From: Candidatus Omnitrophota bacterium
GTDB taxonomy: Bacteria; Omnitrophota; Gorgyraeia; Gygaellales; Profunditerraquicolaceae
Direction: 5' to 3'
Length of the DNA: 64,000 bases
NCBI GenBank assembly: GCA_041650835.1
Contig: JBAZKL010000001.1
Span: forward strand, 299,931-363,930
Shown here: piece after piece, positions 1 to 64,000 of the stretch
Position numbering within the stretch: position 1 is the stretch's first letter
How the letters are laid out: each line of letters opens with the position of its first letter
Made by a program: the position numbers and the translations under genes
The notes under the pieces: generated by a model
Told to the model about the DNA's origin: nothing
The model's input: only the letters and a program-made list of their open reading frames with translations
Database searches by the model: none

Positions 1-80
1 TACTCGCCTTTAATCTTGAGGCTAACAGCTGGCGCATAAAGCCATGATCTTCCACTATTAAAATCTTTTCAGCAGCCATA
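1..80 (-). CDS. Response regulator receiver domain protein, 5' part only (gene continues beyond window start)
   Basis: Minus-strand ATG at 80..78 translates MAAEKILIVEDHGFMRQLLASRLKAS, a canonical REC-domain N-terminus (acidic pocket VEDH). It lies 23 nt downstream of the preceding receiver gene. Confidence 0.5.
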
Positions 81-103
81 TTTTTATAAAAAGACAAAAC
101 CGC

Positions 104-481
104 TTACCCGATGATCTTTTTTATCTCCTGCAAAAGTTCTTTTGAATCAAACGGTTTTAAGATATACGCTTGAATATCTTCTTTTTCAATTAACTCCCTT
201 ATGCGAGGCTCGCCCCTGGCAGTAAGCATAATAACGGGGATCACCGGGATATTTTCCCCGAGCATTCTCATCTCTTTTAACGTTATTAAAATGTTGTAAC
301 CGTCCAGTTTAGGCAACATAACATCTAAAATGAGCAGGTCCGGCTTCTCGGAAACGATCTTTTTCAAACATTCTTCTCCGTCGACAGCAGTAGCCACGGA
401 ATAGCCGTTAGCCTGTAATCGCGTCTTTACTAAAAGAAGTATATGCGGATCATCGTCAACTGCCAGAATTTTCTTCTGCAT
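104..481 (-). CDS. Single-domain CheY-like response regulator (REC)
   Basis: 125 aa. ILAVDDD, LLILDVMLPKLDG and MLTA...KPF motifs are typical of receiver domains. No output domain. Confidence 0.85.
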   Translation of the reverse strand: MQKKILAVDDDPHILLLVKTRLQANGYSVATAVDGEECLKKIVSEKPDLLILDVMLPKLDGYNILITLKEMRMLGENIPVIPVIMLTARGEPRIRELIEKEDIQAYILKPFDSKELLQEIKKIIG

Positions 482-505
482 TCAGTTGTCTCCTTGTGCC
501 TATAG

Positions 506-2089
506 TTATTGAACCGGCAAGCCGGGAATTTGCGCGGGTAAAACAAAGCTGAACTGACTCCCCTCATTTAACTTGCTTTCCACCCAGATCTTCCCTCCAT
601 GCAATTCAACGATCCCCTTACTGATAGCCAAACCTAAACCGGTGCCTTTCTCCCCAGCGTCGTCCGTGCGGCAAAATTGCTGAAATTTGCTGAATGTTTT
701 CGGCACATCCGCCTCAGAAATACCCCTGCCGGTATCGCGCACAGAACACAGGATAACATCCGCTTTTTCTATAACCGATATCCCGATAAACCCGCGCTCG
801 GTAAATTTAAGGGAATTGCCTACCAGATTAGTAAATACCTGGATAAGCTTATCCCGGTCGGCATAAACCTGGATATTTTCTTTAGAAAAGTCAGTCCTTA
901 TCTCCAGTCCTTTTGCCGCCGCGCGCGAGATAAAAGACGCGTGCACCCCTTTTACTAACCCGACGATATCCAGGACTTCTTTATGCATTTCGGTCTTTTT
1001 TGCCTCAAGCCTGGAAATATCCAAAAGGTCGTTGATCAACCTGGTCAGACGATCAACGTCTTCCAGGCAGAAGGACAAAAATTCGGTTTGCTGCTCGGTA
1101 ACCGCACCCAGTATGCCGTCTAAGACCTGCGAAACCGACTCTCTAATAGTTGTCAGGGGAGTACGTAATTCATGCGAAACAGTAGAAATAAATTCCGATT
1201 TCAAGCGGTCTATCTCTTTATCTTTAGTGATGTCCCGCAAGAGGACCACTATCCCTAAGCGCTTATTCTGAGCGTCAATCGCGGGCGCTGCATCCAGGCG
1301 CACCACCATCTCAATAGATTTACCAAGATTAATTTCCCTGCTCACCAAACGATTTTCAGCAATGACCTGTTCCGACAAAGAGAGAAAAACAGGAGCGAGT
1401 GAAACTCCGAGGATATTGCCGGAATGGTCCTCTTCAACCCCCAGCATCTTTCTGGCGACCGGATTGATCAAAACGATCTGATTAGACTCATCGAGCATAA
1501 CTAAGCCTTCAGCCATTCCGCAAAAAGCGGTCTGCATCTTAATTCTTTCTATTTCAATGATGCGGGATTGCCTTACTACCTCCTCCCGCGCCTTGAGGCT
1601 GTCAATAGCTAAAGCTACCTGCTCGGCAAATATCTTAAACATATTTACCCGGTACACCAGAAATGTGTCCGGTTTTCTGCTGCTAATAGCGAATAAACCC
1701 AGGTTCTTGCCTCTGACGATGAGATTTGTATGATAAAAGGCCTCGACCGCATCCTCTTGACTGCCCATCCGCAGAGGGGCATCGGCATGAGAACAAATAA
1801 CAACCTCGATATCTTTCTCTGAGAACTTCCGGTCCATTGAAGCGCCTATAGCCTCAATTGTTTTAAGCTTAAACTCCTGAATATAACCATCCGAGAGAGG
1901 CTGGTTGAGCCTCAAATATAATTTAGCCCCTGATGGCTCAGGGATCACGATAGCCGCGCAGTCATGCTCAAGGACGATCGGGGTATTTTCAAGGACCCAG
2001 GTGACAAAAGGCCGGCAACTGGTAAGGGACAAAGCCTGATTCCCGACTTCCTTGACTATATCCGTGATCAAACTCTTATCATTACTCAT
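506..2089 (-). CDS. Soluble sensor histidine kinase (GAF/PAS - HisKA - HATPase_c)
   Basis: H-box SHELRTPLTTI, N-box/G-box NLVGNSLKFT ... GTGLGLAISKGIVELHGGKIWVES. N-terminal about 300 aa sensor region without TM segments. Confidence 0.85.
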   Translation of the reverse strand: MSNDKSLITDIVKEVGNQALSLTSCRPFVTWVLENTPIVLEHDCAAIVIPEPSGAKLYLRLNQPLSDGYIQEFKLKTIEAIGASMDRKFSEKDIEVVICSHADAPLRMGSQEDAVEAFYHTNLIVRGKNLGLFAISSRKPDTFLVYRVNMFKIFAEQVALAIDSLKAREEVVRQSRIIEIERIKMQTAFCGMAEGLVMLDESNQIVLINPVARKMLGVEEDHSGNILGVSLAPVFLSLSEQVIAENRLVSREINLGKSIEMVVRLDAAPAIDAQNKRLGIVVLLRDITKDKEIDRLKSEFISTVSHELRTPLTTIRESVSQVLDGILGAVTEQQTEFLSFCLEDVDRLTRLINDLLDISRLEAKKTEMHKEVLDIVGLVKGVHASFISRAAAKGLEIRTDFSKENIQVYADRDKLIQVFTNLVGNSLKFTERGFIGISVIEKADVILCSVRDTGRGISEADVPKTFSKFQQFCRTDDAGEKGTGLGLAISKGIVELHGGKIWVESKLNEGSQFSFVLPAQIPGLPVQ

Positions 2090-2095
2090 CTCTTA

Positions 2096-2215
2096 TTCCT
2101 TTAGCTTTATTAACCCCGTGGATCCCCCGCGGTCTAAAGACCGCGGCTCCCTCCTCAAGCAGAAATCTCAAAAAGAACATTCATCCCACGGGCTAAAGCC
2201 CGGGGATTTCTGTCG
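2096..2215 (-). terminator. Two adjacent GC-rich hairpins (ccgcggtct-aa-agaccgcgg; cacgggct-aa-agcccggg) between cheC-like gene and kinase gene; possible terminator/attenuator
   Basis: Perfect 9-bp palindrome at about 2126-2145 and a second imperfect palindrome at about 2178-2198. On the minus strand the second is followed by TTCTTTTT. Confidence 0.3.
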
Positions 2216-2220
2216 AAGGA

Positions 2221-2859
2221 TTAGACATTAGGCATGACCGCCTGAGCTAAATTTCGCAAAGAAGCCCCTAACAGCATGAATAAAACAGATCCATTAAGCT
2301 TCTCCGCGCCGTGACAGGCGAAGAAATCAGACCTGAAACAAATAGGCTCATCTTCTTTATCTGAACAATGGCTATTGACCACCTTGAGGATGTTTTCCGA
2401 ACCGGAATATTCAAAAGAAGGCGGATCCATATGAAATACGGTATTCACTATTTCCCCTAATGATTTTAAATGTGAACCCGACATTACCGTCGCGACCTCT
2501 TTAATAGCGGAAATATCCATTTCAGACAAAACTTCAGAAGTAACCCCCTTGCCAAGAAGCAGCCCGGTAAAAAAAACAATGCTTTTTCCGTCAATCACTA
2601 TAAATATTTTCCCGGGGATGTTCCCTGATATTTCCAGGAATACTACCGTGTTACGGGGGGCTTCCCGGGATGTAAGTTGAGGGACATGTTCAGAGTTAAA
2701 CCCCACGATGACCGCAGGTGACATTGTCACGGTCTTATTAATGAATTGAGAGAGGGCGGTAACAGCGCTGGCAGCTCCGATATGAGTTACTTCCTTAAGC
2801 GCGTCGAGCTGTACATCAGTCAAATCCTTAAAAATAGTCCCCATACTCCCCCCGATCAT
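2221..2859 (-). CDS. CheC/CheX-like chemotaxis phosphatase family protein
   Basis: LTDVQLDALKEVTHIGAASAVTALSQF matches the CheC signature (D/E-x3-N/E...IGN(I)GAG...TALS). A second pseudo-repeat AIKEVATVMSGSHLKSLGEI follows. 212 aa. Confidence 0.6.
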   Translation of the reverse strand: MIGGSMGTIFKDLTDVQLDALKEVTHIGAASAVTALSQFINKTVTMSPAVIVGFNSEHVPQLTSREAPRNTVVFLEISGNIPGKIFIVIDGKSIVFFTGLLLGKGVTSEVLSEMDISAIKEVATVMSGSHLKSLGEIVNTVFHMDPPSFEYSGSENILKVVNSHCSDKEDEPICFRSDFFACHGAEKLNGSVLFMLLGASLRNLAQAVMPNV

Positions 2860-2938
2860 CTGCCGGCAGAATTGAACAATGCTAAACCATGAAATAAACG
2901 TATATTAACAATTAAATTATATCACAATTCTTACGCTT

Positions 2939-4915
2939 CTAAAATTGTTTTACATAAACAAGCACTGCCTCCGCTTCTTTATCCCCCGGCGGGAAAGAAA
3001 TAAACTTAAAATAAACAAACGGATGGCTCGCGTCTACAAGCTGGCTGCCGCGCATACGGACTGTTTTTGACCTGTGCCCTCCTGATCCATCTGTCCATTC
3101 AAGGCTCAAGCGCCAGGGCAATTGCGGCGTAAGAAGTATGGCTTTATCCTTCGGGACCGGCACGGATAAACTATAGGTTTTTTCCTTCCGAGGGATGACG
3201 CCTTCCCTGAATTTGACAGTACGCGGCAGGAGCCGCAAAACATTTGGCGAGTCCCCCTTATCCGGCAAGAGATAAACCGCATGCTCCGCGTCATGATAAA
3301 CAATAGTATTGCCTAAAGCCGCCGCGTAATCACCTTTCTCCGGATGAGACAGCTGATGCTCGTGAACTACGGCGTATTTGACTTTGTATGCCTCTAAATA
3401 GCGTTGAAAACGAGTGAGAGGCCCCGCGGCGACAGATTGCTTTAATTGAACGTAAGAAACAGGATAAAAGCTTACATACCCGTTAATGATCGGATTATCG
3501 TGCCTGAGCATCCGGTACATTGCCCAGGCTTCAAGCTCCATATTCGGAGCTGATAATTTACGAGATATCGGCAACTCGACCAAGGGGCTGCCTCCTCCAT
3601 ATTGGCGCAGCCAGTCGATGACCCCCTGATGCCGGTCCATTTCACGCCCGGGAAAGATCAAAAGAACAGGCATTGCCCACAGCTCAGCGAATAAGAGGAC
3701 AAAAAAAGCGGCCGTAATAAATGTTTTCCTGGCCGCGCTTTTTATACGGCCCCTGATAAATGCCAAAGCTAACGCGGAAATTAAAGAGATCCCGAAAGCG
3801 ATAAAGAGGTTCGCCCGCGCGGGAACACGCACATATTCCATGCCCGGGATGACGGAAAAAAATAAAGTATACAAGCTAAGATCTTTTCCATTGATAGGCA
3901 CCTTCAACGAAGGGCCGAATCCCAGGAATAATCCCGCGATGATCACGGCAACCAGCCCCTTGATCATTTTCTTCTGATAATTACTTAAAGGTTGATGTTT
4001 AAATATACCCAGGAAGACAGATAAAATAATCACCGCTAAAGCCACAACGCCGATATCGCGGGAATACACCCCCCTCCATCCTAAGATACGCGTAAATAAC
4101 CAATGGCCTTTTGCCGGAAGAAATAAATTATTCAGCGATAAGACCGCCATAACATCGTTTAAACCGCGCTCGAAACCCATTGCCTGCGTATAATATAATT
4201 GCCGCAGGCTATAGGGTAAAACTAATACCGTAAATAAGATTATAGCGGCAACACAATGGGATATTTTTAAGGAGCGTAATTTCTTAAGAGAGAAGAATCC
4301 AGACAAGGCAAACGGCAATAATACAGAAACAAATAACGCAAGTTGTTTACAGGTTAACCAGGTCAATACATAGCAGGCGCAAGCCAGCCAGAAATAACGG
4401 TAATCTTTCTCTTTAATGAATAAAAAACTACAAAGGATGCATCCTGTCGGGAATGCCGCGGCAAGCACCGGCAGGACGCAAAGCTTTTGAATGGCAAATG
4501 CGCCCGCGGTAAGTGAAATACCAGCCCAAAATGCCGCTATGCGGTCCTGAGTTAACAACAGGCTGGCGGCATACCCAACCAGGCCAAAACCTACCATGTA
4601 CAGTATAATTAAGAGGTTATAGGCGAAAATATAGCCGGTCAGCTTTGCCACCAGCCAGATAAACAGGCAGGAAAACGGCTGGGTCTCTCCCCAGGCAAAA
4701 GCCCCCGGGAAAGGGTAATAAAAAGGGGCATTCCAATAAGAAGCCCCTTTATCTAAAACCTTGCCTGTCCATTCGGCGCAAAAAAGTTGTGTCATCGCGA
4801 CTGCCGGAGGCAGACTGCCTTGAGGGATCGCTTCCCCGAAATGCAGGATAAGCGGCCAGGTGAAGGTCAACGCCGCTACGCTCAATAAGGAAGAAATAAT
4901 TAAAATTTCTTGCAT
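2939..4915 (-). CDS. Polytopic integral membrane protein with C-terminal extracytoplasmic domain (possible YfhO/glycosyltransferase-like); function unknown
   Basis: 658 aa with at least 12 hydrophobic helices in the first about 430 aa, then a soluble about 220 aa tail. No catalytic motif recognised by eye. Confidence 0.45.
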   Translation of the reverse strand: MQEILIISSLLSVAALTFTWPLILHFGEAIPQGSLPPAVAMTQLFCAEWTGKVLDKGASYWNAPFYYPFPGAFAWGETQPFSCLFIWLVAKLTGYIFAYNLLIILYMVGFGLVGYAASLLLTQDRIAAFWAGISLTAGAFAIQKLCVLPVLAAAFPTGCILCSFLFIKEKDYRYFWLACACYVLTWLTCKQLALFVSVLLPFALSGFFSLKKLRSLKISHCVAAIILFTVLVLPYSLRQLYYTQAMGFERGLNDVMAVLSLNNLFLPAKGHWLFTRILGWRGVYSRDIGVVALAVIILSVFLGIFKHQPLSNYQKKMIKGLVAVIIAGLFLGFGPSLKVPINGKDLSLYTLFFSVIPGMEYVRVPARANLFIAFGISLISALALAFIRGRIKSAARKTFITAAFFVLLFAELWAMPVLLIFPGREMDRHQGVIDWLRQYGGGSPLVELPISRKLSAPNMELEAWAMYRMLRHDNPIINGYVSFYPVSYVQLKQSVAAGPLTRFQRYLEAYKVKYAVVHEHQLSHPEKGDYAAALGNTIVYHDAEHAVYLLPDKGDSPNVLRLLPRTVKFREGVIPRKEKTYSLSVPVPKDKAILLTPQLPWRLSLEWTDGSGGHRSKTVRMRGSQLVDASHPFVYFKFISFPPGDKEAEAVLVYVKQF

Positions 4916-4972
4916 TTACCCTGAATTAAGTTAGAATAAAAAAAAATGGCTGTTTATTAGGAAAACACTTAA

Positions 4973-5686
4973 ATGTTCATCTTTTTCCGGTTATTATTAG
5001 CGCATTTTCTGGGTGATTTTCCTTTCCAATTCAACATAATCTTCAAATTAAAGACAAGTGGTTTAAAGGGCATCGTCCCCCACGCGCTGATCATTTTTTT
5101 CTGCTCCCTGGCCCTTTCCTGGCCCTACCTGCACTTACCCCAGCTTTGGTTTTTCTTGCTCTTTCTGGCGGCAGCGCACCTGCTGCAAGATTCAATAAAA
5201 CTCCGTTATGGCGCGGCGAAACATTGCTTCTGGGCCTACATCCTGGATCAAATCTCTCATGTAGGAATAATTTCTCTCGTGTTCCTGACCGATCTTAAGC
5301 AGTTAACGCCTCCTGCGGCGGGGCATAACCTTATCATAAGGCTTTACTCCAATGACCAGCTCGTAATCTACCTTATAGCGCTTATCTTTGCCACGTATAA
5401 CGGTTATTTTCTGATCAGATGTTTTAAAGATAATTTTCTCGAAAGAGCAAGCTATAATGCTTTTGAGAAATGGTTTGGTATAGCGGAACGGGCTATAATA
5501 GTCTCTTTTTTCTTTATCCGAAGTTCTTTTTGCTTTTTACTGCCGGTAAGCCTGCTGCTCAGGCCGGCCATCTTTGCCCTCTGCAACAAGAAACTTAAGA
5601 TCCATAAAGATTTCATGACCTTACGGGAACTGATCTTAAGCTGGATCATCGCGGTGGTCTCGGGGTTGATCTTCTCTTTACTTTAA
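4973..5686 (+). CDS. DUF3307-like small membrane protein
   Basis: N-terminus LLLAHFLGDFPFQ resembles the DUF3307 signature, with several TM helices. Only plus-strand gene in the first 45 kb, so its reality is less certain. Confidence 0.4.
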   Translation: MFIFFRLLLAHFLGDFPFQFNIIFKLKTSGLKGIVPHALIIFFCSLALSWPYLHLPQLWFFLLFLAAAHLLQDSIKLRYGAAKHCFWAYILDQISHVGIISLVFLTDLKQLTPPAAGHNLIIRLYSNDQLVIYLIALIFATYNGYFLIRCFKDNFLERASYNAFEKWFGIAERAIIVSFFFIRSSFCFLLPVSLLLRPAIFALCNKKLKIHKDFMTLRELILSWIIAVVSGLIFSLL

Positions 5687-7918
5687 CCCGGTTACCCTGT
5701 ATATGGGGATCGGCATAGATTTACCCTTAACCGTAATAGGGGTCAATTTCTCCGCAATTATTTGTTCTCGGACCAAAGCATATGTGGCATCGCTGATAAT
5801 GATCTCATCCTTATCGGCAGCAGAGCATAACCTGGCCGCCAGATTAACATTATCTCCGATCACGGTATAATCCATACGTTCAGCTGAACCCATATTCCCC
5901 ACAACCATTTCTCCTGTATTTATACCTATGCCTATCTGGAGCGCCGCGGTTTTCTCGCGGAGCCACTTATCCTTAAGTTGATGCATCTTCGCCTGGATTT
6001 CGACCGCCGTACGCACGGCCACTATCGCGTGGTCATTGAGATGGCGGTTACCCGGAGCCCCGAAGAAAGCCATCAATTCATCTCCCACGAACTTATCCAG
6101 CGTGCCGTTATATTTAAAAACCACCTTGACCTGCTGCGTCAATATCTCATTAAGCATGGCAACTACTTCTTCCGGCTGATGCGATTCCGAAAAAGCGGTA
6201 AAACCCCGTATATCCGTAAAGAATACGGTGATCAGCCGCCTTTCTCCTCCAAGCTTTAAGCGCGAAGGATCTTCGATCAATTCACTGATAACTTCATTAG
6301 AAAGATAATGGCTAAAAGCCTGCTTTATCCAAAGCTTCTCTTTTTCTTCGGTAAAGAAACGAAAGCTCGTTATGGCGGAAAATCCGAACACGACAATGCC
6401 CAGCGGCCCCACCAGGTCTATCCAGAGGCCGAAGCGGACAAAAATAAAATAGGAAAAGAAGAAGTATCCGGCCGCGTAACCAAGCGACAATACAAGGCTT
6501 TGCCATAATTTCAGCAAAGAACTGAACCCGATGACTAAAGCGGTGAGTAGGAAAATAAACAGGCGCAAAGCGCCTTCGGCCCTGACAATGAATTTCTCCG
6601 TAAGAATAGTATCGATGAGGTTTGAATGTATGCCGGCCATAGGGTAGTTTTCCTGCAGCGGGATCGGCCGCAGGTCATGCGTGCCGGTCGCGGTCAACCC
6701 GACGATACAGATCTTCCCCTTTACCATCGCGGTGAGCTTCTCTAAAAGCTCCGCTTCGCTTTTCTTAAAATACTCAGCCGCCTCACCGTCAGGCTGAGCT
6801 TTCATCTGCTCTCTTACTTCCTGGAGCCGGAGGATCAAATAATAGGGGACATGTTTAAAAGAAACACCCCATCTGCCCTGCCAGTTCACGAGCATTGCCC
6901 CTTTTTGGTCTACGGGAATGATTATATCCTTAACGGTGCCGTTTAAGCCGGCGCGCTTAAGGATAACACGATCATGCCCGGTTTCTAATTCCTTTACTCC
7001 CAGGAAATCCATGAGCGCGGCGATAGTCAGTTGCGGAAGGATCTTATCCTCATATTTGACAAACAAAGGGATCTTCCTGGTGACCCCGTCAAGGTCGGCG
7101 TCGGCGTTAATAAAACCGCTCCCCCGCATGCTCCGGGTGTACGCCATAATAGGCACGTTTAACATCCTGTATTCTTGACGGAAAGGCCATTGTCCGGCCG
7201 GAAGATCGATACCGAACTGAGCGATAAAAGAACTCAGCAGTTGCTGGGCGGGAAAACGCTGCCTCAAGTAATTTTCATCTTCGGAGAATAAATACCACCC
7301 GTATTCCTCCTCCATGCGCTTTAAAAGGCCGTCAAAGGAGATACCGGGATCTTGACGAATCAACTTTCGCGTAACTTCTTCTAAGACCAGCTTCTTTGCC
7401 TGAGGCAATGTCTCCAGGAGAGGCTCTAAAAGTATATTAAGTTTTTTTGCCGCGTCCGCGGCAGAAAGCGTAATATCCTGTAAAAGCAGGGATTTCAGCT
7501 CATCCGGAACAGCAGCTTGGTTTTCAATGAAATAAAAAGGCAGGTACGTTATACCGCCGCGCGCCATGGAATCGGCGAAAAGCGCGTCATCCTGAGGATT
7601 TTCCTTGAGCTCTTCAGTGAAAATAATATCCATCAGGACCTGCTTTGCCCGGCATTCCTTGAGGATATCGGTAAGTTTAGCGTGGTAATTTCTCGGCCAG
7701 GGCCACCTGCCGACGCCAGCGAGGCTCTGGTCGTCTATATCGATGTGCAGGATCGGCGATCGTGAAGGACGGCTTTCCTTTAAGGCAAACCGCAGATCTA
7801 ATGCTTTTAATTCAAGTATCTGGTAAAACTTTGATCTAAGGGAAAGAGAAATTAACCCTGCCAGGACAATAGAAATACTCAGGCTGACAAATAGTTTAAC
7901 TCGGGTCTTTTTATTCAC
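5678..7918 (-). CDS. CHASE2 sensor domain - class III adenylate/guanylate cyclase
   Basis: N-terminal TM, then about 350 aa periplasmic CHASE2-like region, then 3 TM, then cyclase core (ITVFFTDIRGFTAFSE ... GDELMAFFGAP ... GINTGEMVVGNMGS..RMDYTVIGDNVNLAARL). Confidence 0.85.
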   Translation of the reverse strand: MNKKTRVKLFVSLSISIVLAGLISLSLRSKFYQILELKALDLRFALKESRPSRSPILHIDIDDQSLAGVGRWPWPRNYHAKLTDILKECRAKQVLMDIIFTEELKENPQDDALFADSMARGGITYLPFYFIENQAAVPDELKSLLLQDITLSAADAAKKLNILLEPLLETLPQAKKLVLEEVTRKLIRQDPGISFDGLLKRMEEEYGWYLFSEDENYLRQRFPAQQLLSSFIAQFGIDLPAGQWPFRQEYRMLNVPIMAYTRSMRGSGFINADADLDGVTRKIPLFVKYEDKILPQLTIAALMDFLGVKELETGHDRVILKRAGLNGTVKDIIIPVDQKGAMLVNWQGRWGVSFKHVPYYLILRLQEVREQMKAQPDGEAAEYFKKSEAELLEKLTAMVKGKICIVGLTATGTHDLRPIPLQENYPMAGIHSNLIDTILTEKFIVRAEGALRLFIFLLTALVIGFSSLLKLWQSLVLSLGYAAGYFFFSYFIFVRFGLWIDLVGPLGIVVFGFSAITSFRFFTEEKEKLWIKQAFSHYLSNEVISELIEDPSRLKLGGERRLITVFFTDIRGFTAFSESHQPEEVVAMLNEILTQQVKVVFKYNGTLDKFVGDELMAFFGAPGNRHLNDHAIVAVRTAVEIQAKMHQLKDKWLREKTAALQIGIGINTGEMVVGNMGSAERMDYTVIGDNVNLAARLCSAADKDEIIISDATYALVREQIIAEKLTPITVKGKSMPIPIYRVTGLK

Positions 7919-7930
7919 TAATCTCTTAAC

Positions 7931-8944
7931 TTAGAATCGGTAATACGTTGATATTGAAACCAACGACCCGGAATACTCTTCAACCGGCTCATTGGACTTG
8001 TTCTCCCGGTACGTATAGCTCAGGCCGAACGATATGGATTTATTAAAGCTGTAATATAACGCTGCCGTCGTTAAGAACGTTCTTTCATGCTCTCTGCATC
8101 CGGCGTCGTTTACCAGCGTGCGGCTGCGGTAATCGCGGAATTGCTTGGAAATTGACAGGTAACCGGTGAACTTATCGTTAAACAGATGCGTAAAAGAAGC
8201 GCCGATCTTGTGGGAATCATAATCATAATAATTCAGGAATTTTTCATTGGAGTTGTTGAAGAAATACTGGTAGCCGACTTTGAAAAAATCCTTGGTGAAA
8301 TATTTACCTACCTCATATTCAACCGTGTGGCGTATATCTTCCCTCTTTTTTTCGCTAAAGGTATCGACAGCGGTGCGGATAAGCCGGTCGGCATAATTCC
8401 TGAGCATGAAATTATGCCCCAGGCTCATGTACATTTTATGGGGCAGCTTATATTTAAGCTTCATTCCCACTTGATTATCCAGATAATCGTCATTCCCTGA
8501 ATTTATATATTCAATGCTGTCGAAATCATATTCCGCGGAGAAGCTAAGGTCCCGGGTGAGGTTATGGCTTATGCCGGTCTGGATGCCGTTACGCAGCAGA
8601 TCGAGGTCGCCTTCGCCCGCGTAAAGCAAATTCATTAATTCATAACCAAGGAACGCTTCTGTTTTCTTGGAGACTGAAGTAGTGAACGTGCCCCTGAAAA
8701 AAGTCTGAAAATAAGCATCGCCGTCCCGGGCGCTGTCAAGGTGGCTGTTATTATCGTAACCCTGGGTCGTAGCCAGAAGGAATTTAAATTTTCCGCGTTC
8801 GATGATCGAGCGCTCCGGCTCCAGATAGATCTTTTTATTCCGGGGGGTAACATCTTCCTCGGAAACATCAGCAGCGGCACAAAACAAAGGCGACACCAGC
8901 ACTGCCAAAGCAGACACAAAGAGTATTATTTTCTTCTTTTCCAT
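7931..8944 (-). CDS. Outer-membrane beta-barrel protein (signal peptide, C-terminal aromatic YYRF)
   Basis: Signal peptide MEKKKIILFVSALAVLVSPLFCAA. Alternating hydrophobic/aromatic beta-strand pattern throughout. Terminal Phe typical of BAM substrates. Confidence 0.55.
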   Translation of the reverse strand: MEKKKIILFVSALAVLVSPLFCAAADVSEEDVTPRNKKIYLEPERSIIERGKFKFLLATTQGYDNNSHLDSARDGDAYFQTFFRGTFTTSVSKKTEAFLGYELMNLLYAGEGDLDLLRNGIQTGISHNLTRDLSFSAEYDFDSIEYINSGNDDYLDNQVGMKLKYKLPHKMYMSLGHNFMLRNYADRLIRTAVDTFSEKKREDIRHTVEYEVGKYFTKDFFKVGYQYFFNNSNEKFLNYYDYDSHKIGASFTHLFNDKFTGYLSISKQFRDYRSRTLVNDAGCREHERTFLTTAALYYSFNKSISFGLSYTYRENKSNEPVEEYSGSLVSISTYYRF

Positions 8945-8966
8945 TCTTCCTCCTTAAAGATTTATT

Positions 8967-9812
8967 TTACCACCCATGGCTTTCTTCTTCCCCCGGAGTT
9001 CTTTCCTCGATCAACTTTTCCACATTGCTCTCTTCAACAAGGTCCTTGGCGTCAATAACTTCTTCTATGATCCCTCCCTGATCAAGAGACTGGTCGGTCT
9101 TCTGTTCAAGGTCGGTCTTTGGCGAACTTCCCTCACCTGGGCCTTTGCTCTCAGATTTTTCTTTCACTATGCCCGCGGCATTATCAAGAAGATCGTCCTT
9201 AAGGGTATCAAAACGCTCAAACTCCCTTAAACTCACCTGGACCAAAGCGCCGGGGGTCTCAAACCGTTCGATGATCGTCTTAAATCCTTCAGGAAGCATT
9301 GTTTCAGTGGTCTGCTGCTTGTTAGCGTCAAATGTTTTTATGAATACCGTGTCCTTATAAGCGGAAACCTCATCCGAGTCCCTTTCAGTATATACCCTGT
9401 AACTGGAACCCCTGACACCCGCGACTGCTGAAGGAGTATTCACTTCAAAGCTCAAGCCCGCTTTAATATTCTCTAAATTCGAATAAACCATTCCGCGGGA
9501 AAGGTCCAACCTGTCCAGGGTGCCCTCTGAAGCTGAATTGAGCACTACCTGCGTCTTTTGTTCAAGCCTGATGGTATTTTGCTTCTGTGCGTCAAGGGCT
9601 ATATCAACCCTTGAACGCCTGGCTGTCCTGATCGAATCTCCGATATCGACCTGCATGCCTTTTTCCGCTTTTCTCCAGGTGTCATCCGCGGCTGACTGCA
9701 CCTGCACGCTGCCCTCAAGATAAATTATCTCAGCTGCCCGCGAAAAAGAGACAGCGCCGCCAAGCGTAATACACGCGCTTAGAAAAAGAACAAAGAAATT
9801 ATTTTTTTTCAT
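8967..9812 (-). CDS. FecR-domain periplasmic protein
   Basis: Start reassigned to MKKNNFF (ORF-track start is 60 nt upstream with no RBS logic). Signal peptide, then IIYLEGSVQVQSAADDTWRKAEKGMQVDIGDSIRTARRSRVDIAL, typical of FecR/DUF4974 sensor domains. Confidence 0.6.
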   Translation of the reverse strand: MKKNNFFVLFLSACITLGGAVSFSRAAEIIYLEGSVQVQSAADDTWRKAEKGMQVDIGDSIRTARRSRVDIALDAQKQNTIRLEQKTQVVLNSASEGTLDRLDLSRGMVYSNLENIKAGLSFEVNTPSAVAGVRGSSYRVYTERDSDEVSAYKDTVFIKTFDANKQQTTETMLPEGFKTIIERFETPGALVQVSLREFERFDTLKDDLLDNAAGIVKEKSESKGPGEGSSPKTDLEQKTDQSLDQGGIIEEVIDAKDLVEESNVEKLIEERTPGEEESHGW

Positions 9813-9883
9813 AACTATCTCCCTTTTTTTACGCTTACGCCTTTTATATGTTCCATACGGACCCTCCGGCAATTAAACCGGCA

Positions 9884-11668
9884 TTAAAAAGATTTGGTAA
9901 CCGACCACCACACATGATGATTATCCCCGTCCACGCCGTTTTGATGAGTAAGCGGCCAGCCCGCGTCCAGGCGCACTGAAAAACCCTGGTCAGGCACGGT
10001 ATAGGTAAACCCGAACCCAACAGATGCGAGCGTAGTAACTTTCTTATCGTCAGGCTCTCCCGGGACAATAGATACCTTAGGGTTTTTAATGACCCCTTGC
10101 GCCCAATCCCAGAAGGTAAACAATTTTAAGGCATTATTCAATTTTGTCTTGGTAGAAAACGGCGCGTTCATGTCTTTAGGAATAAAATACGGAGGGAAAG
10201 AAAAACCCAGCGTTATCGCCCTGCCGCCATCCGCCGGCAACTGGGTCCGCGGATACCCCCTGTTATCGATCACGCCGCAATAACCTCCTATGCTGAACGC
10301 GTTCACTCCGGTGAGCGTAGCTGAAGAAACCTGCCAGCGGGCCTTACTGATAAAATCAATGCCGGCAAATAATGATTGCCGCCTTGCTACCGTCAAGAGA
10401 TTCTTGACATAATTGCCTTTGGCGCCCGCGACAGAGGCGTCATCTGATTTTATGGTCGCTCCATTAAGAAAATTAGGGATCGCCATTTGAAGGTCGTTCG
10501 TGATCACCCAGCGGCCGTAATTATCGGCCCGATTGAGCGACAGATCCCACTTAAGGACACGGAACTCATCCTTCCTGGTAGGATTATTATATTTCTCATA
10601 CGGCTTATACCACCAGATATCAAAATAGGTAAAACCATAGCTCGAAACAAACTCCAGGTCAGGCTTATTGATCAAATACTGATAAAACCAGAAATAGAAT
10701 TTTCTCGCCCGTTTCTCAAAATCAGTGGTCTCATTATCCTTATAATAATAATCCTCTGATTTATACGGCAGGAGATAAAACTGGAATTTCCATTTATTAT
10801 TAAGCGGTATACTATAATCCAGGTCGAATATCTTATGGGCATCGCCTTCAGCCCACTCGATCTTGGCAGTCAGGCTATCGTCATGGCCGGTGATATTATT
10901 ATGGATAAGAAAAGTTTTGTAGCGGTTATAGAGGATGGTCTCAGCGCCGTAGTTATCCGCCTGCAGGGTGGCATGCAGCGGAGATTTATCTTTTACCGTC
11001 AAGGTGACGTCTGCTGTGCCTGTGCTCTTATCCAGGTCGATCTGAATAGCCAGCTTTCTATCAGGATGCCTATTCATCCTGTAAACATCCAGATTAAGCG
11101 CGATAAAGTTGAACGGCTGTCCTTCCTTTAAGGTTATTTTTTTCATCAACAGATCCGTCGAGAAATTCTTATTACCTTGAATATTGATCTTGCCGGTCCT
11201 GCCTTCTACTGCCATAATTTCCAGGATACCCTCAGCGAGCTTATCGGGAATAATGTAGGCATAAGAGGTAATGTAGCCTTCGCGGCTGTAAGCGCGGTTG
11301 ATCAAATCCGCGCAGCGCTGCATTTGCCTGGCGGTCAAGTCCCTGTGTTCGTAATCTCTTTTGAGTTTATCGATAGCTTCCTGGGCCAGGAGGGTTGAAC
11401 CTTTGACGACAACTTCTTCTATACGCGTTGTCCCCTGGGGCAGCGTCGGCTTTGGTATAAGCGCCGCTACCTGCTGCTTAATTATTAAAACCGGGGCTTT
11501 CTCCCGTTTCTGCACAATTTCCTGCTCAATTAACTGGGCATGAGGGTCATCATCGCCGGCCCCCTCGTCAAAAGCGATCGCCCGGGAATCATTAAACAGG
11601 AATAAAAACGCGACAACAAAAACCACGGCAAATCCAATAAACTTCCTTTGCCATTTTAGGCTATTCAT
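9884..11668 (-). CDS. ShlB/FhaC/HecB-family (TpsB-type, POTRA + 16-strand barrel) outer-membrane transporter; no cognate TpsA adjacent
   Basis: Start moved to MNSLKWQ (ATG 11668..11666 preceded by AGGAGG). POTRA region IEEVVVKGSTLL...INRAYSREGYITSYAYIIPDKLAEGILEIMAVEGRTGKINIQGN is strongly ShlB-like. C-terminal barrel ends in F. Confidence 0.8.
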   Translation of the reverse strand: MNSLKWQRKFIGFAVVFVVAFLFLFNDSRAIAFDEGAGDDDPHAQLIEQEIVQKREKAPVLIIKQQVAALIPKPTLPQGTTRIEEVVVKGSTLLAQEAIDKLKRDYEHRDLTARQMQRCADLINRAYSREGYITSYAYIIPDKLAEGILEIMAVEGRTGKINIQGNKNFSTDLLMKKITLKEGQPFNFIALNLDVYRMNRHPDRKLAIQIDLDKSTGTADVTLTVKDKSPLHATLQADNYGAETILYNRYKTFLIHNNITGHDDSLTAKIEWAEGDAHKIFDLDYSIPLNNKWKFQFYLLPYKSEDYYYKDNETTDFEKRARKFYFWFYQYLINKPDLEFVSSYGFTYFDIWWYKPYEKYNNPTRKDEFRVLKWDLSLNRADNYGRWVITNDLQMAIPNFLNGATIKSDDASVAGAKGNYVKNLLTVARRQSLFAGIDFISKARWQVSSATLTGVNAFSIGGYCGVIDNRGYPRTQLPADGGRAITLGFSFPPYFIPKDMNAPFSTKTKLNNALKLFTFWDWAQGVIKNPKVSIVPGEPDDKKVTTLASVGFGFTYTVPDQGFSVRLDAGWPLTHQNGVDGDNHHVWWSVTKSF

Positions 11669-11699
11669 ATGCAGATCCTCCTTTTGCAGAATGCAAAAC

Positions 11700-11885
11700 A
11701 CGCCGCAGAAAGCGGCGTACTTGCCTATCCAATTAAGGCAAGTGCCGACGCAATACCGATCTGCGTCGGGTGTAAAACGCAAACGGTACACCCGCGCAAT
11801 ACCGTCGCAGAAAACGGCGTACCCAGCCACACCAGTAAGGCTGGGCGCGATGAGCGCGGGGTGTATTCGCTAAAAAAACGCCCGA
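11700..11885. repeat. GC-rich multi-hairpin repeat element, copy A (REP/BIME-like or structured RNA), upstream of the TpsB-FecR-OMP-CHASE2 cluster
   Basis: Units cgccgc-AGAAA-gcggcg-GTAC and cgtcgc-AGAAAAC-ggcg-GTACCCAGCC, plus hairpins cccagcc...ggctggg and cttgcc-tatccaattaa-ggcaag. Homologous to 55383-55566. Confidence 0.6.
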
Positions 11886-11950
11886 GTTTATCGACTATTA
11901 ATATAAAACATCTTAAAGGACACATCCCCCTTTGTCAAGGGAACAATTAG

Positions 11951-12847
11951 CTAACTTAACTCATTTATCAAAACGCCTTGATTCTCAAGAGGCACGGTAT
12001 AATACTGCAGGATATCATCACCGCTAAACCATTGATTATCCGGCCCTGCTCCTATAAATTTTTTTGTCTTAAGCAGCCGTCCGAGATCATCGTACAAGAG
12101 TTCCTTTGTCGCGTAAACGGCATCATCGGCGCTAAACCACGCTTCATCCTCACCCCGGCCGTTATGCTGAGCATGGTACTCACGGACCCGCAGCAGCTTA
12201 CCCTGGCCATCAAATTCGCTTTTGTGGTATTTCTCGACCTGGTCGTCAGGGCTGAACCATTTGTTGTCCGCGCCGCGGCCTGCGTACTCCACGTCTTTTA
12301 CCATGCGTCCTTGCGTATCGTATTCATAGGCCGTGTAGTATATTATTTCCTTCGCGTTGTTATACCGCACGTCCCTGGACTTATTGCCGCGGGCATCATA
12401 CTCATAGGCAACGCGATACTTCTGCCGGGAGTCCTTACCGTAAACAACCTCCCCGTCGGCTTTTTGCCGCGAATTATATACATACACCTGGTATTCCTGT
12501 AACGCGTCGTCGGGAGTAAAGATAAGGCTGTCCGTACCTGTCGTATAACATAATTTCTTCAGCATCCTCCCCTTTTTATCGCGCTCTGTCAGGAAATAAT
12601 GATAAACCTCATCGTCTGCGGTGAACCATTGTTTATCCGCTCCCGCGACATATTTTATTTCTTTTTCCTCGTATATATCATTTCCTTGCTTGCCGGAAGT
12701 TTTTCCAATTATTTCGGCTGCCCCCGTCTTCTCCAGAGAAAACCGCTCTTCATCAGTATCACGGAATTGAGCATACAAATACAGGGGATTAAAAAAGAAC
12801 CCTGAAGAAAAAAAGCATAAGCATAAAAACAATATTTTCTGTTTCAT
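11951..12847 (-). CDS. Secreted repeat protein with five W-F-[ST]-x-D-D motifs; unknown family
   Basis: Signal peptide MKQKILFLCLCFFSSGFFF. Repeated DKQWFTADDEVYHY / DNKWFSPDDQVEKY / DEAWFSADDAVYAT / DNQWFSGDDILQYY at about 50-aa spacing. Confidence 0.5.
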   Translation of the reverse strand: MKQKILFLCLCFFSSGFFFNPLYLYAQFRDTDEERFSLEKTGAAEIIGKTSGKQGNDIYEEKEIKYVAGADKQWFTADDEVYHYFLTERDKKGRMLKKLCYTTGTDSLIFTPDDALQEYQVYVYNSRQKADGEVVYGKDSRQKYRVAYEYDARGNKSRDVRYNNAKEIIYYTAYEYDTQGRMVKDVEYAGRGADNKWFSPDDQVEKYHKSEFDGQGKLLRVREYHAQHNGRGEDEAWFSADDAVYATKELLYDDLGRLLKTKKFIGAGPDNQWFSGDDILQYYTVPLENQGVLINELS

Positions 12848-12852
12848 GGGCC

Positions 12853-13929
12853 CTATTTCTGCGCTGCGCTGAAAGCAGGCTTTGTAATCTTAGTTGCCGC
12901 AGTTTTGACTATGCGAAACCCCGTCATTGCCCGGCTCATATCGCGGTAATCAAATCCCCGGTAGCTGTTATTAAACGCGTCTTGATCCGCTACAAAAGCG
13001 ACCTCAAAAGGCGGCCCCATCCCTTTACGGAAATTCGGGTCAGATATATAACATCCGCCGCGAACTGAGCGTAAAGGCTGGAATTGCTTAAAGAACGGCA
13101 GGTATATATACAGGCTGGGAGGCGGGCCTACGGGATCAATTTGCTTCTCGCTGCCGCTGTATTCGTTATACCAGTCATTACACCATTCGGCAAGATTTCC
13201 TGCCATATCGCTTAAACCCAATTTACTGTCTCCTTTGGGAGAATATGCCCCGACAGCAGCCGGACCGGATGTATAACTATTGACATTGGCATATGAGGCA
13301 TCTGCGTCCTGGTTACCCCAGGGATATTTCCTGCCGTCATTATATTGCGCCGCGTATTCCCATTCCGCTTCAGTAGGCAGACGGTAACCTGTCTTTCCAT
13401 ACACCTGGCAGGACCAGTCATCAAGATCGTAAAGCGGGGACAATCCCTCCTGCTCACCAAGCACATTACAGTAAAACGCCGCCCCATACCAGGTCAGCTC
13501 CAAAACCGGCAGGTTTTCTTTACCCGCGGCCGCAGAAAATTTACCGTCCTGATAGACTATCTGCGAATCTTCATCCGCCAGGTCCTGATATTTCTGCGCT
13601 GACTTGGATACGCCGTAGGCCTGTCTTCTTTTGGCCTCCGGCGCTAAATAATTCATATCCAGATAGCCTTTACTTAAGGCGTAATTAAGCATATCAGCGT
13701 ATTGCTGATTGGTTACCTCGTGTTTACCCATATAAAGATCATTAGTCAATACCACTTCATGCGCGGGCTTCGCGTTACTGAACGCTTCGTTACCCATTTG
13801 AAAAACACCCGCCGGGACCAGGACCAGTTCAGGTTTACCGGCCTCACTCTCGGAAAAAGCATGTTTGAAAAAAAATCCTGACCCCACGCATAAAATAACC
13901 GCCAGAAAAACGTATCTTTTCTTCATCAA
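12853..13929 (-). CDS. Formylglycine-generating-enzyme (FGE/SUMF1) family domain protein, secreted
   Basis: Signal peptide. LVLVPAGVFQMGNE, HEVVLTNDLYMGKHEVTNQQYADML, YRLPTEAEWEYAAQ, GNLAEWCNDW, VRGGCY and GFRIV are the FGE-sulfatase motifs. Confidence 0.75.
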   Translation of the reverse strand: MMKKRYVFLAVILCVGSGFFFKHAFSESEAGKPELVLVPAGVFQMGNEAFSNAKPAHEVVLTNDLYMGKHEVTNQQYADMLNYALSKGYLDMNYLAPEAKRRQAYGVSKSAQKYQDLADEDSQIVYQDGKFSAAAGKENLPVLELTWYGAAFYCNVLGEQEGLSPLYDLDDWSCQVYGKTGYRLPTEAEWEYAAQYNDGRKYPWGNQDADASYANVNSYTSGPAAVGAYSPKGDSKLGLSDMAGNLAEWCNDWYNEYSGSEKQIDPVGPPPSLYIYLPFFKQFQPLRSVRGGCYISDPNFRKGMGPPFEVAFVADQDAFNNSYRGFDYRDMSRAMTGFRIVKTAATKITKPAFSAAQK

Positions 13930-13955
13930 AGGCCTCTTCCTGTTATTTAACCGGT

Positions 13956-15563
13956 TTAGAACCCTAACCTGCAGCCGCTATTCTTGCCATCTTCGCTCTT
14001 GGGGAAATTTGCCGCGAAACGCAACGCAAAACGTAGATATTTAAAAGCCGGGCTTGACCAGACCCCGCCTCTATTTCCCGCGCCGGCCCCGTCCTTACCC
14101 GGCCAGCTGGATGTGTTCGCGAAACCTTCCGCGTCCAGCTCTCCGTCTCCGTGCCTGCCGTCATAAACGCGGCCGAGTTTATGGCCTACGGTTACGCATC
14201 TTTCCCAGAGGTTACCGCTTAAGTTACGCGCTCCGTAATAGGAAGCGCCGTCATTTATCTTCTCGAGTATACCTTCATGCCTGCTATTTTCAAAGACCTC
14301 TCCGCTTACCGGCCCCTCAAACCCCGGGTTATCGGGAACTGTTTTCTTTCCTACATCAAAGGGAGCTATTCCTCCTCCAAAACAAGCATTCACGAGCCCT
14401 TTTTGAGGGACCTTTTTTTCAAAACCGCTTCCGTCAGCGCCATCAAAGGTCTCGACCCTGCCTGCTTCGGTAGTGCCCCAGGCGCCCTCATCAACAACAG
14501 GATCTTTTGGGCCGCGGCATGCCTTTTCATATTCAAGTTCGGTAATAGGCCGTAACCCTGCCCAATCGCCGATCGCGGCGATATTCGACCAGGACATGAA
14601 ATTTACCGCGCGCGCAGGGGCATAGGTGTAAAAAATGACCGGTTCAGTTGTCCCATTGCCGCGTTTCGCGGTAACGATCGCGTTACGCAGATGTTCCTCT
14701 TCGCTATTTGTCTTAACATAATAATTCTTTATTCCATCCGCGCTTATATCCGACTCGACCATGCTCTGCTGCTGCTTCCTGTTCAAAGTATTTAAGAAAT
14801 CCACGAATTGTTGGGAAGTTAATTCATACTTCATAACCCAGAACGCCTTATAGCCTTTGGGGAATTCCTGAGGAATGGTAAAGGGAACATCCTCGCGGCT
14901 GCGGGGATTATCCTGGTCACAGTATAATGCTCCGTCAACTTTATCCACGGTGATCGGATCTTCAGAAGCGATCAAATAAGCGCCATTATCAGGAAAGGCG
15001 TAAAAAGCATTATCCGGGCCGGCCGGGCCTTTTGGATCTCCCACGTAATGCTTATCCTGCGGAACATAGACCATTTCAATGCCAAAAACTTTTACCCGGG
15101 CTTTCAAGGCCGTCTCATCGCTGACGCCATCCTGAGCATAATCCCAGATAAACCCGACATTCTTGGAAACAAGGTTCCCGCTCCCTTTAGTTTTATAAAT
15201 AAAAAATCCTTTTTTCTCTTCGGGCACCCACATTCCCGCATCCGCATTCTCGCCCTTTGAGAATAACTCAGGGGTATGGTCCGCGTAATCAAAAGCAGTG
15301 ACGCTGGAGGCCTTCAATGAAACATGCTGCCACGCGCCGCCGGGAGCCTGAAATTTAGCGAAGACCCAAACCCCGTCGCAATTAGTATCGTTCTTCCAGG
15401 CATTATCCCAGGAAACATTACATTGGACCTTGGCTGTTTTTTTCTTGGTATTAACTTCGCTGATACGCGCATTCTCGATCTTTAAATGGCTGGCAAAAAC
15501 ATTATTATAAGAAAACATGATCATTAATCCCGCCAGCAAAGAACCAAAAAACTTACTTCTCAT
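13956..15563 (-). CDS. FGE/SUMF1-family domain protein with about 170-aa N-terminal extra domain, secreted
   Basis: Signal peptide. FWVMKYELTSQQFVDFLN, LRPITELEYEKACRG, GNLWERCV, RGGVWSS, CRLGF. Confidence 0.65.
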   Translation of the reverse strand: MRSKFFGSLLAGLMIMFSYNNVFASHLKIENARISEVNTKKKTAKVQCNVSWDNAWKNDTNCDGVWVFAKFQAPGGAWQHVSLKASSVTAFDYADHTPELFSKGENADAGMWVPEEKKGFFIYKTKGSGNLVSKNVGFIWDYAQDGVSDETALKARVKVFGIEMVYVPQDKHYVGDPKGPAGPDNAFYAFPDNGAYLIASEDPITVDKVDGALYCDQDNPRSREDVPFTIPQEFPKGYKAFWVMKYELTSQQFVDFLNTLNRKQQQSMVESDISADGIKNYYVKTNSEEEHLRNAIVTAKRGNGTTEPVIFYTYAPARAVNFMSWSNIAAIGDWAGLRPITELEYEKACRGPKDPVVDEGAWGTTEAGRVETFDGADGSGFEKKVPQKGLVNACFGGGIAPFDVGKKTVPDNPGFEGPVSGEVFENSRHEGILEKINDGASYYGARNLSGNLWERCVTVGHKLGRVYDGRHGDGELDAEGFANTSSWPGKDGAGAGNRGGVWSSPAFKYLRFALRFAANFPKSEDGKNSGCRLGF

Positions 15564-15578
15564 ATATTCCTCCTCTTT

Positions 15579-17006
15579 TTAATGCATGTGGCCTTTAACA
15601 GAAGCGTATTGATTAAAACCTCCCTTACGCGCGGTTTTTACAGCGCTGACCAGCCCGGCAAATGTCGCGATCAACAGTCCCAGGGCGAGAAAATTGAACT
15701 GCCCGCGGAAAACATCCTTCCCGGGGAAGGAAGAAGCAATTTTCAAGATCACCGGGGAAAGGAATTGCCCCAGGTAGATACCCACGCTTACTACAGCCAT
15801 GGCAAATGCCCGGGAAGTTTCAGGAGTGATCCTGGCCGCGCGCAGCAATAAAAGCGGCATTAAGATGCCGGAGCTAAAACCGATACAGAGCATTGAGAAT
15901 AAAACCCCGGCTAAAGACGACACCGAGCCCAAAACAGCGTATCCGGCCGCCATAGCCGCGATGCCTATAACAGAACAATAAGGGCCAAACCAACGCAAGA
16001 GCATAGCCAGAATGATCCCGGATAACACTCCCACCAGTGTCATCGCGGAAAGGAAATATCCCGCGATCCCCGGCCTGCCTAAGCGCTCCGCGGAAACGAT
16101 CAATCTATCATCTTGTTTAAGCACTATATATTTCTTATTCTTATCGGTAATACTCCAGCGCTTGCCCTGCTCTTCCGCGGCAAATACCGCGTTTTCCGAA
16201 AGAATGATCCCGTTATTCTTAAAAGACTCTCTGGTAACCTGAGAAATGATCCCCTTCTCTAAATAAGCCTCTAACTCCGCCTTATCCTTAAATAACGGCG
16301 TAACGCTTGTATACATCTGCCGTTCATTTTCTATGAACATTGCCAGATTTGTAGGCGCGGCGTAAAAAGCGACCATCATCAGGGCGCCCAAAACAGCGCA
16401 GAGATATACCCCGCCGGGAAGCTTGGATTTTACTAAACCGGCGGTTTTCTTAACTTCAGGTTCAGGCAGCCAGAAGAAAACCGTGAACATGATCAAGACT
16501 GATAATCCGTATACGCCAAAGGCATAGCGCCAGTTCATGCATGCCAGCCATCCGGAAAGCAAGAGGAATACCACCCCGCCGAAATGGGATACAGAACCGG
16601 AAAGCCCCATCATCTTAGCGCGTTCTTCCTTTTCGTAAAAGTCAGCGATCAAGCTGATGGAAAGCGGAATGATCAAACCGACGCCGATCCCGAAAATACC
16701 GCGGATGATCAATAACTGGGTTATGGTTTGCGCAAATCCTCCGCCTATGCCTCCCAGGAAATAAATAAAAAGGCCGATCAAAAGGATGTTCTTTTTCTTC
16801 GTCCGGGAAGCAAGCCATCCCCCGAGCAGGCTGAAAGGGATGATCAATAACGAAGGCAGCGTCAAGACCAGCTTTATCAAAGTTATATCCGTGTCAGGGA
16901 ATGCCTGGCGTATCTTGGCTAATGCCGGAGAAATCGCCGCGGACGCCATAACCGTCAAAAGAGATATTGAAAGGATACTTATTTTTACCAGAAGATTATT
17001 CATCAA
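15579..17006 (-). CDS. MFS transporter with about 100-aa cytoplasmic insertion between the two six-helix halves
   Basis: 12 TM pattern. Insertion ENERQMYTSV...VSAERLGRPGIAGYF is hydrophilic. Conserved MFS motif-A-like GxLaDRxGrkk region (LGGWLASRTKKK). Confidence 0.7.
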   Translation of the reverse strand: MMNNLLVKISILSISLLTVMASAAISPALAKIRQAFPDTDITLIKLVLTLPSLLIIPFSLLGGWLASRTKKKNILLIGLFIYFLGGIGGGFAQTITQLLIIRGIFGIGVGLIIPLSISLIADFYEKEERAKMMGLSGSVSHFGGVVFLLLSGWLACMNWRYAFGVYGLSVLIMFTVFFWLPEPEVKKTAGLVKSKLPGGVYLCAVLGALMMVAFYAAPTNLAMFIENERQMYTSVTPLFKDKAELEAYLEKGIISQVTRESFKNNGIILSENAVFAAEEQGKRWSITDKNKKYIVLKQDDRLIVSAERLGRPGIAGYFLSAMTLVGVLSGIILAMLLRWFGPYCSVIGIAAMAAGYAVLGSVSSLAGVLFSMLCIGFSSGILMPLLLLRAARITPETSRAFAMAVVSVGIYLGQFLSPVILKIASSFPGKDVFRGQFNFLALGLLIATFAGLVSAVKTARKGGFNQYASVKGHMH

Positions 17007-17596
17007 TTCCCGCCTTCCAGAGCATAGGCAAGCGCCTCGCCGAAATCCCCCGCCGAACCGGGCCCGTCAGCGGTAATTATTTTACCGTCTTTCTCGACAG
17101 GTTGAGCGGTATAATCGACTCCGGCGGACTTAAGCTTATCCGCTTCGCTCGGATATACGGTTGCTTTTTTGCCTTTTAAGATGCCGGCATTGGTCAATAT
17201 TACCGGAGCCAGGCAAATGCCGCCGACGATCTTATTTTGCGCGACTCCATCTTGCGCTAATTTATGGGCAACAGGGTCATCGAGGTACTGCGCTGCCCCC
17301 GGACCGCCGATAAATACTATCGCGTCGAAATCTTCTGCCGCAACATCCTTAAGCAGCATATCAGGCTTTGCCTTCATGCCGCCGGTCCCGGTAGCTTCTT
17401 GGAGCTTTGTTGAAGCAACCGTTACAGAAATGCCGCGGGCTTTAAGCGCTTCCAGGGGCTTGGCAAATTCATCGTCTTGAAAATTCTCCTGGGCAATGAT
17501 GAAGACCGCTTTTTTAGTGCCTTGAGCATAGCTCAAGTTAAGATAAAATACAACCGGCACAATGAAAGCAATTATTATACTCAAGATCTTTTTCAT
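17003..17596 (-). CDS. DJ-1/PfpI family protein, secreted (signal peptide)
   Basis: Nucleophile-elbow IVGGICLAPVIL with Cys. Overall PfpI layout. N-terminal MKKILSIIIAFIVPVVFYLNLSYAQG signal. Confidence 0.7.
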   Translation of the reverse strand: MKKILSIIIAFIVPVVFYLNLSYAQGTKKAVFIIAQENFQDDEFAKPLEALKARGISVTVASTKLQEATGTGGMKAKPDMLLKDVAAEDFDAIVFIGGPGAAQYLDDPVAHKLAQDGVAQNKIVGGICLAPVILTNAGILKGKKATVYPSEADKLKSAGVDYTAQPVEKDGKIITADGPGSAGDFGEALAYALEGGN

Positions 17597-17641
17597 TTCT
17601 TGTCCCTTTCTTTAACATGTCATTGCGGACACGATAAAAAA

Positions 17642-26112: not shown

Positions 26113-28245
26113 TTATTTTTTATCTTTACCCACTAATATAACTACTGAGCGAGGGCCTACTAAAAACTCCGTTTGGTTCTGGAGACTGATCTCCTTACCC
26201 ACCTCCCAGATATCATACGGGCTTGCCGCATCGGTATTGGCAAACACATACCAACTCATCCAATCATGCAGTTTAGGAAGCTCGAAACCGTGCATCTGCC
26301 AATGCATATTCATCGCCACATAGATAGAATTATCTTTTACCGTGCCTGCCTTGGCATGCCTGCCGCAGAGCATGAACGCAAGCGTCCTACTTTCCTGAGA
26401 CCAATCGGCATCCCAGGCTTTTTGCCCATGCCAGGTAATATCGGCATAGCCGCTTCCGACATAATCCCTGTTCTGAAAATGGTTCCGGCTCCTTAAGACA
26501 GGATGGGCCCGGCGAAAAGCGATCATTTTGCTGAAGAAATTAAAAAGCTCACGGTTATTATCCAGGAGCTTCCAGTCGAGCCAGGAAATCTCATTGTCCT
26601 GGCAATAGGAATTATTATTGCCCCACTGGGTATTCGCCATTTCATCCCCGGCAAGGATCATCGGAGTGCCCTGGCTGACCAAAAGCATGGCTACCGCGTT
26701 CTTCATTTGCTTTATGCGCAAACGGTTGATCTGGGGGTCAGTGGTTTCCCCCTCCCATCCGCAGTTCCAGCTGTAATTATCGTTTGAACCGTCGCTGTTA
26801 TTCTCACCGTTGGCCTCATTATGTTTTCCGTCGTATGAGACCATATCTTTCAGGGTGAATCCGTCATGAGCAGTGATGAAATTGATGGACGCACAGGCAC
26901 CCCTGCCCTCCCACTGGTACAGATCGGGAGAACCCTGCAGCCTTTGCGCCATGGCGCCTGCCATCTGCGGCTCGCCTTTAAGGAATTTCCTTAAGTCATC
27001 CCGGTATTTCCCGTTCCACTCAGCCCAGCGTCCCCACGCGGGAAAAGAACCGACCTGATACAGCCCGCCGGCGTCCCATGCCTCGGCGATCAGTTTACAT
27101 TTACCCAGGACCGGGTCAAAGGCAAGTGTCTCTAAAAGCGGGGGGCTATGCATCGGAGCGCCGTTCTGGTCGCGCCCCAGTATCGATGCAAGATCAAAAC
27201 GAAAACCGTCGATATGGTAATCTGCCGCCCAATAGCGCAGGCAATCAAGTATCATATTGCGCACAATAGGATTATTGCAATTTAACGTATTACCGCAGCC
27301 GCTGAAATTAAAATAATACCCGTCAGGGGTCAAAAGATAATAGATCTTATTATCGATACCGCGGTATGAAATATACGGGCCTTTCTCATTACCTTCGGCA
27401 GTATGGTTAAAAACCACATCCAGGATGACTTCAATGCCGTTCTTATGCAGCTCCCTGATCAATGTTTTACATTCATCAACCTGCATCCCGAACTTGCCTG
27501 TCGCGGCAAACCCTGCTTTGGGAGCGAAAAACCCGACATTGCTGTATCCCCAGTAATTCATCAGCATCTTGCCTGTCGTCGGAGACCTCCGCGAATTCTC
27601 GAATTCGTCAAATTCGTGGATCGGCATAAGCTCCACGCAATTAACCCCGAGCTCTTTAAGGTAAGCGATCTTCTCGCGGATGCCGGAAAAGGTACCGGGA
27701 TGTTTTACGCCTGAAGAAGGATGCCGGCTGAAGCCGCGCACGTGCATCTCATAAATGATCAGGTCCTCAACGGGAGTTTCCAGGGGATGGTCGTTCTCCC
27801 AGTCAAAATCATCAAAACAGATACGCGCGCGATGCTGGTACATATCATTCCAATCAGGCGTCTGGCCCCAGACATCCCTACCCCCGATCGACTTGGCATA
27901 GGGGTCCATCAAAACTTTAGTTTTATCAAAACGGTTGCCTTCGCGCGGCTCGAACGGCCCATCCATATAAAAACCATATTCAAGATTATCGTAATCAAGA
28001 TCAAAAACAACCATGGTAAAAACATTACCGATCTTAAATTCATCCTTAAAAGGGATCACGCAAAAAGGCTTGGATTCATGCTTGCTAAAAAGCACCAATT
28101 TACAGGAAACGGCGGACCGGGAATAAACCGAGAAATTCACCCCTCCGGGAACTATTGTCGCGCCAAAAGGAAGAGGTTTACCGACGCGCAAACGGAATTT
28201 TCCGCAATCACAGACATGAGTAGGATGCAGGTCAACTCTGAACAT
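26113..28245 (-). CDS. glgX: Glycogen debranching enzyme GlgX (GH13 isoamylase-type)
   Basis: N-terminal CBM48-like region. GH13 catalytic regions VILDVVFNHT, GFRFDLASIL, EAWD, FITAHDGFTL. 710 aa. Confidence 0.8.
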   Translation of the reverse strand: MFRVDLHPTHVCDCGKFRLRVGKPLPFGATIVPGGVNFSVYSRSAVSCKLVLFSKHESKPFCVIPFKDEFKIGNVFTMVVFDLDYDNLEYGFYMDGPFEPREGNRFDKTKVLMDPYAKSIGGRDVWGQTPDWNDMYQHRARICFDDFDWENDHPLETPVEDLIIYEMHVRGFSRHPSSGVKHPGTFSGIREKIAYLKELGVNCVELMPIHEFDEFENSRRSPTTGKMLMNYWGYSNVGFFAPKAGFAATGKFGMQVDECKTLIRELHKNGIEVILDVVFNHTAEGNEKGPYISYRGIDNKIYYLLTPDGYYFNFSGCGNTLNCNNPIVRNMILDCLRYWAADYHIDGFRFDLASILGRDQNGAPMHSPPLLETLAFDPVLGKCKLIAEAWDAGGLYQVGSFPAWGRWAEWNGKYRDDLRKFLKGEPQMAGAMAQRLQGSPDLYQWEGRGACASINFITAHDGFTLKDMVSYDGKHNEANGENNSDGSNDNYSWNCGWEGETTDPQINRLRIKQMKNAVAMLLVSQGTPMILAGDEMANTQWGNNNSYCQDNEISWLDWKLLDNNRELFNFFSKMIAFRRAHPVLRSRNHFQNRDYVGSGYADITWHGQKAWDADWSQESRTLAFMLCGRHAKAGTVKDNSIYVAMNMHWQMHGFELPKLHDWMSWYVFANTDAASPYDIWEVGKEISLQNQTEFLVGPRSVVILVGKDKK

Positions 28246-28586
28246 CAGGCCTCCTTTCCCAGGGCCTTTAAAGCCGCGGGAATACTGTCAAAAGTCCTAA
28301 AGAAATTACTAAACCCCGTCATCTCCATGACATCCTTGATCTCATCGCACAGGCCGCTTAAAAGCAGGACTCCTCCCTGCGTAGAAAGCTGTTTTGCAGC
28401 CATTAAGAGAAGCCGCAATCCCGCGCTGGAAATATAACCGCAGTCTTTAAGATCGATCAACATCGACATTTTCGAAGTAAGGATCGGAAGTATCTTTTCC
28501 TGCGCGTCATTAACCGTATTGCCGTCAAGGCTGCCGGATATTTTAATGATCGTTGCTCCCTCCTGAGTAGTAGTCTTTATTTCCAT
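28245..28586 (-). CDS. STAS-domain anti-sigma-factor antagonist (second copy)
   Basis: Start placed at MEIKTT. IKISGSLDGNTVNDAQE...DLKDCGYISSAGLRLLL has the same phospho-Ser motif. Stop overlaps glgX start. Confidence 0.75.
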   Translation of the reverse strand: MEIKTTTQEGATIIKISGSLDGNTVNDAQEKILPILTSKMSMLIDLKDCGYISSAGLRLLLMAAKQLSTQGGVLLLSGLCDEIKDVMEMTGFSNFFRTFDSIPAALKALGKEA

Positions 28587-28605
28587 AGTATCACCCTCCT
28601 CATAG

Positions 28606-30426
28606 CTATTGCACAGGAACAAGCCTTACCTTGATTTTCGGCCGGTAATTCAAGTTCGGTAATGAGACAGTTAATTTCTCAGCGTCAAAGTTTTTCCAGG
28701 GGTTATTATCCACCCAGACTTCTTGTATACGCACGCTTCCCGGAGGAAGGATATCCGGCTGGACCCTCAGGACATCGCCCGGGAACCCATGAGGCAAAGG
28801 CTTAAAATAAAGTTCAAGCGGCTGTTTGGTATACAAAAGGTTTTCATATACCTGCGACAAATAGGCTAACTCCACTGAATGATACGCGCTCATAGAATGG
28901 CTGCCCTTTAAACGCTCAGTCCCCAGCAAGAAAGGCAATCCGTTATTCAGGACATTAAAATATACCGCCCCGTCATCATGATCCAGGTAAAAAGCATTGT
29001 AAAAAGCCGCGGACTCGCGCGCAAGCCGCAGGTATTCCTTATCCTTAAGGATCCCGTAAAGGATCGCGTACGCCAGGATCGCCTGCTCCTGCTGCCACCA
29101 TGCCTTACGGTCATGCCAGACAAAACGATGGCATTCTTCACCCGGCTGTAATGCCCTCTCCATAACGTCATACCAGCCGCTGCGTTGAAGGTCCATTCCG
29201 AATTTCGGCATGATCTCGGCGATCTTTTTGGCGAACTTCACGTATTTTTCGTCCGGCGCGAGGCTGTTAATACGCATTAAATTCCAGGCGATCTTAAGAT
29301 TATGGCCTATTACCGCCCTGTTCTGCTGCCATCCCCAGGTCTGATCATGGCTCCAGTCCTCGGAAAAGCGCTCATTAACAAAAGGGCTGTTTTCATAGTC
29401 AGGGAAATATTTAGTGATACAGTCGGCAGTATAAACCAGGAAATCCTTATATTTATCTTCTCCGGTAGCCAGCCATAAATTGATCAGGTAAGCCGGGGCA
29501 TGGTCGCCTACTGAATTCCAGTTCTTGCAGGCGCGGTTCCTTCCCAAAGACTCGCTTCGGGGATTAAGGCTGATCGGATCGATATGGGAGAAGTAACCTT
29601 GCTTTTCTTTATCGAGAAAAAAACGGTCGAACAGGTCAATGGTCATCTTGATGTCCTTCATTATCGCGGGATCCCCCGTAATGCGGTATGTCTGCGTAGG
29701 GCCTGCCAGGGCATAGATCTGCTCATACATGGGGATCGCGTCATAATCGTCACCGAACTCTGAAGCGAAGATCTTATGCTCGCGCTCATGCTTAACGTCA
29801 ATGCCATGATACCAATAGACGATATTTTCTTCCGTATCGTAAAAACGCATATGATCGCGCAAATACTGGGTCCCTTTTTCAGCTGCCTCTAAGAAACGGT
29901 CCTCACCGGTGAGTAAAAACGCGGAAGCCATGCCGTAAACCATACGGGAGATAGTATCGGTCTCCTGACGGTGGTCTTTCTTGCGTTCCCCGGTCAAAGA
30001 CAGCATAGTCCGGTACTTACTGTAATCTATAGCCTCAGGCCCGCCAAACTGGGCCTTGATATAGAAATCAGCGATACTTCTTGCCTGGTTAACCCACCAG
30101 TTGGGCTCTTCAAAACGGTATTTCTCCGCGCTATCTCCCGAAAAAATAAGCACTTTCGCTTCAAAGGTATGGCCGTTCTTTTCCGGATAAAATATACCGA
30201 GGGTAAAAAGATACTGTCCCTGTACCAGCAATGATTCGATCTTACCGGTATAATCGCAATACCCCTCTTCCAGGTTACGGGGCCCGCGCGCATAGGTAGT
30301 GGCAGTAAGTTTGACCGAAAACTCCCGCCCATCAGAAGTTTTCATGCCGAATATTCTTTTTTCACGGTCATAACTTGTTACATAGCCTGCGATTGTATCG
30401 GAAAACTCAAAATTCATCCTTTGCAC
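28606..30426 (-). CDS. AGE-superfamily (N-acylglucosamine 2-epimerase/cellobiose 2-epimerase-like, six-hairpin) protein with about 150-aa N-terminal extension
   Basis: GTG start 30426 preceded by AGGAGG-N7. Central/C-terminal region has the alpha/alpha-barrel repeat pattern (W..Q....W.L, HDxxAxYxN) of AGE family. Assignment by eye only. Confidence 0.45.
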   Translation of the reverse strand: MQRMNFEFSDTIAGYVTSYDREKRIFGMKTSDGREFSVKLTATTYARGPRNLEEGYCDYTGKIESLLVQGQYLFTLGIFYPEKNGHTFEAKVLIFSGDSAEKYRFEEPNWWVNQARSIADFYIKAQFGGPEAIDYSKYRTMLSLTGERKKDHRQETDTISRMVYGMASAFLLTGEDRFLEAAEKGTQYLRDHMRFYDTEENIVYWYHGIDVKHEREHKIFASEFGDDYDAIPMYEQIYALAGPTQTYRITGDPAIMKDIKMTIDLFDRFFLDKEKQGYFSHIDPISLNPRSESLGRNRACKNWNSVGDHAPAYLINLWLATGEDKYKDFLVYTADCITKYFPDYENSPFVNERFSEDWSHDQTWGWQQNRAVIGHNLKIAWNLMRINSLAPDEKYVKFAKKIAEIMPKFGMDLQRSGWYDVMERALQPGEECHRFVWHDRKAWWQQEQAILAYAILYGILKDKEYLRLARESAAFYNAFYLDHDDGAVYFNVLNNGLPFLLGTERLKGSHSMSAYHSVELAYLSQVYENLLYTKQPLELYFKPLPHGFPGDVLRVQPDILPPGSVRIQEVWVDNNPWKNFDAEKLTVSLPNLNYRPKIKVRLVPVQ

Positions 30427-30476
30427 GGTGAGGCCTCCTTTTTAATAAACAGATTTTAAGGGAAATTCGGTTTTGC

Positions 30477-30515
30477 AAAAAAAAAAGCTGAGAAATGAAT
30501 GAGCTATCTCAGCTT
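30477..30515 (-). terminator. Rho-independent terminator after PEP-CTERM gene (stem gctgaga/tctcagc followed by T10 on minus strand)
   Basis: Plus strand reads A10-GCTGAGA-aatgaatgagcta-TCTCAGC. On the transcribed minus strand this is hairpin + UUUUUUUUUU. Confidence 0.7.
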
Positions 30516-30724
30516 AGAATAAGGGCTTTATTGGGATAAAGGTTTTGATTATGGCGAGCATAATATTCCTATCCAATAGAACTTCCTTTTTTTAAAAGAC
30601 GTGTGATTTGAGTATTATAGCATTTTTTCAAGCTTTTACAACAATTTTTCTTTAGGATAAGGATCCTTGTTCCTTGACACCGGGGACGGCTTTTCCAGCC
30701 CTCCCTGATCGCGGGGGAGAATGC

Positions 30725-31510
30725 TTAAATGGATTTTTTCTTGCCCTTTTTAACAAACGCCATTGTTACAGCGCCCACCCCGAAAAGCAGCATTGAAACG
30801 GGTTCAGGAACTACTCCTCTGGGGTCTAAAGCATTCGCGGCATACACGTGCAGGTTAAAATCATCGAAAACAACGGAAACGTTTTGATCGGCATTTACTC
30901 CCGGCCAGAGGGAGATTTTTATATCCGTATCGTCAATGCCGGCAGCATTATATTGGCCTATCAGCAGCCATTTATTGTCGCCGCTTATTGTCGGATCGTA
31001 ATAAGCCCCCTGGAGTACTGAACCGGTCCTGATGATCCTTAAGCGCCCCTTCGTATCATCGGTACTTATTTGATGCGTGGTATCGCCAAGAAAATCAGTC
31101 AAATAGAATTCCCCGCCGTTATTGAGACGATTAACATCACCCAGTTCAGTTCGAAGGCCCGCGGTTACATCGTTATTAGGCACAGGCCAGTTATAAAGGT
31201 TATACGTTATAGAAGCTGAAAAGTCCCCCTGAATGGGAAAATTGAATTGAAGAACGCCTTCTCCGGGAAGATAACCTTCAGAGCCGGAGGCATATCTCAT
31301 CAAAATAAGTTTATTAGCAGAATTAGATATATCGGTTATATAGGAAGCGGTAACACTACCGGAAGAAGACAGGGTCCACCAAGATGGGTTAAGCTGAGTG
31401 TTAAAGTCTTCAAAATACTCGTATTCAGCTTTGGCTTGAGGCTGGGCGCACGCTAAAAAAACCACTGCTAATAAGGCAATGGGTAAAAAACATTTTCTAT
31501 TCACCGGCAC
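30725..31510 (-). CDS. PEP-CTERM sorting-domain secreted protein
   Basis: N-terminal signal peptide. C-terminal VPEPVSMLLFGVGAVTMAFVKKGKKKSI (PEP motif + TM + basic tail). Confidence 0.85.
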   Translation of the reverse strand: MPVNRKCFLPIALLAVVFLACAQPQAKAEYEYFEDFNTQLNPSWWTLSSSGSVTASYITDISNSANKLILMRYASGSEGYLPGEGVLQFNFPIQGDFSASITYNLYNWPVPNNDVTAGLRTELGDVNRLNNGGEFYLTDFLGDTTHQISTDDTKGRLRIIRTGSVLQGAYYDPTISGDNKWLLIGQYNAAGIDDTDIKISLWPGVNADQNVSVVFDDFNLHVYAANALDPRGVVPEPVSMLLFGVGAVTMAFVKKGKKKSI

Positions 31511-31546
31511 CTCTTTTATCAGTCTGATTGAGTTAAACTGGAATAG

Positions 31547-32215
31547 TTATGAACGCTGTTTTTTTCTCTTGGCAAAAACCATCACTGCCCCGCCTACACC
31601 GAAAAGAAGCATTGAGACAGGTTCGGGAACAACGTTGATACCCAGGAAAGGCTTATGATCGCTGCTTACTGAAGAATCGAATATATGAAAAGGATCACTC
31701 CCCGCTAAAACAAGCGAAAGATTCCCGCCTTCTGTTTGTTTGGCAAAAGAAGAAACATTCCAAGAAACCCAGCCTCCTTCAGGCATATCAATGTATGTGG
31801 TATTTCCTTTGGTATTATTGGAAAAATCAGGCGCATTATTCCATGTTATGGTCGACTCATTCCAATCTTCTGTTTCACGATAAACAGCAATATCTCCTTC
31901 ATCCGGATCATTATAACCCCAACTATCTTTAACTCTGTAGAGCCATAAATATGCGCTATCAATATTACTGATATCGGTTAAGTCGAATTTTAGATATGTA
32001 CGGGTAAATTCAGTGCCATCGATACTTGGGGGGACGGCATCATAGTTAACCGTGGCTCCTGCCCACAGCTTATCAGGATGCGTAGTTCCTTCTGTTTCCA
32101 TGTAATAAAAGCTGTCCGTGAACGCATCCTCTAATGACACCCGTTGATAGTCATAGCTATACGCTTGCGCTACAGACGCAAATAGAAGGGCAAAAGAAAG
32201 AATTATCTTTTTCAT
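31547..32215 (-). CDS. PEP-CTERM sorting-domain secreted protein (paralog)
   Basis: Signal peptide. C-terminal VVPEPVSMLLFGVGGAVMVFAKRKKQRS. Confidence 0.85.
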   Translation of the reverse strand: MKKIILSFALLFASVAQAYSYDYQRVSLEDAFTDSFYYMETEGTTHPDKLWAGATVNYDAVPPSIDGTEFTRTYLKFDLTDISNIDSAYLWLYRVKDSWGYNDPDEGDIAVYRETEDWNESTITWNNAPDFSNNTKGNTTYIDMPEGGWVSWNVSSFAKQTEGGNLSLVLAGSDPFHIFDSSVSSDHKPFLGINVVPEPVSMLLFGVGGAVMVFAKRKKQRS

Positions 32216-32227
32216 CTGTCTCTCCTC

Positions 32228-35200
32228 TTATTTACTTTTGAGTTTCTCGTCAAAGTCCTGAAAGAACTGCAGCAGGCTGTCATGGCCGACGAGCTTGAGC
32301 TGGCCGCCGGTAAGCTCGTAGGCATCCGCGCCGACCGAGAATTGGTCAAAAGCTCCCATATCCGACTCGGTAAGCGGATGATAGAAGAAAACTGAACCTA
32401 TGGGCGAGTTGAATTGGAACATCGCCAGGTCAGAAGCGTCTAAGCTCACAGGTTCATACGAGATAATACTGCCGACAGGAGCTTGCGAGACCGATTCAGG
32501 TTCCGGGACAGGCTCTGGTTCTGGTTCCGGCTCAGGTTCAGGCTGCTCTGAGGGAATATTATTAAAATAAACTATGCCGGGAGCGCTCAACACGTTAATA
32601 ACATCAGGAGTAGTCTCTCCCCGGATGATTCCGGTAAACGCCGCGCTGACTCCGTCAATTAGACCGTATGATACCAAATTTAAATTGCCAACACCTGTGA
32701 TCAACACATCCAACGGGATATCCAATGATCCGATCATGGATGTGGAATAAACTATCTGATAATCCGGATATTCGCCTATACGTGAATATGTGCCGTCATA
32801 GATATATACATCCCCTGAAGAAGTAATATGCGGGCCTTCAATAGCGCCTGCTATGATCGCGCCCCCTGCAGAGATATAAAGCCCTGAACTTAGCCCGCTG
32901 ATAGCCGCGTTCAGGAATATATCCCGGGCAGCATCGAGAACTTCCACATTGCCGTATACCTGTCCGCTTTGCGGATATTGCACAAAAATGCTTCCGGCAG
33001 TAGAGCGCACGCGTATCGCGTTCAAGCCGTCATCATCGCTTAAGAGGCTCGCGCTGAAATCAGGTTCCTCGGAATTTCCGCAAAGCAGGTTTTCACCTGC
33101 AAAAGTGAAGTTGCTTGCTGACTGGAATGAGAAATATTCAGAAGTCAAGTTAACGGCCTGTGCGCTGTAAAGATTCCCCGCGCCATTATCGTTATTATCC
33201 GCATGTAATTGTATCGTGCCTGCCTCGAGATCGCAGTTCAGATACAGATCCCCCGCAGAATGCAGGTAAATATAATCATCTCTGGGCTGCAGTTCGTTAA
33301 CGGTAAGCGTCTCTTCCAATGTTGAATAGATCGCGATAGATGACGGAGAAGATTCTCCATACGGCGCATAGAGTTCCAGCGTAGTCCCATCATCGTTAAG
33401 CGACAGATAGAACGAACCGTCAGCGCCTTCAGTCACGACAAAATCATTTGCCCCCTGAAAAGAATGGCTAAAAGCTACCAGCTCAAGATATTCGGCTTCA
33501 AAGATCAGCTCGCCTATAACATCATCGTCGTCATAATCAGCATACAAGCCGATCGTATTGCCCATAAGGTTATTATTCAGCGTCAGGTCTGCGCCCGCGC
33601 GCAGGATCATGTCGCCGAAGATCTCGGAAGTGCCTTCCGCGTTTTGGGCGATCGCCTCAGAACGCACCGGGAATTCAAGCCCTTCGACATCGATCTCGAT
33701 ATCGCCGATGGCATAAACGCTCAAAGCGCCGGCTTGCGCTGTTGCGGTTAAGGAAGGAGCAACCGCGCCAAGTCCTATCGCCTGCGCCATAGAATACACC
33801 TGCGACTCACTCAGTACGCTAAAATTAGCGCCGGTCGTGATCTCCAAAGGCCCGCTTGAAGCAACAGCTGTATCGACCCCGTAAGCATACGCTGTGGAAT
33901 TCAATCCGGATACTAAATCCAGGATAAAATTACCAAATGCAGAGACTATAATTTCACCAGAGGTGGCAATAGCTGAATTGCTGGCAGGCACATCGCCCCC
34001 AACCGTCGAGGTTCCGGCGCTGGCTTGCGTATAAACATGGCCGCTGTTAAAAATGATCGAAGCATTCGTGAACAACCCCATATCCCCTGAAACAGACGTA
34101 GCGATAGCGCCGCCCTGCGCGGTAGCTGAAGAATATACCGAAGACTCATCCGTTAATTGAATGCCGCTGCCTTCACCACGGTCGCCGCCCGCATCCAAAA
34201 CCACCACACCGCTTTGCGCATCCACATTACCGTCACCCCAGGAAAGCGCGTTAGCAGAGGAATAAACACTGCTCTGATCATCCCCCGAATTGGCCACTAA
34301 GATCCCCCACGCCAGGATCCCCGCGTCGCCTGAACGCGCCGCCGCATCTCCGGAAGACTCCGCTGTTGCCGAAGAATAGACGTGGCCGTCGATAAAAAGG
34401 CTTGCGTATTCGGCGAAAAGCGTCACATCGCCGGAATCAGCGTCAGCTGAAAGGTACCCATCGGCCTGGGCGCTGGAATAAAATGATGCTCCATCAAAAC
34501 TGATCCAACCGTCAAAAGAAGTAACATCGACATCGCCGGATTGAGCATCCCCCAGGCCATACGCATCAGCCACTGCAGACGTATACGCTGATGTTTGGTT
34601 AGAAAAAACGATTTCGTTCTCTGCCGTAATGATAATATTGCCTGATCCAGCAGTGCAATTACTGGCGTTTGAGGCATCGGCACGGCTGTTGGGAGAAACG
34701 TTGTTAAAACTAATAGCGTCTCCTGCGATCAGGCTTACGCTGCCGGAATATGCGCTTGCGCTATTGCCTTCTCCTGTATCCGCTTCAGCCAGGGAAGAAA
34801 TAAACCCTTCACTAAGGGTAATAGATCCTAATAAACTTTCAAGATTCACGTCATCTGACTGCGCCCACGCCGTGTCAGAGGACTCCGCGGTAGCCCAGGA
34901 AGTAAAAGAAACCGTTGCGTCATATTGCGGATCACCTGCTGCTTCAATACCATTATAGCCTAAGACACTGACATATCCCGCGTACGCGAGCGCTTCCTGC
35001 GCATCTCCTTCAAAGGCATATGCCTGGGCACGGCTGTTCAAGTCAGGGAAGCCGATCAAACGGAACAATCCAAGACAAGTAACATCAATGTTTCCCGTCC
35101 TGGCATAAGCATATTCATACGCGCTTGCCGTAGCATTAGACTGAACAGGAGTATCGATCAGATCCATATTCCCGCTGCTATATAAGGTAACATCACCGGC

Positions 35201-38200
35201 AGTCAATGACATGGAATTGGAGGTGGCTTCAGGGGCACCTGCCTGGGAATAAATATAACCTCCGTTACCGGTAAAAGCGCCATACGCAGTAACTGAAACA
35301 TCGCCTGACTCAGCTTCAACATTGTCAGAGCTATCTGCCTCGGCAGAAGAATATACACTTTCATTAAGAACAAAATTACCGTTGATCGTCAGATCAACTA
35401 AGCCGGAATAAGCATCGGCATCTGTTTCACTGGATGCCTCGGCTAAGGAATAAATATCATTGTTAACGGTCAAAGAGCCGCTTTCGATAGTAACAGGCCC
35501 GGAAACAGCATTAGCATAACTTTCACCATAGGCTGCTGCCTGAGAATAAATATTATTGTTAAAATCAAAAATGCCGGATGAATAGATATTGATCCCGCCG
35601 GAAGCAGCATAGGCATTCAAAGCGGTAGCTTCAACTTGGCTATAAACATACCCATCGATCAAATATATATTATTCCCGGCTAAATTAACATTGCCGGCAG
35701 TCAATCGAGCGGTAACAGCGTTAGAGCTTGAGGAAGACGCGCCGGTATAAGCGTATCCGCCGTCCAGAGTAAGATCTGTTCCGGCATACATTGTTACATC
35801 ACCGGAAGTCGCCTGCACTAAACCCGGGGTATAGTCCCCGTAACCGCCGGCGTAAGCTTCGGCGGTAGAATAAGCGCTCAAATAGACGTTCACCGCCCCA
35901 TACCAGCTGTGCACATCGATGCTATCGGAAGTAGCGTATGCCGAGCCGCCGTTAGAATTCACAACCGCGGAAACATTAGACCAGACAAGCGATGTAACCG
36001 GGATAGTAATGGTCCCATAATAAGAGACAAGATTGACCTTGCCGGAGACCGATTCAGCGAGATCCACCGCAGAGGTCAATGCATCGCTATACACATGGCT
36101 GGCGAGCGTAATATCATACCAGGCATCCAAGGTCACGTCGCCTGCGCGGGCATAAGCCTCCTCCGCGCTCCCTTGAGCAACAGCAGATCCGTAAACCTGA
36201 GAATTATCAGCCATCACGACCCGGTTGCCCGCGTCGATCAATACCGCCTGATAACCCCATTCATAGTTATTGTAATCGTAATAGGACTGCCCGGCTATAG
36301 CCGTCATGCTTGAACCGGCCTGCTCTTCAAGACTAGTCTGCGCATCGGCATCAGAACGAACCTCGGTCTGGGTAAGCAGGATATCTCCATAGGCCGCAGC
36401 AAGAATGACTGCGGAGGAATACGCTTCTGCGCTGTAACCAGCAGTCGCTTGTGCCCAAGAATAGACATCCGCGCCGTAATTATAGTACGGATCCCTGCCG
36501 TCGATCGTCAAAGTATTGCCCGCGTTCAAACTAACCAGGCCGCTTTGCGCGTAAGCGCTCGTGCCCAAATAAGAGTTCGCGTTGGCGGAAGAATAGATCA
36601 GCTCAAGAAATCCGGTATCAGTAAGGTTATTGCCCGCTTCAAGCAGAACATCACCGCTGTAAGCGGTTGAAGTTAGGCTGCCGCTGGCAGAGGCTTGCGA
36701 ATAGACATGGCCCCAGTCCATGGTAATATTGTTTCCGGCAGTCAGGCTGACAACGCCTGAAGTTGCCGAACAATTCTCAGAACCGGAACCGTTGGCGTAA
36801 GAATAAACGCCGGCGCCGCGGCCAAAAATAATATCGCCGCCGGCGGATAAAATAACATCACCGGAAACCGCGTTAGCTACCGGGTTATAATAATCTGAAC
36901 CTACATTCGAGGATATGCTGACCTGGTCAGCTAATTCAATGTTATCATCCGCGTACAAAGAGATCGATCCGCCGGGGGCATCCGCATAAATATCGCCCAG
37001 GATATTAAGGCTGGACATTGCCTGCAAATAAATATCTCCGCCATGATTGTAAATCCCGTCTTCATAAGAATCGGCGTAACCTACCTGCAGGTCCCCCCTA
37101 TTAATGATATTGATATCGCCGCTACCGCTATTTGACGCAGTAACGGTCTGTACGCCGTTCATAGCCACATCAATACCGTTGACGGCAGAAAGTTCTACGG
37201 TTCCCGCCGAAATCTCTCCTCTACCCGCGGGCATCTGTGTCTGGGCAAAGATCTCAAGACCGGAAAGAGCCTGGTTATAGGCCCTGACATCATCCATATA
37301 TCCTTCTACCGTGAGAGGCAAGTAACCCCATGAGCCGATGCAGAAAGAACTTGAGGTATCCGCAGAACCTTCTGCGACAGTAAACTCGCTAAAATACCTG
37401 GTTTCATCGCCGTCAAAGACATAAAGTCCGCCCTCATTACCGTCACGGACCATAGATAACTGATACCAGCTTTCGTTATTGATAGCTACGGTACTGTCAA
37501 AGGTCTGCTCATTCAACCAGTAACGTAAATAACCATTATGATTTTCCAGGGCATAGCCTAAGCCCCTTCCGGGAGTAGCCCCGGCCAAACCAACATACTG
37601 CTCATTCTGTGTCCCCTGATACCATACTATTAAGGTAAAGGGAGCACTGCCGAAATTGAAGTTGCGGCCTGTATTGATATAATCGTCAACTCCGTCAAAA
37701 TACAAACAAGAAGAACCGTCAACCCCTGTTCCCCAGCCGGGGTTGCCGTTAACATAAGAATACATGCCGGTAACTTGATCATAAACATAGTTACCGTAAC
37801 CCTCGTCAAAATTCCAGTAAGCCTGCAGGCCGTAATCAAGAACTTCCATGTTCCTGCGGGCGATCGCGCCGGTTTCAGAGGTCAGATAAATTCCTGCCCA
37901 ATCCGGAGCAGTTATATTTGCTATAGTATTAATATATAGATTACCCTGGGCATTAAGTTCGATATCCCCTTCTGCCCATATCCCGTAGCGGACTCGCAGG
38001 TCGCCTTCAGCGGAAATATTGATCGACGCTTCTGCCGCGGTATTTTCCGCGGTCAAAACAACCAGATCCTTGTCATTACGAAGGTATATCCCGCCATTTT
38101 CTTCATTAAAAGCCACCAGGTTATTCACAGAGATCTCTAACTCATAATCGGGATCTCCGATCCCACCGATAGCCTCAAGGTAAAGCTCATCAGCCTCAAT

Positions 38201-40069
38201 AGCAGTGCCTTCTGCGCCGTTTAAGATCGAACCCGAAGCCATCAAAACTACCAGGCCGGGAGAACGGATATCTGAAACGTAAAGATCAGGCGCCCCTTGT
38301 TCGATAAAGATATCGCCATATGTAGATTCAGGATTTATGACTGCGGAAAGAGATCCTACGTTGGTCAGGACAGGATGGTCAAGTGAGCCGATACCAGAAC
38401 CCGCTCTTAAGTTCAAGGTACCGCCCCAATCATCACCGGAAATGGTATAATCACCGGTATTGATTATTGAACCAATGCCGGGATCATATGTTGAATCCCA
38501 TTCATACCAGAAATATTCGTTGTCTTCAGTATAAGCTTGTTGATCAGCAAAGAGATTAAGGGTGGCATTGTAACCAAGAGTGATATTACCGATAATAGTA
38601 ATATCGCGCCAAGCGTCAATAGTAGCGTCTGCTTCAATGAAAGTTGAACCTGCGGGGTCCCCGATCGTAGCGTATTCGGGGTCAAGGATGGCTTTTCCAA
38701 GGGTAAATCCCGGAGGAGCCCTGCCATTGAGAATACCAAAGAAACCCAATTGTTGGAATGCGTCAATATATACTGTTCCGCCGTTACCGCTCAAGGCTCC
38801 GGCTGAGAAATCTATTTTCGCGGTTTTGTTCACAAAAACGCTGCCCTGCCTGGCATCAATGGAGATCCTTCCGCCATTTCCCACAAGGCCCATTGCCCTT
38901 GCTTCTGTTGAGCTATTTTCATCCAAGACGGTGTTGTTTTCGCTGATAATGCTGATCTCACCGGCAGTACCCTCTTCATCAGCATTGGCAGAGATCAACC
39001 CCTGCTGCAAAATACTTTCAGCTTCCAAAACGATCTTACCGCCAGCAGGGGTTATTGCGGGCGCGTAAGCGATGATCTTACCCTCTTTAGTATTGGTTAT
39101 GCTGTCTTCCTTTACCTTTATATATATCTCCTGCGCCTTTATTTCTCCGGAATTGGTAAAAGCTGCATCAGAGGTAATAGAAACTTTGTCCGCTTCCAGG
39201 GTGCCGCTATTAGCTACCTGAGCACCTTCAGCTAACAATTCGATTATCCCATCATGTTTGACTAAAGAAGTGACTTTTACCAGTCCGGTATTGTTGATCG
39301 CATAGTCAAAAACACGATTTAATATTTTAGCAGTCAGGATAACTTTACCACCTTCTGCCAGGATTGACCCGCTATTCTTTACAGCACAAGAGATCTTCTG
39401 GCCATCCGGGCCAAAGATCTCTTCTTGCACCCCTTCATCGATCACCACTGAAATCGCGTTCTTATCTTCCAGTGCCAGGGTCATCTTTTCTCCAGAAGCG
39501 AGGACCACCGTGCCCAGATCAGCCTGGATCATCATCCGGTTATCAACTGCCTGCGAAAGCAGGCAAACGTAACCACCGGACTGCGCGTTAAGGCTACCCT
39601 GGTTAATGATAAAGCTGCCTTTACCTTCTTGAGAAAACACATAATTCCCATTAAGAAAGTCTTCATTGGCAATATTAAGCGTTGAAGCGACAAGGCCCGC
39701 GACATCAACATGAGAACCGGGGCCAAACAATACACCATTAGGGTTAACTAAAAAGATCTGCCCGTTCGCGGACAATGTCCCCATGATACTGGAAGGGTCT
39801 ATGCCAACCACGCGGTTCAACGCCACAGAGCTTGCAGAAGGCTGCAGGAAACGCACGGCTTCCTGCGCGGCTATATTAAAACTATTATAATTGACAATGA
39901 GTTTATCGGAAGGGGTATTGATATTCAGAGTATTGGATGCAGAACGGTCAAAGCTTGCCTCTCCGCTGACTACACTTTCACCTTCAGGAAGGGCAAAGAG
40001 CATAACCGGCAGAAATAAAACCATACAAATAGCGCTCATTACCCAATATTTAATCGCGGTAATCTTCAT
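32228..40069 (-). CDS. Giant TpsA-type exoprotein (filamentous-haemagglutinin-like): N-terminal TPS secretion domain, beta-helical repeats, LamG/ConA-like insert, PE-repeat linker, distinct C-terminal domain
   Basis: 2613 aa. Signal peptide. TPS domain NINTPSDKLIVNYNSFNIAAQEAVRFLQP...ALNRVVGIDPSSIMGTLSANGQIFLVNPNGVLFG. Dozens of about 40-aa YS(Q/S)A..SGDV.L.AG repeats. LamG-like block about aa 760-930. (EP)6VPEPE linker. Confidence 0.85.
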   Translation of the reverse strand: MKITAIKYWVMSAICMVLFLPVMLFALPEGESVVSGEASFDRSASNTLNINTPSDKLIVNYNSFNIAAQEAVRFLQPSASSVALNRVVGIDPSSIMGTLSANGQIFLVNPNGVLFGPGSHVDVAGLVASTLNIANEDFLNGNYVFSQEGKGSFIINQGSLNAQSGGYVCLLSQAVDNRMMIQADLGTVVLASGEKMTLALEDKNAISVVIDEGVQEEIFGPDGQKISCAVKNSGSILAEGGKVILTAKILNRVFDYAINNTGLVKVTSLVKHDGIIELLAEGAQVANSGTLEADKVSITSDAAFTNSGEIKAQEIYIKVKEDSITNTKEGKIIAYAPAITPAGGKIVLEAESILQQGLISANADEEGTAGEISIISENNTVLDENSSTEARAMGLVGNGGRISIDARQGSVFVNKTAKIDFSAGALSGNGGTVYIDAFQQLGFFGILNGRAPPGFTLGKAILDPEYATIGDPAGSTFIEADATIDAWRDITIIGNITLGYNATLNLFADQQAYTEDNEYFWYEWDSTYDPGIGSIINTGDYTISGDDWGGTLNLRAGSGIGSLDHPVLTNVGSLSAVINPESTYGDIFIEQGAPDLYVSDIRSPGLVVLMASGSILNGAEGTAIEADELYLEAIGGIGDPDYELEISVNNLVAFNEENGGIYLRNDKDLVVLTAENTAAEASINISAEGDLRVRYGIWAEGDIELNAQGNLYINTIANITAPDWAGIYLTSETGAIARRNMEVLDYGLQAYWNFDEGYGNYVYDQVTGMYSYVNGNPGWGTGVDGSSCLYFDGVDDYINTGRNFNFGSAPFTLIVWYQGTQNEQYVGLAGATPGRGLGYALENHNGYLRYWLNEQTFDSTVAINNESWYQLSMVRDGNEGGLYVFDGDETRYFSEFTVAEGSADTSSSFCIGSWGYLPLTVEGYMDDVRAYNQALSGLEIFAQTQMPAGRGEISAGTVELSAVNGIDVAMNGVQTVTASNSGSGDINIINRGDLQVGYADSYEDGIYNHGGDIYLQAMSSLNILGDIYADAPGGSISLYADDNIELADQVSISSNVGSDYYNPVANAVSGDVILSAGGDIIFGRGAGVYSYANGSGSENCSATSGVVSLTAGNNITMDWGHVYSQASASGSLTSTAYSGDVLLEAGNNLTDTGFLELIYSSANANSYLGTSAYAQSGLVSLNAGNTLTIDGRDPYYNYGADVYSWAQATAGYSAEAYSSAVILAAAYGDILLTQTEVRSDADAQTSLEEQAGSSMTAIAGQSYYDYNNYEWGYQAVLIDAGNRVVMADNSQVYGSAVAQGSAEEAYARAGDVTLDAWYDITLASHVYSDALTSAVDLAESVSGKVNLVSYYGTITIPVTSLVWSNVSAVVNSNGGSAYATSDSIDVHSWYGAVNVYLSAYSTAEAYAGGYGDYTPGLVQATSGDVTMYAGTDLTLDGGYAYTGASSSSSNAVTARLTAGNVNLAGNNIYLIDGYVYSQVEATALNAYAASGGINIYSSGIFDFNNNIYSQAAAYGESYANAVSGPVTIESGSLTVNNDIYSLAEASSETDADAYSGLVDLTINGNFVLNESVYSSAEADSSDNVEAESGDVSVTAYGAFTGNGGYIYSQAGAPEATSNSMSLTAGDVTLYSSGNMDLIDTPVQSNATASAYEYAYARTGNIDVTCLGLFRLIGFPDLNSRAQAYAFEGDAQEALAYAGYVSVLGYNGIEAAGDPQYDATVSFTSWATAESSDTAWAQSDDVNLESLLGSITLSEGFISSLAEADTGEGNSASAYSGSVSLIAGDAISFNNVSPNSRADASNASNCTAGSGNIIITAENEIVFSNQTSAYTSAVADAYGLGDAQSGDVDVTSFDGWISFDGASFYSSAQADGYLSADADSGDVTLFAEYASLFIDGHVYSSATAESSGDAAARSGDAGILAWGILVANSGDDQSSVYSSANALSWGDGNVDAQSGVVVLDAGGDRGEGSGIQLTDESSVYSSATAQGGAIATSVSGDMGLFTNASIIFNSGHVYTQASAGTSTVGGDVPASNSAIATSGEIIVSAFGNFILDLVSGLNSTAYAYGVDTAVASSGPLEITTGANFSVLSESQVYSMAQAIGLGAVAPSLTATAQAGALSVYAIGDIEIDVEGLEFPVRSEAIAQNAEGTSEIFGDMILRAGADLTLNNNLMGNTIGLYADYDDDDVIGELIFEAEYLELVAFSHSFQGANDFVVTEGADGSFYLSLNDDGTTLELYAPYGESSPSSIAIYSTLEETLTVNELQPRDDYIYLHSAGDLYLNCDLEAGTIQLHADNNDNGAGNLYSAQAVNLTSEYFSFQSASNFTFAGENLLCGNSEEPDFSASLLSDDDGLNAIRVRSTAGSIFVQYPQSGQVYGNVEVLDAARDIFLNAAISGLSSGLYISAGGAIIAGAIEGPHITSSGDVYIYDGTYSRIGEYPDYQIVYSTSMIGSLDIPLDVLITGVGNLNLVSYGLIDGVSAAFTGIIRGETTPDVINVLSAPGIVYFNNIPSEQPEPEPEPEPEPVPEPESVSQAPVGSIISYEPVSLDASDLAMFQFNSPIGSVFFYHPLTESDMGAFDQFSVGADAYELTGGQLKLVGHDSLLQFFQDFDEKLKSK
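32495..32545. repeat. Simple-sequence repeat (ggttcYgg)n encoding the (Pro-Glu)n linker of TpsA
   Basis: caggttccgggacaggctctggttctggttccggctcaggttcaggctg. Reverse complement encodes EPEPEPEPEPEPVPEPE. Confidence 0.7.
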
Positions 40070-40184
40070 AAATTTTTCTGCGGCTTATTGCTGGAATGAA
40101 ACCATCGACAAACACAACACTTACAGGATTTAGACTCTAATAAAGGCAGTATACATTATTTTGAAAGCGTTTTCAAGTTTTTTT

Positions 40185-41894
40185 TTAAAATTCTTTGGAA
40201 ACCTGGACCCAGGGATGAAAGCGGTCGCCGTCAGAAGGTGTCTTTTTAACAGACCAGGCAAAATCAGCCCTTATGGAGAAGTTTTCCGGAAGATTAAAAC
40301 GGATCCCCCACCCAAGGCTGCGCAAAGTGCTGTTTTTTCTTTCCCCTGGCTGAGGCTGGCGCAGATTAACATAACCCCAGTCATAAAATGCCACTAACTT
40401 TAAAGCATCGTAGAATTTTGCCTTTGAGAAAGGCACCAAAATATCCTTGGGTAAAAAGTATGGCGGGATCAGCCATTCCCAAGATGACGATATCCCCCGG
40501 TCTCCCACATATTCTCCGGAAGGATACCCCCTTACATTAGATATACCGCCCAACTGAAACTGTTGGGATGCCGTCAGGGTGTAGGGAGATGTTTGAGCCT
40601 GGCTCTTCCACAAAAGCATCGAGGATAACGGCATATTCTGAAGACGGATAAGATTTAAGCTATACTTGATAAATTTTCCGCCGGAGCCGACCCTTGAGGC
40701 GCGGCTGTCTTTTTCTTCCAATCCACCCATAAAATCAGCTAAACCAAGGCCTATTTCCGGAGAAATAATGGTCCTTCCTCCCCTTGCCCAAGAATCAGAA
40801 GCATCAAGGTCAGCTCCCAGTTTAACCACACGCAGACGGTCACGGCTCTGTTCATCGCCGAGTTGGAAATTAAAAGAATCCAGATAATCAAACCCGGCGT
40901 TCAAGGTAACGGCGTAATCATCCTTTTTGATCAAATCATGGATCGCGAAAATGCTGTAATTACGGCTCTTGCCTCTGGCCTCCAGGCTTTTGAATTCCCT
41001 GCCCAATTCCAGCGCTGATTTTGAGATGGAAAATCCCAGTTTAGTCCTGGAGGAAACAGGCAAAAGATAGCGCAAAGCGATCAACGTGTAATCCTGGCCG
41101 TCAGAGGTCTGATACTGCAGGGAAACAATATCATCGAATCCGAAAATATTGTTATGGCTGAGCACTCCCGTATAACGGTTCTTATCCACATAGCGGGAAG
41201 CGTAATTGTCATAATCTAACCGCAGATGTAACGGCAGGTTATCGGTAACTTCAAGGACAATATCAGTGGCACCCGCTTCCTTGCCGGGCGCGAGCACAGC
41301 CTTGACATTCCTGTCAGGATGCTCATTAAGTTTGGAAAGGTTTCTTCTGAGTTCTTTATAATCAAAATGCTCTCCTTTTTGAAGACGGATCGCCTTCCTG
41401 AGTACGGAAGTGCGGAAAAAACGGTTCCCCTTTATTTCCACGTCACCGATCACTCCTTCAACTGCCATGATCTCCATGACCTCATTTTGTATCTTTTGCG
41501 GAGGCAGATAGGCGCGGGAAGTCACATACCCTCTTTTACGATAGGCGTCAGTAATAAGGTCGACCACTTTTTGCATCTCCTCGAGCCCTATTTCTTTATT
41601 CTCAAAAGGCGAGATTATGCCCTGGATCTCCTGTTCAGGAATAAGCGTGACCCCTGTTACGTTGATCTTCTTGATCAAAACCTTCTCTCCGGCAGCAAGA
41701 GGGGCCCTGATCTCCGGCGGCGGCTCTTCTATCACCGGCTCTTCTTTCTTTTCTTCGATCCTCTCCCGCAGGAGTTTTTCTTCTTCAAGCTGGCGCTGTT
41801 CCTGCTGGAATTTCTCCACTTCCTGAGCCAGGGTTAAAGCAGGAAAAAGAAAAACAATACATATACCGATAAGAATTCTTTTTAATCTATCCAT
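40185..41894 (-). CDS. TpsB (ShlB/FhaC/HecB-family) outer-membrane transporter, cognate partner of the downstream TpsA
   Basis: Signal peptide, coiled-coil/Pro-rich spacer, POTRA (ITDAYRKRGYVTSRAYLPPQKIQNEVMEIMAVEGVIGDVEIKGNRFF) and C-terminal barrel ending ...VQVSKEF. 115 nt upstream of TpsA. Confidence 0.85.
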   Translation of the reverse strand: MDRLKRILIGICIVFLFPALTLAQEVEKFQQEQRQLEEEKLLRERIEEKKEEPVIEEPPPEIRAPLAAGEKVLIKKINVTGVTLIPEQEIQGIISPFENKEIGLEEMQKVVDLITDAYRKRGYVTSRAYLPPQKIQNEVMEIMAVEGVIGDVEIKGNRFFRTSVLRKAIRLQKGEHFDYKELRRNLSKLNEHPDRNVKAVLAPGKEAGATDIVLEVTDNLPLHLRLDYDNYASRYVDKNRYTGVLSHNNIFGFDDIVSLQYQTSDGQDYTLIALRYLLPVSSRTKLGFSISKSALELGREFKSLEARGKSRNYSIFAIHDLIKKDDYAVTLNAGFDYLDSFNFQLGDEQSRDRLRVVKLGADLDASDSWARGGRTIISPEIGLGLADFMGGLEEKDSRASRVGSGGKFIKYSLNLIRLQNMPLSSMLLWKSQAQTSPYTLTASQQFQLGGISNVRGYPSGEYVGDRGISSSWEWLIPPYFLPKDILVPFSKAKFYDALKLVAFYDWGYVNLRQPQPGERKNSTLRSLGWGIRFNLPENFSIRADFAWSVKKTPSDGDRFHPWVQVSKEF

Positions 41895-42025
41895 TTGACC
41901 CCCTTTACCTATAAATAGATAAAATAATTATCCTTTACCTTGAATCAAATGTAACGCGCGATCTTCATTTCTGAGAATAAAATCATTGTACCACATGCAG
42001 TTACTTATAACAAAACAATTTATAT

Positions 42026-42640
42026 TTACTCATCTTCCCAAACACTGCCGCGGTCATTCTTACCCGCCTTGACGGAAGGGCCTGCTTGAGCGCCGGCAGC
42101 GCGAAGCAAGTCAATTATCTCGCTGTTGCTCCTAAACACTGCCATAGATAACGGTGTCGCTCCACTATCGTTCTTTGCGTTTATATCCGCTCCGTTATTA
42201 ACAAGGATTTTCGCGGTTTCAATATGCCCTGCCTTCTTACCTTTGAACGCCGCAAAATGTAAAGGAGTCGAATTATTTTTCGTCCGCGCGTCAACCAGGG
42301 CATGGTGAGCGAGTAAGATCTTTGCCGCCTCAGGCTGAGCCTGAGACGCCGCCACATGTAACGGCGTGCCCTGATTATCATTCCTTACGTTTACATCCGC
42401 CTTATAGGTATCCAAGAGCACCTTTATAACTTCCAGCTGCCCCCGGCCGACCGCCCAATGTAAAGGAGTCTTACCTAATTCATCTTTTGAGTATAGCAGG
42501 CCGGAGTCCTTATCCAGGAGAGCTTTCAATTTTACTATATCGCCGCTTTTGGCTGCTTCATGTATTTCTGCGGCATACATTACGCCGGCGCTCCCTAATA
42601 ACACACAAATAACGCATACCCCCATGATCGCTCTTTTCAT
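42026..42640 (-). CDS. Ankyrin-repeat protein with signal peptide
   Basis: Four to five TPLH(W/V/F)A(A/V)..G repeats (GKTPLHWAVGRGQLEVIKVLL etc.). Confidence 0.8.
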   Translation of the reverse strand: MKRAIMGVCVICVLLGSAGVMYAAEIHEAAKSGDIVKLKALLDKDSGLLYSKDELGKTPLHWAVGRGQLEVIKVLLDTYKADVNVRNDNQGTPLHVAASQAQPEAAKILLAHHALVDARTKNNSTPLHFAAFKGKKAGHIETAKILVNNGADINAKNDSGATPLSMAVFRSNSEIIDLLRAAGAQAGPSVKAGKNDRGSVWEDE

Positions 42641-42655
42641 ACGGCTGCCTCCCTT

Positions 42656-44566
42656 TTAATTAAAACGAAAAACAAGCATGGTAATATCATCGGACTGAGG
42701 TTCTTCCTTTACAAAATCGCGTATTTCATTACGCAGGGCAAAGACTATCTCGGCAATACTCTTACCCTTTAACCCTGAAAGCGCCTTTTGCAGCCTTTTT
42801 TCGGAGAAAAACTCTTTTTGAGGGTTCATAGCCTCAGTTACCCCGTCAGTATAGAGGAACAGGCAATCCCCGTGATCGAGCTTGATCTTACCGGCTTTAA
42901 ACTTAAAGTTCTGCATAGGCCCCAGAACAAAACCGGTTTCAACCTTTAGAAATTCGAAATCCCCGCCTCCTGAACAGATCAAAGGCGGATTATGCCCGGC
43001 ATTGGAAAACTCAACTTCCCCTGTTTGCGTATCCAGCACCCCGCAAAAGACAGTAGTAAACATACTGGTATTATTATCGAGCGCCAGGATATTATTTACC
43101 TTAGAGAGTATTTCGGAGGCGGAGATACCCTGTAATGCCTCATTCTTCAAGAGGGTCTTGGTAATCATCATGAACAATGCCGCCGGCACTCCTTTGCCGG
43201 AAACATCCCCCATCGCGAAGAACAATTTCCTGTCATCGATCAGGCAAAAATCATAAAAATCACCGCCCACTTCCTTTGCCGCCTCCATCATGGCATAAAT
43301 ATCGAATTCTTTCTTGTCCGGGAACGGAGGAAAGATCCGGGGCAATATGCCGGTCTGGATTTCGCGGGCGATCTTCAACTCGCTTTCAATGCGTTCTTTT
43401 ACCGCGGTAGTCTCGGTCAACTTCTTGATGTAATCTTTGAGTGACAGCTTCATAGTGGCGAATGCTTCAGTCAGCTTTCCTACCTCATCCCCTGAGAGAA
43501 CCTTGGGTAATGGCACGTCAAGATCGCCTTTGCCGATGGCCTCCGCGGCAAGCGAGATCTTGCGCAGGGGTTTGGTAATGGAACGCGACAGGATGATAAT
43601 TACTATCACCAGCAATACTATCCCGGCCCCGCCCAGGAGGCCGGACTCCAGGCTGTTCCTGCGGACATCTTCCAACAACTCATCTTCAGGGAACATGACC
43701 GCCAGGGTCCAACCGGTAGAAAGGACAGGCGCATAATACATCCAGCATTTTTTACTTCTGGCAATAGAAATAACCGGCGCAAACCCGGATTCTCCACGCA
43801 CCATTTTTCTGGCGATCCGGCGTAATCCCGCGTCGTTGCGGGATTCTGCTACGCTGAAAATTGTTTCATTCATGATCAATTGTTTCACGGAATGCGTAAT
43901 GATCGTCCCGTTCCTGGAGATAAGGTAAGCATCGCCGGTTTTCAACACCTTAACAGAAGAAACAATATCGGTGAGTTTTTCCAGCGAGATATCAGCGCAG
44001 ACGATCCCTTTGAGTTTTTTCCCTCCCGGGGTCTTTTCGTAAAAAGGGACGGAATATGTCGCCATCAGGATATCGTCATAATACGGCTCTGTCCATACCG
44101 GGCGCTTGAGTTCACGGGGGATCTGATACCAATCCAGATAAAAATAGCGGTAAGATTCATCCCCCATATAAACCAAGGTCAGGCCTTCTTTTTCTTTGGC
44201 ATAATAGGGAGCGAAATAGAGCGATTGAGCGTCAAAGGCATACGGCTCAAACGCTATTCCGGCTCCATATATCTCTTCATTATTGTTTACTACCATTTTC
44301 AGAAGGCCGACAACCTCTTCTTTGCTCAAATTACCTTCTTCAAGAGAAAAAGCCATATTTTCCGGGATTTTCTTGACCGAAGCTAAAATGGTCTCAATTT
44401 TATTGACGGCGCGCAGCGTAACATTCTCAGCGTTCTCTCTAATATTACCCATGATAATATTCTTGGAGAACCGGTAATTTAAACCGATGATCAGAAAAAA
44501 GATAAGCGCGCTGCTCCCCGAGAAAAAAAGGATGAACTTAAAGGCAAGGCTTTTATTCCTCATCAT
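42656..44566 (-). CDS. Membrane sensor phosphatase: TM - Cache-like periplasmic domain - TM - HAMP - SpoIIE/PP2C
   Basis: Two TM segments flanking about 270-aa periplasmic region. HAMP (ITKPLRKISLAAEAIGKGDLDV). PP2C core GGDFYDFCLIDDRKLFFAMGDVSGKGVPAALFM...YTDGVTEA. Confidence 0.8.
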   Translation of the reverse strand: MMRNKSLAFKFILFFSGSSALIFFLIIGLNYRFSKNIIMGNIRENAENVTLRAVNKIETILASVKKIPENMAFSLEEGNLSKEEVVGLLKMVVNNNEEIYGAGIAFEPYAFDAQSLYFAPYYAKEKEGLTLVYMGDESYRYFYLDWYQIPRELKRPVWTEPYYDDILMATYSVPFYEKTPGGKKLKGIVCADISLEKLTDIVSSVKVLKTGDAYLISRNGTIITHSVKQLIMNETIFSVAESRNDAGLRRIARKMVRGESGFAPVISIARSKKCWMYYAPVLSTGWTLAVMFPEDELLEDVRRNSLESGLLGGAGIVLLVIVIIILSRSITKPLRKISLAAEAIGKGDLDVPLPKVLSGDEVGKLTEAFATMKLSLKDYIKKLTETTAVKERIESELKIAREIQTGILPRIFPPFPDKKEFDIYAMMEAAKEVGGDFYDFCLIDDRKLFFAMGDVSGKGVPAALFMMITKTLLKNEALQGISASEILSKVNNILALDNNTSMFTTVFCGVLDTQTGEVEFSNAGHNPPLICSGGGDFEFLKVETGFVLGPMQNFKFKAGKIKLDHGDCLFLYTDGVTEAMNPQKEFFSEKRLQKALSGLKGKSIAEIVFALRNEIRDFVKEEPQSDDITMLVFRFN

Positions 44567-45558
44567 TGTTTGTAAAATGTTTGATAGAATTCCTTAAAAC
44601 CAGGAGCTGCTTCGATTAAATCGTTATTTATGAGCTCTTTCACGACACGTTCGTAATCGTCTTTATTGAGTTCGCCCGGCCTGCCGCCGGTATCAGGAGG
44701 GCAGATGAGGTCTTTCATCCTGGAAAGCATCCACTGCTGATGGAGGCGGTTTGCCGGGACATGCGCCTGCCGCATGTATTTTAAAACAATATCCAATGCT
44801 TCATCGGGATGCTCAAAAGCATAGGCCCAGCCTTCAAGGCAGGCCTTTACAAAAGCCGCTGCCGCAAGAGGGTCTTTTTCAACTGTCTCCTCAAGCGCGT
44901 AGATGCCGTCTTCCGGAAAATTAAGGCCATGGTCACTTAAGAAAAACGCGGTTAACTCATCCGGATCGAGCCCGGAATTAAGAATAGTCTTGTATTCGTT
45001 ATACCACATCGCGGAAACCACATCCACGCCTCCCATTAAAAAAAGGTTAACGGTATAAGACTGCGGGATAATTTCCGGGTTAAGCTTGTACTTGCGGAAA
45101 AATGCCTTAGGCTGCAATTGCAGGTCACCCTCCCAAAGGCTTACCTTTTTGCCCTGCATATCCCCGGGCTTCAGGATACCGCTGGATTTTTTTGCTACCA
45201 ATAAGAGCGCCGAACGCTGGGACACCTGCCCGATGTTTACCAGCTTTACCCCTCGAGAGCGCCATTGGATCGCCGAGGAAAGCCAACTGATCCCAAAATC
45301 GGCTTTTTTGTCCTTTAATTGCTCGATCGGCGGGTGATCCGGGCCGCCCTCTAAAATGGTGACGTCTAAACCGTATTTTCTGAAGATCCCTTTATCATAA
45401 GCGACATAATAACCGGCAAACTGGGCCTGCGCCTTCCAGAGAGGGATAAAGGATATTTTTTTAAGGGAGGATTCTTCGGCAGAGGTAGTGCCGGAAAATA
45501 AGAAAATCATAAGAACAATTAAAAGGCCTGCCAAACTCCTCGACCGGGTACGTATCAT
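44563..45558 (-). CDS. NMT1/THI5-like (NitT/TauT-type) periplasmic substrate-binding protein; no adjacent permease/ATPase
   Basis: Signal peptide. LKKISFIPLWKAQAQFAGYYVAYDKGIFRKYGLDVTILEGG is typical of SsuA/NMT1-type SBPs. 4-nt overlap with downstream PP2C gene. Confidence 0.65.
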   Translation of the reverse strand: MIRTRSRSLAGLLIVLMIFLFSGTTSAEESSLKKISFIPLWKAQAQFAGYYVAYDKGIFRKYGLDVTILEGGPDHPPIEQLKDKKADFGISWLSSAIQWRSRGVKLVNIGQVSQRSALLLVAKKSSGILKPGDMQGKKVSLWEGDLQLQPKAFFRKYKLNPEIIPQSYTVNLFLMGGVDVVSAMWYNEYKTILNSGLDPDELTAFFLSDHGLNFPEDGIYALEETVEKDPLAAAAFVKACLEGWAYAFEHPDEALDIVLKYMRQAHVPANRLHQQWMLSRMKDLICPPDTGGRPGELNKDDYERVVKELINNDLIEAAPGFKEFYQTFYKQ

Positions 45559-45566
45559 AATTTATC

Positions 45567-45857
45567 TTATTTTAAACCTTCAACAAAGACCACATTCGCC
45601 TCAGCCGCGCCGTGGCGCAGCTTTTTAGCTTCGCAATACTCCGGCGAAAACCACCAGCGCTTGAGCGCCTCCATATCTTTAAATTCAATGATCACCACGC
45701 GCCGCGGCTGCCAGTTACCTTCCATCACTTCGACCGCGCCGCCGCGAATAAGCGGTTTTCCTCCATACTGCTCTAAGGTTAACGCGCCTTTCTTTTTATA
45801 TTCTTCGTAACGGACAGGGTCTTTAACGTTAATATCGATAACCGCGTATGCCGGCAT
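45567..45857 (-). CDS. DUF1330 family protein
   Basis: 96 aa. MPAYAVIDINVKDPVRYEEY...LIRGG...VVIIEFKDMEALKRWWFSPEY matches the DUF1330 pattern. Confidence 0.6.
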   Translation of the reverse strand: MPAYAVIDINVKDPVRYEEYKKKGALTLEQYGGKPLIRGGAVEVMEGNWQPRRVVIIEFKDMEALKRWWFSPEYCEAKKLRHGAAEANVVFVEGLK

Positions 45858-45982
45858 ATTTTATCTCACAGGATAAGGCTGCTCTTGCAGAGGATTGTTA
45901 AGTATACCCATCATAATAAGAAAACAGGCTTTTGTAAAGTAATTATGCTTGACCGTTTTTTATTTTCTTATAGAATATCACT

Positions 45983-46720
45983 ATGGACGCTTCACTTAAA
46001 AAAGTCGGGATCACCGGAGCATCAGGGAACATCGGTTCAACACTGCAAAAAGGCCTTTGCGATACATACGGCCTTTCTTTGTATGACCTCAAAGAGGCAA
46101 GCCCTCTATCCGGCTGCCGGTTCACCAAAGTTGACTTCGCGCGAAAAGAAGAGCTCGACGGTATTTTTGACGGTTTAGACGCGCTGATACATTTAGCAGG
46201 AAACCCCCACCCTGACGCGCCGCGCCAGGCTACCTACCGGAATAATTTTGCCGCTACAAGTTATGTTTTTGAAGAAGCAAGGCGCGCGAAGGTAAAAAAG
46301 ATCGTTTACGCCAGCTCAAATTTTTATCACGAAGCTGCTATTTCAAAGGTCATCCAAGGCAGCTCCAAAAGCCGCATTACACTTGATATGCCGCCAAGCC
46401 CGCTTTCTCTCTACGGGGAATCAAAGGTATTCGGGGAAAACCTTGGCAGGCATTTGTCATATTTAGGCATACAGTTTGTGGCTTTACGTATCGGCTGGAC
46501 CATCCCGCAAGATGACCCCACGCTATATGACAGTGAGTATATGCGCGCGGTTTTCTGCAGTAAAAGAGACCTCGTGCAGGCCTTTGATAAAGCCCTCCGG
46601 TTAGAAACGACCTTTCAGGCTGCTTTTGTAACCAGCGATAACACCGCTAATGTATTCGACCTGAACGAAACCAAAAGAAAACTTGATTTCCATCCCCAGG
46701 ACAACGCGGAAAACTACTAA
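45983..46720 (+). CDS. NAD-dependent epimerase/dehydratase (extended SDR) family protein
   Basis: GITGASGNIGSTL Rossmann motif. YGESK catalytic YxxxK. Confidence 0.75.
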   Translation: MDASLKKVGITGASGNIGSTLQKGLCDTYGLSLYDLKEASPLSGCRFTKVDFARKEELDGIFDGLDALIHLAGNPHPDAPRQATYRNNFAATSYVFEEARRAKVKKIVYASSNFYHEAAISKVIQGSSKSRITLDMPPSPLSLYGESKVFGENLGRHLSYLGIQFVALRIGWTIPQDDPTLYDSEYMRAVFCSKRDLVQAFDKALRLETTFQAAFVTSDNTANVFDLNETKRKLDFHPQDNAENY

Positions 46721-46756
46721 GATCAGCGCGCAGCGCGCACATCCTGATCATTGCGG

Positions 46757-47617
46757 CTATCTCGAATTTACAGGATCATCCCCGCTCACAGGGCCGGAAC
46801 GATTGAAGGGATAATATATCTTGATCACTCTGCCGATCAAGTCGCCTTTCGGGACAAAACCCCGGAACCTGCTGTCATTACTGCCGGCGCTGTAATCTCC
46901 AAGGACATAATAAGAATCCTGCGGCACAGTTACCGGTAAACCTTTTTTCCCGAACTTACCCCGGTTATAATATCGGATCCGCTTATTCCAGGATTCCCTG
47001 AGCTTCGCGCCGTTAATGAGAACAGCATGCTCTTTTAACTCGACTGATTCACCAGGTAAGCCTATGATCCTGTGCATAAAGACCTCACCCGGGTTCTCGG
47101 GAGACCTATATATAAAAACATCCCCTCTCGTCGGACCGGATTTCTTATACCCCCTCAGATCCACAAAAACACGCTCGCTCGCGTAAATTGCCGGAGCCAT
47201 TGAATCAGGAGGCGCGGAAAAAGAACGAATAAGATTATTTTCTATGAACACTTTTCCTAAATAAACCGGGTTTACTATCGCCAGGCAAGAAAGAATACCA
47301 ATTATATATATGATCATTCTCAACGGATGAGTATCCGCGGAAAGCTTACGCGCGAGATTATATTTTCTTACCTGGATATAAGCATCCACTGCGGCGATAA
47401 AATAAAGAATGAGCGGGAAAAAGAAAGGGATATACCAATGCCGGCTGATCTTTATTGCCGGCTGCAGGAAATAAAACAACAAACCCGCGGCCGGCGCAAT
47501 AGTCAACACGAAAGCGCTCACCCCGCGCGCCTGCCTGCCGGCATACACCTGCCCCAGGCCGGGTGACACTACAGATAACAACACCCCCATTAATGGTTCT
47601 TTAGCTTTTTTATTCAT
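46757..47617 (-). CDS. lepB: Signal peptidase I (S26) homolog with polytopic N-terminal extension and His in place of the catalytic Lys
   Basis: Box B APPDSMAPAIY (Ser), box D VFMHRIIGLPGESV (His where LepB has K145), box E GDYSAGSNDSRFRGFV. About 120-aa N-terminal region with 3 TM helices. Confidence 0.65.
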   Translation of the reverse strand: MNKKAKEPLMGVLLSVVSPGLGQVYAGRQARGVSAFVLTIAPAAGLLFYFLQPAIKISRHWYIPFFFPLILYFIAAVDAYIQVRKYNLARKLSADTHPLRMIIYIIGILSCLAIVNPVYLGKVFIENNLIRSFSAPPDSMAPAIYASERVFVDLRGYKKSGPTRGDVFIYRSPENPGEVFMHRIIGLPGESVELKEHAVLINGAKLRESWNKRIRYYNRGKFGKKGLPVTVPQDSYYVLGDYSAGSNDSRFRGFVPKGDLIGRVIKIYYPFNRSGPVSGDDPVNSR

Positions 47618-47770
47618 CCGGATCGCCTTTCTTAAAATCGGGAGGATCGGGGTGTTTCTCTTAAAATACCCCTTTGATCGAACAAGGATCTTTGAAAAAC
47701 AAAATAGAATTTGTAATTTCTTTCGCGGAATAATTCACGGAGGGAAACCCTGATATGTACGTTCAACTTT

Positions 47771-48391
47771 TTAGAAAATAAATGAGAACACAAAATAGCC
47801 CGCGATCAGAAAATACATGGCAAAAGACACATACGTATCCACGAACGCCATCCCCGCCGCAGCCATATATAAAACAGGGCCGAAAATAAAAGCAAGGTAC
47901 ATGCTTCTTTTATATGCCGGCAGCGTCACCGTTTCTTTCAAGAGCTCCTGGTGCTTGAACCCGTAGAATCTGATCAATACAAACGCGGCTCCCGCGCAGG
48001 CCATCACCAGCCCGTAGCTGGCAACCGCAAGCGGATTACGGGGATAATCTCCTGCCAAAGCCGTAGGGAACGGCACAAAACAGACAAACAAGAGCACCTG
48101 GACATTAAGCCAGAACAGGACAATATTGATCCCCTTAAACATCTCGAAGATCCGGTGATGATTGACCCAGACAATGCAAATAGTCAGAAAACTGACCACC
48201 CAACTGACGATCTTCGGGGCAAGCAGGATCCCGGCATTCCATAATTCCCCGGGGGAATCAACATGCTCTATATGAGGGACTTTTATTTCCAGGATCAAAA
48301 GCGTCACGACTATCGCGAAGATCCCGTCACTGAACGCCTCAACCCGGTTTTTACTGAATACCCCGTACTTGAATAACTTATTATTTTCCAT
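47771..48391 (-). CDS. TMEM175/DUF1211 family potassium-channel-like membrane protein
   Basis: RVEAFSDGIFAIVVTLLILEI is the TMEM175 signature (RxxxFSDGvFAIaiTLLvLEl). Six TM helices. Confidence 0.75.
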   Translation of the reverse strand: MENNKLFKYGVFSKNRVEAFSDGIFAIVVTLLILEIKVPHIEHVDSPGELWNAGILLAPKIVSWVVSFLTICIVWVNHHRIFEMFKGINIVLFWLNVQVLLFVCFVPFPTALAGDYPRNPLAVASYGLVMACAGAAFVLIRFYGFKHQELLKETVTLPAYKRSMYLAFIFGPVLYMAAAGMAFVDTYVSFAMYFLIAGYFVFSFIF

Positions 48392-48534
48392 GACGCGGAC
48401 GTTTCTATTGGTTTAGCTGTTCTGCCTCTATCCCCGGCATAGCTATACTATCATGTTTTTCTATTTTACCTTCTCTAATGATTTTATCATCCGGAAAATA
48501 TTTTACAATAGAAATCTTAAGCATTTCTCTCATT

Positions 48535-48590
48535 AAAAAGAAAAAAAGCGGCGCTCCTGTTTAAAAAACAAAAGCGCCCCCCTTTATCAA
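48535..48590 (-). terminator. Putative intrinsic terminator downstream of the giant gene
   Basis: On the minus strand: GGCGCU-(17 nt loop)-AGCGCC followed by GCUUUUUUUCUUUUU. Confidence 0.35.
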
Positions 48591-48594
48591 AATC

Positions 48595-51500
48595 CTAAAG
48601 TTTAGGATACGTCCCCAAAAATATCCCGCTTAATTCCTGCGGCTCTTGAATCGACTCAAGCACCACCAGGATATCGCCTAAGACAGGATCGGTTTCGCAA
48701 CAACTGTCTTCTTCTTGCCTTAAGATGCGCGCTATACATAAAATGATCTTATCTTTATAGCGAGCTGACGCATTTTGGACATATGCGGCGTACGTAAACT
48801 CCTGTAACCTTTGCGGACAAACATCTATCCCCGAACTGCTCACCCGTTCTATTTCCTGCCATTCCCCGGTGAGATCGACCTTTAACAACCTGCCCCGGCT
48901 CAAACCGGACATATTCGCGGTAAAATTTGTTATTGCCTGAGTAACCATAGGAAGAAAACGAAAATCAATCCCCCCCATATCATCCTTACGGAGAATTGAT
49001 GGTGAGCCTGCCGAACCATCGATCCCGCCCATGCCGCTTTCTACCGGAGAGCCGGATTTTTGGCTCACTTCTATCTCTGCTAAAATAACACCATCTCCTT
49101 CACCGAAAAAGAGCCGCGCGACCCTGTTCTTTTCGACGCCTAACTTGATGTAATATTCATCCATGGTTTTCCTGGCTGCAGGGAGCTTCCGGATACCGTC
49201 AATAATATCCATGACCATATCTCCGTTAAGCATGCAGAAAGGCATTTTCTTAGACTGAGCGTTCTTTGCCACCAGCAGCCCGAAAATTAACGAGAAGGTT
49301 TCATTGGCCGCGACTATCTTAAGAGCTGCTTCTTTTTCAGCATCGCTTAATTCAGTTGAATTCTTTATCGCATTGGTCATATGAGGATTATAGATCTCAA
49401 TATAAATATCGTGAAGTTTACGCAGGCTCTTAAAAGCGGCGGTGCCGGATAGAAGACGCTCTATCTCTACGTAAGTATTTAATATTTCCTCATCATGTAT
49501 GCCTGACTGCAGAACATGGATCGTCTCGTGCGCTAAATGTCCCGCGGAAGGGATAGCTCCGCCATAATAAATCACTCTCCCTGCCGGAAACGCTATCCCC
49601 GCTCCTTCAAGATACGGGTAGCCTTTAAGATTAAGATTATTTTCCCATCTTCGCTTTGAAAGCACTGTTACTTTCCAGCCGGCTTTTTGGATAAGCCCGG
49701 ATAAATATCGTATATCTATGTCAGTATCAGTTTTGGCGTCATTGCGAGGTACAAGACCGGCAGCAACTTCCCCAAACCCGGGTGGATCGACAAAGAATAA
49801 CAATGATAAAGCCGCTCCTCCTATAATAAAACCTCTCCTGCTCAGTAATGTTTTATTATTTGGCGGCCCGTCATTGCTTATCATAGATGAGGCGGCGGAC
49901 AGGTCAAACCGCAGGATTTGCTCATAGTTTTCTAATCTGTGTATTCCTTTCAACCTGAGCAAACCCCTCCCTCTTATTTCTTTAGGAGGGATTTTTATCG
50001 GCCACATATCAAGTTCTACTGCGTCAAAATCATCAATCGCTCCGATACAAACCCCAAACTCGTCATAGATCTCCCGCTCGACTTGCTGCATCCGGTCACG
50101 TTGCTCTTGTGTCTTATAAATTTCAACGCACATGTCTATATCAGAAGGATATTTGCGTTGAGTGCGCCCATATATTTTAAGCGCATCGCTATATGAAAGC
50201 TTTTTGGGATAAATGCCTAAACGGGGATTACGGCCCGTCATACCGCCGGCCAATCCTGTTATTTTCAACCCGATATTCTCAGCCTCCTCTATAAACTTAT
50301 TTATTGCGCGTTGATAGACGAACAATACTTTCTGGGCCGCCAGATCAGTATTGGCCACTCCAAAATCATCGAAGTACCGGCTGGACTCTATACCCTTATC
50401 CCGCATTCCCTTTATCTCCTGAACTATTTGTTCTTCAATGGATCCCATTCTCTCGCTTCTTGACTTTATTAATTCGTCCCATACATACCCGGCGTTGCGA
50501 TACAATTTCAACATTATTGCCCGCGTCCAATCACCTTTCAACGGTGAAGAAGCAGCTTCCCGGGAAGGCGCTGTGTTTATCTGCGGCCCTTCATTTGGGC
50601 CGGCCCCGGTAACAGGCGAACCCGCCTGTCTCGCGCCGGCGCCTGCCTCTTTCGCGAGAAGTTGCGCTTGCCTGTAGCGGTCCCCGATATCTACATAGGG
50701 AGTCTGACTCATGATAGCGCTTATAATTTCACTCTCCAGGATATCCGGCACATCTAAATCTTCCGCAAGCTTACCGTCAAAATTCTTTTTCCATACCGCG
50801 GACATACTTCTGCCTATACCCCTCTCCAATCTTTCCCGGAACGCGGTTTCCACATCAACATCTATTTCAACGGATTCGTCTACAAAAGACAGCGAGGTGT
50901 CGAAGGTCAGATCTATAAGAAAGTCCCTCGACGGCAGATGAAGCCCGGGCTTTAAATTACCGTAATCTTTGATCGAAGCGCACCGTAAAAACACCCCGTT
51001 ACCGTTGACATAGATCGTTCTTTGTTCATTTTCCGAACTTCCCTTATACGTTTTTGTATTCACCGTAACATCCTCAGGCAGCCACCAATCGATACCTCCT
51101 TCAAAAGGCGCGGATAAACTCACTCCTTTTGTCAAAACCACGACATCTATGTCCTTATGTTCTTTCAGGTCCGCATCTTTCTTTAAACGGTTATGCAAAT
51201 CCTTGGAAACACTTCCGACTACTATTCCAACCGCATTATGCTTTTTTAAGATCCTGTCCGCTACTAACAATCCTTCTTCTCCTACTGCCGCAAGAGGCGG
51301 GACCGGCTCTGTTAACTCCGGATCGAACTTTAAGAGTTGTTTCAACTGTATTTTTTGTTTTGAGGAAAGCTCCTGCCGCAGCTGCAGCGTTAATTCCATT
51401 CCGATAGGCGAAGCGGCAGCTCCTCGATAACTTAAACCTAATACAAATCTTACAGCGCTTTTATCATCCGGATCCGGCAATTGCCGCGTATATTCAACTG

Positions 51501-54500
51501 CCGCGGCTTCTCTTTCTGCAATACTCATGTCTTCAACTTCTTCCCTGTTCTCATAGATACGGAAAAGCTCGCGTTCTAAAGCGTGTTTTTCCCTCGCCCG
51601 CGCTATTTGTGCAGCCAATATTATCTTATCTTCAAAAGCCCGGTATAAATCATTATCGAAATAATACAGTAAAGCTGTGGTTGTGAAATCAGAATTAGGG
51701 ATGTTGCCTGAGCGCACCATGAAGAGGTCTTTCTCCTTTACAATCCAGGGAATAGTTCCCGTACTGGCCGGCAGCTCTCCGGAAAATAGCCCTAATCCCA
51801 GGACAACGTCACGGTAAGACCGGGTTATGGTTTCTTTTTCTGATTCATTCAACAGCGTTCCGATCAAAACAAGCGGATTATCCGCTTCCAGCCGGACCTG
51901 CCCGGTTATCCCTCCGATCATTTCCCCTAAAGTCGCATCAAAACGCGACCGCAGGAACGAATCCAGGGCCTGGTTATTAAAACCTTCTTTCTCAAACAGC
52001 CCCTGAGGCCCGAATAAAGCATCGTATGTAATCGAGAAATCATCCCAAAAATTTATCGCCGCCGCTGACTGTCCCATACGCGCTAAAAAACGCCTGTCTA
52101 TTGCGGCTAACCTGTCATTTATGGTCCCAAACATTTCCCCGGACGCAACAGCCACCTGCATCCTTGAAAACTCGTTTTTAGCATCTATAACCGCTGTTTC
52201 AAGCTCATTGACGAATTTAACATGGACATACGGCTTCTCTGGATTATCAGGTTTATCCAGCTTAACGATCATTCTCCTGCCGATAAACGCCTTTGAATAG
52301 AAATCCTGCACAACCCCGTAATAATATTTATCTTCACCTTTAACAACCACCCTGTCCCCTCTTTTGAATTGATGGGTGACCAGTTGCGCGACTTCGCTAT
52401 CAACACCAAGATGTATAATACGCCTGATATCCGCCATATCAAGTTCGGCAAACCTGCCGCTGGCGTTTTTATATATAAAAACACCGTTATTCTGCACACC
52501 AGGCGCTTCCAATACAACGGCCTTTTCTCCTGTCATTCTTACCCATGCATCATCTATGGTAACTTCACTCCTGGTCACAAACGTAACATACGTATGCCTG
52601 CTTATTTCCGGCCAAGCGGCCATTTCTTTGAGTAAGTCATTTTTTACAATTGATGGCACTCCAGGCAATTCACCCTGCAATAGCTCTTTTGATAAATGTC
52701 CTCCAATGAGGAAATAATACGCGTCCATGCCGTTATTGCCTGAATAATGCCCCCCCCGGCCGTCATTGACAATTATTTCTGCCACCTCATTGAGATTTAC
52801 TTTAGTCCCATCGGACATAATAACCATCGGGTTTCCGAATTCCGGAAACTCTTTGACAAAACCAGAGACCCGGCTTGTGACTTCCCGAGTATTATCCCTG
52901 CTCATGATCCCATATTGGATGTAAATAATATCCCCCTGCTTAATAGTCTTGATATTCCAGTCACGGGGATGCTTTGGCCATCTATCAGGATGTATTTTTT
53001 CTGCCGTATAAAGAGGGTCATACCCTAACTTCGCCGCATGTTGCTGGATCGTATCGGCTTCTTCCGGAGTCCATTTTTCCATATCAATATCTAATAAGGA
53101 GGCCAATTCGTCCAAGAGGCTCGCCCTATCTTCTTCGTTAACGACAACTTCCGTAGAGTATTTTTTCTTTAAAGCAGCCATTCTCTCTTTCTCGGCCTCA
53201 TTTAATTCCACCTTTTTTAAGAAATCATTAATGCCTTCGTCGTTTCTGTGGCGATTCAGCAAAGCTCTTACTTTTGAATCAAGCAGTTTTCTGTCGTAAT
53301 CATCATTCAAAACGATTTCCTCTCCCGGATTTTTACCTTTATAGTAATACCCCGGATACTGATAATTATTTCCCATGTTAGAAATGTATACGGAATAATC
53401 TCCGCTGGCGACCATACTCATGAACAAATGTAAACCCTGCCCAAGGAAATACAGGCGGATCTCCCACTGGCTGCTTGAATCAATTACCGGCACTTCAGTA
53501 TCTATTGCTTTCCAAACCCGCCTTTTGTCAGCGGAATAAACTAAGCCGTCAATCTTATCTTCATCCGACAACCGCGTTATTAATTGCCGCAACCCGCCCC
53601 GGAACTGCTCATGCCTGATAAGATCATGATGGGTTCTGGAGAGTTCACGCGCCTCATGATCAAGCGCTTCTTTTATTTGATCAGAAGTACCTTTTGCAAT
53701 AATATCTTCCCGTAAAAATAACCGGCCGTTCACCGCCGCCCCGTAAATCCTATTCTTAATAGATGATTCTTCCCTCACGATCAAACGGACAGTGTTAGCG
53801 CTGATCCCTAATCCCAGGAGCAGTGGGGCCAGGCGCCTTTTTTCTTCTTTGCTGAGCTCCCTGGTTTGCAGGGTTATATCCCTGGGAGAATTCTCCCCCT
53901 GGGACAGGAATTCTTCCTCGACCACACCGTCTTTTCCGGGAATCCTTACCGCACTAAAAAGAATTAATTTTCCATCATCATAAAGGTCCGCCCGGGGATA
54001 TTCCCAGCGCCCCATCGTTCCTCCAGCTTCCGGATTATCAGCATCAAACAAGCTCTTACGTATGGTTATCGAGCTTTTTTCCACGCTGAGCTCATCCCCG
54101 CTCCCGCCGGGAACAACTTCAACAGCCAGCGCGTATGGCAAAGCCGCAAGCACATCGACGGGATAAACTGCCGGGTATCTCAACCCTCTCTGAACAGCAT
54201 TTGCCATAGGATTATCCGGCTGTCCATGGCTGACTCCAAAATCTACCCCCCCGCTAAAATAGCTCCTGATAATCTGGCCCGAAGTAGTAGTCACTGTTTC
54301 GTGGAAGTTATATTCACCATTCTTAAATGATCTTTGATATTCTTTAAAATAGTCAATCGGCGACCATGCAACTTCTGAAGTAAGCCCCTTAAGGTCTCTT
54401 TTATCAATAAGCCGGCTATAGGATGCGCTTCTGCCGGAAAACTTCTGTTTAAACCACTGAGCTAGGATCAAGGAATAATACACCTGCCTTAAAGAAGCAT

Positions 54501-55275
54501 ATTTTTTAGAAGTATTTATATCCTTGGTCAGCGCGGGAATGATCAAATCACGAATAAGCTGTGAAGAATACGCGTTAAGCTCTTTCAAACGTTCATCTTC
54601 AAAGCTGTACTCTGTGGAATCCTTCATATAATCCTGTTCCAGCATTACCTTAAGTGTTGCTTTAAAGATATACGCGTTATCTTCGCTTTCCCGGATAATG
54701 ATCTCATCAGGGATGATCCACGGCCGCGTTAAGGTGGGGATCGTTACATTATCGCTTCCGAAGATTTCCCCTGCTTTTTTATATAGCCTGCTCCAATATT
54801 CCTTGCCTTGAGGATTATCGGGAGAGGTATAGTGCGCGGTATCTTTTTTTAGCTGCAGGTCTGACTCTAAAAGTATTTTTCCCACGTCGGTTGCGGCTAA
54901 AGCGGGGTCAATAACATTATTTTCTGAATCAGGCCTTAAATTCACCCAAAAGCAGTCATTGGGAAGGCTTACCCCTATAAAAAAATATTGCAGAAGCTGC
55001 CGGGTGGTTTCTTCGACCTGGGATGTTTTCGGTTCTTTTAAGTTTCCCTTGTCCAAAAGAAGCCTGAAATTATTGTTAAGCGTATCATAAGAAAGCGACC
55101 TTAAATGCATAGGCCGGAATGATTCCTGGACGAAATGGCTACGAATGCCCGCCAATTTTCCGGCGATGTTCAGTTCTACCGCGGCGGCCTGAGCGAAACC
55201 CGATTGCTCAAAACAAAGCAGAAAACATAGAAATAAAGAAATGATCTTAACGGTTTTATTGGATTTTAGCTTCAT
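48595..55275 (-). CDS. Giant secreted protein (2226 aa) of unknown function
   Basis: Signal peptide MKLKSNKTVKIISLFLCFLLCFEQSGFAQA. No family recognised by eye. Contains GS..DxD nucleotidyltransferase-like stretches (VGSVSKD...DIDVVVL; GRTQRKYPSDIDMCV), an internal twin-arginine-like segment SRRGFIIGGAALSLLFF, and HETIH. Confidence 0.6.
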   Translation of the reverse strand: MKLKSNKTVKIISLFLCFLLCFEQSGFAQAAAVELNIAGKLAGIRSHFVQESFRPMHLRSLSYDTLNNNFRLLLDKGNLKEPKTSQVEETTRQLLQYFFIGVSLPNDCFWVNLRPDSENNVIDPALAATDVGKILLESDLQLKKDTAHYTSPDNPQGKEYWSRLYKKAGEIFGSDNVTIPTLTRPWIIPDEIIIRESEDNAYIFKATLKVMLEQDYMKDSTEYSFEDERLKELNAYSSQLIRDLIIPALTKDINTSKKYASLRQVYYSLILAQWFKQKFSGRSASYSRLIDKRDLKGLTSEVAWSPIDYFKEYQRSFKNGEYNFHETVTTTSGQIIRSYFSGGVDFGVSHGQPDNPMANAVQRGLRYPAVYPVDVLAALPYALAVEVVPGGSGDELSVEKSSITIRKSLFDADNPEAGGTMGRWEYPRADLYDDGKLILFSAVRIPGKDGVVEEEFLSQGENSPRDITLQTRELSKEEKRRLAPLLLGLGISANTVRLIVREESSIKNRIYGAAVNGRLFLREDIIAKGTSDQIKEALDHEARELSRTHHDLIRHEQFRGGLRQLITRLSDEDKIDGLVYSADKRRVWKAIDTEVPVIDSSSQWEIRLYFLGQGLHLFMSMVASGDYSVYISNMGNNYQYPGYYYKGKNPGEEIVLNDDYDRKLLDSKVRALLNRHRNDEGINDFLKKVELNEAEKERMAALKKKYSTEVVVNEEDRASLLDELASLLDIDMEKWTPEEADTIQQHAAKLGYDPLYTAEKIHPDRWPKHPRDWNIKTIKQGDIIYIQYGIMSRDNTREVTSRVSGFVKEFPEFGNPMVIMSDGTKVNLNEVAEIIVNDGRGGHYSGNNGMDAYYFLIGGHLSKELLQGELPGVPSIVKNDLLKEMAAWPEISRHTYVTFVTRSEVTIDDAWVRMTGEKAVVLEAPGVQNNGVFIYKNASGRFAELDMADIRRIIHLGVDSEVAQLVTHQFKRGDRVVVKGEDKYYYGVVQDFYSKAFIGRRMIVKLDKPDNPEKPYVHVKFVNELETAVIDAKNEFSRMQVAVASGEMFGTINDRLAAIDRRFLARMGQSAAAINFWDDFSITYDALFGPQGLFEKEGFNNQALDSFLRSRFDATLGEMIGGITGQVRLEADNPLVLIGTLLNESEKETITRSYRDVVLGLGLFSGELPASTGTIPWIVKEKDLFMVRSGNIPNSDFTTTALLYYFDNDLYRAFEDKIILAAQIARAREKHALERELFRIYENREEVEDMSIAEREAAAVEYTRQLPDPDDKSAVRFVLGLSYRGAAASPIGMELTLQLRQELSSKQKIQLKQLLKFDPELTEPVPPLAAVGEEGLLVADRILKKHNAVGIVVGSVSKDLHNRLKKDADLKEHKDIDVVVLTKGVSLSAPFEGGIDWWLPEDVTVNTKTYKGSSENEQRTIYVNGNGVFLRCASIKDYGNLKPGLHLPSRDFLIDLTFDTSLSFVDESVEIDVDVETAFRERLERGIGRSMSAVWKKNFDGKLAEDLDVPDILESEIISAIMSQTPYVDIGDRYRQAQLLAKEAGAGARQAGSPVTGAGPNEGPQINTAPSREAASSPLKGDWTRAIMLKLYRNAGYVWDELIKSRSERMGSIEEQIVQEIKGMRDKGIESSRYFDDFGVANTDLAAQKVLFVYQRAINKFIEEAENIGLKITGLAGGMTGRNPRLGIYPKKLSYSDALKIYGRTQRKYPSDIDMCVEIYKTQEQRDRMQQVEREIYDEFGVCIGAIDDFDAVELDMWPIKIPPKEIRGRGLLRLKGIHRLENYEQILRFDLSAASSMISNDGPPNNKTLLSRRGFIIGGAALSLLFFVDPPGFGEVAAGLVPRNDAKTDTDIDIRYLSGLIQKAGWKVTVLSKRRWENNLNLKGYPYLEGAGIAFPAGRVIYYGGAIPSAGHLAHETIHVLQSGIHDEEILNTYVEIERLLSGTAAFKSLRKLHDIYIEIYNPHMTNAIKNSTELSDAEKEAALKIVAANETFSLIFGLLVAKNAQSKKMPFCMLNGDMVMDIIDGIRKLPAARKTMDEYYIKLGVEKNRVARLFFGEGDGVILAEIEVSQKSGSPVESGMGGIDGSAGSPSILRKDDMGGIDFRFLPMVTQAITNFTANMSGLSRGRLLKVDLTGEWQEIERVSSSGIDVCPQRLQEFTYAAYVQNASARYKDKIILCIARILRQEEDSCCETDPVLGDILVVLESIQEPQELSGIFLGTYPKL

Positions 55276-55382
55276 TTAAGCGAATTGTGGTTACCGATTA
55301 TTTTGGATAGAATATTATACTAAGTGTAACGTATATATAGGTAAGGTTTCAAGGGTATTTCGGGGCATTTTGAAAGCGTTTT

Positions 55383-55566
55383 CCGCGGCAGAAAGCCGCG
55401 TACCGGCGCAATACCGCCGCAGCAAGCGGCGTACCCAGCCGCTCCAATTAGGCTGGGTGCTATAAGCGCCGGGTGTAACGCCAGCACCCCAGCTTAAGAG
55501 GAATGCTGGGTGCGTCCTTGCTGGCCAGAAAGCCTGCCTGCCGGCAGGCAGGCCGCGTACCGGCAA
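55383..55566. repeat. GC-rich multi-hairpin repeat element, copy B, upstream of the giant gene
   Basis: cgcggc-AGAAA-gccgcg-GTAC, gccgc-AGCAA-gcggc-GTACCCAGCC, acccagcc-gctccaattag-ggctgggt, terminal direct repeat gccgcgtaccggc at both ends. Stem sequences are swapped relative to copy A (compensatory). Confidence 0.6.
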
Positions 55567-55585
55567 AAAGAAGAAGCCTTATTCT

Positions 55586-58315
55586 TTACTTCGGAAATGT
55601 TATATAAAAGATAGTCCCCTCGCTCCTGTTAAGCGTGATCGAACCATTCATCTGCTCAACCAGGGAATTAACTAATTGCAAGCCCAATGATCCGGTATTC
55701 TCGAAATCGATATCCGAGGGAAAGCCGACCCCGTCATCACTGACGGTCATCTCGTAAATACCGTTTTCCCGCAAACCAAAGCTTATCTTAACGCTTCCCT
55801 TACGCTTTTTCGGGAACGCGTATTTCAAGGCATTAGAAACCAGTTCATTAATGATCAAACCGCACGGCAGCGATTTATCGAGAGAAAGAAAAATGTCCTT
55901 TATTTCCAGCGAAAAACCGACAAGCGCGCCATTGGTCTTATATGAACGGAAAAGATCGGTCACCAGACTCTCGACATAATCACGGAACGCGATTTTTCCG
56001 AGATCATAGGTCTTATACAATTTTTCATGCAGAAGCGCCATCGACTTGACCCGGTTATTGCTTTCACGAAAGATACTTAAGATCTGCTTATTTTTAATCC
56101 CCTTGGATTGCAGGTTAAAAAGACTGGAGATTATTTGCAGGTTATTCTTTACCCGGTGATGTATCTCTTTTAACAGGAGCTCTTTTTCTTTCAGCGCGTC
56201 TTTGATCTTCTCTTCGGCCGCGATACGTTCAGAGATATCGACATTGGTGCCGACATAACCTAAAATATTGCCCGCGTCATCCTTTAAAGCTTCAGAATAG
56301 CTCATGACGGTGACAAGAGCGCCCCGCTCATCAAGGAACCGGTATTCAAGAGACCAATTCCCGCCGGCCTTGACCATTTTGTCCCATTTTTCTTTAACTT
56401 TTTTCAAGTCATCAGGATGCACACGCTGCAGCCAGCCGTCACCCAAGGCCTCTTCAAACGACAATCCGCACATTTCAGACCAATGCTGATTGACATATAA
56501 ATATTTTCCCCTGCTGTCGGTAAGATAGACACCCGCGAACGATAACGATGTCAGGGCCCTAAACCGCTCTTCACTTAACCGTAACGCTTCCTCGGCTTCT
56601 TTCAATTCAACAATGTTACGCGAAATGGTCCCGACGCTCACCAGCTCGCCCTGCTCATTGCTGACCGGATACATCTGGTTAATAAAATACATCCTTTTGC
56701 CCGACCAGAGGACATCATGTTCAAAGCTGATCACTTTACCCGTAGCAGCTACCTGAGTTAAGCTCGACATGATCTTTGCCGCGGCAAGCGTGTCGAACAG
56801 ATCGTAGGGAGTTTTATTCAATACATCTTCGGCTTTAAGGCCGTAAACAGGAGAACCATTGTAATAAATGTATTTCCCCTCCGGGTCCTGCATCACGATG
56901 ATATCCTGCGAATTCTCTACCAGTAATTTCAACCGCTGCTCACTATGCTTTAGAGACTCTTGAACGGCCTTACCTTCAGTTATATCTATGCTGGAGCCGG
57001 CCACCGAAACAACAACCCCCCAACGGTCAAATTCCGGAAAAAGCTGCCACTGGAACCAATATCCTTGAAAGCGATACTCAAGATCGCATTGCGTTTTAGT
57101 ATCAAAAACGTTCTTGATACTGCGTTCCCAGAAATCAACAATATCACAATCCCCCAAAAGCTCGCGCGCGGTCTTGCCGATAAAACAATCGACGGACAGG
57201 TCAAATCCTTTCGTTGCGGCGGTATTTATATATACGAACCGTAGCGCCTGGTCGTAACGGGTAATACCGACCCTGTTATTCTCAGAAAGGGCGCGCGACT
57301 TTTCTTCGCTTTCCCGCAGGAGGCGCTCCATCTGAGCCCTATCGGCGATAAGCCCGTCGAACAAAAGCACCGTTACGGCAACAACCGCCAAGAACATCTG
57401 TAGTTCAAGGGTGCTGATCTTCATATCGCTGTGCACAAACGGCCCGTGGATGCCGGAGGTAGCTACCGAGGCGATAACCGCGAGCAGGAACAAAGACAAG
57501 AAAATAATATTCTGGTTCAAACGTAATACCGCCCATAAAAAAAACGGGGCCAGGACAAAGAGCGATAGAGGCAAATACCGTTCAAAAGGAAACAATTGAA
57601 AACAGTACGCGGCAGTAGCCGTTATGCATAAAAGGAAAACAACCTCTTCAAAAAGCGTGCGCTCCTGAGAGAACTTGCCTGTTTTATCCAAAAACGTTAT
57701 TATACACGGAGCCACAATGAGGGCGCCGAGAAAACTCTGCCGCCACCAGCTCAGCCAGGTATAAGAAAAACTACGCACAGGGATAATACCCGCGATCATC
57801 AAAGCAAAGCTTTTAAAGGTAACACTGATCACAACACTGATAAAAACCCCATAAAAAATAAACTTAAGGATATGCTCCGAACTCCGGAAAGGGTTCTCAT
57901 CGCCGATTGTTTCCCGGATTATATAAGCTCCGGTGAGGACAGCCAAAACATCCCCTGTCGCGGCAGCTACCCCTAAGAAAACAAAAGGCATGAATTTTAG
58001 CAGGCAATCAAAGGACAGGCATAACCACACATTGCTTACACAAGCCCCCAGGAAAACTCCCGGCCAAACGCGCCTTCCCCGCAGTAAAATTGCCGCCAGG
58101 ATAATTCCTGACGGCATCCATAAAGGGAAAGAAACGCCGAACCAAAACAAAAACAACTCACCGATCATGACACTGATAAAATAGGCGTATGCGACGATAA
58201 GGCTCTCTAAAATACGCACCGTTACGACGGCTCGACTCATACTCTCCTTAAGGCTGCTGACAGCGTAAAACAAAACAGGCAACCACCAAGATCCGGTAAT
58301 TGCCTTTACATTCAA
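55586..58315 (-). CDS. Membrane sensor histidine kinase: polytopic (MASE-like) N-domain - PAS x3 - HisKA_2 - HATPase_c
   Basis: About 330 aa with at least 9 TM helices. PAS repeats. H-box EIHHRVKNNLQIISSLFNLQ typical of HisKA_2. G-box DDGVGFP...GSLGLQLV. Confidence 0.8.
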   Translation of the reverse strand: MNVKAITGSWWLPVLFYAVSSLKESMSRAVVTVRILESLIVAYAYFISVMIGELFLFWFGVSFPLWMPSGIILAAILLRGRRVWPGVFLGACVSNVWLCLSFDCLLKFMPFVFLGVAAATGDVLAVLTGAYIIRETIGDENPFRSSEHILKFIFYGVFISVVISVTFKSFALMIAGIIPVRSFSYTWLSWWRQSFLGALIVAPCIITFLDKTGKFSQERTLFEEVVFLLCITATAAYCFQLFPFERYLPLSLFVLAPFFLWAVLRLNQNIIFLSLFLLAVIASVATSGIHGPFVHSDMKISTLELQMFLAVVAVTVLLFDGLIADRAQMERLLRESEEKSRALSENNRVGITRYDQALRFVYINTAATKGFDLSVDCFIGKTARELLGDCDIVDFWERSIKNVFDTKTQCDLEYRFQGYWFQWQLFPEFDRWGVVVSVAGSSIDITEGKAVQESLKHSEQRLKLLVENSQDIIVMQDPEGKYIYYNGSPVYGLKAEDVLNKTPYDLFDTLAAAKIMSSLTQVAATGKVISFEHDVLWSGKRMYFINQMYPVSNEQGELVSVGTISRNIVELKEAEEALRLSEERFRALTSLSFAGVYLTDSRGKYLYVNQHWSEMCGLSFEEALGDGWLQRVHPDDLKKVKEKWDKMVKAGGNWSLEYRFLDERGALVTVMSYSEALKDDAGNILGYVGTNVDISERIAAEEKIKDALKEKELLLKEIHHRVKNNLQIISSLFNLQSKGIKNKQILSIFRESNNRVKSMALLHEKLYKTYDLGKIAFRDYVESLVTDLFRSYKTNGALVGFSLEIKDIFLSLDKSLPCGLIINELVSNALKYAFPKKRKGSVKISFGLRENGIYEMTVSDDGVGFPSDIDFENTGSLGLQLVNSLVEQMNGSITLNRSEGTIFYITFPK

Positions 58316-58574
58316 TAGTTCTTCCCATAATCACCTCACTGTAATATATGGGCCTCTAAAAATTAAAGACCGTCTTCCCCTTGCTCATCGGATAACGGCC
58401 ATACTATATCATTGTGTCCTCCTGAAGAACAAAACCAAGTTGAAAAGCCAGCTTATGTACATTAATATTATACACCTTTATTTTACTAAAAAACAAGTGT
58501 TTTCGGCTAATCCAGTGCCCCAGCCACCAGTGCGCCAACATCCCAGTCTTAAGCCACAAATCCATATTTATTCT

Positions 58575-58656
58575 TTTACTGTGGACCATGGACTATGGAC
58601 CACATGAGGCCTGCGACTTGTGTCATGTGACTTGTGACTATTATAGTACTATATTA
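58575..58656. repeat. Heptamer-periodic repeat block (ACCATGG ACTATGG ACCACAT ... ACTTGTG TCATGTG ACTTGTG), left copy
   Basis: tggaccatggactatggaccacat...gacttgtgtcatgtgacttgtgact. Homologous to 61374-61430. Confidence 0.55.
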
Positions 58657-59757
58657 CTATAATCTCCCCCTTAACCAGTCGCGATAACATTTCTTGTAAG
58701 CTTTAAATGAAGGCTTTTTAAGGAAATCCCAACGCACCAGGCCGAAATAATCAGTCCCGGAGTTCCAATGCTTCTTGGTATCCCTGAAAAAAGCCCAAAA
58801 GACCTTATCAACAACATTATATTTCAGCAACTGCGCGTATACCTGCCTCACCCAGGCTGCCTGCTCCTGTTCATCGGGATTCCTCCCCATCCACCAGCCG
58901 GGAACTTTTGCTTTTTTAGGGACACCCGGACAGCCGGCTTCCGTGATCCAAAGCTTTTTATGCCCATCAGCGTTCCTGACCATGATCTTTTTCGCCAAAG
59001 GGGGATACGCGGCCACGCGTTTATCCGCCCCCTCATTCAATGGCGATTCGAATATATGAATATTCAAAATGTCAAAATAATCCTTAGCTCCATTATCATA
59101 CAAGTGATTTACGCTCGCGATCCCATTAGCGAACCCTCCGTTCAAGACTTTACAATCAGGATCTATTTCCTTGAGCGCGGTATAAACATCTTTCAATAAG
59201 ACGCAATACCCTTTCAGTCCGTCCTGATCTTCCCAATAGGTGCGTGAATCAGGCTCATTCCAGACTTCCCAGTATTTGACCTTATCTTTATACCGCGAGA
59301 CGACCTTAGCCGCGTAATTAACGAATAACGCGTTGTCACGGGGAGGGCAATTCCATTTTCCGCAGGAAGATGCCCAATCGGCGCTATAAAGCAGGATGCC
59401 CAGGACATTGATCTGATTCCGGGACAAAAGCTCAACCAGATGGTCGTATTTGCCGAAGCTAAAGACCCCTGAACTCGGCTCAATATCACCCCATAGAAAA
59501 TCCATCCTTACCCAGCCCACGCCGGCTTCTTTCATAAGCGCGACAACCTTCTCCAGATCATTATCTTTGCCATAAAGGTTATTATTCCACTCATGGTCCC
59601 ACGGCAAGAATTCCAAGACCCCGAAAGGATTTGTTTCATCACTGCGTTCAAAAGCCTTTTTAGTTTCCATTTTTGACTCCGCATGTAAAGGCACTACACC
59701 ATTTTTCATAGTCAGGAGCACCAGCAGCAATAAACAAATTATCGTTTTTTTTCTCAT
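58657..59757 (-). CDS. Clan GH-A TIM-barrel glycoside hydrolase (GH5/GH39-like), secreted
   Basis: Signal peptide. Acid/base motif KYWEVWNEPD and nucleophile motif LWITEAG. Confidence 0.65.
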   Translation of the reverse strand: MRKKTIICLLLLVLLTMKNGVVPLHAESKMETKKAFERSDETNPFGVLEFLPWDHEWNNNLYGKDNDLEKVVALMKEAGVGWVRMDFLWGDIEPSSGVFSFGKYDHLVELLSRNQINVLGILLYSADWASSCGKWNCPPRDNALFVNYAAKVVSRYKDKVKYWEVWNEPDSRTYWEDQDGLKGYCVLLKDVYTALKEIDPDCKVLNGGFANGIASVNHLYDNGAKDYFDILNIHIFESPLNEGADKRVAAYPPLAKKIMVRNADGHKKLWITEAGCPGVPKKAKVPGWWMGRNPDEQEQAAWVRQVYAQLLKYNVVDKVFWAFFRDTKKHWNSGTDYFGLVRWDFLKKPSFKAYKKCYRDWLRGRL

Positions 59758-59916
59758 ATGCGTTTACTTTCCTTAATGATAAAGGTTAAAGACTAAATAT
59801 CAAAGGAGGCTTAAAGGTCTAAGTTATAATTTTAAAATTTAACCTTTAAACTTAAGCCTTCCTTTGTTCTTTAACCTTTGGACTTTAAACTTCACTTCTA
59901 CCTTGCCTATATCCGT

Positions 59917-61272
59917 CTATTCGTGCTTCTTATCCTGAATATTGATATAATCGGTAAAATCGATCGGTTCACCTATTTCCTGTTTCACTACTCTTATCCG
60001 GTCAGGGACATAGGGATGGGTTTTAAAATAATTGATCGGGGCCAGCGGTTTACGCTGATTGACCTCCTGCAGCTTCTTCAGGAAAGTGATCATGTTATGC
60101 GGATCAAACCCCGCCCGTTTTATGTAGCGGGCGCCTAACTGGTCCGCGAGCAATTCATCCTCGCGGGCATACCCTAAGAAAAGCTGCGTAAACGCGACAT
60201 CAGCGGTGGCACCGACAGGACCACTCCCCGGGACCACCGCCACCAGTATACGAAAGAAATCATAGCTCATAACGCCCTGGAGTTTTTTAATGCTGTGCCG
60301 GGCAACGATATGCCCGACCTCATGGGCCAAAACACCCGCCAATTCCGCGTCATCGGAAACCTTATCCATCAAGCCCTTAAAAACATAGACATAACCGCCG
60401 GGAAGAGATACCGCGTTGACCTCATCTTCATTGACAACTTTGAAATGGTAATCGATATCCTTACGGTCGCAGACCGCCGCTATTTTTCCGCCCAGGTCAC
60501 TTACGCGTTGCTGCACCAGCGGATCATCCACAAGTTTATACTCTTTTTCCAACTCCTTGGAAAGAGCGGCCCCCATCTGGACCTCTTTATCGGTGCTATA
60601 GTAATATGTTTCCTGCTGTCCGGTAACGATATTATATTCGGTCGTACAACCGCACAACAGGCCCAAAGCGGCAGTGAACAAAACCGGGACAAACACGAAT
60701 ATTTTTATCCCGGCCTTTTTAAACATAAGGTATAATTTACGCAGAGGGATACCGACAACATTATAGAAGCATCCTTCGATACGACGTATAAAGAACGCTC
60801 CCTTGCCCTGAATATCAAAGCTGCCGGCTTTATCCAAAGGGGAAACAGAGGCGAAATAACTGTTGATCTCAGCGCCGCTCAAAGCATCCATATAGATCAA
60901 CGTCTTCTCGCAAGCTACCTGCTCTTTAGACGTGTCTTTGTTAATAACGGCTAATCCGGTATATATCCATTGCGCTTTCCCGGAAAGCCGTTTTAACATA
61001 ACACGAGCAGAGGGGAGATCTTTGGGTTTACCGAAAATGCGTTTTCCGCACACCACGATAGTGTCCGCCCCGACGATGACGCCACCGGGGACTTTTCCCG
61101 CCACTGCCCGGGCTTTTTGCAAAGCGTTATGTTTTACCAATGACTCATATGACAAACCGCACGATTGCCCTTTTTCTTGAATACCGCTTGAGACCACCCG
61201 GAACTTCAAGCCGAATATCTTAAGCAATCTTTTGCGCGCCTGAGAATCAGAAGCAAGATAGAGTTTAGTCAT
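59917..61272 (-). CDS. Maf-like nucleoside-triphosphate pyrophosphatase fused in frame to an M48-family zinc metalloprotease lipoprotein
   Basis: N-terminal 180 aa: LYLASDSQARKRLL...VIVGADTIVV...TGLAVI (Maf). Then MFKKAGIKIFVFVPVLFTAALGLLCGC (Met + lipobox, internal ATG at 60726). Then HEVGHIVARH (HExxH). Confidence 0.7.
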   Translation of the reverse strand: MTKLYLASDSQARKRLLKIFGLKFRVVSSGIQEKGQSCGLSYESLVKHNALQKARAVAGKVPGGVIVGADTIVVCGKRIFGKPKDLPSARVMLKRLSGKAQWIYTGLAVINKDTSKEQVACEKTLIYMDALSGAEINSYFASVSPLDKAGSFDIQGKGAFFIRRIEGCFYNVVGIPLRKLYLMFKKAGIKIFVFVPVLFTAALGLLCGCTTEYNIVTGQQETYYYSTDKEVQMGAALSKELEKEYKLVDDPLVQQRVSDLGGKIAAVCDRKDIDYHFKVVNEDEVNAVSLPGGYVYVFKGLMDKVSDDAELAGVLAHEVGHIVARHSIKKLQGVMSYDFFRILVAVVPGSGPVGATADVAFTQLFLGYAREDELLADQLGARYIKRAGFDPHNMITFLKKLQEVNQRKPLAPINYFKTHPYVPDRIRVVKQEIGEPIDFTDYINIQDKKHE

Positions 61273-61289
61273 AATGAAATACTTATGTT

Positions 61290-61440
61290 ATAGACACCAG
61301 ACACAAGTCACAAGTAAAGGGCAATCCGTGACTAGTTAATCCGGGGATCAGAAAATCCGGGATGAAAATAAACCATGGACCATGGACTATAGACCATCGA
61401 CTACTTGTGTCCTGTGTCTTTGTGTCTTGTAACCTTCATC
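61290..61440. repeat. Heptamer-periodic repeat block, right copy, with inverted flank (gacacaagtcacaagt ... acttgtgtcctgtgtc)
   Basis: aaaccatggaccatggactatagaccatcgactacttgtgtcctgtgtctttgtgtcttgt. Shares ggaccatggactatRgacca and acttgtgtc with 58575-58656. Confidence 0.55.
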
Positions 61441-61442
61441 AT

Positions 61443-62687
61443 TTAATCTAACGCCGCGCTCTCGCCTGCCAGGTACCCGGTAGAAAACGCCGCCTGCAGG
61501 TTAAACCCGCCGGTATCGGCATCCACATCGATCATTTCACCGGCAAAAAACAATCCTCCAACCACGCGGGAGCCCATGGTACGCGGATTAATATCCTTTA
61601 ATGATACTCCTCCCCGCGTGACCATCGCTTCCTCGATCGGTAAAGCGCGCGTAACAGCCAGAGGAAAGCCTTTCAGCAATGACAAAAGCTTCAAACGCTC
61701 AAGCGAAGTGACTTGATTGGCCTTTTTATCCGGGTCGATATCGGCCCTCTGGATCACTATATCGATCATGCTTTTCGGCAGCAGGGTTTTTAATGTATTT
61801 TTTATACTCTTAACGGCGTTATCTTTAAACTCACGCAACAGCCTGTTATCGAGCTGTTCAGAAGATAATGCCGGCTTCATATCGACCAAAACCAGGACCT
61901 CTTTACTTACTTCCAGCAGGTCGATGACCTTGCCGCTCAAGGTTAAAACTAAAGGCCCCGAGATGCCAAAACCGGTAAATAACAACTCTCCGATCTCAGA
62001 GACGATCTCCTTATTCTTATCTTTAAAAATTAAACGGATATTCTTAAGGGTCAAACCTTCCAAAGAAAGAATATCCCTGTCCTTTACCACCAGCGGGACA
62101 AGCCCGGCCCGAAGCGGGGTAACGCCGTGGCCTGTCTTTTGAGCCATACGCAACCCCTCGCCTGTCGAACCGGTAAACGCGTAGGATACCCCTCCCGTGG
62201 CGATAATAACCCGGTCGGCAGGAAGCTCTCTTCCGCCGTCAAGTAAAACTCCCGCGGCTTTCCCGTCTTTGATCAGCAGATCGCGGACCGTTGTTTTATA
62301 CTGCACGATAACGCGGTTCTTCCTGAGCTCTTCCAGAAGGACTTTTACCACACTGGCTGAAGAATCAGTGACAGGAAAGACCCTCAACTGCCTTTCGGTT
62401 TTCAAAGGCAAACCGCGCTCCTCAAAGAAATCCATGAGTTCGCGATTGAAGAATTTGTTAAAGGCATCGCGCAAAAACTGACTGTTTTTAGAAAAACGGG
62501 TTAAAAAAGCATCGAAATCACAGGAATTGGTAAGATTACATCTGCCCTTACCGCTTAAAAGGAGTTTTTTGCCTACGACAGGATTTTTTTCTATAAGAAT
62601 GACCGACTGCTGCAGCGCGGCCGCCCTGATCGCCGCCATCATACCGGCGGGGCCGGCGCCGACAACAACAATACGTTTTGTTTTCAC
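61443..62687 (-). CDS. HI0933/BaiN-like NAD(P)/FAD-dependent oxidoreductase
   Basis: RIVVVGAGPAGMMAAIRAA...GKGRCNLTN is the HI0933 family N-terminus. C-terminal GEMIDVDADTGGFNLQAAFSTG. Confidence 0.75.
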   Translation of the reverse strand: MKTKRIVVVGAGPAGMMAAIRAAALQQSVILIEKNPVVGKKLLLSGKGRCNLTNSCDFDAFLTRFSKNSQFLRDAFNKFFNRELMDFFEERGLPLKTERQLRVFPVTDSSASVVKVLLEELRKNRVIVQYKTTVRDLLIKDGKAAGVLLDGGRELPADRVIIATGGVSYAFTGSTGEGLRMAQKTGHGVTPLRAGLVPLVVKDRDILSLEGLTLKNIRLIFKDKNKEIVSEIGELLFTGFGISGPLVLTLSGKVIDLLEVSKEVLVLVDMKPALSSEQLDNRLLREFKDNAVKSIKNTLKTLLPKSMIDIVIQRADIDPDKKANQVTSLERLKLLSLLKGFPLAVTRALPIEEAMVTRGGVSLKDINPRTMGSRVVGGLFFAGEMIDVDADTGGFNLQAAFSTGYLAGESAALD

Positions 62688-62700
62688 TATAAAACCTTAT

Positions 62701-63261
62701 TTACACGTCAAGATCTTTTATCATAAAAATCGACTCTAATTTCAGGCCGGCCTTTGCAAGGCTTTCCCGGGCGCCCTCACCGCGGTCGACGATAACCACT
62801 GCCCGGTCGATAATAACTCCGATCTTATCCATCGCTTCTTTGGCTTCAAGCAAAGCTTTTCCTGAAGTAGCCACGTCATCAACCAGGATCACACGGTCTT
62901 TTTCTTTTAATGCCGGGCCTTCGACCTGACGCTGCATCCCGTGCTCTTTCGCCGCTTTCCTGACAATAAACGTTTTCAAAACAATGCCCTGAATATGGCT
63001 TAACGCGGCGATCGCACCGACGATCGGGTCCGCCCCTAACGTCGGACCGCCGATAGCGTCGATCTTCCGGTTCTCAATAAGCTTTAAAATAATACTTCCC
63101 ACCAGATACGCGCCTTCCGGGGTCAAGGTAATGATCCTGCCGTCCAGATAATAGTTGCTTTCCTTGCCTGAAGAAAGGATGAATTTGCCTTTTTTAAAAG
63201 CATCTTTCTTTAAAAGCGCTATCAATTTTGTTTTTAGTTCAGAAAGGTCCTGTTTTTCCAT
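62701..63261 (-). CDS. pyrE: Orotate phosphoribosyltransferase
   Basis: FKKGKFILSSGKESNYYLD, PRTase PRPP-binding loop RVILVDDVATSG. 186 aa. Confidence 0.7.
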   Translation of the reverse strand: MEKQDLSELKTKLIALLKKDAFKKGKFILSSGKESNYYLDGRIITLTPEGAYLVGSIILKLIENRKIDAIGGPTLGADPIVGAIAALSHIQGIVLKTFIVRKAAKEHGMQRQVEGPALKEKDRVILVDDVATSGKALLEAKEAMDKIGVIIDRAVVIVDRGEGARESLAKAGLKLESIFMIKDLDV

Positions 63262-63390
63262 GAAAGTATTGTACTATCGTTAAGAGGTTGTGTCAAGGGG
63301 AGGCGGTTATCTGGCGTTGACAAATAACAATTTCATTGATATTATATATCATTGTAAATTGCTGTTTTGGCAGGAAAATTCGAGGTGTCC

Positions 63391-64000
63391 ATGGATAACC
63401 CGCTTCCGAAGTGCTTTAACGCCAAAATATTGTTCTTAGATACGCTCAAAAGCCTGCTCAATATCATTTATCCGAAGATCTGCCTGGTCTGCAAGCGCAA
63501 ACTCGCGCTGAATGCCCAAAACCTGGTTTGCGCGGAATGCCGCAGGAAGATCCGTAGGAATCTGCCTCCCTTCTGTCATCGTTGCGGCAGGCAATTAAAG
63601 GCGCCGCATATAACCAAGAATATCTGCGTTTGCTGCCTTAAGAAAAAATTGCACTTTGACCGGGCGTTTAGCCCGTGCGTCTACGAAGGGCCGCTCAAAG
63701 AGCTGATCCATGATTTTAAATATAAAAACAAGCAGCACCTGGGCGCGACCTTAAGCGCGCTCATGATCGATTTCATCAATGAATATCATGTGCCTATGGA
63801 TGTCATAGACCTGATCGTCCCGGTCCCGTTGCATAAGACAAAATTACGGGAACGCGAATTCAACCAGGCCCAGGTATTAAGCACGCATATCGCAGACGCA
63901 TTCAATAAAGATGTTTTAACGGATACGCTTCTCAGGCACCGCCATACCAGGACGCAGACGGACCTTGTTGCCGATGAACGCTCTATCAATGTTAAAGACA
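63391..64000 (+). CDS. comF: ComF-family protein (double zinc-ribbon + phosphoribosyltransferase domain), 3' end beyond window
   Basis: ATG 63391. YPKICLVCKRKL...CAECRRKI...FCHRCGRQL...CVCC (Cys4 x2), then ...DLIVPVPLHKTKLREREFNQA typical of ComFC. Confidence 0.6.
   Translation, partial: MDNPLPKCFNAKILFLDTLKSLLNIIYPKICLVCKRKLALNAQNLVCAECRRKIRRNLPPFCHRCGRQLKAPHITKNICVCCLKKKLHFDRAFSPCVYEGPLKELIHDFKYKNKQHLGATLSALMIDFINEYHVPMDVIDLIVPVPLHKTKLREREFNQAQVLSTHIADAFNKDVLTDTLLRHRHTRTQTDLVADERSINVKD

Follow-up and report, generated by a model that had tools for sequence, protein, structure and literature searches.

Four minus-strand genes of an uncultured Omnitrophota bacterium, encoding in this order a TpsB-type transporter, a FecR-domain protein, an outer-membrane barrel and a CHASE2 cyclase, make up, at about even odds (a probability of roughly 0.5), one operon for an outer-membrane-to-cAMP device of the NsrA/CyaK kind with a dedicated helper of the Omp85 family. 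They lie in a stretch of 64,000 nucleotides, called the window below. The parts of this reading differ in strength: the FecR protein, barrel and cyclase are probably an NsrA-like module, the chance that the TpsB belongs to this module falls slightly short of even, and a role of the FecR protein as the TpsB cargo is a tentative, somewhat unlikely proposal. The combination of FecR, outer-membrane barrel and CHASE2 cyclase is already known, and the window carries it as a split version of Sinorhizobium meliloti NsrA-CyaK; what is new is the TpsB, a lineage-specific addition to the known set.

CHASE2 is a common domain of cyclases, kinases and diguanylate cyclases, and to our knowledge the sole experimental clue to CHASE2 sensing comes from Sinorhizobium, where NsrA is genetically required. 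The FecR, TPR and barrel parts of NsrA recur as separate genes beside CHASE2 cyclases in unrelated lineages, and some lineages add a bona fide secretion device, namely a TpsB here and a Slam-like barrel elsewhere. Our reading offers a concrete and testable model, whereby a surface-placed FecR co-receptor would pass the signal to CHASE2.

All four reading frames of the original prediction were found in place on the minus strand, and their spacing is indeed tight, although the gaps of 72, 23 and 13 nt given at first are each one too high (71, 22 and 12 nt). The proposed gene starts also hold: AAGGAGG precedes the ATG of the TpsB gene at 11668, the homologues of TpsB being 589–596 aa long, and GGGAG and AAGGAGG sites lie upstream of the FecR and barrel genes. 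Each of the four genes has a ribosome-binding site, that of the GTG-started cyclase gene being weak. A candidate sigma-70-like promoter (11910–11938, minus strand; TTGACA-17-TAAGAT) lies 5′ of the TpsB gene with 10 of 12 consensus matches, in a consensus scan that overall showed no enrichment over shuffles. The block TTGTTCCCTTGACAAA...TAAGATGTTTTATATTAATAG at this candidate is nearly invariant in the window and at loci L007 and L008, the leader after the block varies, and within the four-gene set such a promoter-like conserved box occurs only 5′ of TpsB. The 5′ leader itself (about 240 nt; 11669–11909, minus strand) is predicted from sequence and alignment to form several GC-rich hairpins. 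Its final ~100 nt are conserved, with a terminator-like stem (CGCCGC-TTTCT-GCGGCG followed by TGTTTTG) directly before the ribosome-binding site; any function of the leader is putative. A riboswitch or other known RNA was considered for it and dropped, the Rfam scan giving no match at E ≤ 1.

The TpsB/ShlB-type Omp85 transporter (594 aa; 9884–11668, minus strand) has a signal peptide, two POTRA domains and a 16-strand barrel, as seen with Pfam, PDB, AF2 and Foldseek. Its predicted ShlB-family identity was upheld by HMM search (ShlB 6e-9, 36 bits versus a cutoff of 22.7), which also returned POTRA_2 (6.2e-14, residues 82–156) and POTRA (1.6e-9, 159–226). In the AF2 model (pLDDT 80.6), two beta-alpha-alpha-beta-beta modules at 81–227, the first POTRA being ShlB-type, are followed by 16 strands within 231–593; N-terminal helices, candidates for the plug helix H1, are predicted at 42–53 (pLDDT <50) and 59–70, and the CdiB alignment begins at residue 47. 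The best Foldseek match was CdiB 6wim (9.4e-29, TM 0.68/0.74), followed by CdiB 6wil and FhaC 4ql0/4qky ahead of BamA and TamA, and a PDB sequence search found CdiB (2e-12) and FhaC. The L6 tip (N469-R470-G471-Y472) and the barrel-wall D480-G481-G482 (xDxG) are present, corresponding to the (V/I)RG(Y/F) and inner-wall (F/G)xDxG motifs as defined in PMC4490367, and 29 homologues all keep D468, R470, G471, R474, D480 and G482. The protein is structurally complete, and translocation or insertion of a protein is most likely still its function. The absence of an adjacent TpsA was borne out: the only TPS-domain protein within the window (32228–40069, TPS 7.2e-34) lies ~20 kb away and is paired with a TpsB of its own (40185–41894, ShlB 84 bits). 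Moreover, no TPS domain (PF05860) was found among the scanned neighbour proteins of the orphan TpsB, which groups, apart from the window's classical TpsB, with other TpsBs of Omnitrophota that lack a TpsA, in a clade of their own.

The secreted FecR-domain protein (281 aa; 8967–9812, minus strand; Pfam FecR 8.5e-11) starts with a cleavable type I signal peptide and continues straight into the FecR domain, without a cytoplasmic anti-sigma domain or a transmembrane segment. Its conserved 178-aa core shows 62% identity versus 29% in the tail of ~77 aa, which is acidic with a median charge of −12. An LSAC lipobox-like motif raised the possibility of a lipoprotein, which was rejected because a comparison of 17 orthologues showed conservation of a signal-peptidase I site (AA|E) but not of Cys14. 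By NCBIfam names, the protein resembles the Leptospira lipoprotein LipL45 and the adhesins Lsa33/Lsa19. Close relatives occur as the N-terminal part of large proteins of secreted or surface type, with Peptidase_S8, CARDB/DUF11, or beta-propeller plus SdrD_B, and by these domains look surface-directed. Pfam detected neither a TPS domain nor TbpB_B_D in the FecR protein, and a profile search for PDB relatives of the family gave none at E ≤ 1.

The outer-membrane beta-barrel (337 aa; 7931–8944, minus strand) starts with a signal peptide and ends in YYRF, and its AF2 model has 14 strands (pLDDT 85.9) with CymA, OmpG and FadL as the best Foldseek matches. In Pfam, BBP2_2 (7.2e-8) and MtrB_PioB (4.9e-6) scored above cutoff, and SlipAM stayed just under it (19.7 bits, cutoff 22); the protein has no TPR, and two homologues have a precomputed PF04575 match. 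By sequence, the family was found only in Omnitrophota. Homology in sequence to the NsrA barrel or to the Alginate_exp barrel of L043 was considered and rejected at hhalign probabilities of 0.1–0.2 (0.1 for the barrel family against the NsrA C-terminus), and the three barrels appear to have architecture alone in common.

The last gene encodes a CHASE2 receptor adenylate cyclase (746 aa; 5678–7918, minus strand; CHASE2 2.1e-47, Guanylate_cyc 1.3e-28 in Pfam). By hydropathy, TM1 spans residues 5–29 and three further segments lie at ~443–519, with the periplasmic CHASE2 domain at ~30–445 and the class IIIb domain at 556–745. The best solved relative is the catalytic domain of Pseudomonas aeruginosa CyaB (PA3217; 3r5g, 2.6e-45), and D569, D613, K609, T685, N692 and R696 align with its catalytic residues, a set that by alignment is complete for a class IIIb adenylate cyclase. 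The Lys/Thr class IIIb signature is common to both proteins, the comparison being of the catalytic domain alone. Accordingly to this specificity pair (Lys609/Thr685) and to CyaB as the closest structure, the cAMP/cGMP synthesis foreseen originally narrows to cAMP as the predicted product, and cGMP does not stand. A DUF3307 membrane protein gene (4973–5686, plus strand; Pfam) is convergent with the cyclase gene and shares 9 nt with its 3′ end. Every complete four-gene locus has this gene downstream of the cyclase, and it also lies near more distant CHASE2 cyclases without TpsB (L041 and L045 by Pfam, L046 by tblastn only), which marks it, on sequence grounds, as a conserved companion of the cyclase.

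At least 15 species-representative genomes have the four genes in the identical order, a result of the conservation check called for by the original prediction, and two further genomes carry this order but are cut at contig edges; the arrangement is not mere chance. In 14 other genomes the TpsB-FecR gap is 23–93 nt. The order is kept at L017 and L018, where upstream synteny is lost, and at L034, the deepest orphan-TpsB branch (TpsB 34% identical), and L129 has a rearranged set of two TpsBs, a K-channel, a TPR protein, two FecR proteins and a CHASE2 cyclase. A 598-aa protein at L129, considered as a Rosetta-stone fusion of FecR and barrel, turned out to be tandem FecR whose C-terminus is unassigned and has no similarity to the barrel. 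Comparison of three protein searches suggests at least 10 further contigs with both TpsB and cyclase, L129 among them being confirmed. Most four-gene genomes also share a ~17-kb syntenic block (TPP enzyme, Lcl_C, DJ-1, MFS, two FGE, RHS-like, TpsB, FecR, barrel, cyclase, DUF3307). Because synteny in this lineage extends over the whole region, adjacency by itself counts for little, and its conservation may reflect shared ancestry and not function. Moreover, the orphan TpsBs of the sister subclade (L002, L022–L026, L028, L030 and L032) had no FecR-like protein nearby, which means that FecR is not the cargo of every TpsB in the clade.

Outside the lineage, TpsB was found beside CHASE2 genes in none of 7 more distant contexts and in none of 80 metagenomic loci, the latter collected with a narrow alignment and thus biased towards one CHASE2 type; the single Omp85 match was a BamA. 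The statement that a ShlB-type coupling is undescribed agrees with these 87 other CHASE2 contexts and with the literature searched, where CHASE2 with TpsB is absent. In cyanobacteria, CHASE2 genes may lie beside genes of ShlB type, which, if true, would lower the novelty of the TpsB coupling. The literature search returned nothing relevant on CHASE2 with DUF928, CHAT or hemagglutinin, and the plasmid sequences searched held no cyanobacterial CHASE2. The CHASE2 contexts did include other FecR and barrel arrangements: L043 encodes FecR, a 150-aa protein, an Alginate_exp barrel and a cyclase, and L091 a TPR plus barrel protein, FecR and a cyclase. At metagenomic locus L115, a TPR plus SlipAM (31 bits) barrel is followed by FecR plus TbpB_B_D and a CHASE2 cyclase, and at metagenomic L108 the FecR partner of the CHASE2 sensor likewise carries a T11SS cargo domain.

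In the reading that we prefer, the FecR protein and the 14-strand barrel would form an outer-membrane receptor that binds a signal at the surface and, through the FecR domain, acts on periplasmic CHASE2 to switch on cAMP synthesis. The TpsB would not sense but deliver or anchor the FecR protein at or across the outer membrane, doing the job that a Slam/T11SS barrel would have for FecR-TbpBBD proteins elsewhere, or the barrel fusion in NsrA. Because the FecR partner elsewhere has a T11SS cargo domain next to a Slam-like barrel, the TpsB by analogy probably exports or assembles the outer-membrane parts of the sensor and is not the sensor itself. The FecR gene directly 3′ of the TpsB gene would occupy the cargo position, as in tpsB-tpsA pairs. 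As for the envelope input to the CHASE2 cyclase proposed originally, it is the best reading of FecR, barrel and cyclase and has the NsrA precedent, whereas the link to TpsB comes from gene context in a syntenic lineage. If FecR is the cargo, the Omnitrophota FecR domain would add to type Vb cargo a new class without TPS, and a TpsA-less TpsB clade exporting FecR-type or other non-TPS proteins would widen the type Vb cargo rule. It is unlikely, yet conceivable, that CHASE2 receptors in general do not read signals directly but a FecR co-receptor placed at the surface by an outer-membrane machine. FecR placement would then differ by lineage, being achieved by barrel fusion (NsrA), by a Slam/T11SS barrel with a TbpBBD tag (L115, L108) or by a TpsA-less TpsB (Omnitrophota).

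Alternatively, the TpsB may have nothing to do with the cAMP module. Its cargo might then be a different protein, the most plausible one being the secreted protein with YD/RHS-like repeats whose gene lies 5′ of the TpsB gene (298 aa; 11951–12847, minus strand; signal peptide plus repeats, with weak RHS_repeat and YD_repeat matches), the adjacency to FecR being lineage synteny. Such a gene stands immediately 5′ of orphan TpsBs at many loci, including L025 (18-nt gap) and L032 (4-nt overlap), which lack FecR and CHASE2; the RHS-like protein is a possible alternative TpsB partner and, at L025 and L032, an equally adjacent one. The long-range synteny of the region, the FecR-less sister subclade and the CHASE2-FecR modules without TpsB elsewhere fit this account. 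However, the promoter-like box separates the RHS-like gene from TpsB in the window, L007 and L008, with a K-channel gene there too in L007 and L008; TpsB-(Ion_trans_2)-FecR-barrel-cyclase is kept without the RHS-like gene at L017, L018 and L034; and the TpsB-FecR gaps are always short and on one strand. Taken with these points, we consider an unrelated TpsB rather unlikely.

The original prediction went the other way, describing an envelope input rather than a secretion system. On this view the operon would be purely sensory: the ShlB-like barrel would have lost transport and would receive or relay the signal while its POTRA domains dock FecR. No TpsA or TPS domain lies near this TpsB, its ShlB score is weak compared with the 84 bits of the window's classical TpsB, and NsrA provides a precedent for a barrel as receptor for CHASE2 cyclases (PMC7529298). 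The claim nevertheless finds no support in the transporter itself, which keeps two POTRA domains, the 16-strand barrel, the NRGY tip and xDxG, the RGY tip and xDxG being conserved over the 29 homologues, and whose fold is nearest the active transporters CdiB and FhaC; the role of receptor could moreover fall to the other barrel of the operon, the one with 14 strands. A transport-deficient sensor is therefore quite improbable. Members of the Omp85 superfamily also insert beta-barrels, and a TamA- or BamA-paralogue-like insertase dedicated to the 14-strand barrel, and not a FecR translocator, would fit the strong Foldseek matches to BamA and TamA, the typical YYRF beta-signal of the window barrel, and L032, where the orphan TpsB is followed by a small barrel-like protein (by eye beta-rich and ending in RHF). 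This account is very improbable: a TpsB-type architecture with two POTRA_2-type domains and an N-terminal helix is tied to translocation and not insertion (PMC4104836), and L129 and L027 keep TpsB and FecR with no recognisable copy of the window barrel.

Several known systems resemble parts of the preferred device. With FhaC/FhaB, CdiB/CdiA and ShlB/ShlA it shares the transporter architecture and motifs and the gene of a Sec-exported protein directly downstream; in contrast to classical two-partner secretion, this neighbour is small and without a TPS domain, and the transporter belongs to a separate TpsA-less clade. In Slam/T11SS systems (PMC8406197, PMC12282271) a 14-strand outer-membrane barrel gene likewise adjoins the cargo gene, whereas the window barrel stays below the SlipAM cutoff and has no TPR, and the window FecR protein lacks TbpB_B_D. 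As in FecIRA, a FecR-family periplasmic domain would couple outer-membrane events to a cytoplasmic response, but the window has no ECF sigma factor or TonB-dependent transducer (no match to sigma70_r2/r4 or a TonB receptor among the scanned window ORFs) and its FecR lacks the anti-sigma domain and transmembrane segment. In P. aeruginosa PUMA3 (VreAIR), the gene of a FecR-type regulator neighbours TPS genes under its control (PMC2729926); there the TPS pair, TpsA included, is a transcriptional target and not a part of the sensor.

Closer relatives have FecR next to CHASE2. In the CHASE2 adenylate cyclase cluster of Campylobacterota, a FecR gene next to the CHASE2 sensor was read as one pathway (PMC9239204), and so was the operon of LysM-FecR and a CHASE2 histidine kinase in Burkholderia BiofilmReg (PMC5192318). 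These clusters differ from the window in having a phosphodiesterase and a TPR protein, or a response regulator, histidine kinase and DUF4136, and neither has a TpsB. In S. meliloti, the CHASE2 cyclases CyaK and CyaD1/D2 need the outer-membrane protein NsrA to perceive their signal, the NsrA-dependent signal being an extracellular protein in a pathway from plant signal to cAMP (PMC7529298, PMC13001267). NsrA (1200 aa) combines FecR, TPR and a C-terminal barrel of ~600 aa, and nsrA is annotated directly 5′ of cyaK with a 1-nt overlap. FecR and barrel are fused in NsrA and separate in the window (281 and 337 aa, without TPR), the barrels have no detectable sequence homology, and the TpsB gene ahead of the window set is absent in Sinorhizobium. 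Common to both is a CHASE2 class III cyclase with FecR and an outer-membrane barrel encoded directly upstream, in the window as two proteins.

The four co-directional ORFs of the minus strand lie exactly where the original prediction had placed them, and Pfam confirmed each of its domain assignments. The set has an operon-like layout, with intergenic gaps of 71, 22 and 12 nt. It begins with a TpsB/ShlB-type transporter (9884–11668, 594 aa; POTRA_2 6.2e-14, POTRA 1.6e-9, ShlB 6e-9), followed by a FecR-domain protein (8967–9812, 281 aa; FecR 8.5e-11), a small outer-membrane barrel (7931–8944, 337 aa; BBP2_2 and MtrB_PioB above the cutoff, SlipAM just under it at 19.7 bits) and a CHASE2 receptor cyclase (5678–7918, 746 aa; CHASE2 2.1e-47, Guanylate_cyc 1.3e-28). 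Ribosome-binding sites back the choice of start codons (AAGGAGG before the ATG at 11668, GGGAG before 9812 and AAGGAGG before 8944), as do the lengths of homologues. Upstream of tpsB stands a promoter-like box, TTGACA-17-TAAGAT, which is near-invariant in the window and its closest relatives, loci L007 and L008; the adjoining leader varies among the three. This leader (11669–11909, minus strand) is structured and carries an insertion of ~80 nt specific to the window. Its conserved 3' part forms two hairpins, the second of which resembles an intrinsic terminator placed directly before the ribosome-binding site. It could be an attenuator; a search of Rfam gave no match for it.

The catalytic domain of the cyclase is nearest to CyaB of P. 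aeruginosa (PDB 3r5g, 2.6e-45). It has the metal-binding aspartates D569 and D613, the adenine-specifying Lys609 and Asn692/Arg696, with Thr685 where Asp would stand. Under the accepted naming of class III cyclases, such a residue set marks an adenylate cyclase of class IIIb, and the predicted product is therefore cAMP. Hydropathy gives a layout of TM1, a periplasmic CHASE2 domain (residues ~30–445), three TM segments and the cyclase domain. The CHASE2 domain is ~415 aa long, compared to ~280 aa in CyaK of Sinorhizobium meliloti, and the Pfam match covers 440 residues for a model of 257 positions; this points to large, mostly helical insertions, which could be partner-docking surfaces. The 3' end of the cyclase gene has a convergent 9-nt overlap with a gene for a DUF3307 membrane protein (4973–5686, plus strand), and a DUF3307 protein also occurs near CHASE2 cyclases in L041, L045 and L046, where TpsB is absent and FecR sometimes absent. 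Some 16 kb away from the operon, a protein combining HATPase_c_2 (RsbW-like kinase), cNMP-binding and SpoIIE phosphatase domains (24207–25754, minus strand) could be a candidate cAMP receptor, as a cyclic-nucleotide-controlled partner-switching regulator.

The type I signal peptide of the FecR protein is conserved, and a reading as a lipoprotein was rejected. The protein was also ruled out as a FecR anti-sigma factor because both the anti-sigma domain and a TM segment are absent. Its core of 178 aa has a mean identity of 62%; the tail is divergent and acidic, with a median net charge of -12. By NCBIfam it is nearest to LipL45, Lsa33 and Lsa19 of Leptospira. An exhaustive phmmer search returned 3608 representatives, mostly stand-alone proteins of ~270 aa. 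Among close relatives, the module also stands at the N-terminus of large proteins of secreted or surface type (P0243, P0263, P0331), joined to Peptidase_S8 (a subtilase; 42% identity), CARDB/DUF11, or a beta-propeller with DUF11 and SdrD_B; the position of the module there is like that of a TPS or retention domain. The AF2 model of the small barrel (pLDDT 85.9) has 14 strands and resembles CymA, OmpG and FadL, while by sequence the family is limited to Omnitrophota.

The original prediction had read the set as an envelope signal input rather than a secretion system, and this exclusion was not borne out. The AF2 model of the transporter (pLDDT 80.6) has an N-terminal helix and two POTRA domains ahead of 16 strands; in Foldseek, CdiB and FhaC outrank BamA and TamA; and both Omp85 signature motifs, NRGY at the L6 tip and the wall motif D480-x-G482, are invariant in 29 homologues. 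Judged by this modelled fold, the Foldseek ranking and the motifs, it is a genuine and probably active TpsB. The sole TPS-domain protein of the window (32228–40069) is paired with its own, far higher-scoring TpsB (40185–41894).

Scanning with the TpsB alignment, one genome per GTDB species, gave 34 loci, whose neighbours were identified by tblastn with the window proteins. The order TpsB, FecR, barrel, CHASE2 cyclase is kept in 15 species, and two further loci are cut by contig ends; wherever the contig reaches that far, the convergent DUF3307 gene follows. TpsB identity runs from 95% down to 52% across the four-gene loci (34% in L034), and the tpsB-to-fecR gap ranges from 23 to 93 nt. In a neighbour-joining tree, which carries no support values, the TpsBs without a TpsA form one clade; those linked to a TpsA fall outside it, and the classical TpsB of the window groups with them. 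Within the TpsA-less clade, the FecR/CHASE2 context is seen in a large subclade and in the deepest branch, L034. L129 (TpsB identity 44%) is rearranged: two TpsBs and a K-channel are accompanied by an unknown protein, a TPR protein, a protein with tandem FecR and a CHASE2 cyclase. Several near-identical or related contigs (L007, L010, L011, L029) are recorded as Planctomycetales, Victivallaceae or even Aenigmatarchaeota, probably through binning or taxonomy errors on Omnitrophota DNA.

No FecR-like protein was found near TpsB in the sister subclade. The neighbours there are of other kinds, among them an Ion_trans_2 channel, a coiled-coil periplasmic protein and an adhesin-like protein of 1785 aa. 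The coiled-coil protein has a signal peptide, is rich in E/K/A and ends, by eye, in something like the Spy/CpxP LTxxQ motif; the 1785-aa protein contains CarboxypepD_reg, DUF11 and SdrD_B domains, and another neighbour is a small protein with the look of an outer-membrane barrel. The coiled-coil, 1785-aa and small barrel-like proteins (L002, L026, L028, L022–L024, L032) may represent further non-TPS cargo.

Conserved adjacency by itself says little about function here, because in most loci the genes belong to a syntenic block of ~17 kb (TPP enzyme, Lcl_C, DJ-1, MFS, two FGE-sulfatase proteins and on to DUF3307), and within this block conservation is even stronger for the housekeeping-type genes at the flanks than for the four-gene set. 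Only in L017 and L018 is upstream synteny lost while the four genes stay. The upstream part of the block (window 11951–22055; loci L008–L021), from the TPP enzyme to a secreted protein with YD/RHS-like repeats, is kept in most relatives, and its two FGE-sulfatase-domain proteins beside secreted repeat proteins may be a unit of their own.

The RHS-like protein (11951–12847, minus strand) is a serious alternative to FecR as the partner of TpsB. Its gene tracks the orphan TpsBs even into loci lacking FecR and CHASE2 (such as L025 and L032, in the latter with a 4-nt overlap), although the promoter-like box separates it from tpsB. In L007 (640–1350) and L008 (9050–9760), the RHS-like gene and the tpsB promoter are separated by a gene of ~700 nt that encodes a small protein resembling a K+ channel (Ion_trans_2, filter TTVGFGD). 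This gene has been lost from the window (11940–11960), where the deletion joins the 3' end of the RHS-like gene to the final channel codons (...INELS*). In other loci, such a channel gene lies right beside orphan TpsBs more often than any other gene does.

Seven more distant CHASE2 cyclase contexts (52–25% identity) lacked TpsB; three have a FecR protein (L041, L043, L046) and two an Alginate_exp-type outer-membrane barrel (L043, L045). The L041 cluster (1011–11890), whose cyclase is 52% identical by tblastn, is of another kind: FecR, two small cNMP-binding proteins flanking the cyclase, a Metallophos protein (possibly a phosphodiesterase), a TP_0789-like (LolA-like) protein, an unknown protein, an MMPL transporter that carries a cNMP-binding domain, and an RCK K+ channel. 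Among the ORFs at the two positions upstream of CHASE2 in 80 metagenomic loci, a sample skewed to one CHASE2 type by the query used, FecR is the commonest family, with 9 of 123. Neither neighbour census of these loci contained ShlB or POTRA_2, and a purpose-built TpsB HMM gave one match, to a six-POTRA BamA. The TpsB coupling is thus not general to CHASE2 but lineage-specific, and our literature search found no paper joining CHASE2 with TpsB, ShlB, FhaC or two-partner secretion.

FecR partners of CHASE2 in other lineages, seen in metagenomic loci, look like cargo of a dedicated outer-membrane translocator. In L115 (6204–11839), a TPR protein with a SlipAM barrel (Slam/T11SS, 31 bits) precedes a FecR protein whose C-terminus is TbpB_B_D, a cargo domain of T11SS, and a CHASE2 cyclase; the same FecR–TbpB_B_D protein stands ahead of the CHASE2 gene in L108 (166–4084), and L091 (6819–12118) has a TPR-barrel protein, FecR and a CHASE2 cyclase. 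As a survey of T11SS cargo mentions neither FecR nor CHASE2 nor cyclases (PMC12282271), the FecR–TbpB_B_D proteins look like an undescribed cargo class. Together with the large surface-type relatives, these loci fit a FecR module that is brought to the outer membrane or retained there.

In the mechanism we propose, the FecR protein and the 14-stranded barrel would form an outer-membrane receptor, the FecR domain would relay the signal to the periplasmic CHASE2 domain, and cAMP would rise in response. TpsB would export or anchor the FecR protein; tpsB comes first and fecR straight after, as in tpsB–tpsA pairs. A role in inserting the barrel is less likely. Participation of TpsB in the module is a tentative proposal, with the odds slightly against it, and that FecR is its actual cargo is rather unlikely. 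If an exported FecR co-receptor proved to be a general model for CHASE2, the finding would weigh more.

FecR beside CHASE2 has already been described in Burkholderia (PMC5192318) and Campylobacterota (PMC9239204). Moreover, the notion of an envelope signal feeding cAMP synthesis is supported and has an experimental precedent that the original prediction did not cite: in S. meliloti, perception of a protein signal by the CHASE2 cyclases CyaK and CyaD1/D2 depends on NsrA in the outer membrane (PMC7529298, PMC13001267). In the annotation of pSymB, nsrA immediately precedes cyaK, the two genes overlapping by 1 nt, and NsrA itself joins FecR (85–179), TPR (436–550) and a C-terminal barrel. The barrel of the window, however, has no detectable homology to that of NsrA. 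Because of the NsrA architecture and gene position, the FecR protein, barrel and cyclase can be read as a split, TPR-less form of the NsrA–CyaK kind of system, and we put the probability that they are an NsrA-like module at about 0.7. What is new here is the coupling of a TpsB, a lineage-specific addition to a known kind of system.

Follow-up and report, generated by a model that had tools for sequence, protein, structure and literature searches.

Two GC-rich hairpin loci in a Candidatus Omnitrophota genome are probable members of an interspersed, modular palindromic repeat family of one genus-level clade

Much is known about the interspersed palindromic repeats of Proteobacteria and Firmicutes. 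REP/REPIN-RAYT systems comprise tens to hundreds of repeat copies per genome and a single-copy RAYT gene, encoding a Y1/HUH transposase, that is flanked by the repeats. Correia/NEMIS elements of Neisseria and ERIC/IRU elements are about 100–150 nt in length, intergenic, and bounded by inverted repeats; they are co-transcribed with genes and can change mRNA processing or expression locally. The ends of IS200/IS605 elements are recognized as imperfect hairpins in single-stranded DNA (ssDNA), cleavage or insertion takes place beside a specific tetranucleotide, and the insertions show a replication-linked strand bias. In the literature searched and in Rfam, no description of an Omnitrophota repeat family of such kind was found.

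The window analyzed here is a stretch of 64,000 nucleotides from the genome of a Candidatus Omnitrophota bacterium. A first-pass annotation had described one conserved GC-rich multi-hairpin element occurring twice in it, as copy A and copy B, and had proposed that either a folded RNA or REP/BIME-like DNA palindromes were under selection. The G+C content is 47% for the whole window versus 56–66% for the two repeat loci. Our analysis suggests that the two loci are probably members of a lineage-specific, interspersed family of modular GC-rich palindromic repeats in one genus-level Candidatus Omnitrophota clade. Of the two original proposals, the DNA palindromes fit the evidence better, and the folded RNA fits it less.

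In the aligned copies from elsewhere, the canonical unit has a length of about 98 nt and is composed of a P0 hairpin and a three-way junction of the helices P1, P2, and P3. P0 has a freely variable stem of 4–6 bp and a loop of the RGAAA type, (C)AGAAA(G). The arms of P1 are CACC(C/G)GCGC on the 5′ side and GCGC(C/G)GGGTG, with one extra G, on the 3′ side. The consensus of P2 is CGCCGC-AGAAA-GCGGCG, and that of P3 is CCCAGCC-ACACCAATTA-GGCTGGG, with the CCAATTA loop. The junctions read AAT(A/T)CCG 5′ of P2, TA between P2 and P3, and TGCRATNA 3′ of P3. Hairpin stems are 5–10 bp long and have an extra G or a T·G pair, and (G)TAC is the consistent 3′ neighbour of the hairpins, beyond which different hairpins start. 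The modules include the hairpin plus YAC, the mini-P1 hairpin, module X, and the GCCTGCC palindrome, and were found duplicated in tandem, truncated, permuted, and nested in each other's loops. Copies A and B and loci L017, L024, L031, L038, and L040 differ in how they combine P0, P2 plus TAC, P3, mini P1, module X, and the GCCTGCC palindrome.

Copy A consists of a permuted unit and a core without P0, and copy B consists of a full unit, the extra module X, and a truncated unit (Table 1). The order of the permuted unit in copy A is P0, P2-TAC, P3 with a swapped stem and the CCAATTA loop, and mini P1. In this P3, five of the seven pairs are changed on both sides, and the hairpin is identical in JBAZTA01 (L031). 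In the mini P1, two junction sequences close the outer stem directly, and P2 and P3 are absent inside; the same form is also located 3′ of the element in L024. Module X is also found 5′ of the copy at L040 6760-6820. In the truncated unit of copy B, the P0-type loop CAGAAAGCC is broken by a perfect palindrome, TGCCTGCCGGCAGGCAGG, after which CCGCGTACCGGC, the start of the P1 5′ arm, follows; the same palindrome-interrupted P0 is also present in L017 8202-8319.

Table 1. Repeat parts and associated features at the window loci
Feature	Position	Strand	Evidence
Copy A unit 1, P0-type hairpin TTTTGC-AGAAT-GCAAAA	11682-11698	+	Alignment to P0 of covariance model R1; most of the region kept in L031 and L030
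Copy A unit 1, P2-type hairpin CGCCGC-AGAAA-GCGGCG, then TAC	11701-11720	+	Sequence; repeat family D5
Copy A unit 1, P3-type hairpin, stem TTGCCT/AGGCAA fully swapped, conserved loop ATCCAATTA	11721-11743	+	Sequence
Copy A unit 1, mini P1 hairpin GCCGACGC-AATACCGATCT-GCGTCGG, then GTGTA	11744-11774	+	Sequence
Copy A unit 2, three-way-junction core, P0 absent	11789-11865	+	Shared block D2; junction present in the minimum-free-energy fold; 87.3 bits
Copy A unit 2, P1 5′ arm CACCCGCGC, then AATACCG	11789-11797	+	
Copy A unit 2, P2 with one T·G pair, then TA	11803-11819	+	
Copy A unit 2, P3 CCCAGCC-ACACCAGTAA-GGCTGGG, then CGCGATGA	11822-11845	+	
Copy A unit 2, P1 3′ arm GCGCGGGGTG	11854-11863	+	
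Promoter-like TTGACA-17-TAAGAT (context, not repeat)	11910-11938	-	Conserved in two relatives
Minimal P1-like candidate relative, hairpin CACCGGCCC-ATCCGATA-GGGCCGGGTG, extra G in 3′ arm	23591-23617	+	19.4 bits, E 0.017
Copy B, P0 hairpin CGCGGC-AGAAA-GCCGCG	55384-55400	+	Sequence; alignment to model
Copy B, three-way-junction core	55401-55477	+	Shared block D2; 117.5 bits; RNAalifold
Copy B core, P1 5′ arm ACCGGCGC, then AATACCG	within 55401-55477	+	
Copy B core, P2 CGCCGC-AGCAA-GCGGCG, then TA	55415-55431	+	
Copy B core, P3 CCCAGCC-GCTCCAATTA-GGCTGGG, then TGCTATAA	55434-55457	+	
Copy B core, P1 3′ arm GCGCCGGGTG	55466-55475	+	
Copy B, module X, stem GCCAGCA/TGCTGGC enclosing CCCCAGC-TTAAGAGGAAT-GCTGGG	55480-55525	+	
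Copy B, truncated next unit, then stops	55526-55564	+	Sequence; model alignment

The longest ungapped block common to both copies was 76 nt in length (11790-11865 versus 55402-55477) with 84% identity. Model R1 gave scores of 117.5 bits for copy B (55382-55479; E = 3e-27), 87.3 bits for the second unit of copy A, A2 (E = 1e-19), and 47.5 bits for the first half of copy A. The hairpin unit GCAGAAARCSGCGTAC occurred three times exactly and once with a single mismatch, on the + strand only and at the two loci only; when up to three mismatches were allowed, 10 matches were obtained versus 1.5 expected. A sequence check placed the motifs listed in the first-pass annotation where it had located them in both loci, and the compensatory swaps that it had reported for the small hairpins are real (CGCCGC/GCGGCG versus CGCGGC/GCCGCG). 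The outer stem is swapped as well, with CCCGCGC/GCGCGGG in copy A and CCGGCGC/GCGCCGG in copy B. The CCAATTA loop had been assigned to the CCCAGCC/GGCTGGG hairpin, which does not hold for copy A: there it is carried by the TTGCCT/AGGCAA stem (11721-11741), and the loop of the CCCAGCC/GGCTGGG hairpin is ACACCAGTAA. Copy A, given as 11700-11885, really starts at about 11682, and its structured part ends at 11865. Each locus is a composite of several units and not a single element, and a candidate third, minimal relative is present at 23591-23617.

A covariance model was built from ten copies. Thirteen matches at 80–124 bits were obtained, 12 of which are distinct, the match at L040 17783-17880 being copy B of the window read again. 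The strong copies are located in the window, on the same contig outside the window, in JBAZTA01, in L004, and in JGI metagenomes (L012, which equals L016; two copies in L017; L020; and L024), so that the same genome and its relatives both contain additional copies; weaker, partial matches were obtained as well. In a scan of 185,579 species genomes, the core was found twice in the sister MAG JBAZTA01 of Candidatus Omnitrophota (L003 and L006), and a MAG carrying a Planctomycetales label (L004) contained it once. The remaining five matches in the genome collection (Pseudomonas, Dyella, and a Verrucomicrobiota MAG) were rejected as 70–90-nt chance matches in unrelated sequence, as were most of the metagenome matches and one viral match with a loop other than CCAATTA. 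The first pattern used for the metagenomes, AATACCG...CAGNAA...CCANTNA, yielded no match because the true relatives have AATTCCG or CAGAAG; a second pattern found the relatives. Searches of plasmids, phages, and IMG/VR with the core yielded no match, and 93 kb of sequence from three other Omnitrophota genomes contained no copy.

The GlyRS encoded beside the L004 copy shares 94–95% identity with its counterparts in the source contig and JBAZTA01, and at most 85% with those of other Omnitrophota. This identity places all the taxonomically placed copies in one genus-level group, and the Planctomycetales label of the L004 MAG is probably wrong. As judged from these protein comparisons and from the 93 kb free of copies, the repeat family is restricted to one genus-level Omnitrophota clade.

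In 82.8 kb of the source contig, three large loci and three to four partial modules were found, and 21 kb of JBAZTA01 contained two loci. One new copy lies 2.5 kb past the right end of the window, between alr and lptG, and partial modules were also found between tsaE and tsaD and at 47 nt past the tmRNA gene. This tmRNA gene was found by Rfam and missed by ARAGORN.

Both loci were predicted to fold far more stably than shuffled sequences on either strand (z −3.9 to −6.8). Covariation was evaluated in the 12 distinct strong copies with 500 shuffles and slid-partner controls. Standard pairs were found in 96.6% of the cells, compared with 89% in shuffled and 29–45% in slid alignments, seven pairs were changed on both sides, and the covariation score was reached by 0 of the 500 shuffles; since the copies are related by kinship and the alignment was fitted to the model, these figures are supportive and do not constitute a formal test. 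RNAalifold independently predicted the four helices. The bulk of the covariation signal came from P0, with up to four pair types per position (UA/CG, CG/GC/UA/AU). One position of P1 alternates among G-C, C-G, and U·G, and P3 shows a change from A-U to C-G in L031 in addition to the whole-stem change in the permuted unit. These covarying stems support the view that the repeat hairpins are under selection for structure, and the similarity of the two loci beyond chance, with structure kept by compensatory change, was upheld.

Such selection could act on a multi-copy structured non-coding RNA, an sRNA or an RNA resembling a protein sponge, read in the + orientation, in which the RGAAA and CCAAUUA loops and the junctions would bind a protein or RNA, and the repeats would be gene copies and pseudogene fragments. 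The loops and junctions were more conserved than the stems. The repeat was 85–95% conserved between genomes versus 69% identity for the adjacent hypothetical protein. In the + orientation, the non-Watson-Crick cells were mostly T·G, slightly exceeding A·C, and one T·G in the RNAalifold extension of P3 was kept in 12 of the 13 aligned copies; given these low counts and the non-independence of the copies, wobble pairs were rejected as a strand test. Conserved loops, freely covarying stems such as those of P0, GAAA-type loops, and the T·G excess would also suit a functional RNA. Nevertheless, we consider this explanation unlikely. In a consensus scan, the + strand flanks of both window copies contained no promoter-like site upstream and no terminator-like site downstream, as an independent sRNA gene would have, and neither kind of site was consistently near the window copies. 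A defined RNA would be ruined by the truncation, permutation, or nesting found in many copies, and near relatives lack the element at syntenic sites. Rfam gave no match for the whole window at the gathering score or for the loci at E values up to 10, where only noise from miRNA and snoRNA models appeared. A hammerhead- or twister-type ribozyme was also considered and rejected, because the required junction conservation was absent (CGAUGA in only two copies) and Rfam gave no match.

Both loci are located in spacers, and the surrounding genes are all on the minus strand. The spacer of copy A extends from the stop codon of a 298-aa ORF (11951) to the ATG of a ShlB/TpsB-type gene (11671), and that of copy B from the stop codon of a MASE1-PAS-HisKA_2 kinase gene (55586) to the ATG of a 2226-aa ORF (55275), with copy B starting about 20 nt past the kinase stop codon. 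The TTGACA-17-TAAGAT promoter-like site, which is kept in two relatives, is upstream of copy A on the gene strand; copy A, being downstream of this conserved site, would thus lie within the TpsB leader. The predicted fold of this leader on the gene strand has a free energy of about −85 kcal/mol. At locus B, the only promoter-like site is between copy B and the 2226-aa gene. The equivalent 5′ position that had been claimed for the two copies was therefore not confirmed, copy A being downstream of a promoter-like site and copy B upstream of one.

The position of copy A is what would be expected of an RNA that acts in cis, as a leader or attenuator read from the gene strand (the model in reverse complement), and controls translation or stability of the downstream mRNA: the copy is placed between the conserved promoter-like site and the TpsB Shine-Dalgarno sequence (GGAGGA, minus strand), which its P0 hairpin abuts. 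A hairpin cluster is present in the TpsB leader of three related genomes, and source-clade copies are often 10–110 nt before a start codon, a position from which some of them could act in cis on gene expression. However, the flanks of the TpsB leader are conserved in the window, L031 (JBAZTA01), and L030 (JGI), and its middle is a different module mosaic in each; L031 has another mini hairpin nested within P1, and the TpsB leader of the more distant syntenic L042 is AT-rich with no element. Copy B precedes, in the direction of transcription, the promoter-like site in front of the 2226-aa gene. In the window scan, no copy was found at the genuine two-partner secretion pair, which consists of TpsA (32228-40069), a protein with a TPS domain, and TpsB (40185-41894). 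No hairpin-plus-U-tract terminator was called at copy B, the sole call inside copy A was an incidental 7-pair stem (11834-11815, minus strand) that corresponds to no conserved helix, and the sequence after P1 or P0 was not T-rich in either orientation. On these sequence features, neither orientation of the repeat core is an intrinsic terminator. A cis-acting leader is accordingly rated as improbable.

The copies lie between ORFs in every case, and their neighbours are unrelated to each other: TpsB, the kinase and the 2226-aa protein, glyS/panB, recA/GGDEF, thioredoxin, ABC-F, DUF2157, tsaE/tsaD, alr/lptG, and tmRNA. The orientation is mixed, antisense at most source-clade sites and sense in L017, L020, L024, L006, and the lptG copy, and unrelated genes have copies before or after them in either orientation. 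Neither position, orientation, gene set, nor orthologous architecture is fixed, as would be the case for a riboswitch or a cis-acting leader. Given the unrelated neighbours, the mixed orientation, and the true TpsA/TpsB pair that has no copy, the association with envelope and secretion operons in the first-pass annotation was not retained.

The repeat content also differs at syntenic sites. Between a 74-aa ORF and a TPP-enzyme gene, a nested copy is present in L031 versus a spacer of only 15 nt in the window. The tsaE-tsaD spacer is 58 nt in the related L036 versus 178 nt, including a module, in the source genome, and alr and lptG overlap in L036 versus a distance of about 690 nt, including a module, in the source genome. 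The 2226-aa protein had no full-length orthologue among the matches, and the shared region covered about 15% of the protein; the three contigs reached through these matches contained no copy. Because the neighbours are unrelated, orientation is mixed, positions are unequal, sites turn over, broken forms occur, and the distribution is limited to one clade, the two loci are best read as an interspersed repeat family and not as an RNA gene or leader, and hence not as a gene-specific control element, a riboswitch, or a secretion-operon regulator.

The repeats might also be miniature inverted-repeat transposable elements (MITEs) derived from a conventional DDE insertion sequence, with the P1 arms as terminal inverted repeats. 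The core is bounded by inverted arms of 9–10 bp (CACCSGCGC and GCGCSGGGTG), several copies occur per genome, and one genome carries the element at a syntenic site that is empty in another. Yet P0 and other modules are outside the inverted arms and travel along, and no target-site duplication was readable at the one clean filled/empty pair. Neither a parent insertion sequence with matching ends nor a transposase was found at the loci examined, and reshuffling of internal modules is atypical of MITEs. We regard this origin as very unlikely. A coincidental resemblance of GC-rich spacers, the outcome first expected if neither further copies nor covarying pairs were found, is refuted by model E values of 1e-18 to 1e-28 and by copies in independent ENA, NCBI, JGI, and Logan assemblies, and nothing was found in its favour.

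Among described interspersed repeats, BIMEs of E. coli and BOX elements of Streptococcus pneumoniae are likewise mosaics of a few modules in variable number and order, with strong structure and intergenic positions near gene ends or starts. This modular mosaic was found in the Omnitrophota family; its sequences are unrelated to those of BIMEs and BOX, and in contrast to them, its modules nest in loops and form a three-way junction. Correia and ERIC elements differ in being MITE-like with target-site duplication (TA for Correia) and in lacking reshuffling of hairpin modules. By analogy, the Omnitrophota family is best read as working like REP/BIME, BOX, or Correia-type repeats, of which the three-way-junction unit with conserved loops and nesting would be an unusual elaboration.

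Similar to the REP/REPIN sequences of Enterobacteria, Pseudomonas, and Stenotrophomonas, the Omnitrophota repeats are short, GC-rich, imperfect intergenic palindromes in several copies with clade-specific classes, and the two also share higher-order clusters, stem irregularity (here the extra G in P1), an adjacent tetranucleotide, and rapid gain and loss (PMC3686654). The hallmark of REP is a conserved GT(A/G)G tetranucleotide that borders the palindrome on its 5′ side (PMC3686654), whereas here GTAC is found on the reverse strand (GTAC-GCCGC-TTTCT-GCGGC), and GTAG or GTGG is beside no conserved stem. A REPIN is an inverted REP doublet forming one long hairpin; in contrast, all hairpin-plus-TAC units, four in the window and additional ones elsewhere on the contig, are direct and on the + strand, and the only inverted parts are the 9–10-nt P1 arms. 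A REP is also a single stem-loop of 20–35 nt, in contrast to the 98-nt four-helix fold with conserved loops found here. Since two of the REP features tested, the tetranucleotide and the inverted doublet, were not found, the family was not filed as REP.

Within the interspersed-repeat reading, the selected and recognized form would be a folded single strand, either as ssDNA when the locus is being replicated or as RNA at co-transcribed copies. The copies may have been multiplied and reshuffled in trans by a hairpin-recognizing enzyme, for which an HUH/Y1 transposase of the RAYT or IS200/IS605 type would be the best analogy because (G)TAC follows the hairpins, hairpins are found in older loops, and the loci are on one strand. 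Recombination and slippage between copies would be an alternative route of spread. All six to seven loci in the 82.8 kb are on one DNA strand whatever the gene direction, and one of them is in sense to its nearest gene; for six loci, p is about 0.03, which weakly suggests the bias that strand-biased ssDNA mobilization would give. GC skew was rejected as a proxy for replication direction, because the skew merely tracks the coding strand. Behaviour of the IS200/IS605 kind would explain, as an analogy only, both the hairpin-plus-GTAC units and this one-strand orientation; unlike in IS200/IS605, no tnpA or tnpB is nearby, and neither the scanned ORFs of the window nor the annotation of the flanks included a transposase or RAYT-like gene. 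A co-transcribed copy, as in the TpsB leader, would have a local effect only, its stable stem-loop cluster altering mRNA stability or ribosome access.

More speculatively, and with a probability well below even, the 98-nt fold could be the specific ligand of a mobilizing or regulatory protein of Omnitrophota, as in a REP/RAYT-like system that would recognize the three-way junction and GAAA-type hairpins beside GTAC and insert hairpins into old loops, or a new multi-copy structured RNA with the loops as its functional surface. The nested architecture and the conserved loops offer a handle for finding the spreading enzyme. The family could mark strains or clades and flag mis-binned contigs, and it accounts for the unusual length and high G+C content of some spacers in genomes that are compact elsewhere. 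In the annotation of the window, neither locus should be labelled as a riboswitch or a secretion-operon regulator.

The minimal hairpin at 23591-23617 might belong to the repeat family, given its P1-like arms and its model score. It is located between the stop codon of a DJ-1/PfpI gene and the start of a small ORF, whose counterpart in L031 and L042 is a Cupin_2 gene.

A second repeat, unrelated to the hairpin element (the approximately 98-nt modular GC-rich intergenic repeat), was found directly after the hairpin element at two separate loci within the same clade, on a contig of the sister MAG JBAZTA01 (L003) and on a contig labelled as Planctomycetales (L004). At both loci, the repeat has perfect 13-bp inverted arms, AAGACCGGGACTT ... 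AAGTCCCGGTCTT, separated by a spacer of approximately 25–30 nt, and is accompanied by related CAAGACCYGGTCTT palindromes. The repeat AAGACCGGGACTT ... AAGTCCCGGTCTT was not found in the window. It may represent a further small mobile repeat family. L004 corresponds to CAZPNW010000202.1, whose record title is 'uncultured Planctomycetales bacterium'. The GlyRS encoded on L004, however, showed 94–95% identity to its counterparts in two MAGs of Candidatus Omnitrophota, and the source contig of the window belongs to one of these MAGs. L004 was probably mis-binned or mislabelled.

Locations of the repeats, genes, and spacers described in this part
Feature	Location	Strand	Description
Second repeat	L003 1-125	minus	inverted arms and related palindromes
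Second repeat	L004 1000-1190	minus	inverted arms and related palindromes
tmRNA gene	L038 (source contig, left of window) 14592-15001	plus	adjoins smpB; Rfam match, 171 bits
ShlB-type gene	window 9884-11671		near hairpin element copy A
TpsB	within window 32228-41894	minus	569 aa; POTRA_2/ShlB/Omp85
TpsA	within window 32228-41894	minus	2613 aa; TPS domain at N-terminus
2226-aa ORF	window 48595-55275	minus	near hairpin element copy B
SpoIIE-type phosphatase genes	window 24207-25754; 42656-44566		paralogous
Direct repeats	window 24694-24944; 43137-43396		approximately 190 and 56 nt
Tandem-repeat spacer	window 22328-22423		AT-rich
Short AT-rich repeats in alr-lptG spacer	L040 (source contig, just right of window) 6120-6650		spacer of approximately 690 nt

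A hairpin-repeat module was also located beside the tmRNA gene to the left of the window, nested in the loop of a long GC-rich inverted repeat that forms the 3′ flank of this gene. ARAGORN gave no call for the gene, though tmRNA was detected there by Rfam.

The window encodes a full two-partner secretion pair, TpsB followed by TpsA. The second ShlB-type gene is not followed by tpsA; instead, the genes that come after it encode FecR, a porin-like beta-barrel protein, and a CHASE2-adenylate/guanylate cyclase, and this gene order is kept in four relatives. In a more distant relative, the CHASE2-cyclase site is covered by a pair of nearly identical contigs (L043 15005-16140 and L042 15031), and the cyclase gene is intact in one of them. 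The other contig is approximately 155 nt longer at this site, and two small ORFs (62 and 79 aa) were called there on the reverse strand, so that only a 435-aa CHASE2-cyclase ORF was called.

No Pfam domain was detected in the 2226-aa ORF. A region covering approximately 15% of its length recurs, at 55–70% identity, in hundreds of further very large proteins (1200–3800 aa), and the hosts were Omnitrophota in every case where the source gives a name. In these proteins, the fusion partners of the region are enzymatic domains of very different kinds, such as methyltransferase, metallophosphoesterase, PEP-utilising, GNAT, and HD domains. The region looks like a module of giant proteins that is common across the phylum.

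The direct repeats with 77% identity were rejected as a repeat element: they fall within the two paralogous SpoIIE-type phosphatase genes and stem from gene paralogy.

Other repeats were observed in two spacers of the source contig. Between a DJ-1/ThiJ-like gene and a 73-aa ORF, 14-nt tandem repeats (AGCGTATAGCGTAT / AGGGTATAGCGAAT) make up both arms of a 35-nt inverted repeat with 80% complementarity. The genes alr and lptG, which are separated by the long spacer in the source genome, overlap in a related genome (L036); outside the hairpin element, this spacer is full of short AT-rich repeats, such as TAAAGTCTAAAGG and GGTTTAAGGTTTAATTTT.

Follow-up and report, generated by a model that had tools for sequence, protein, structure and literature searches.

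A conserved C-terminal tail of two-partner secretion exoproteins in Omnitrophota

Introduction

The locus described here raises the question of what stands at the end of a giant exoprotein: a variable toxin, delivered to neighbouring cells, or a constant part of the secretion system. The DNA analysed, a 64-kb stretch referred to below as the window, belongs to the Omnitrophota, uncultured nanobacteria that have been proposed to be predators or parasites. What is understood of two-partner secretion comes, as far as we are aware, almost wholly from work on Proteobacteria, and we know of only a few cases—FhaB, HMW1/HxuA and CdrA—in which the retention or release of the exoprotein TpsA is understood, each of them with a solution of its own. 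A previous inspection of the letters and open reading frames, referred to here as the sequence-only reading, suggested a CdiA-like, polymorphic-toxin architecture with a distinct and variable C-terminal module.

Results and discussion

The two-partner secretion locus

Four genes, all on the minus strand, were confirmed from the list of open reading frames and are given, together with the parts of TpsA, in Table 1. The gap between tpsB and tpsA is 115 bp, and those from the tpsA stop to the first PEP-CTERM gene and from this gene to the next are 12 bp and 36 bp, respectively, a spacing that is operon-like. The order tpsB–tpsA is kept in all eight related loci compared. The TpsB and TpsA genes had already been placed at these coordinates by the sequence-only reading, and both the open reading frames and the domain matches agree with it; the set of components it had listed—a TPS system, a LamG insert, a Pro-Glu linker and PEP-CTERM neighbours—holds as well.

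Table 1 Features of the locus, with positions in the window
Feature	Position	Strand	Residues	Description or basis
tpsB	40185..41894	(-)	569 aa	Omp85-family TpsB transporter
tpsA	32228..40069	(-)	2613 aa	exoprotein; ORF list and translation
TpsA signal peptide	39992..40069	(-)	aa 1-26	MKITAIKYWVMSAICMVLFLPVMLFA, then LPEGE; read by eye from the translation
TPS secretion domain	39194..39985	(-)	aa 29-292	PF05860
Laminin_G_3 / ConA-like lectin domain	37250..37696	(-)	aa 792-940	shaft insert; PF13385
Repeat shaft	33641..36988	(-)	aa 1028-2143	jackhmmer self-search
Pro/Glu linker	32495..32545	(-)	aa 2509-2525	QPEPEPEPEPEPVPEPE
Conserved C-terminal tail	32231..32494	(-)	aa 2526-2613 (88 aa)	core aa 2551-2613
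PEP-CTERM protein 1	31547..32215	(-)	222 aa	
PEP-CTERM protein 2	30725..31510	(-)	261 aa	

The transporter is composed of a signal peptide, a charged N-terminal segment, two POTRA domains and a barrel of the ShlB/FhaC type, its Pfam matches being POTRA_2 (E = 3.4e-21), ShlB (E = 1.4e-23), POTRA (E = 7e-13) and Omp85 (E = 5e-10). Type Vb secretion is recognised by a POTRA-containing TpsB whose barrel is of the ShlB/FhaC type and whose gene adjoins that of its substrate, and by a TpsA with a Sec signal peptide—read here from the sequence—and an NPNG-containing TPS domain; both are present. For a further feature, a long, repetitive and beta-helical passenger, the sequence repeats described below make TpsA a candidate. 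The locus is a type Vb (two-partner) secretion operon, tpsB–tpsA, followed by two small surface-protein genes on an Omnitrophota chromosome, and this explanation, judged as a whole and with the periplasmic tail discussed below included, appears fairly probable.

The body of TpsA

It should be pointed out that public gene callers place the start of tpsA 15 codons later, which results in a protein of 2598 aa instead of the 2613 aa used here. An identical protein (P0001) is encoded on the 868-kb metagenome contig ERZ27247363 k141_1924541. The ...FALPEGE junction at the end of the signal peptide is common to the TpsA homologues, and the TPS domain that follows is as canonical as had been claimed, matching both PF05860 (E = 1.2e-32, 114 bits, cut-off 33.5) and TIGR01901 (E = 6.4e-23), with an NPNGV motif at residue 109. 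The LamG/ConA-like block, previously placed near residues 760-930, is real: with the segment of TpsA scanned alone it matches PF13385 with E = 1.3e-12 and 48.6 bits (cut-off 27.6) over profile positions 1-150 of 151, i.e. as a full-length member of the family above the gathering score. The same family is precomputed for the homologues P0002-P0015, among which the LamG region is 45-56% identical.

Concerning the shaft, more than 40 repeats, presumed to be of the beta-helix kind, had been counted; the jackhmmer self-search gave about 30 clear ones, degenerate, 35-40 aa in length and of the form SGDV.L.AG..I.....VYS.A.A, along with a few weak ones. No tandem repeat was found at the DNA level, and no Pfam repeat family was recognised in the shaft when the whole protein and its segments were scanned; for the FHA-1/FHA-2 repeats, PF05594 gave no significant match (E = 9.1 on the C-terminal third, none on the whole TpsA). 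Among the homologues, the shaft is the most variable part of the protein, its identity falling to 26-34% in P0004-P0014. The (EP)6VPEPE linker is present as described; linkers rich in Pro, Glu and Asp, varying in length and sequence, occupy the same position in the homologues of the LamG subfamily, and outside this subfamily neither length nor composition is conserved. A motif search detected no VENN anywhere in TpsA, which had also been noted before.

The C-terminal tail and its distribution

The module behind the linker, thought to be of about 230 aa, in fact comprises only 88 aa. Its consensus is VYFYHPLT..D.SAFD.F.L..GAYEFI.G.LNL.GH.GLLP.LEE.KKKK, with near-invariant Y2563, H2564, P2565, D2570 and Y2584 and with a Lys-rich helix at the end. 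Comparison with Pfam, NCBIfam, PDB sequences and PDB folds gave no match; the AF2 model, of only moderate quality (pLDDT 73, pTM 0.32), is a hairpin-helix-hairpin-helix with no structural neighbour in the PDB.

The tail was found at the extreme C-terminus of at least 128 distinct proteins sharing a clear consensus. When the tail was compared exhaustively with 1.84 billion representatives by phmmer, 104 matches were returned, those consisting of a single stretch all ending 0-12 aa from the C-terminus; besides TpsA C-termini of the Omnitrophota type, they include repeat proteins that align locally over a short stretch, and none of the others ended at the C-terminus of a TpsA. The tail is carried by 54 of the best 120 TpsA matches. 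Of the tail-bearing proteins, 64 have an N-terminus resembling a signal peptide, and 58 of these contain a TPS domain, the remaining six being fragments admitted by the crude N-terminus rule; all those whose N-terminus is intact are TpsAs. A scan of 185,579 species genomes with a DNA motif of the tail gave 21 matches, compared with about 0.07 expected by chance (calculated), each of them 37-60 codons upstream of the stop in a long open reading frame; 17 are labelled Omnitrophota and four Planctomycetales or Planctomycetia, with none outside the Omnitrophota/PVC-labelled MAGs. The tail-bearing homologues for which an organism is named all come from Omnitrophota/Omnitrophica. Judged by these sequence searches, the tail is an undescribed module, restricted at the level of phylum to Omnitrophota/PVC-labelled genomes in the data searched.

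The tail core is 83, 75, 68, 65 and 56% identical to that of the five closest homologues, the corresponding values for the shaft being 61, 56, 34, 29 and 27%; across all pairs compared, the core ranges from 83 to 38% and the shaft from 61 to 26%, the tail being higher in every pair. The module is distinct from the shaft, as the sequence-only reading held, being a separate small domain behind the linker; the variability among homologues that it had also assumed was not observed, the 128 tails being conserved and non-polymorphic. The passengers of the tail-bearing TpsAs do differ, comprising the Pfam beta-helix, MBG, CBM96, GLUG, LamG and other domains, and a minimal TpsA of 408 aa (P0204) consists of the signal peptide, the TPS domain and the tail only. 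Because the tail follows unrelated passengers and occurs in this passenger-less protein, it belongs to the secretion-apparatus side of the molecule and not to the passenger. It is a lineage-wide TpsA tail and not a cargo toxin. In fragmented assemblies of Omnitrophota, it can also serve annotation as a simple marker showing that the C-terminus of a TpsA is complete.

The possible role of the fibre and the tail

Judging by what is established for TPS systems and by the domain matches, TpsA would be exported by Sec, the POTRA domains of TpsB would recognise its TPS domain and the chain would pass through the barrel of TpsB to the outside, where it would form a long repeat fibre bearing the ConA-like (Laminin_G_3) lectin domain. 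It would therefore be an exoprotein of the adhesin type, as its domains suggest probably a cell-surface adhesin whose ligands are glycans of another cell or surface. Giant surface ORFs of Omnitrophota with Laminin_G_3, proposed as adhesins for cell-cell attachment, were reported by Seymour et al. 2023 (PMC10066038), the likeness to the present TpsA lying in the phylum, in the occurrence of PF13385 within secreted proteins of very large size and in the attachment role proposed for both. The text of that study (PMC10066038) does not mention hemagglutinin or two-partner secretion. In the two preprints on giant genes of Omnitrophota that were searched, there is no mention of TPS secretion or of a conserved tail either.

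As to the tail, the known TPS systems offer several parallels. HMW1 and HxuA of Haemophilus are anchored by a C-terminal segment whose disulfide-bonded loop acts as a plug in the pore of TpsB; the 88 residues of the tail contain no cysteine, and a disulfide plug of the HMW1 type is therefore excluded. HMW1/HxuA and the CdrA of Pseudomonas are held on the cell by a short periplasmic C-terminal segment, which in CdrA is cleaved by LapG (PMC5422565); such periplasmic C-terminal retention is, by analogy, the mechanism proposed here for the Omnitrophota tail, although phmmer detected no sequence similarity between the tail and the segments of HMW1, HxuA and CdrA. In FhaB of Bordetella, a proline-rich region (PRR) is followed by a 98-aa extreme C-terminus (ECT) that is periplasmic and inhibits degradation of the prodomain (PMC4542190). 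TpsA shares with FhaB/FhaC a TpsB partner, the N-terminal TPS domain, the long repeat shaft and the adhesin role, and, in architecture only, a proline-rich stretch followed by a conserved terminal module (88 aa here and 98 aa there); it differs in having a LamG insert, in lacking the prodomain of about 1200 aa and the Pfam Fil_haemagg repeats, and in a tail without similarity to the Bordetella ECT detectable by phmmer in 1.84 billion representatives.

In the mechanism preferred here, the Pro/Glu linker would lie in or under the TpsB pore and the tail would be folded in the periplasm, where it may tether the fibre to the cell and/or control the later release of the fibre by proteolysis, the linker and the tail together thus acting, by analogy with the systems above, as a periplasmic element of retention or regulation. 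The pore-spanning role of the (EP)n stretch is speculative, since the linker is not conserved outside the LamG subfamily. One tail on at least 128 TpsAs with unrelated passengers points to a general, lineage-wide solution of retention and release.

It is not very likely that the tail is exported, too, and works outside the cell as a terminal cap, a module for oligomerisation or re-attachment, or a ligand-binding tip of the fibre. Full secretion is seen in many TpsA proteins, the tail takes the form of a compact alpha/beta unit in the AF2 model, and phmmer matches to multi-repeat proteins reveal a weak local likeness to the central hairpin of the cadherin-like repeats of surface proteins; this likeness, however, reaches an hhalign probability of 30% over 33 columns, which is below any accepted threshold, and an extracellular tip would be expected to co-vary with its passenger, whereas the same tail is found on unrelated passengers and on the minimal TpsA. 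The Lys-rich C-terminal end and the Pro-rich spacer are, moreover, paralleled in known periplasmic tails (PMC5422565, PMC4542190).

A function of the tail chiefly as a recognition tag for a periplasmic chaperone and/or a protease that matures or releases TpsA, with plain anchoring only secondary, seems improbable. It draws on the FhaB ECT, which likewise controls proteolysis (PMC4542190), and on a three-gene cassette: among about 26 non-redundant loci of Omnitrophota whose TpsA has the tail, 12 contain it next to tpsA. Its products are a SurA_N-like lipoprotein, a HAMP protein with two transmembrane segments and a secreted protein of about 190 aa with a conserved HExxH motif; in nine of the 12 loci the cassette lies on the same strand and starts 68-183 bp past the tpsA stop, in L011 and L030 it is about 1.7 kb downstream of tpsA, and L022 has it on the other strand. 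Against such a tag speak the absence of the cassette from the window (tblastn) and from the loci of the closest relatives (L002, L006, L009 and L016), as well as the lack of a family match for the HExxH protein. To return to the preferred periplasmic element, the YHPLT tail might even, as a tentative extension, represent a new way of tethering or releasing type Vb substrates, recognised in the periplasm by dedicated factors such as those of the cassette; if this were true, ultra-small and possibly predatory or parasitic cells could switch their surface fibres between an attached and a released state.

The CdiA-like system, whose shaft would deliver a variable C-terminal toxin to neighbouring cells with the immunity gene next to it, has a negligible probability, as it agrees with the locus in the general layout only—a TPS domain, a long repeat shaft or filament, with a domain of the receptor-binding type inside, a linker and a small C-terminal domain—whereas TpsA has neither the VENN/pretoxin motif nor FHA-1/FHA-2 repeats, its 128 tails form one family, more conserved than the shaft and matching no toxin family in Pfam or NCBIfam, the place of an immunity gene is taken by genes whose products are both secreted (a signal peptide and a PEP-CTERM anchor), and in four of the related loci the genes that come after tpsA are unrelated ones. 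A polymorphic toxin TpsA is ruled out by the conservation of the tail, and the outcome for the toxin claim is negative: the locus is not a new polymorphic toxin system.

The PEP-CTERM neighbours

The two downstream products are, as had been claimed, secreted PEP-CTERM proteins, both possessing a signal peptide and both passing TIGR02595. The first one consists of the signal peptide, a DNRLRE/CBM96 domain (NF033679, E = 1.7e-22; CBM96 PF24517, E = 5.8e-16) and the PEP-CTERM anchor VVPEPVSMLLFGVGGAVMVFAKRKKQRS, with 23.1 bits for TIGR02595 (cut-off 16) and 21.0 bits for PF07589 (cut-off 20.7). In the second one, the signal peptide is followed by a predicted L-type-lectin-like beta-sandwich and the anchor VVPEPVSMLLFGVGAVTMAFVKKGKKKSI, which scores 17.8 bits with TIGR02595 (cut-off 16) and 17.6 bits, i.e. 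below the cut-off of 20.7, with PF07589. This protein has only 11 homologues among 5.8 billion proteins; its AF2 model (pTM 0.63) gave ERGIC-53 and legume lectins as the top Foldseek matches (E about 1e-6, probability 1.0, TM 0.4-0.5).

The C-terminal VPEP motif, hydrophobic helix and basic cluster seen in both proteins, in addition to the signal peptide, are those of PEP-CTERM/exosortase systems, and the anchors predict an exosortase-dependent attachment to the surface; the window differs from such systems in that no exosortase (EpsH/Xrt) was found among its open reading frames of at least 150 aa. We know of no description of adjacency to a TPS operon as a feature of PEP-CTERM proteins. The pairing, regarded as unusual by the sequence-only reading, is real but narrow, being limited to one Omnitrophota subclade, i.e. 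the window and four related loci of its closest relatives (L016, the P0002 locus, L004/L005 and L009), all of which have a counterpart of PEP-CTERM protein 1. PEP-CTERM genes are missing from L002, L006, L007 and L008—four of the eight related loci—and their functional link to TpsA is therefore putative. In the subclade of the window, PEP-CTERM lectins hold the position occupied elsewhere by the three-gene cassette.

Probably, the two proteins are expressed together with the fibre and bind carbohydrates as accessory factors specific to this clade, the binding of glycans by the LamG, CBM96 and lectin-like domains being putative, as it is deduced from family membership or fold. CBM96 is also fused within other TpsAs of Omnitrophota, namely P0026, P0029, P0043, P0045 and P0080.

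Architecture of the TPS locus

The locus is of the two-partner secretion (TPS) or type Vb kind, and shows the transporter and TPS-domain features that define it. Its four open reading frames run head to tail, with intergenic gaps of 115, 12 and 36 bp and about 300 bp to the next gene (see table). The region matches the 868-kb metagenome contig k141_1924541 (ENA ERZ27247363) in an exact-protein comparison and, among the relatives of the exoprotein TpsA that have an organism name, the closest ones, all the tail-bearers included, are named as Candidatus Omnitrophota or Omnitrophica. The G+C content of the window is 45-50%, without a compositional break at the TPS locus except for a dip to 42.5% across the two small genes after tpsA. 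Rfam and tandem-repeat scans gave no matches, and a scan of the locus for promoters and terminators returned counts close to those of shuffled sequence.

Concerning the two partners, the sequence-only reading is borne out in most respects. The 569-aa protein is the outer-membrane transporter TpsB, with POTRA_2 (E=3e-21) and ShlB (E=1e-23) domains, and TpsA consists of a signal peptide (MKITAIKYWVMSAICMVLFLPVMLFA, with LPEGE after it), a TPS domain covering aa 29-292 (PF05860, E=1e-32; TIGR01901, E=6e-23) with the NPNGV motif at aa 109, a repeat region or shaft, and a Pro-Glu linker (QPEPEPEPEPEPVPEPE, aa 2509-2525); the VENN motif is absent, as had been noted. The LamG-like block proposed proved to be a complete Laminin_G_3 domain (aa 792-940; PF13385, E=1.3e-12, score 48.6 bits, cut-off 27.6), which is found only if the segment is scanned alone and is missed in a scan of the whole protein. 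The shaft repeats, put at more than 40, are fewer: a jackhmmer self-search found about 30 clear copies of 35-40 aa in the form SGDV.L.AG..I.....VYS.A.A (aa 1028-2143) and a few weak ones; they fit no Pfam repeat family, and a tandem-repeat scan found no DNA-level repetition in the shaft. As a type Vb substrate, TpsA is a repeat protein of great length that carries a ConA-like lectin domain.

Features of the TPS locus and its surroundings in the window, and of the three-gene cassette in related loci (L-numbers)
Feature	Sequence	Coordinates	Strand	Length (aa)
tpsB	window	40185-41894	-	569
tpsA	window	32228-40069	-	2613
PEP-CTERM protein 1 gene	window	31547-32215	-	222
PEP-CTERM protein 2 gene	window	30725-31510	-	261
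Second TpsB-like gene (POTRA_2 + ShlB)	window	9884-11830	-	
FecR gene	window	8967-9872	-	
Beta-barrel porin-like gene	window	7931-8944	-	
CHASE2-adenylate/guanylate cyclase gene	window	5678-7918	-	
DUF3307 gene	window	4973-5686	+	
Ankyrin-repeat protein gene	window	42026-42640	-	204
NMT1-like and Cache-HAMP-PP2C (SpoIIE) genes	window	42656-45558	-	
STAS and HATPase_c_2-cNMP-SpoIIE genes	window	24207-25754, 28245-28622		
Large ORF	window	48595-55275	-	2226
Lcl-domain protein gene	window	17642-19654	-	670
Cassette	L007	14438-16074		
Cassette	L008	14086-15769		
Cassette	L010	1546-3252		
Cassette	L013	4928-6789		
Cassette	L019	579-2309		
Cassette	L020	40-1697		
Cassette	L026	6142-7891		
Cassette	L030	2386-4144		

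A conserved tail at the C-terminus of TpsA

The module following the linker, estimated earlier at about 230 residues, comprises only 88 (aa 2526-2613). Used as a query against about 15 billion proteins, with one representative taken per 50%-identity cluster, this tail gave 104 matches at E up to 1e-3, most of them as a single stretch ending 0-12 residues from the C-terminus. It is carried by 54 of the 120 best full-length TpsA homologues, and 128 distinct tails were collected in all, with the consensus Q.N.F...G.VYFYHPLT..D.SAFD.F.L..GAYEFI.G.LNL.GH.GLLP.LEE.KKKK and the near-invariant positions Y2563, H2564, P2565, D2570 and Y2584 (window numbering). A crude rule picked 64 tail-bearing proteins whose N-terminus resembles a signal peptide; 58 of these have a TPS domain, and the other six are fragments that the rule let through. 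The tail-bearing sequences outside those 64 look like N-terminally truncated fragments.

The tail is restricted in lineage as well. A degenerate DNA pattern for [YF]FYHPLT..D..AF, scanned against the genomes of 185,579 species (one per species), hit 21 sites—about 0.07 being expected by chance, as calculated with equal base frequencies—each lying 37-60 codons ahead of the stop of a long ORF. Seventeen are located in MAGs labelled as Omnitrophota and four in MAGs labelled as uncultured Planctomycetales or Planctomycetia. A search of a set of 5.8 billion proteins with the tail-alignment profile yielded only 22 matches, all short contig-end fragments. The tail is a TpsA-specific, lineage-restricted family.

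The tail family was found in no domain library searched: there was no credible match in Pfam (window tail scanned at E up to 10, plus 36 members) or NCBIfam (the 36 members), nor among the PDB sequences by profile search (best E 0.96) or the PDB folds by Foldseek with the tail model (best E 0.74). That AlphaFold2 model, based on 36 tails and of moderate quality (pLDDT 73, pTM 0.32), predicts a flexible start followed by a helix, a hairpin, a second helix, a second hairpin and a 16-residue helix ending in the Lys-rich terminus. A minority of the tail matches are cadherin-like repeat proteins in which only a stretch of 15-20 residues is aligned (AYELTGGQLKLVGHDS vs RFEVVGGQLKLKDGVS); the multi-stretch phmmer matches among them include P0122, P0124 and P0130, with scores multiplied over many repeats. 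A cadherin link is treated here as an unproven resemblance, the hhalign probability between the tail and cadherin-like repeat profiles being just 30% over 33 columns, and the likeness may reflect chance or a common beta-hairpin. It should be mentioned that the short motif RFEVVGGQLKLKDGVSLDHE of the giant cadherin-like repeat proteins P0122, P0124, P0130, P0132 and P0135 is shared with the tail segment AYELTGGQLKLVGHDSLL.

The layout of the protein had been compared with CdiA-like polymorphic toxins or adhesins. In polymorphic toxins, it is the C-terminal domain that varies. The reverse is seen here, since in all seven homologues compared region by region with the window protein the tail core (aa 2551-2613) exceeds the shaft in identity: 83 vs 61% in P0002, 75 vs 56% in P0003, 68 vs 34% in P0004, 65 vs 29% in P0006, 56 vs 27% in P0007, 38 vs 33% in P0010 and 43 vs 26% in P0014. 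Because it is the tail, not the shaft, that is better conserved, the polymorphic C-terminus and with it the toxin reading are contradicted; the matches, the collected tails and the region-wise identities together rule the toxin out, and none of the four defining features of a CdiA-type system tested was found at the window locus. Very probably, the window protein is an adhesin-type TPS exoprotein whose tail is conserved and not a toxin.

Possible role of the tail

According to established TPS biology, TpsA would be exported by Sec, its TPS domain would be recognised by the POTRA domains of TpsB, and the protein would thread N-to-C through the TpsB barrel and fold outside the cell into an adhesin fibre. 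Such a fibre would fit the proposal that very large surface proteins of Omnitrophota, some with Laminin_G_3, serve cell-cell attachment (PMC10066038).

The passengers preceding the tail are very diverse—LamG, right-handed beta-helix, MBG, CBM96, GLUG and other Pfam domains—and in the complete 408-aa protein P0204 nothing but about 70 residues separates the signal peptide and TPS domain from the tail. Since unrelated passengers and a passenger-less TpsA bear the same tail, the function of the tail most likely lies in secretion or retention and not in what the passenger does. Three TpsA C-termini known to remain in the periplasm are precedents: the anchor of HMW1/HxuA and the CdrA tail, which is cut by LapG (both PMC5422565), and that of FhaB, where a proline-rich region precedes an invariant extreme C-terminus of 98 aa, which inhibits degradation of the prodomain (PMC4542190). 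FhaB is the closest in architecture to the Pro/Glu-rich spacer and 88-aa conserved tail of the window TpsA, although no sequence relationship is detectable. A disulfide plug of the HMW1 type is excluded, because the tail contains no cysteines. Based on these precedents and on the same tail occurring on unrelated passengers, we tentatively propose that the linker and tail might provide periplasmic retention and/or regulated release of TpsA.

What is new is the conserved tail, together with the lectin-type accessory genes; the secretion system itself is ordinary. None of the Omnitrophota literature searched was found to mention TPS secretion.

Genes accompanying tpsBA

As stated in the sequence-only reading, tpsA is followed by genes for two PEP-CTERM proteins. 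The 222-aa protein has a signal peptide, a DNRLRE/CBM96 domain (NF033679, E=2e-22; PF24517, E=6e-16) and a PEP-CTERM end; the 261-aa protein has a signal peptide, a domain without family match and a PEP-CTERM end that passes TIGR02595 (17.8 bits vs 16) and falls under the Pfam cut-off. No other PEP-CTERM-like C-termini occur in the window, and the two anchors are almost identical. Among 5.8 billion proteins, just 11 belong to the family of the 261-aa protein; the model of this protein (pTM 0.63) resembles the L-type lectin ERGIC-53 and legume lectins (Foldseek E ~1e-6, probability 1.0, TM 0.4-0.5). Two lectin-like PEP-CTERM proteins are encoded in an operon-like arrangement with tpsBA. CBM96 is also fused within other Omnitrophota TpsAs (P0026, P0029, P0043, P0045 and P0080), so that this lectin-type domain is repeatedly associated with TpsA, either by fusion or through a neighbouring gene. 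No exosortase gene was found within the 64-kb window, and no literature was found on exosortases in Omnitrophota.

The tpsB-tpsA order is kept in every related locus read, whereas the genes after tpsA vary. Both PEP-CTERM genes are present in the close relative L016 (Omnitrophota MAG SO_2017_GW1_19); a CBM96-like gene (264 aa) and P0245 (250 aa), homologous to the 261-aa protein, follow in the P0002 locus; a single 285-aa relative ending in VVPEPVSSVLMIVGAGVLGLVSSRRRKKIS follows in L009, and the same gene, cut by the contig end, in L004/L005. An amine-oxidase-like gene comes directly after tpsA in L002 and L006, and a three-gene cassette in L007 and L008.

This cassette adjoins tail-bearing tpsA in 12 of about 26 non-redundant Omnitrophota loci—those in the table plus L011, L015, L022 and L023. 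It encodes a SurA_N-like (SurA_N_3-like) lipoprotein of ~190 aa (PF13624, E=5e-8), a HAMP protein of ~150-200 aa with two TM segments, and a secreted ~190-aa protein in which a HExxH motif is conserved and for which no family match was found. It starts 68-183 bp past the tpsA stop in nine loci, lies ~1.7 kb downstream in L011 and L030, and is on the opposite strand in L022; in the window, none of the three genes was found by tblastn. The cassette may handle or process TpsA, and may represent a periplasmic chaperone/sensor/metalloprotease set acting on it.

A second TpsB-like gene occurs in the window, clustered with FecR, porin-like, cyclase and DUF3307 genes. This cluster is directly upstream of tpsBA in L002, L004 and L006 but ~30 kb away in the window, and the region has therefore been rearranged. 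Located 131 bp upstream of tpsB, the ankyrin-repeat protein starts with a signal peptide (MKRAIMGVCVICVLLGSAGVMYA, followed by AE), secreted or periplasmic ankyrin proteins being uncommon in bacteria; as a conserved TPS partner it is ruled out by its absence from that position in related loci. The TPS locus is flanked also by genes for an NMT1-like binding protein and a Cache-HAMP-PP2C (SpoIIE) sensor phosphatase, a pair likewise found near tpsA in L007 and L008, and a STAS anti-sigma antagonist and a HATPase_c_2-cNMP-SpoIIE protein are encoded nearby; together, these genes suggest partner-switching regulation in the TPS neighbourhood. The large ORF has a signal-peptide-like N-terminus, is non-repetitive and, up to E 1e-3, gave no Pfam match. 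The 670-aa protein, which contains four Lcl C-terminal domains (PF07603, E=6e-115), is probably another surface protein.

Follow-up and report, generated by a model that had tools for sequence, protein, structure and literature searches.

What kind of protein needs a gene of this length, and where would its product act? The question is raised by a complete open reading frame in a 64,000-nucleotide stretch of Candidatus Omnitrophota DNA (the window; coordinates in Table 1), whose product is identical to the NCBI protein WC695_01625 from a metagenome-assembled genome (MAG; Candidatus Omnitrophota bacterium, 868-kb contig). The initial annotation, made from the letters of the DNA, had described a secreted, monocistronic giant without a recognisable family, possibly a multidomain effector or toxin or a novel envelope enzyme. 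The reading frame is present (minus strand, ATG start), the hairpin element upstream and the intrinsic terminator right after the stop codon are as it described, and the gene is probably monocistronic as well as multidomain; the motif strings that it quoted are likewise all present, although at slightly different positions. Upstream of the start lies a promoter candidate that is a match to consensus only, with a TATAAT-containing stretch just downstream of it.

Table 1. Features of the 2226-aa gene and its flanks, by position in the window.
Feature	Residues (aa)	Position	Strand	Remarks
GC-rich hairpin cluster		~55383-55564		upstream of the reading frame
Sigma-70-like promoter candidate		55323..55352	-	TTGAAA-18-TACACT
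Complete reading frame	2226 + stop codon	48595..55275	-	ATG start
Sec-type signal peptide	1-28	55192..55275	-	MKLKSNKTVKIISLFLCFLLCFEQSGFA↓Q, predicted cleavage site
N-module	~29-345	54241..55191	-	family-defining, alpha/beta domain
Cargo module X	~406-588	53512..54060	-	mobile
Cargo module(s) Y	~589-1283	51427..53511	-	
Junction linker AAASPIG	1285-1291	51403..51423	-	[A/S]SSP[V/L/I]-type
Cargo module with nucleotidyltransferase-like motifs	1292-1535	50671..51402	-	
Low-complexity Ala/Gly/Ser/Pro linker	1536-1585	50521..50670	-	AGSPV at 1551, ASSPL at 1575
Cargo module Z	~1586-1800	49876..50520	-	second nucleotidyltransferase-like patch, GLAGGMTGRN...GRTQRKYPSDIDMCVEIY
Twin-arginine-like hydrophobic leader	1811-1834	49774..49845	-	LSRRGFIIGGAALSLLFFVDPPGF
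HExxH (zincin-like) cargo domain	~1846-2061	49093..49740	-	
Linker	2062-2100	48976..49092	-	SGSPV and AGSPS motifs; predicted disordered
Conserved C-terminal linear motif	2101-2113	48937..48975	-	GGIDFRFLPMVTQ
C-terminal bundle	~2125-2220	48616..48903	-	five helices
Intrinsic-terminator-like hairpin		48550..48578	-	13-bp stem, then T-run; directly 3' of the stop codon

A large protein family defined by its two ends

Neither the whole protein nor its 320-aa windows (E<=10) matched Pfam, NCBIfam or PDB sequences, and no curated family covers it. The description 'no recognisable family' is nevertheless wrong, as the protein has hundreds of clear relatives and is no one-off: alignments place it in a very large, uncurated Omnitrophota family. 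What sets this superfamily apart, with its more than 2000 cluster representatives, is a pair of conserved modules, one N-terminal and one C-terminal, that the initial annotation had not picked up. Exactly two parts are common to the query and more than 630 large Candidatus Omnitrophota proteins, namely an N-terminal part, comprising the Sec-type signal peptide and an N-module of ~315 aa, and a C-terminal module in which the motif GGIDFRxLPxVTQ is followed by a helical bundle of ~95 aa. All 119 listed homologs (1231 to 3801 aa long) align with the query only at aa ~1-345 and ~2098-2221, and the aligned parts are their own extreme termini: the N-module, 55-70% identical in all 119, is always N-terminal, and the C-terminal module, 30-58% identical in 118, always lies at the extreme C-terminus. 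The middles, of 800-3400 aa, are unrelated to one another and carry diverse enzyme domains of cytoplasm type. Domains present as cargo in relatives are GNAT, SAM-methyltransferase, kinase, GDH, UDPGP, phosphatase, PRTase, M23 and M48 peptidase, GGDEF and PPDK_N, among others; the full architecture of the query occurs, among 5.8 billion proteins, only in the query itself.

A scan of GTDB species-representative genomes located 473 loci, nearly all in Omnitrophota MAGs and with several paralogs per genome. The N-module recurs, together with a related GGIDL...GFVPVI tail, in a divergent second subfamily of more than 1418 proteins, which includes a cargo-less member, P0370, whose 438 aa are made up of signal peptide, N-module and tail and whose gene stands in tandem with that of a cargo-bearing paralog of 1110 aa. 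Members consisting of the N-module only also exist, and in a split relative an N-module reading frame is followed by a protein with a MafB19-type deaminase.

The clear Sec signal peptide noted earlier is borne out by its features, a basic n-region, a 12-residue uncharged core and the site G-F-A↓Q, and the protein is probably Sec-exported. Across 104 family N-termini the n-region carries a net charge of +1 or more, +3.4 on average, an uncharged core of 12-15 residues follows and G-x-A↓Q is present in 95; N-termini of the divergent subfamily have an A-x-A-type site too, and the AF2 model of the query begins with a long N-terminal helix. The N-module (motifs FRPxHLR, FWVNLRPD, LQLKKDTA, IPTLTRPWIxP, KATLKVMLEQDY, LRQVYYSLI, WFK and YFSGG) was modelled with a pLDDT of 75.7 and a pTM of 0.70; it matched nothing in Pfam, NCBIfam or PDB sequences, and a fold search against PDB and BFVD gave no match. 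At the other end, GGIDFRxLPxVTQ is kept across the C-module alignments and is probably a short linear motif, since the region is modelled at a pLDDT of only ~35; the bundle behind it reaches ~90, and its fold search also gave no match. Neither of the two conserved modules matches any solved fold.

Cargo modules and the joints between them

Between its two ends the query carries gene-sized modules joined by [A/S]SSP[V/L/I] linkers. Motifs of this type occur 233 times in 120 family proteins where shuffled sequences predict 16 (a 14-fold enrichment), stand at every inferred module boundary of the query and are encoded by varied codons; they are found in 67 of the 120 members and in none of the second subfamily. 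The linker at aa 1536-1585 also differs in composition, with a GC content of 0.63 versus ~0.44 in the domains.

The modules themselves have been shuffled, as judged by where their relatives stand. Module X is also present in P0002, P0003, P0030, P0114, P0121, P0123 and P0124, at other positions and often near the C-terminus, with two copies each in P0121 and P0123. The counterparts of module(s) Y in P0121 and P0122 are ~58% identical to it, and in these two proteins the HMMs for the N- and C-modules of the query family both found no match; aa 417-1292 are common to the query and to proteins without a match to either HMM. A sub-part, aa 897-1304, recurs in P0125-P0127 and P0224, and the end of module Y (...VRFVLGL) is common to the C-terminal part of P0126.

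Two nucleotidyltransferase-like patches had been proposed, and the first of these (AVGIVVGSVSKD at aa 1348, KDIDVVVL at aa 1374) lies in a real conserved domain. The module itself has no match in Pfam, NCBIfam or PDB. An exhaustive phmmer search returned more than 100 standalone proteins of ~250 aa that match it, with E-values down to 1e-32. These proteins (GG...DxD...GGIDWW; P0140, P0141, P0150, P0185 and others) are 24-40% identical to aa 1292-1535, match over their whole length, contain no frame modules and are encoded by free-standing genes on archaeal-type and bacterial contigs; like the query domain, they have no Pfam or NCBIfam assignment. The Met after AAASPIG (MELTLQLRQ...) aligns with their N-termini (M..SLRLGQ...). 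In a 49-sequence alignment G69, D92 and D111 (aa 1354, 1377 and 1396 of the query) are invariant and K89 and D90 (aa 1374 and 1375) nearly so. We call the module nucleotidyltransferase-like because of these conserved G-S, DxD and D residues, with G1354-S1355, D1375, D1377 and D1396 as candidate active-site residues. The second patch, with GRTQRKYPSDIDMCVEIY at aa 1703 in module Z, was not confirmed: hhalign against the profile of the first gave a probability of 0.27, module Z was the best-matching stretch of none among the 150 matches listed, and phmmer against PDB returned nothing significant.

The internal twin-arginine-like (RR) segment exists, but with SRRGFIIGGAALSLLFF at aa 1812 rather than near aa 1870, and HETIHVLQ, the sole HExxH of the query (aa 1916), follows it by 104 rather than 80 aa. 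Because 1811 residues precede the segment (19-residue Kyte-Doolittle mean 1.6) and the protein already has a Sec signal at its start, a working Tat signal is less likely than a relic leader, most simply one that came in with a captured cassette. In P0134, P0208 and P0221 the domain homologous to the HExxH domain likewise has a hydrophobic segment with basic residues (Arg or Lys) right before it; wherever the domain lies inside a multidomain protein it has such a leader of its own, and the two appear to form one transferable cassette. The proposed search for a part that exists elsewhere as a separate gene, which would indicate fusion or processing, gave a positive result for the nucleotidyltransferase-like module with its standalone counterparts. 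Of the 120 members, 79 are without a strongly hydrophobic internal segment. In the HExxH domain, modelled at a pLDDT above 90, the candidate ligand and catalytic residues H1916, E1917, H1920 and E1992 (the Glu 72 residues downstream) are invariant in six homologs, and the motif is plausibly in a catalytic position; the best Foldseek matches are IrrE/PrpR-type proteins (E=0.34, probability 0.77).

A proposed exported carrier and its alternatives

The reading that we favour, with a probability of about 0.55, is that the protein is exported and carries enzymes, possibly effectors, as its cargo. Its fixed frame consists of the Sec signal peptide, the ~315-aa N-module and the C-terminal GGID[F/L] motif with its small helical bundle; varying numbers of gene-sized cassettes are spliced between the two ends and separated by the Ser-Pro-rich linkers, in the query in the order module X, module(s) Y, nucleotidyltransferase-like domain, module Z and HExxH domain with its own RR leader. 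Membership of the family, the map of modules, the conserved motifs and the reshuffled cargo are observed; export, what the frame does and where the enzymes act are inferred. The signal peptide would carry the unfolded chain across the inner membrane, and the strongly conserved N-module and C-terminal motif may form a common handle, to be recognised by an envelope structure or by machinery that the family uses in common for export, anchoring or delivery. From such export and such a handle it would follow that the cargo enzymes act outside the producer's cytoplasm, whether on the surface of the producing cell or with a host or prey cell, inside it or on it. The role as handle is a guess, because neither module bears any likeness to a known secretion, anchoring or translocation domain. 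The toxin reading, for its part, found no support.

Many of the cargo domains require ATP, SAM, acetyl-CoA or GTP, none of which is present outside a cytoplasm, and this fits delivery into another cell and a wholly cytoplasmic location equally well. It weighs against what we regard as the strongest, if still unlikely, alternative, a housekeeping scaffold whose frame anchors enzymes in the periplasm or at the surface of the producer, where they would serve that cell's envelope metabolism or signalling, with nothing delivered, since kinases, GNAT, SAM-methyltransferases, GGDEF and GDH would be without substrates in the periplasm; the extreme turnover of cargo, with a unique architecture per protein, also resembles conflict or interaction genes more than housekeeping. 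Such a scaffold would agree with the signal peptide and conserved frame, with the N-module-only and cargo-less members, which suit a structural or anchoring role, and with the gene neighbourhood, as across 80 family loci the genes are surrounded by housekeeping genes (glmS and rsmI next to 20) with no adjacent secretion genes. What counts against the carrier is that no gene for a transporter, a chaperone or immunity recurred as a neighbour in the 80 loci. Least probable, in our view, is that the N-terminal helix is no export signal and that the protein is a membrane-associated fusion of metabolic or regulatory enzymes inside the producer. The cytoplasm-type cargo would suit this, internal leaders close to the Tat consensus would make sense only if modules start in the cytoplasm, and the same has been suggested for giant proteins whose only such feature is a transmembrane (TM) segment; a TM anchor with the domains in the cytoplasm has been predicted for about half of the Omnitrophota proteins of at least 10 kaa (10.64898/2026.06.07.730766). 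No part of a cleavable Sec signal is missing from the N-terminus, however: the core is short (12-15 residues), G-x-A↓Q is present in 95 of 104 members and the divergent subfamily too has an A-x-A-type site, and the basic n-region predicts an N-in orientation with the rest of the chain outside. A simple topology with everything outside is itself awkward for the RR-hydrophobic segments, whose positive charges would be on the periplasmic side.

Somewhat less improbable than the cytoplasmic fusion, and combinable with either location, is a polyprotein precursor whose linkers are cut by its own HExxH domain or by a trans-acting protease, releasing separate enzymes, some of which would depend from then on on a leader of their own, the RR segment for example. 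The linker motifs stand exactly at module boundaries, the modules look like whole genes that have kept a start Met and an RR or signal-like leader, peptidase domains recur (HExxH in the query, M48 and M23 in relatives), and an earlier study proposed that giant proteins of Omnitrophota are processed (10.1101/2023.11.21.568195). Most members, however, are without a recognisable protease, the motif is missing from the second subfamily and from almost half of the 120 members, and linkers rich in Ser, Pro and Ala also serve as ordinary spacers, flexible or glycosylated.

Comparison with known carriers

Among the closest analogues in layout of the proposed exported carrier are the MARTX (multifunctional autoprocessing RTX) toxins of Vibrio and relatives, which are very large, single, secreted proteins whose conserved N- and C-terminal regions surround a central set of effector domains, reshuffled from one strain to the next. 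In both, conserved ends bracket a variable middle, and the carrier logic is analogous, without homology: neither the RTX/glycine-rich repeats nor the C80 cysteine protease domain was found in the query (Pfam), which has an N-terminal Sec signal in place of the C-terminal T1SS signal and, unlike MARTX, frame modules that match no known fold, while delivery into another cell is in its case only inferred. With the TpsA passengers of two-partner secretion and the polymorphic toxins the query shares a signal peptide, a conserved N-terminal domain of ~250-320 aa and a long variable passenger, and its family shares with them many paralogs with different payloads. Here too the logic is analogous, not homologous: the TPS domain PF05860, readily detected in a neighbouring 2613-aa gene, is absent from the query, no TpsB-like partner or immunity gene is adjacent, and its C-terminus is conserved, whereas that of polymorphic toxins is the variable toxin tip.

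Nearer in phylogeny are the giants of the same phylum ('Archaeovorins', at least 10-85 kaa; West-Roberts et al. 2023 preprint and 2026 complete-genome preprint), which share with the relatives of the query a repertoire of methyltransferase, GNAT, HATPase_c, HAD, NUDIX, PPDK_N, GGDEF, HEAT and radical SAM domains, and which, like the family, have signal peptides and are Pfam-dark over a large fraction. In length the query falls short of them by a factor of 10-40, the SecA_DEAD, C39, dockerin and TSP3 domains of the giants were not found in it (Pfam), and its defined N/C frame and junction motif are not described in these studies (10.1101/2023.11.21.568195, 10.64898/2026.06.07.730766). For Omnitrophota a host-dependent or predatory life has been proposed, with giant proteins of similar domain repertoire (10.1101/2023.11.21.568195, 10.64898/2026.06.07.730766), and the 2226-aa protein is a candidate for an exported carrier of enzymes in a group of bacteria that are suspected to live on other cells.

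Conserved frame and exchangeable cargo in an Omnitrophota protein family

Judged from its sequence, the 2226-aa giant protein is built as a conserved frame filled with shuffled, gene-sized cargo, the frame consisting of a signal peptide, an N-terminal module (N-module, aa ~29–345) and a C-terminal module. In translation the ORF equals NCBI protein WC695_01625 (100% identity), encoded on an 868-kb contig of a Candidatus Omnitrophota MAG, and all strings quoted in the initial annotation are found in it. Pfam and NCBIfam are empty for the whole protein, for ten overlapping windows (E ≤ 10) and for ten homologs, and the whole protein and 320-aa windows likewise return zero Pfam, NCBIfam or PDB sequence matches at E ≤ 10. 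The earlier description of the protein as belonging to no recognisable family nevertheless does not hold: a search of 5.8 billion proteins yields >630 relatives, all large and almost all labelled Omnitrophota or Omnitrophica, and thousands of genes share its frame. Scanning one genome per GTDB species located 473 family loci, nearly all in Omnitrophota MAGs with few other labels; several copies occur per genome (e.g. three on JBAZTA01 contigs), and only one lies within the window.

The frame is most visible at the two ends of the protein. Residues ~1–345 of the query are matched by all 119 listed relatives at their own N-terminus with 55–70% identity, and residues ~2098–2221 by 118 of the 119 at their own extreme C-terminus with 30–58% identity, while the middle of the query has no match in these 119 listed relatives. 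The middles of relatives measure ~800 to ~3400 aa and contain Pfam domains in 53 of the 119 (four proteins re-scanned), among them SAM-methyltransferases, GNAT, PPDK_N/PEP-utilisers, metallophosphoesterases, GGDEF, HATPase_c, HEAT and M48+ABC1, as well as NUDIX, HAD, protein kinase, NDK, CheR, glutamate dehydrogenase and UDPGP.

By its residue pattern the family N-terminus is a textbook Sec signal. Specifically, the n-region of 104 family N-termini has a net charge of at least +1 (mean +3.4) ahead of an uncharged core of 12–15 residues, and G-x-A then Q occupies positions −3/−1/+1 in 95 of the 104; the predicted Sec-type peptide of the query is MKLKSNKTVKIISLFLCFLLCFEQSGFA, with cleavage before Q. 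The N-module has ~90 invariant columns in a 20-sequence alignment and is modelled by AF2 as an alpha/beta domain (pLDDT 75.7, pTM 0.70), for which Foldseek gives no credible PDB match (best E = 0.14, TM 0.13) and likewise none in BFVD; its profile finds nothing among PDB sequences. The C-terminal part, modelled jointly with the HExxH domain described below, comprises a linear GGIDFRxLPxVTQ motif (aa 2101–2113) within a predicted-disordered stretch and a confidently modelled five-helix bundle (aa ~2125–2220) that has no fold match. Motif and bundle together align to 118 homologs.

Module HMMs also detect a divergent N-module (E ~1e-60) in P0123, P0127, P0128, P0130, P0131, P0135, P0217 and P0221, proteins that share cargo with the query. 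This second subfamily has its own tail, GGIDL..NMNLQT..KF..DP....GFVPVI..I.P...LLG, and most of its members are without the Ser-Pro linkers described below; its profile recovers >1418 further proteins, essentially all from Omnitrophota.

Because the frame also exists without cargo, we regard it as an autonomous unit to which cargo has been added. P0370 (438 aa, on five contigs) consists of signal peptide, N-module and tail only, and P0329 (347 aa) is an N-module alone. P0370 stands in tandem with a 1110-aa paralog that has cargo between the same ends; at locus L089 a gap of 73 nt separates the two, and a GH5 cellulase gene comes next. Starting 23 nt 3′ of P0329 and in another frame lies an 886-aa protein with dCMP_cyt_deam_1 and MafB19-deaminase matches, and then a 1471-aa protein, an arrangement that resembles the fused architecture divided over separate genes and that includes a domain of the polymorphic-toxin type. 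Duplicated GGID motifs flanking the cargo insertion were considered as a general rule and rejected, as SGG-[IV]D[FL] ends just 15 of 239 N-modules. Across 80 loci the gene neighbourhood holds no recurrent partner, the only recurring genes being glmS and rsmI at one orthologous locus.

The initial annotation took the giant gene to be monocistronic, and this is a fair reading of the sequence given the strong terminator-like hairpin, the upstream hairpin cluster and promoter-like site and the flanking genes, of which the upstream one encodes a MASE1-PAS histidine kinase and the downstream one a TMEM175-type channel (see table). The GC-rich hairpin cluster that separates the giant gene from the histidine-kinase gene has short direct repeats: it contains GCCGCGTACCGGC twice, plus two 22-nt copies, and a perfect 11+11 palindrome (GCCTGCCTGCC/GGCAGGCAGGC), and the exact 13-mer has no further copy within the window. 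A short ORF overlapping the cluster is probably spurious.

Features of the window and of two family loci elsewhere
Feature	Position	Strand	Remarks
CBM96 protein	31547–32215	-	PEP-CTERM sorting signal, implying an exosortase system in the genome
Two-partner secretion pair	32228–41894	-	2613-aa TpsA, a second large exported protein within the window, and 569-aa ShlB/FhaC-type TpsB
Ankyrin-repeat protein	42026–42640	-	204 aa; just upstream of the two-partner secretion pair
Signal peptidase I (S26) gene	46757–47617	-	two genes downstream of the giant gene
Terminator-like hairpin and T-run	48578–48550		directly 3′ of the stop codon
Giant gene	48595–55275	-	2226 aa
Upstream spacer			310 bp; GC-rich hairpin cluster and promoter-like site
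ORF overlapping hairpin cluster	55315–55566		83 aa
Hairpin cluster	~55383–55564
Maf nucleotide pyrophosphatase domain + M48 peptidase	59917–61272	-	one 451-aa ORF; aa 3–186 and aa 252–432
Tandem frame paralogs	L089, 2704–7425
P0329-type split arrangement	JGI contig; L090, 6912–8127

Cargo cassettes and their junctions

Parts of the query's cargo recur elsewhere, and the complete query architecture is found only in the query itself. A word-indexed search with the middle alone gave six matches; two proteins, P0121 and P0122, share aa 417–1292 at ~58% identity and are matched by neither the N- nor the C-module HMM of the query's family. The cargo module at aa ~406–588 (module X) turns up in seven proteins, placed differently from here. 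Exhaustive phmmer comparison of aa 896–2095 with 1.84 billion representatives brought out two further domains.

At aa ~1291–1535, phmmer finds >100 free-standing homologs of ~250 aa with E down to 1e-32. Nucleotidyltransferases (NTases) of the Pol-beta type carry the signature hG[GS], Dh[DE]h and a third carboxylate on the next strand, usually with 9–13 residues from G to D. The query has candidate counterparts in G1354-S1355, D1375/D1377 and D1396, with a G-to-D spacing of ~20 as against the usual 9–13. Equivalents of G1354, D1377 and D1396 are invariant in a 49-sequence alignment, and those of K1374 and D1375 nearly so. The first of two ‘GS...DxD’ patches flagged earlier (AVGIVVGSVSKD at aa 1348, with KDIDVVVL at aa 1374) is thus borne out as the conserved core of a real domain. 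To judge from this conservation, aa 1292–1535 is a real conserved domain with an NTase-like signature and atypical G-to-D spacing; it has no Pfam, NCBIfam or PDB profile match. Its standalone relatives (P0140–P0270; loci L081–L088), each ~250 aa long, form a widespread family in which GG/DxD/GGIDWW-type residues are invariant and for which neither Pfam nor NCBIfam has a model. Of the standalone homologs, two are encoded on contigs of archaeal type (RNase P p30/Rpr2/RpoN; Dph6), and another adjoins NusG, L11 and SecE, all bacterial equivalogs; in view of this bacterial neighbourhood we reject an archaeal origin of the cassette as a general claim.

The second patch, GRTQRKYPSDIDMCVEIY at aa 1703, is a candidate NTase-like site for which we detected no homologs. 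It lies in module Z (aa ~1586–1800), which is the best stretch of none of the 150 listed matches, and is a single-sequence pattern, GLAGG...SDIDMCV. Descent of module Z from a duplicate of the first NTase-like domain was also considered and rejected (hhalign probability 0.27).

The cassettes are joined by a recurrent linker. ASSPV-like 5-mers are the most frequent ones in the cargo regions of the family, and the pattern [AGSTVE][AGS]SP[VILA] occurs 233 times in 120 proteins compared with 16 expected from shuffles. In the query such motifs lie at aa 1287, 1551, 1575 and 2074, with an additional AGSPS at ~2090, and each boundary that homology had separately indicated has one. The first site reads AAASPIG, and the stretch directly after it, MELTLQLRQ..., aligns with the beginnings of the standalone NTase-like proteins, so that the cassette resembles a complete gene that has been captured. 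Since all Ser and Pro codons are used in the linker, it is selected at the protein level, and we reject the idea that it acts in the DNA as a recombination site. The Ser-Pro pair of the linker is encoded as TCG-CCG far above background, TCG making up 40% at this Ser position and 10% of all Ser codons of the same genes (family genes, loci L001–L080). GC3 is uniform along the giant gene and across its modules, which removes composition as a sign of recent foreign cargo; there is thus no sign of very recent foreign origin.

The HExxH domain and internal twin-arginine segments

The last cargo domain (aa ~1846–2058) matches P0134, P0139, P0208, P0221 and P0272, and 6 homologs all keep H1916, E1917, H1920 and E1992. 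HExxH, a third zinc ligand and a fold of their own mark the zincin metallopeptidases, of which this domain is a candidate member. Its model has pLDDT >90, and its best fold matches, PrpR/IrrE-type and MATCAP metalloprotease-like chains, are weak (E 0.3–4, probability ≤0.77). The domain has no Pfam match; we take its HExxH region to resemble the ‘AHExxHVxQ’ motif of DUF4157. The initial annotation placed a twin-arginine (RR) segment near aa 1870 and the HExxH 80 residues later. Both elements are present, the former at aa 1812 (SRRGFIIGG...) and the latter, HETIH, in a sole copy at aa 1916, 104 residues past the RR segment.

Tat signals combine S/T-R-R-x-F-L-K with a moderately hydrophobic core and stand at the N-terminus of an exported precursor. 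The query segment, SRRGFII with a 15-residue core, is internal, lies behind a Sec signal and travels with the HExxH cassette, and is therefore probably not a working Tat signal peptide. It is part of that cassette, since a basic hydrophobic segment directly precedes the HExxH domain in the multidomain homologs P0134 (SRRYFLIELGLL.., before the second copy), P0208 (SRRYFATLILV..) and P0221. Good matches to the Tat consensus also occur as internal leaders elsewhere in the family (in P0038 at aa 824, in P0110 at aa 388, P0328 at ~aa 420, P0089 and P0208; examples are SRRNFLKWLGVSAASLVAL, SRRGFLKIAGIAAAALAL and SRRKFLKTASLGGAAAL) deep inside proteins that start with a Sec signal. As their charge orientation does not fit a simple topology, we treat the internal RR segments as probable relics of captured cassettes.

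A putative carrier of enzymes and its relation to known systems

The earlier interpretation of the protein as a multidomain effector, toxin or envelope enzyme was partly right, in that the protein is predicted to be exported, is multidomain with a plausibly catalytic HExxH and is of fusion origin; what it missed is the common frame. The signal peptide would take the chain across the inner membrane, and the strongly conserved N-module and C-terminal motif may serve all members as one handle, used by a shared machine or by an envelope structure, because paralogs with unrelated cargo keep 60–70% N-module identity and the frame exists alone. No conserved neighbour across 80 loci points to a dedicated transporter. 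Much of the family cargo needs ATP, SAM, acetyl-CoA or GTP, and Omnitrophota have been proposed to be host-dependent or predatory (10.1101/2023.11.21.568195; 10.64898/2026.06.07.730766). Given these cofactors and this proposed lifestyle, the most economical functional reading is a carrier that would export enzymes for action on or inside a partner cell.

The same architecture can be read in other ways. One is an envelope scaffold for the cell's own use, which we consider unlikely, as the nucleotide- or cofactor-dependent cargo enzymes of relatives would lack substrates in a periplasm. The linkers at every cargo boundary could be sites at which a polyprotein is cut, a rather improbable scheme that would be compatible with either location. 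Least probable to us is a cytoplasmic, membrane-associated fusion protein, which would suit the cofactors and has to be set beside the Sec-type N-termini. As to the enzyme carrier, we hypothesize, at a probability of roughly one in four, that the N-module and GGID tail are a hitherto unrecognised, Omnitrophota-specific and self-contained export or delivery device that captures whole genes with their start codons and leaders and carries cytoplasm-type enzymes out of these ultra-small cells, into or onto host or prey cells, and that this family of 1–4 kaa is, in evolution and in mechanism, a small-scale version of the giant genes of the phylum.

Among known systems, the likeness of such a carrier to MARTX toxins or two-partner secretion (TPS) passengers would be one of logic only. 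MARTX toxins have RTX glycine-rich repeats and a C80 cysteine protease, whereas the query is without any Pfam match at E ≤ 10; TpsA proteins have the TPS domain PF05860 and a TpsB partner, whereas the query has no PF05860 and no adjoining TpsB. PF05860 is found in the same window, in the gene at 32228–40069 (E 1.2e-32). Polymorphic toxins vary at their C-terminal tip and are followed by an immunity gene, but the C-terminus is the conserved part of the query, its downstream gene is the TMEM175-type channel and no neighbour is conserved across the 80 loci. Archaeovorins, the giant proteins of Omnitrophota, exceed 30 kaa and contain SecA_DEAD, C39, glycosyl-transferase or methyltransferase arrays, domains that the 2226-aa query lacks. 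The two preprints on giant proteins describe a similar domain repertoire and many signal peptides in proteins of at least 10 kaa (10.1101/2023.11.21.568195; 10.64898/2026.06.07.730766), and leave the N/C frame, GGID motif and linker unmentioned; our literature search likewise found no paper on the frame, the linker or the GGIDF/GGIDL motif. We thus class the family with a known kind, modular secreted carriers with exchangeable payload, whose domains are new in being absent from Pfam, NCBIfam and PDB.

The Omnitrophota, abundant and ultra-small bacteria that are uncultured, are suspected to live on other microbes, and attention to how they interact with hosts has so far gone to their giant genes. 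The family described here, thousands of proteins of 0.4–4 kaa with a strongly conserved frame and freely exchangeable payload, is a more tractable object and offers small constructs with which export, processing and structure could be tested. At least three domain families without curation emerge from it: those of the N-module and of the C-module, and the NTase-like family of ~250 aa. Should the frame prove to be an export or delivery handle, it would provide a sequence marker with which to list the candidate effectors or secretome of any Omnitrophota genome, and a model for how gene-sized cassettes fuse into ever longer ORFs.
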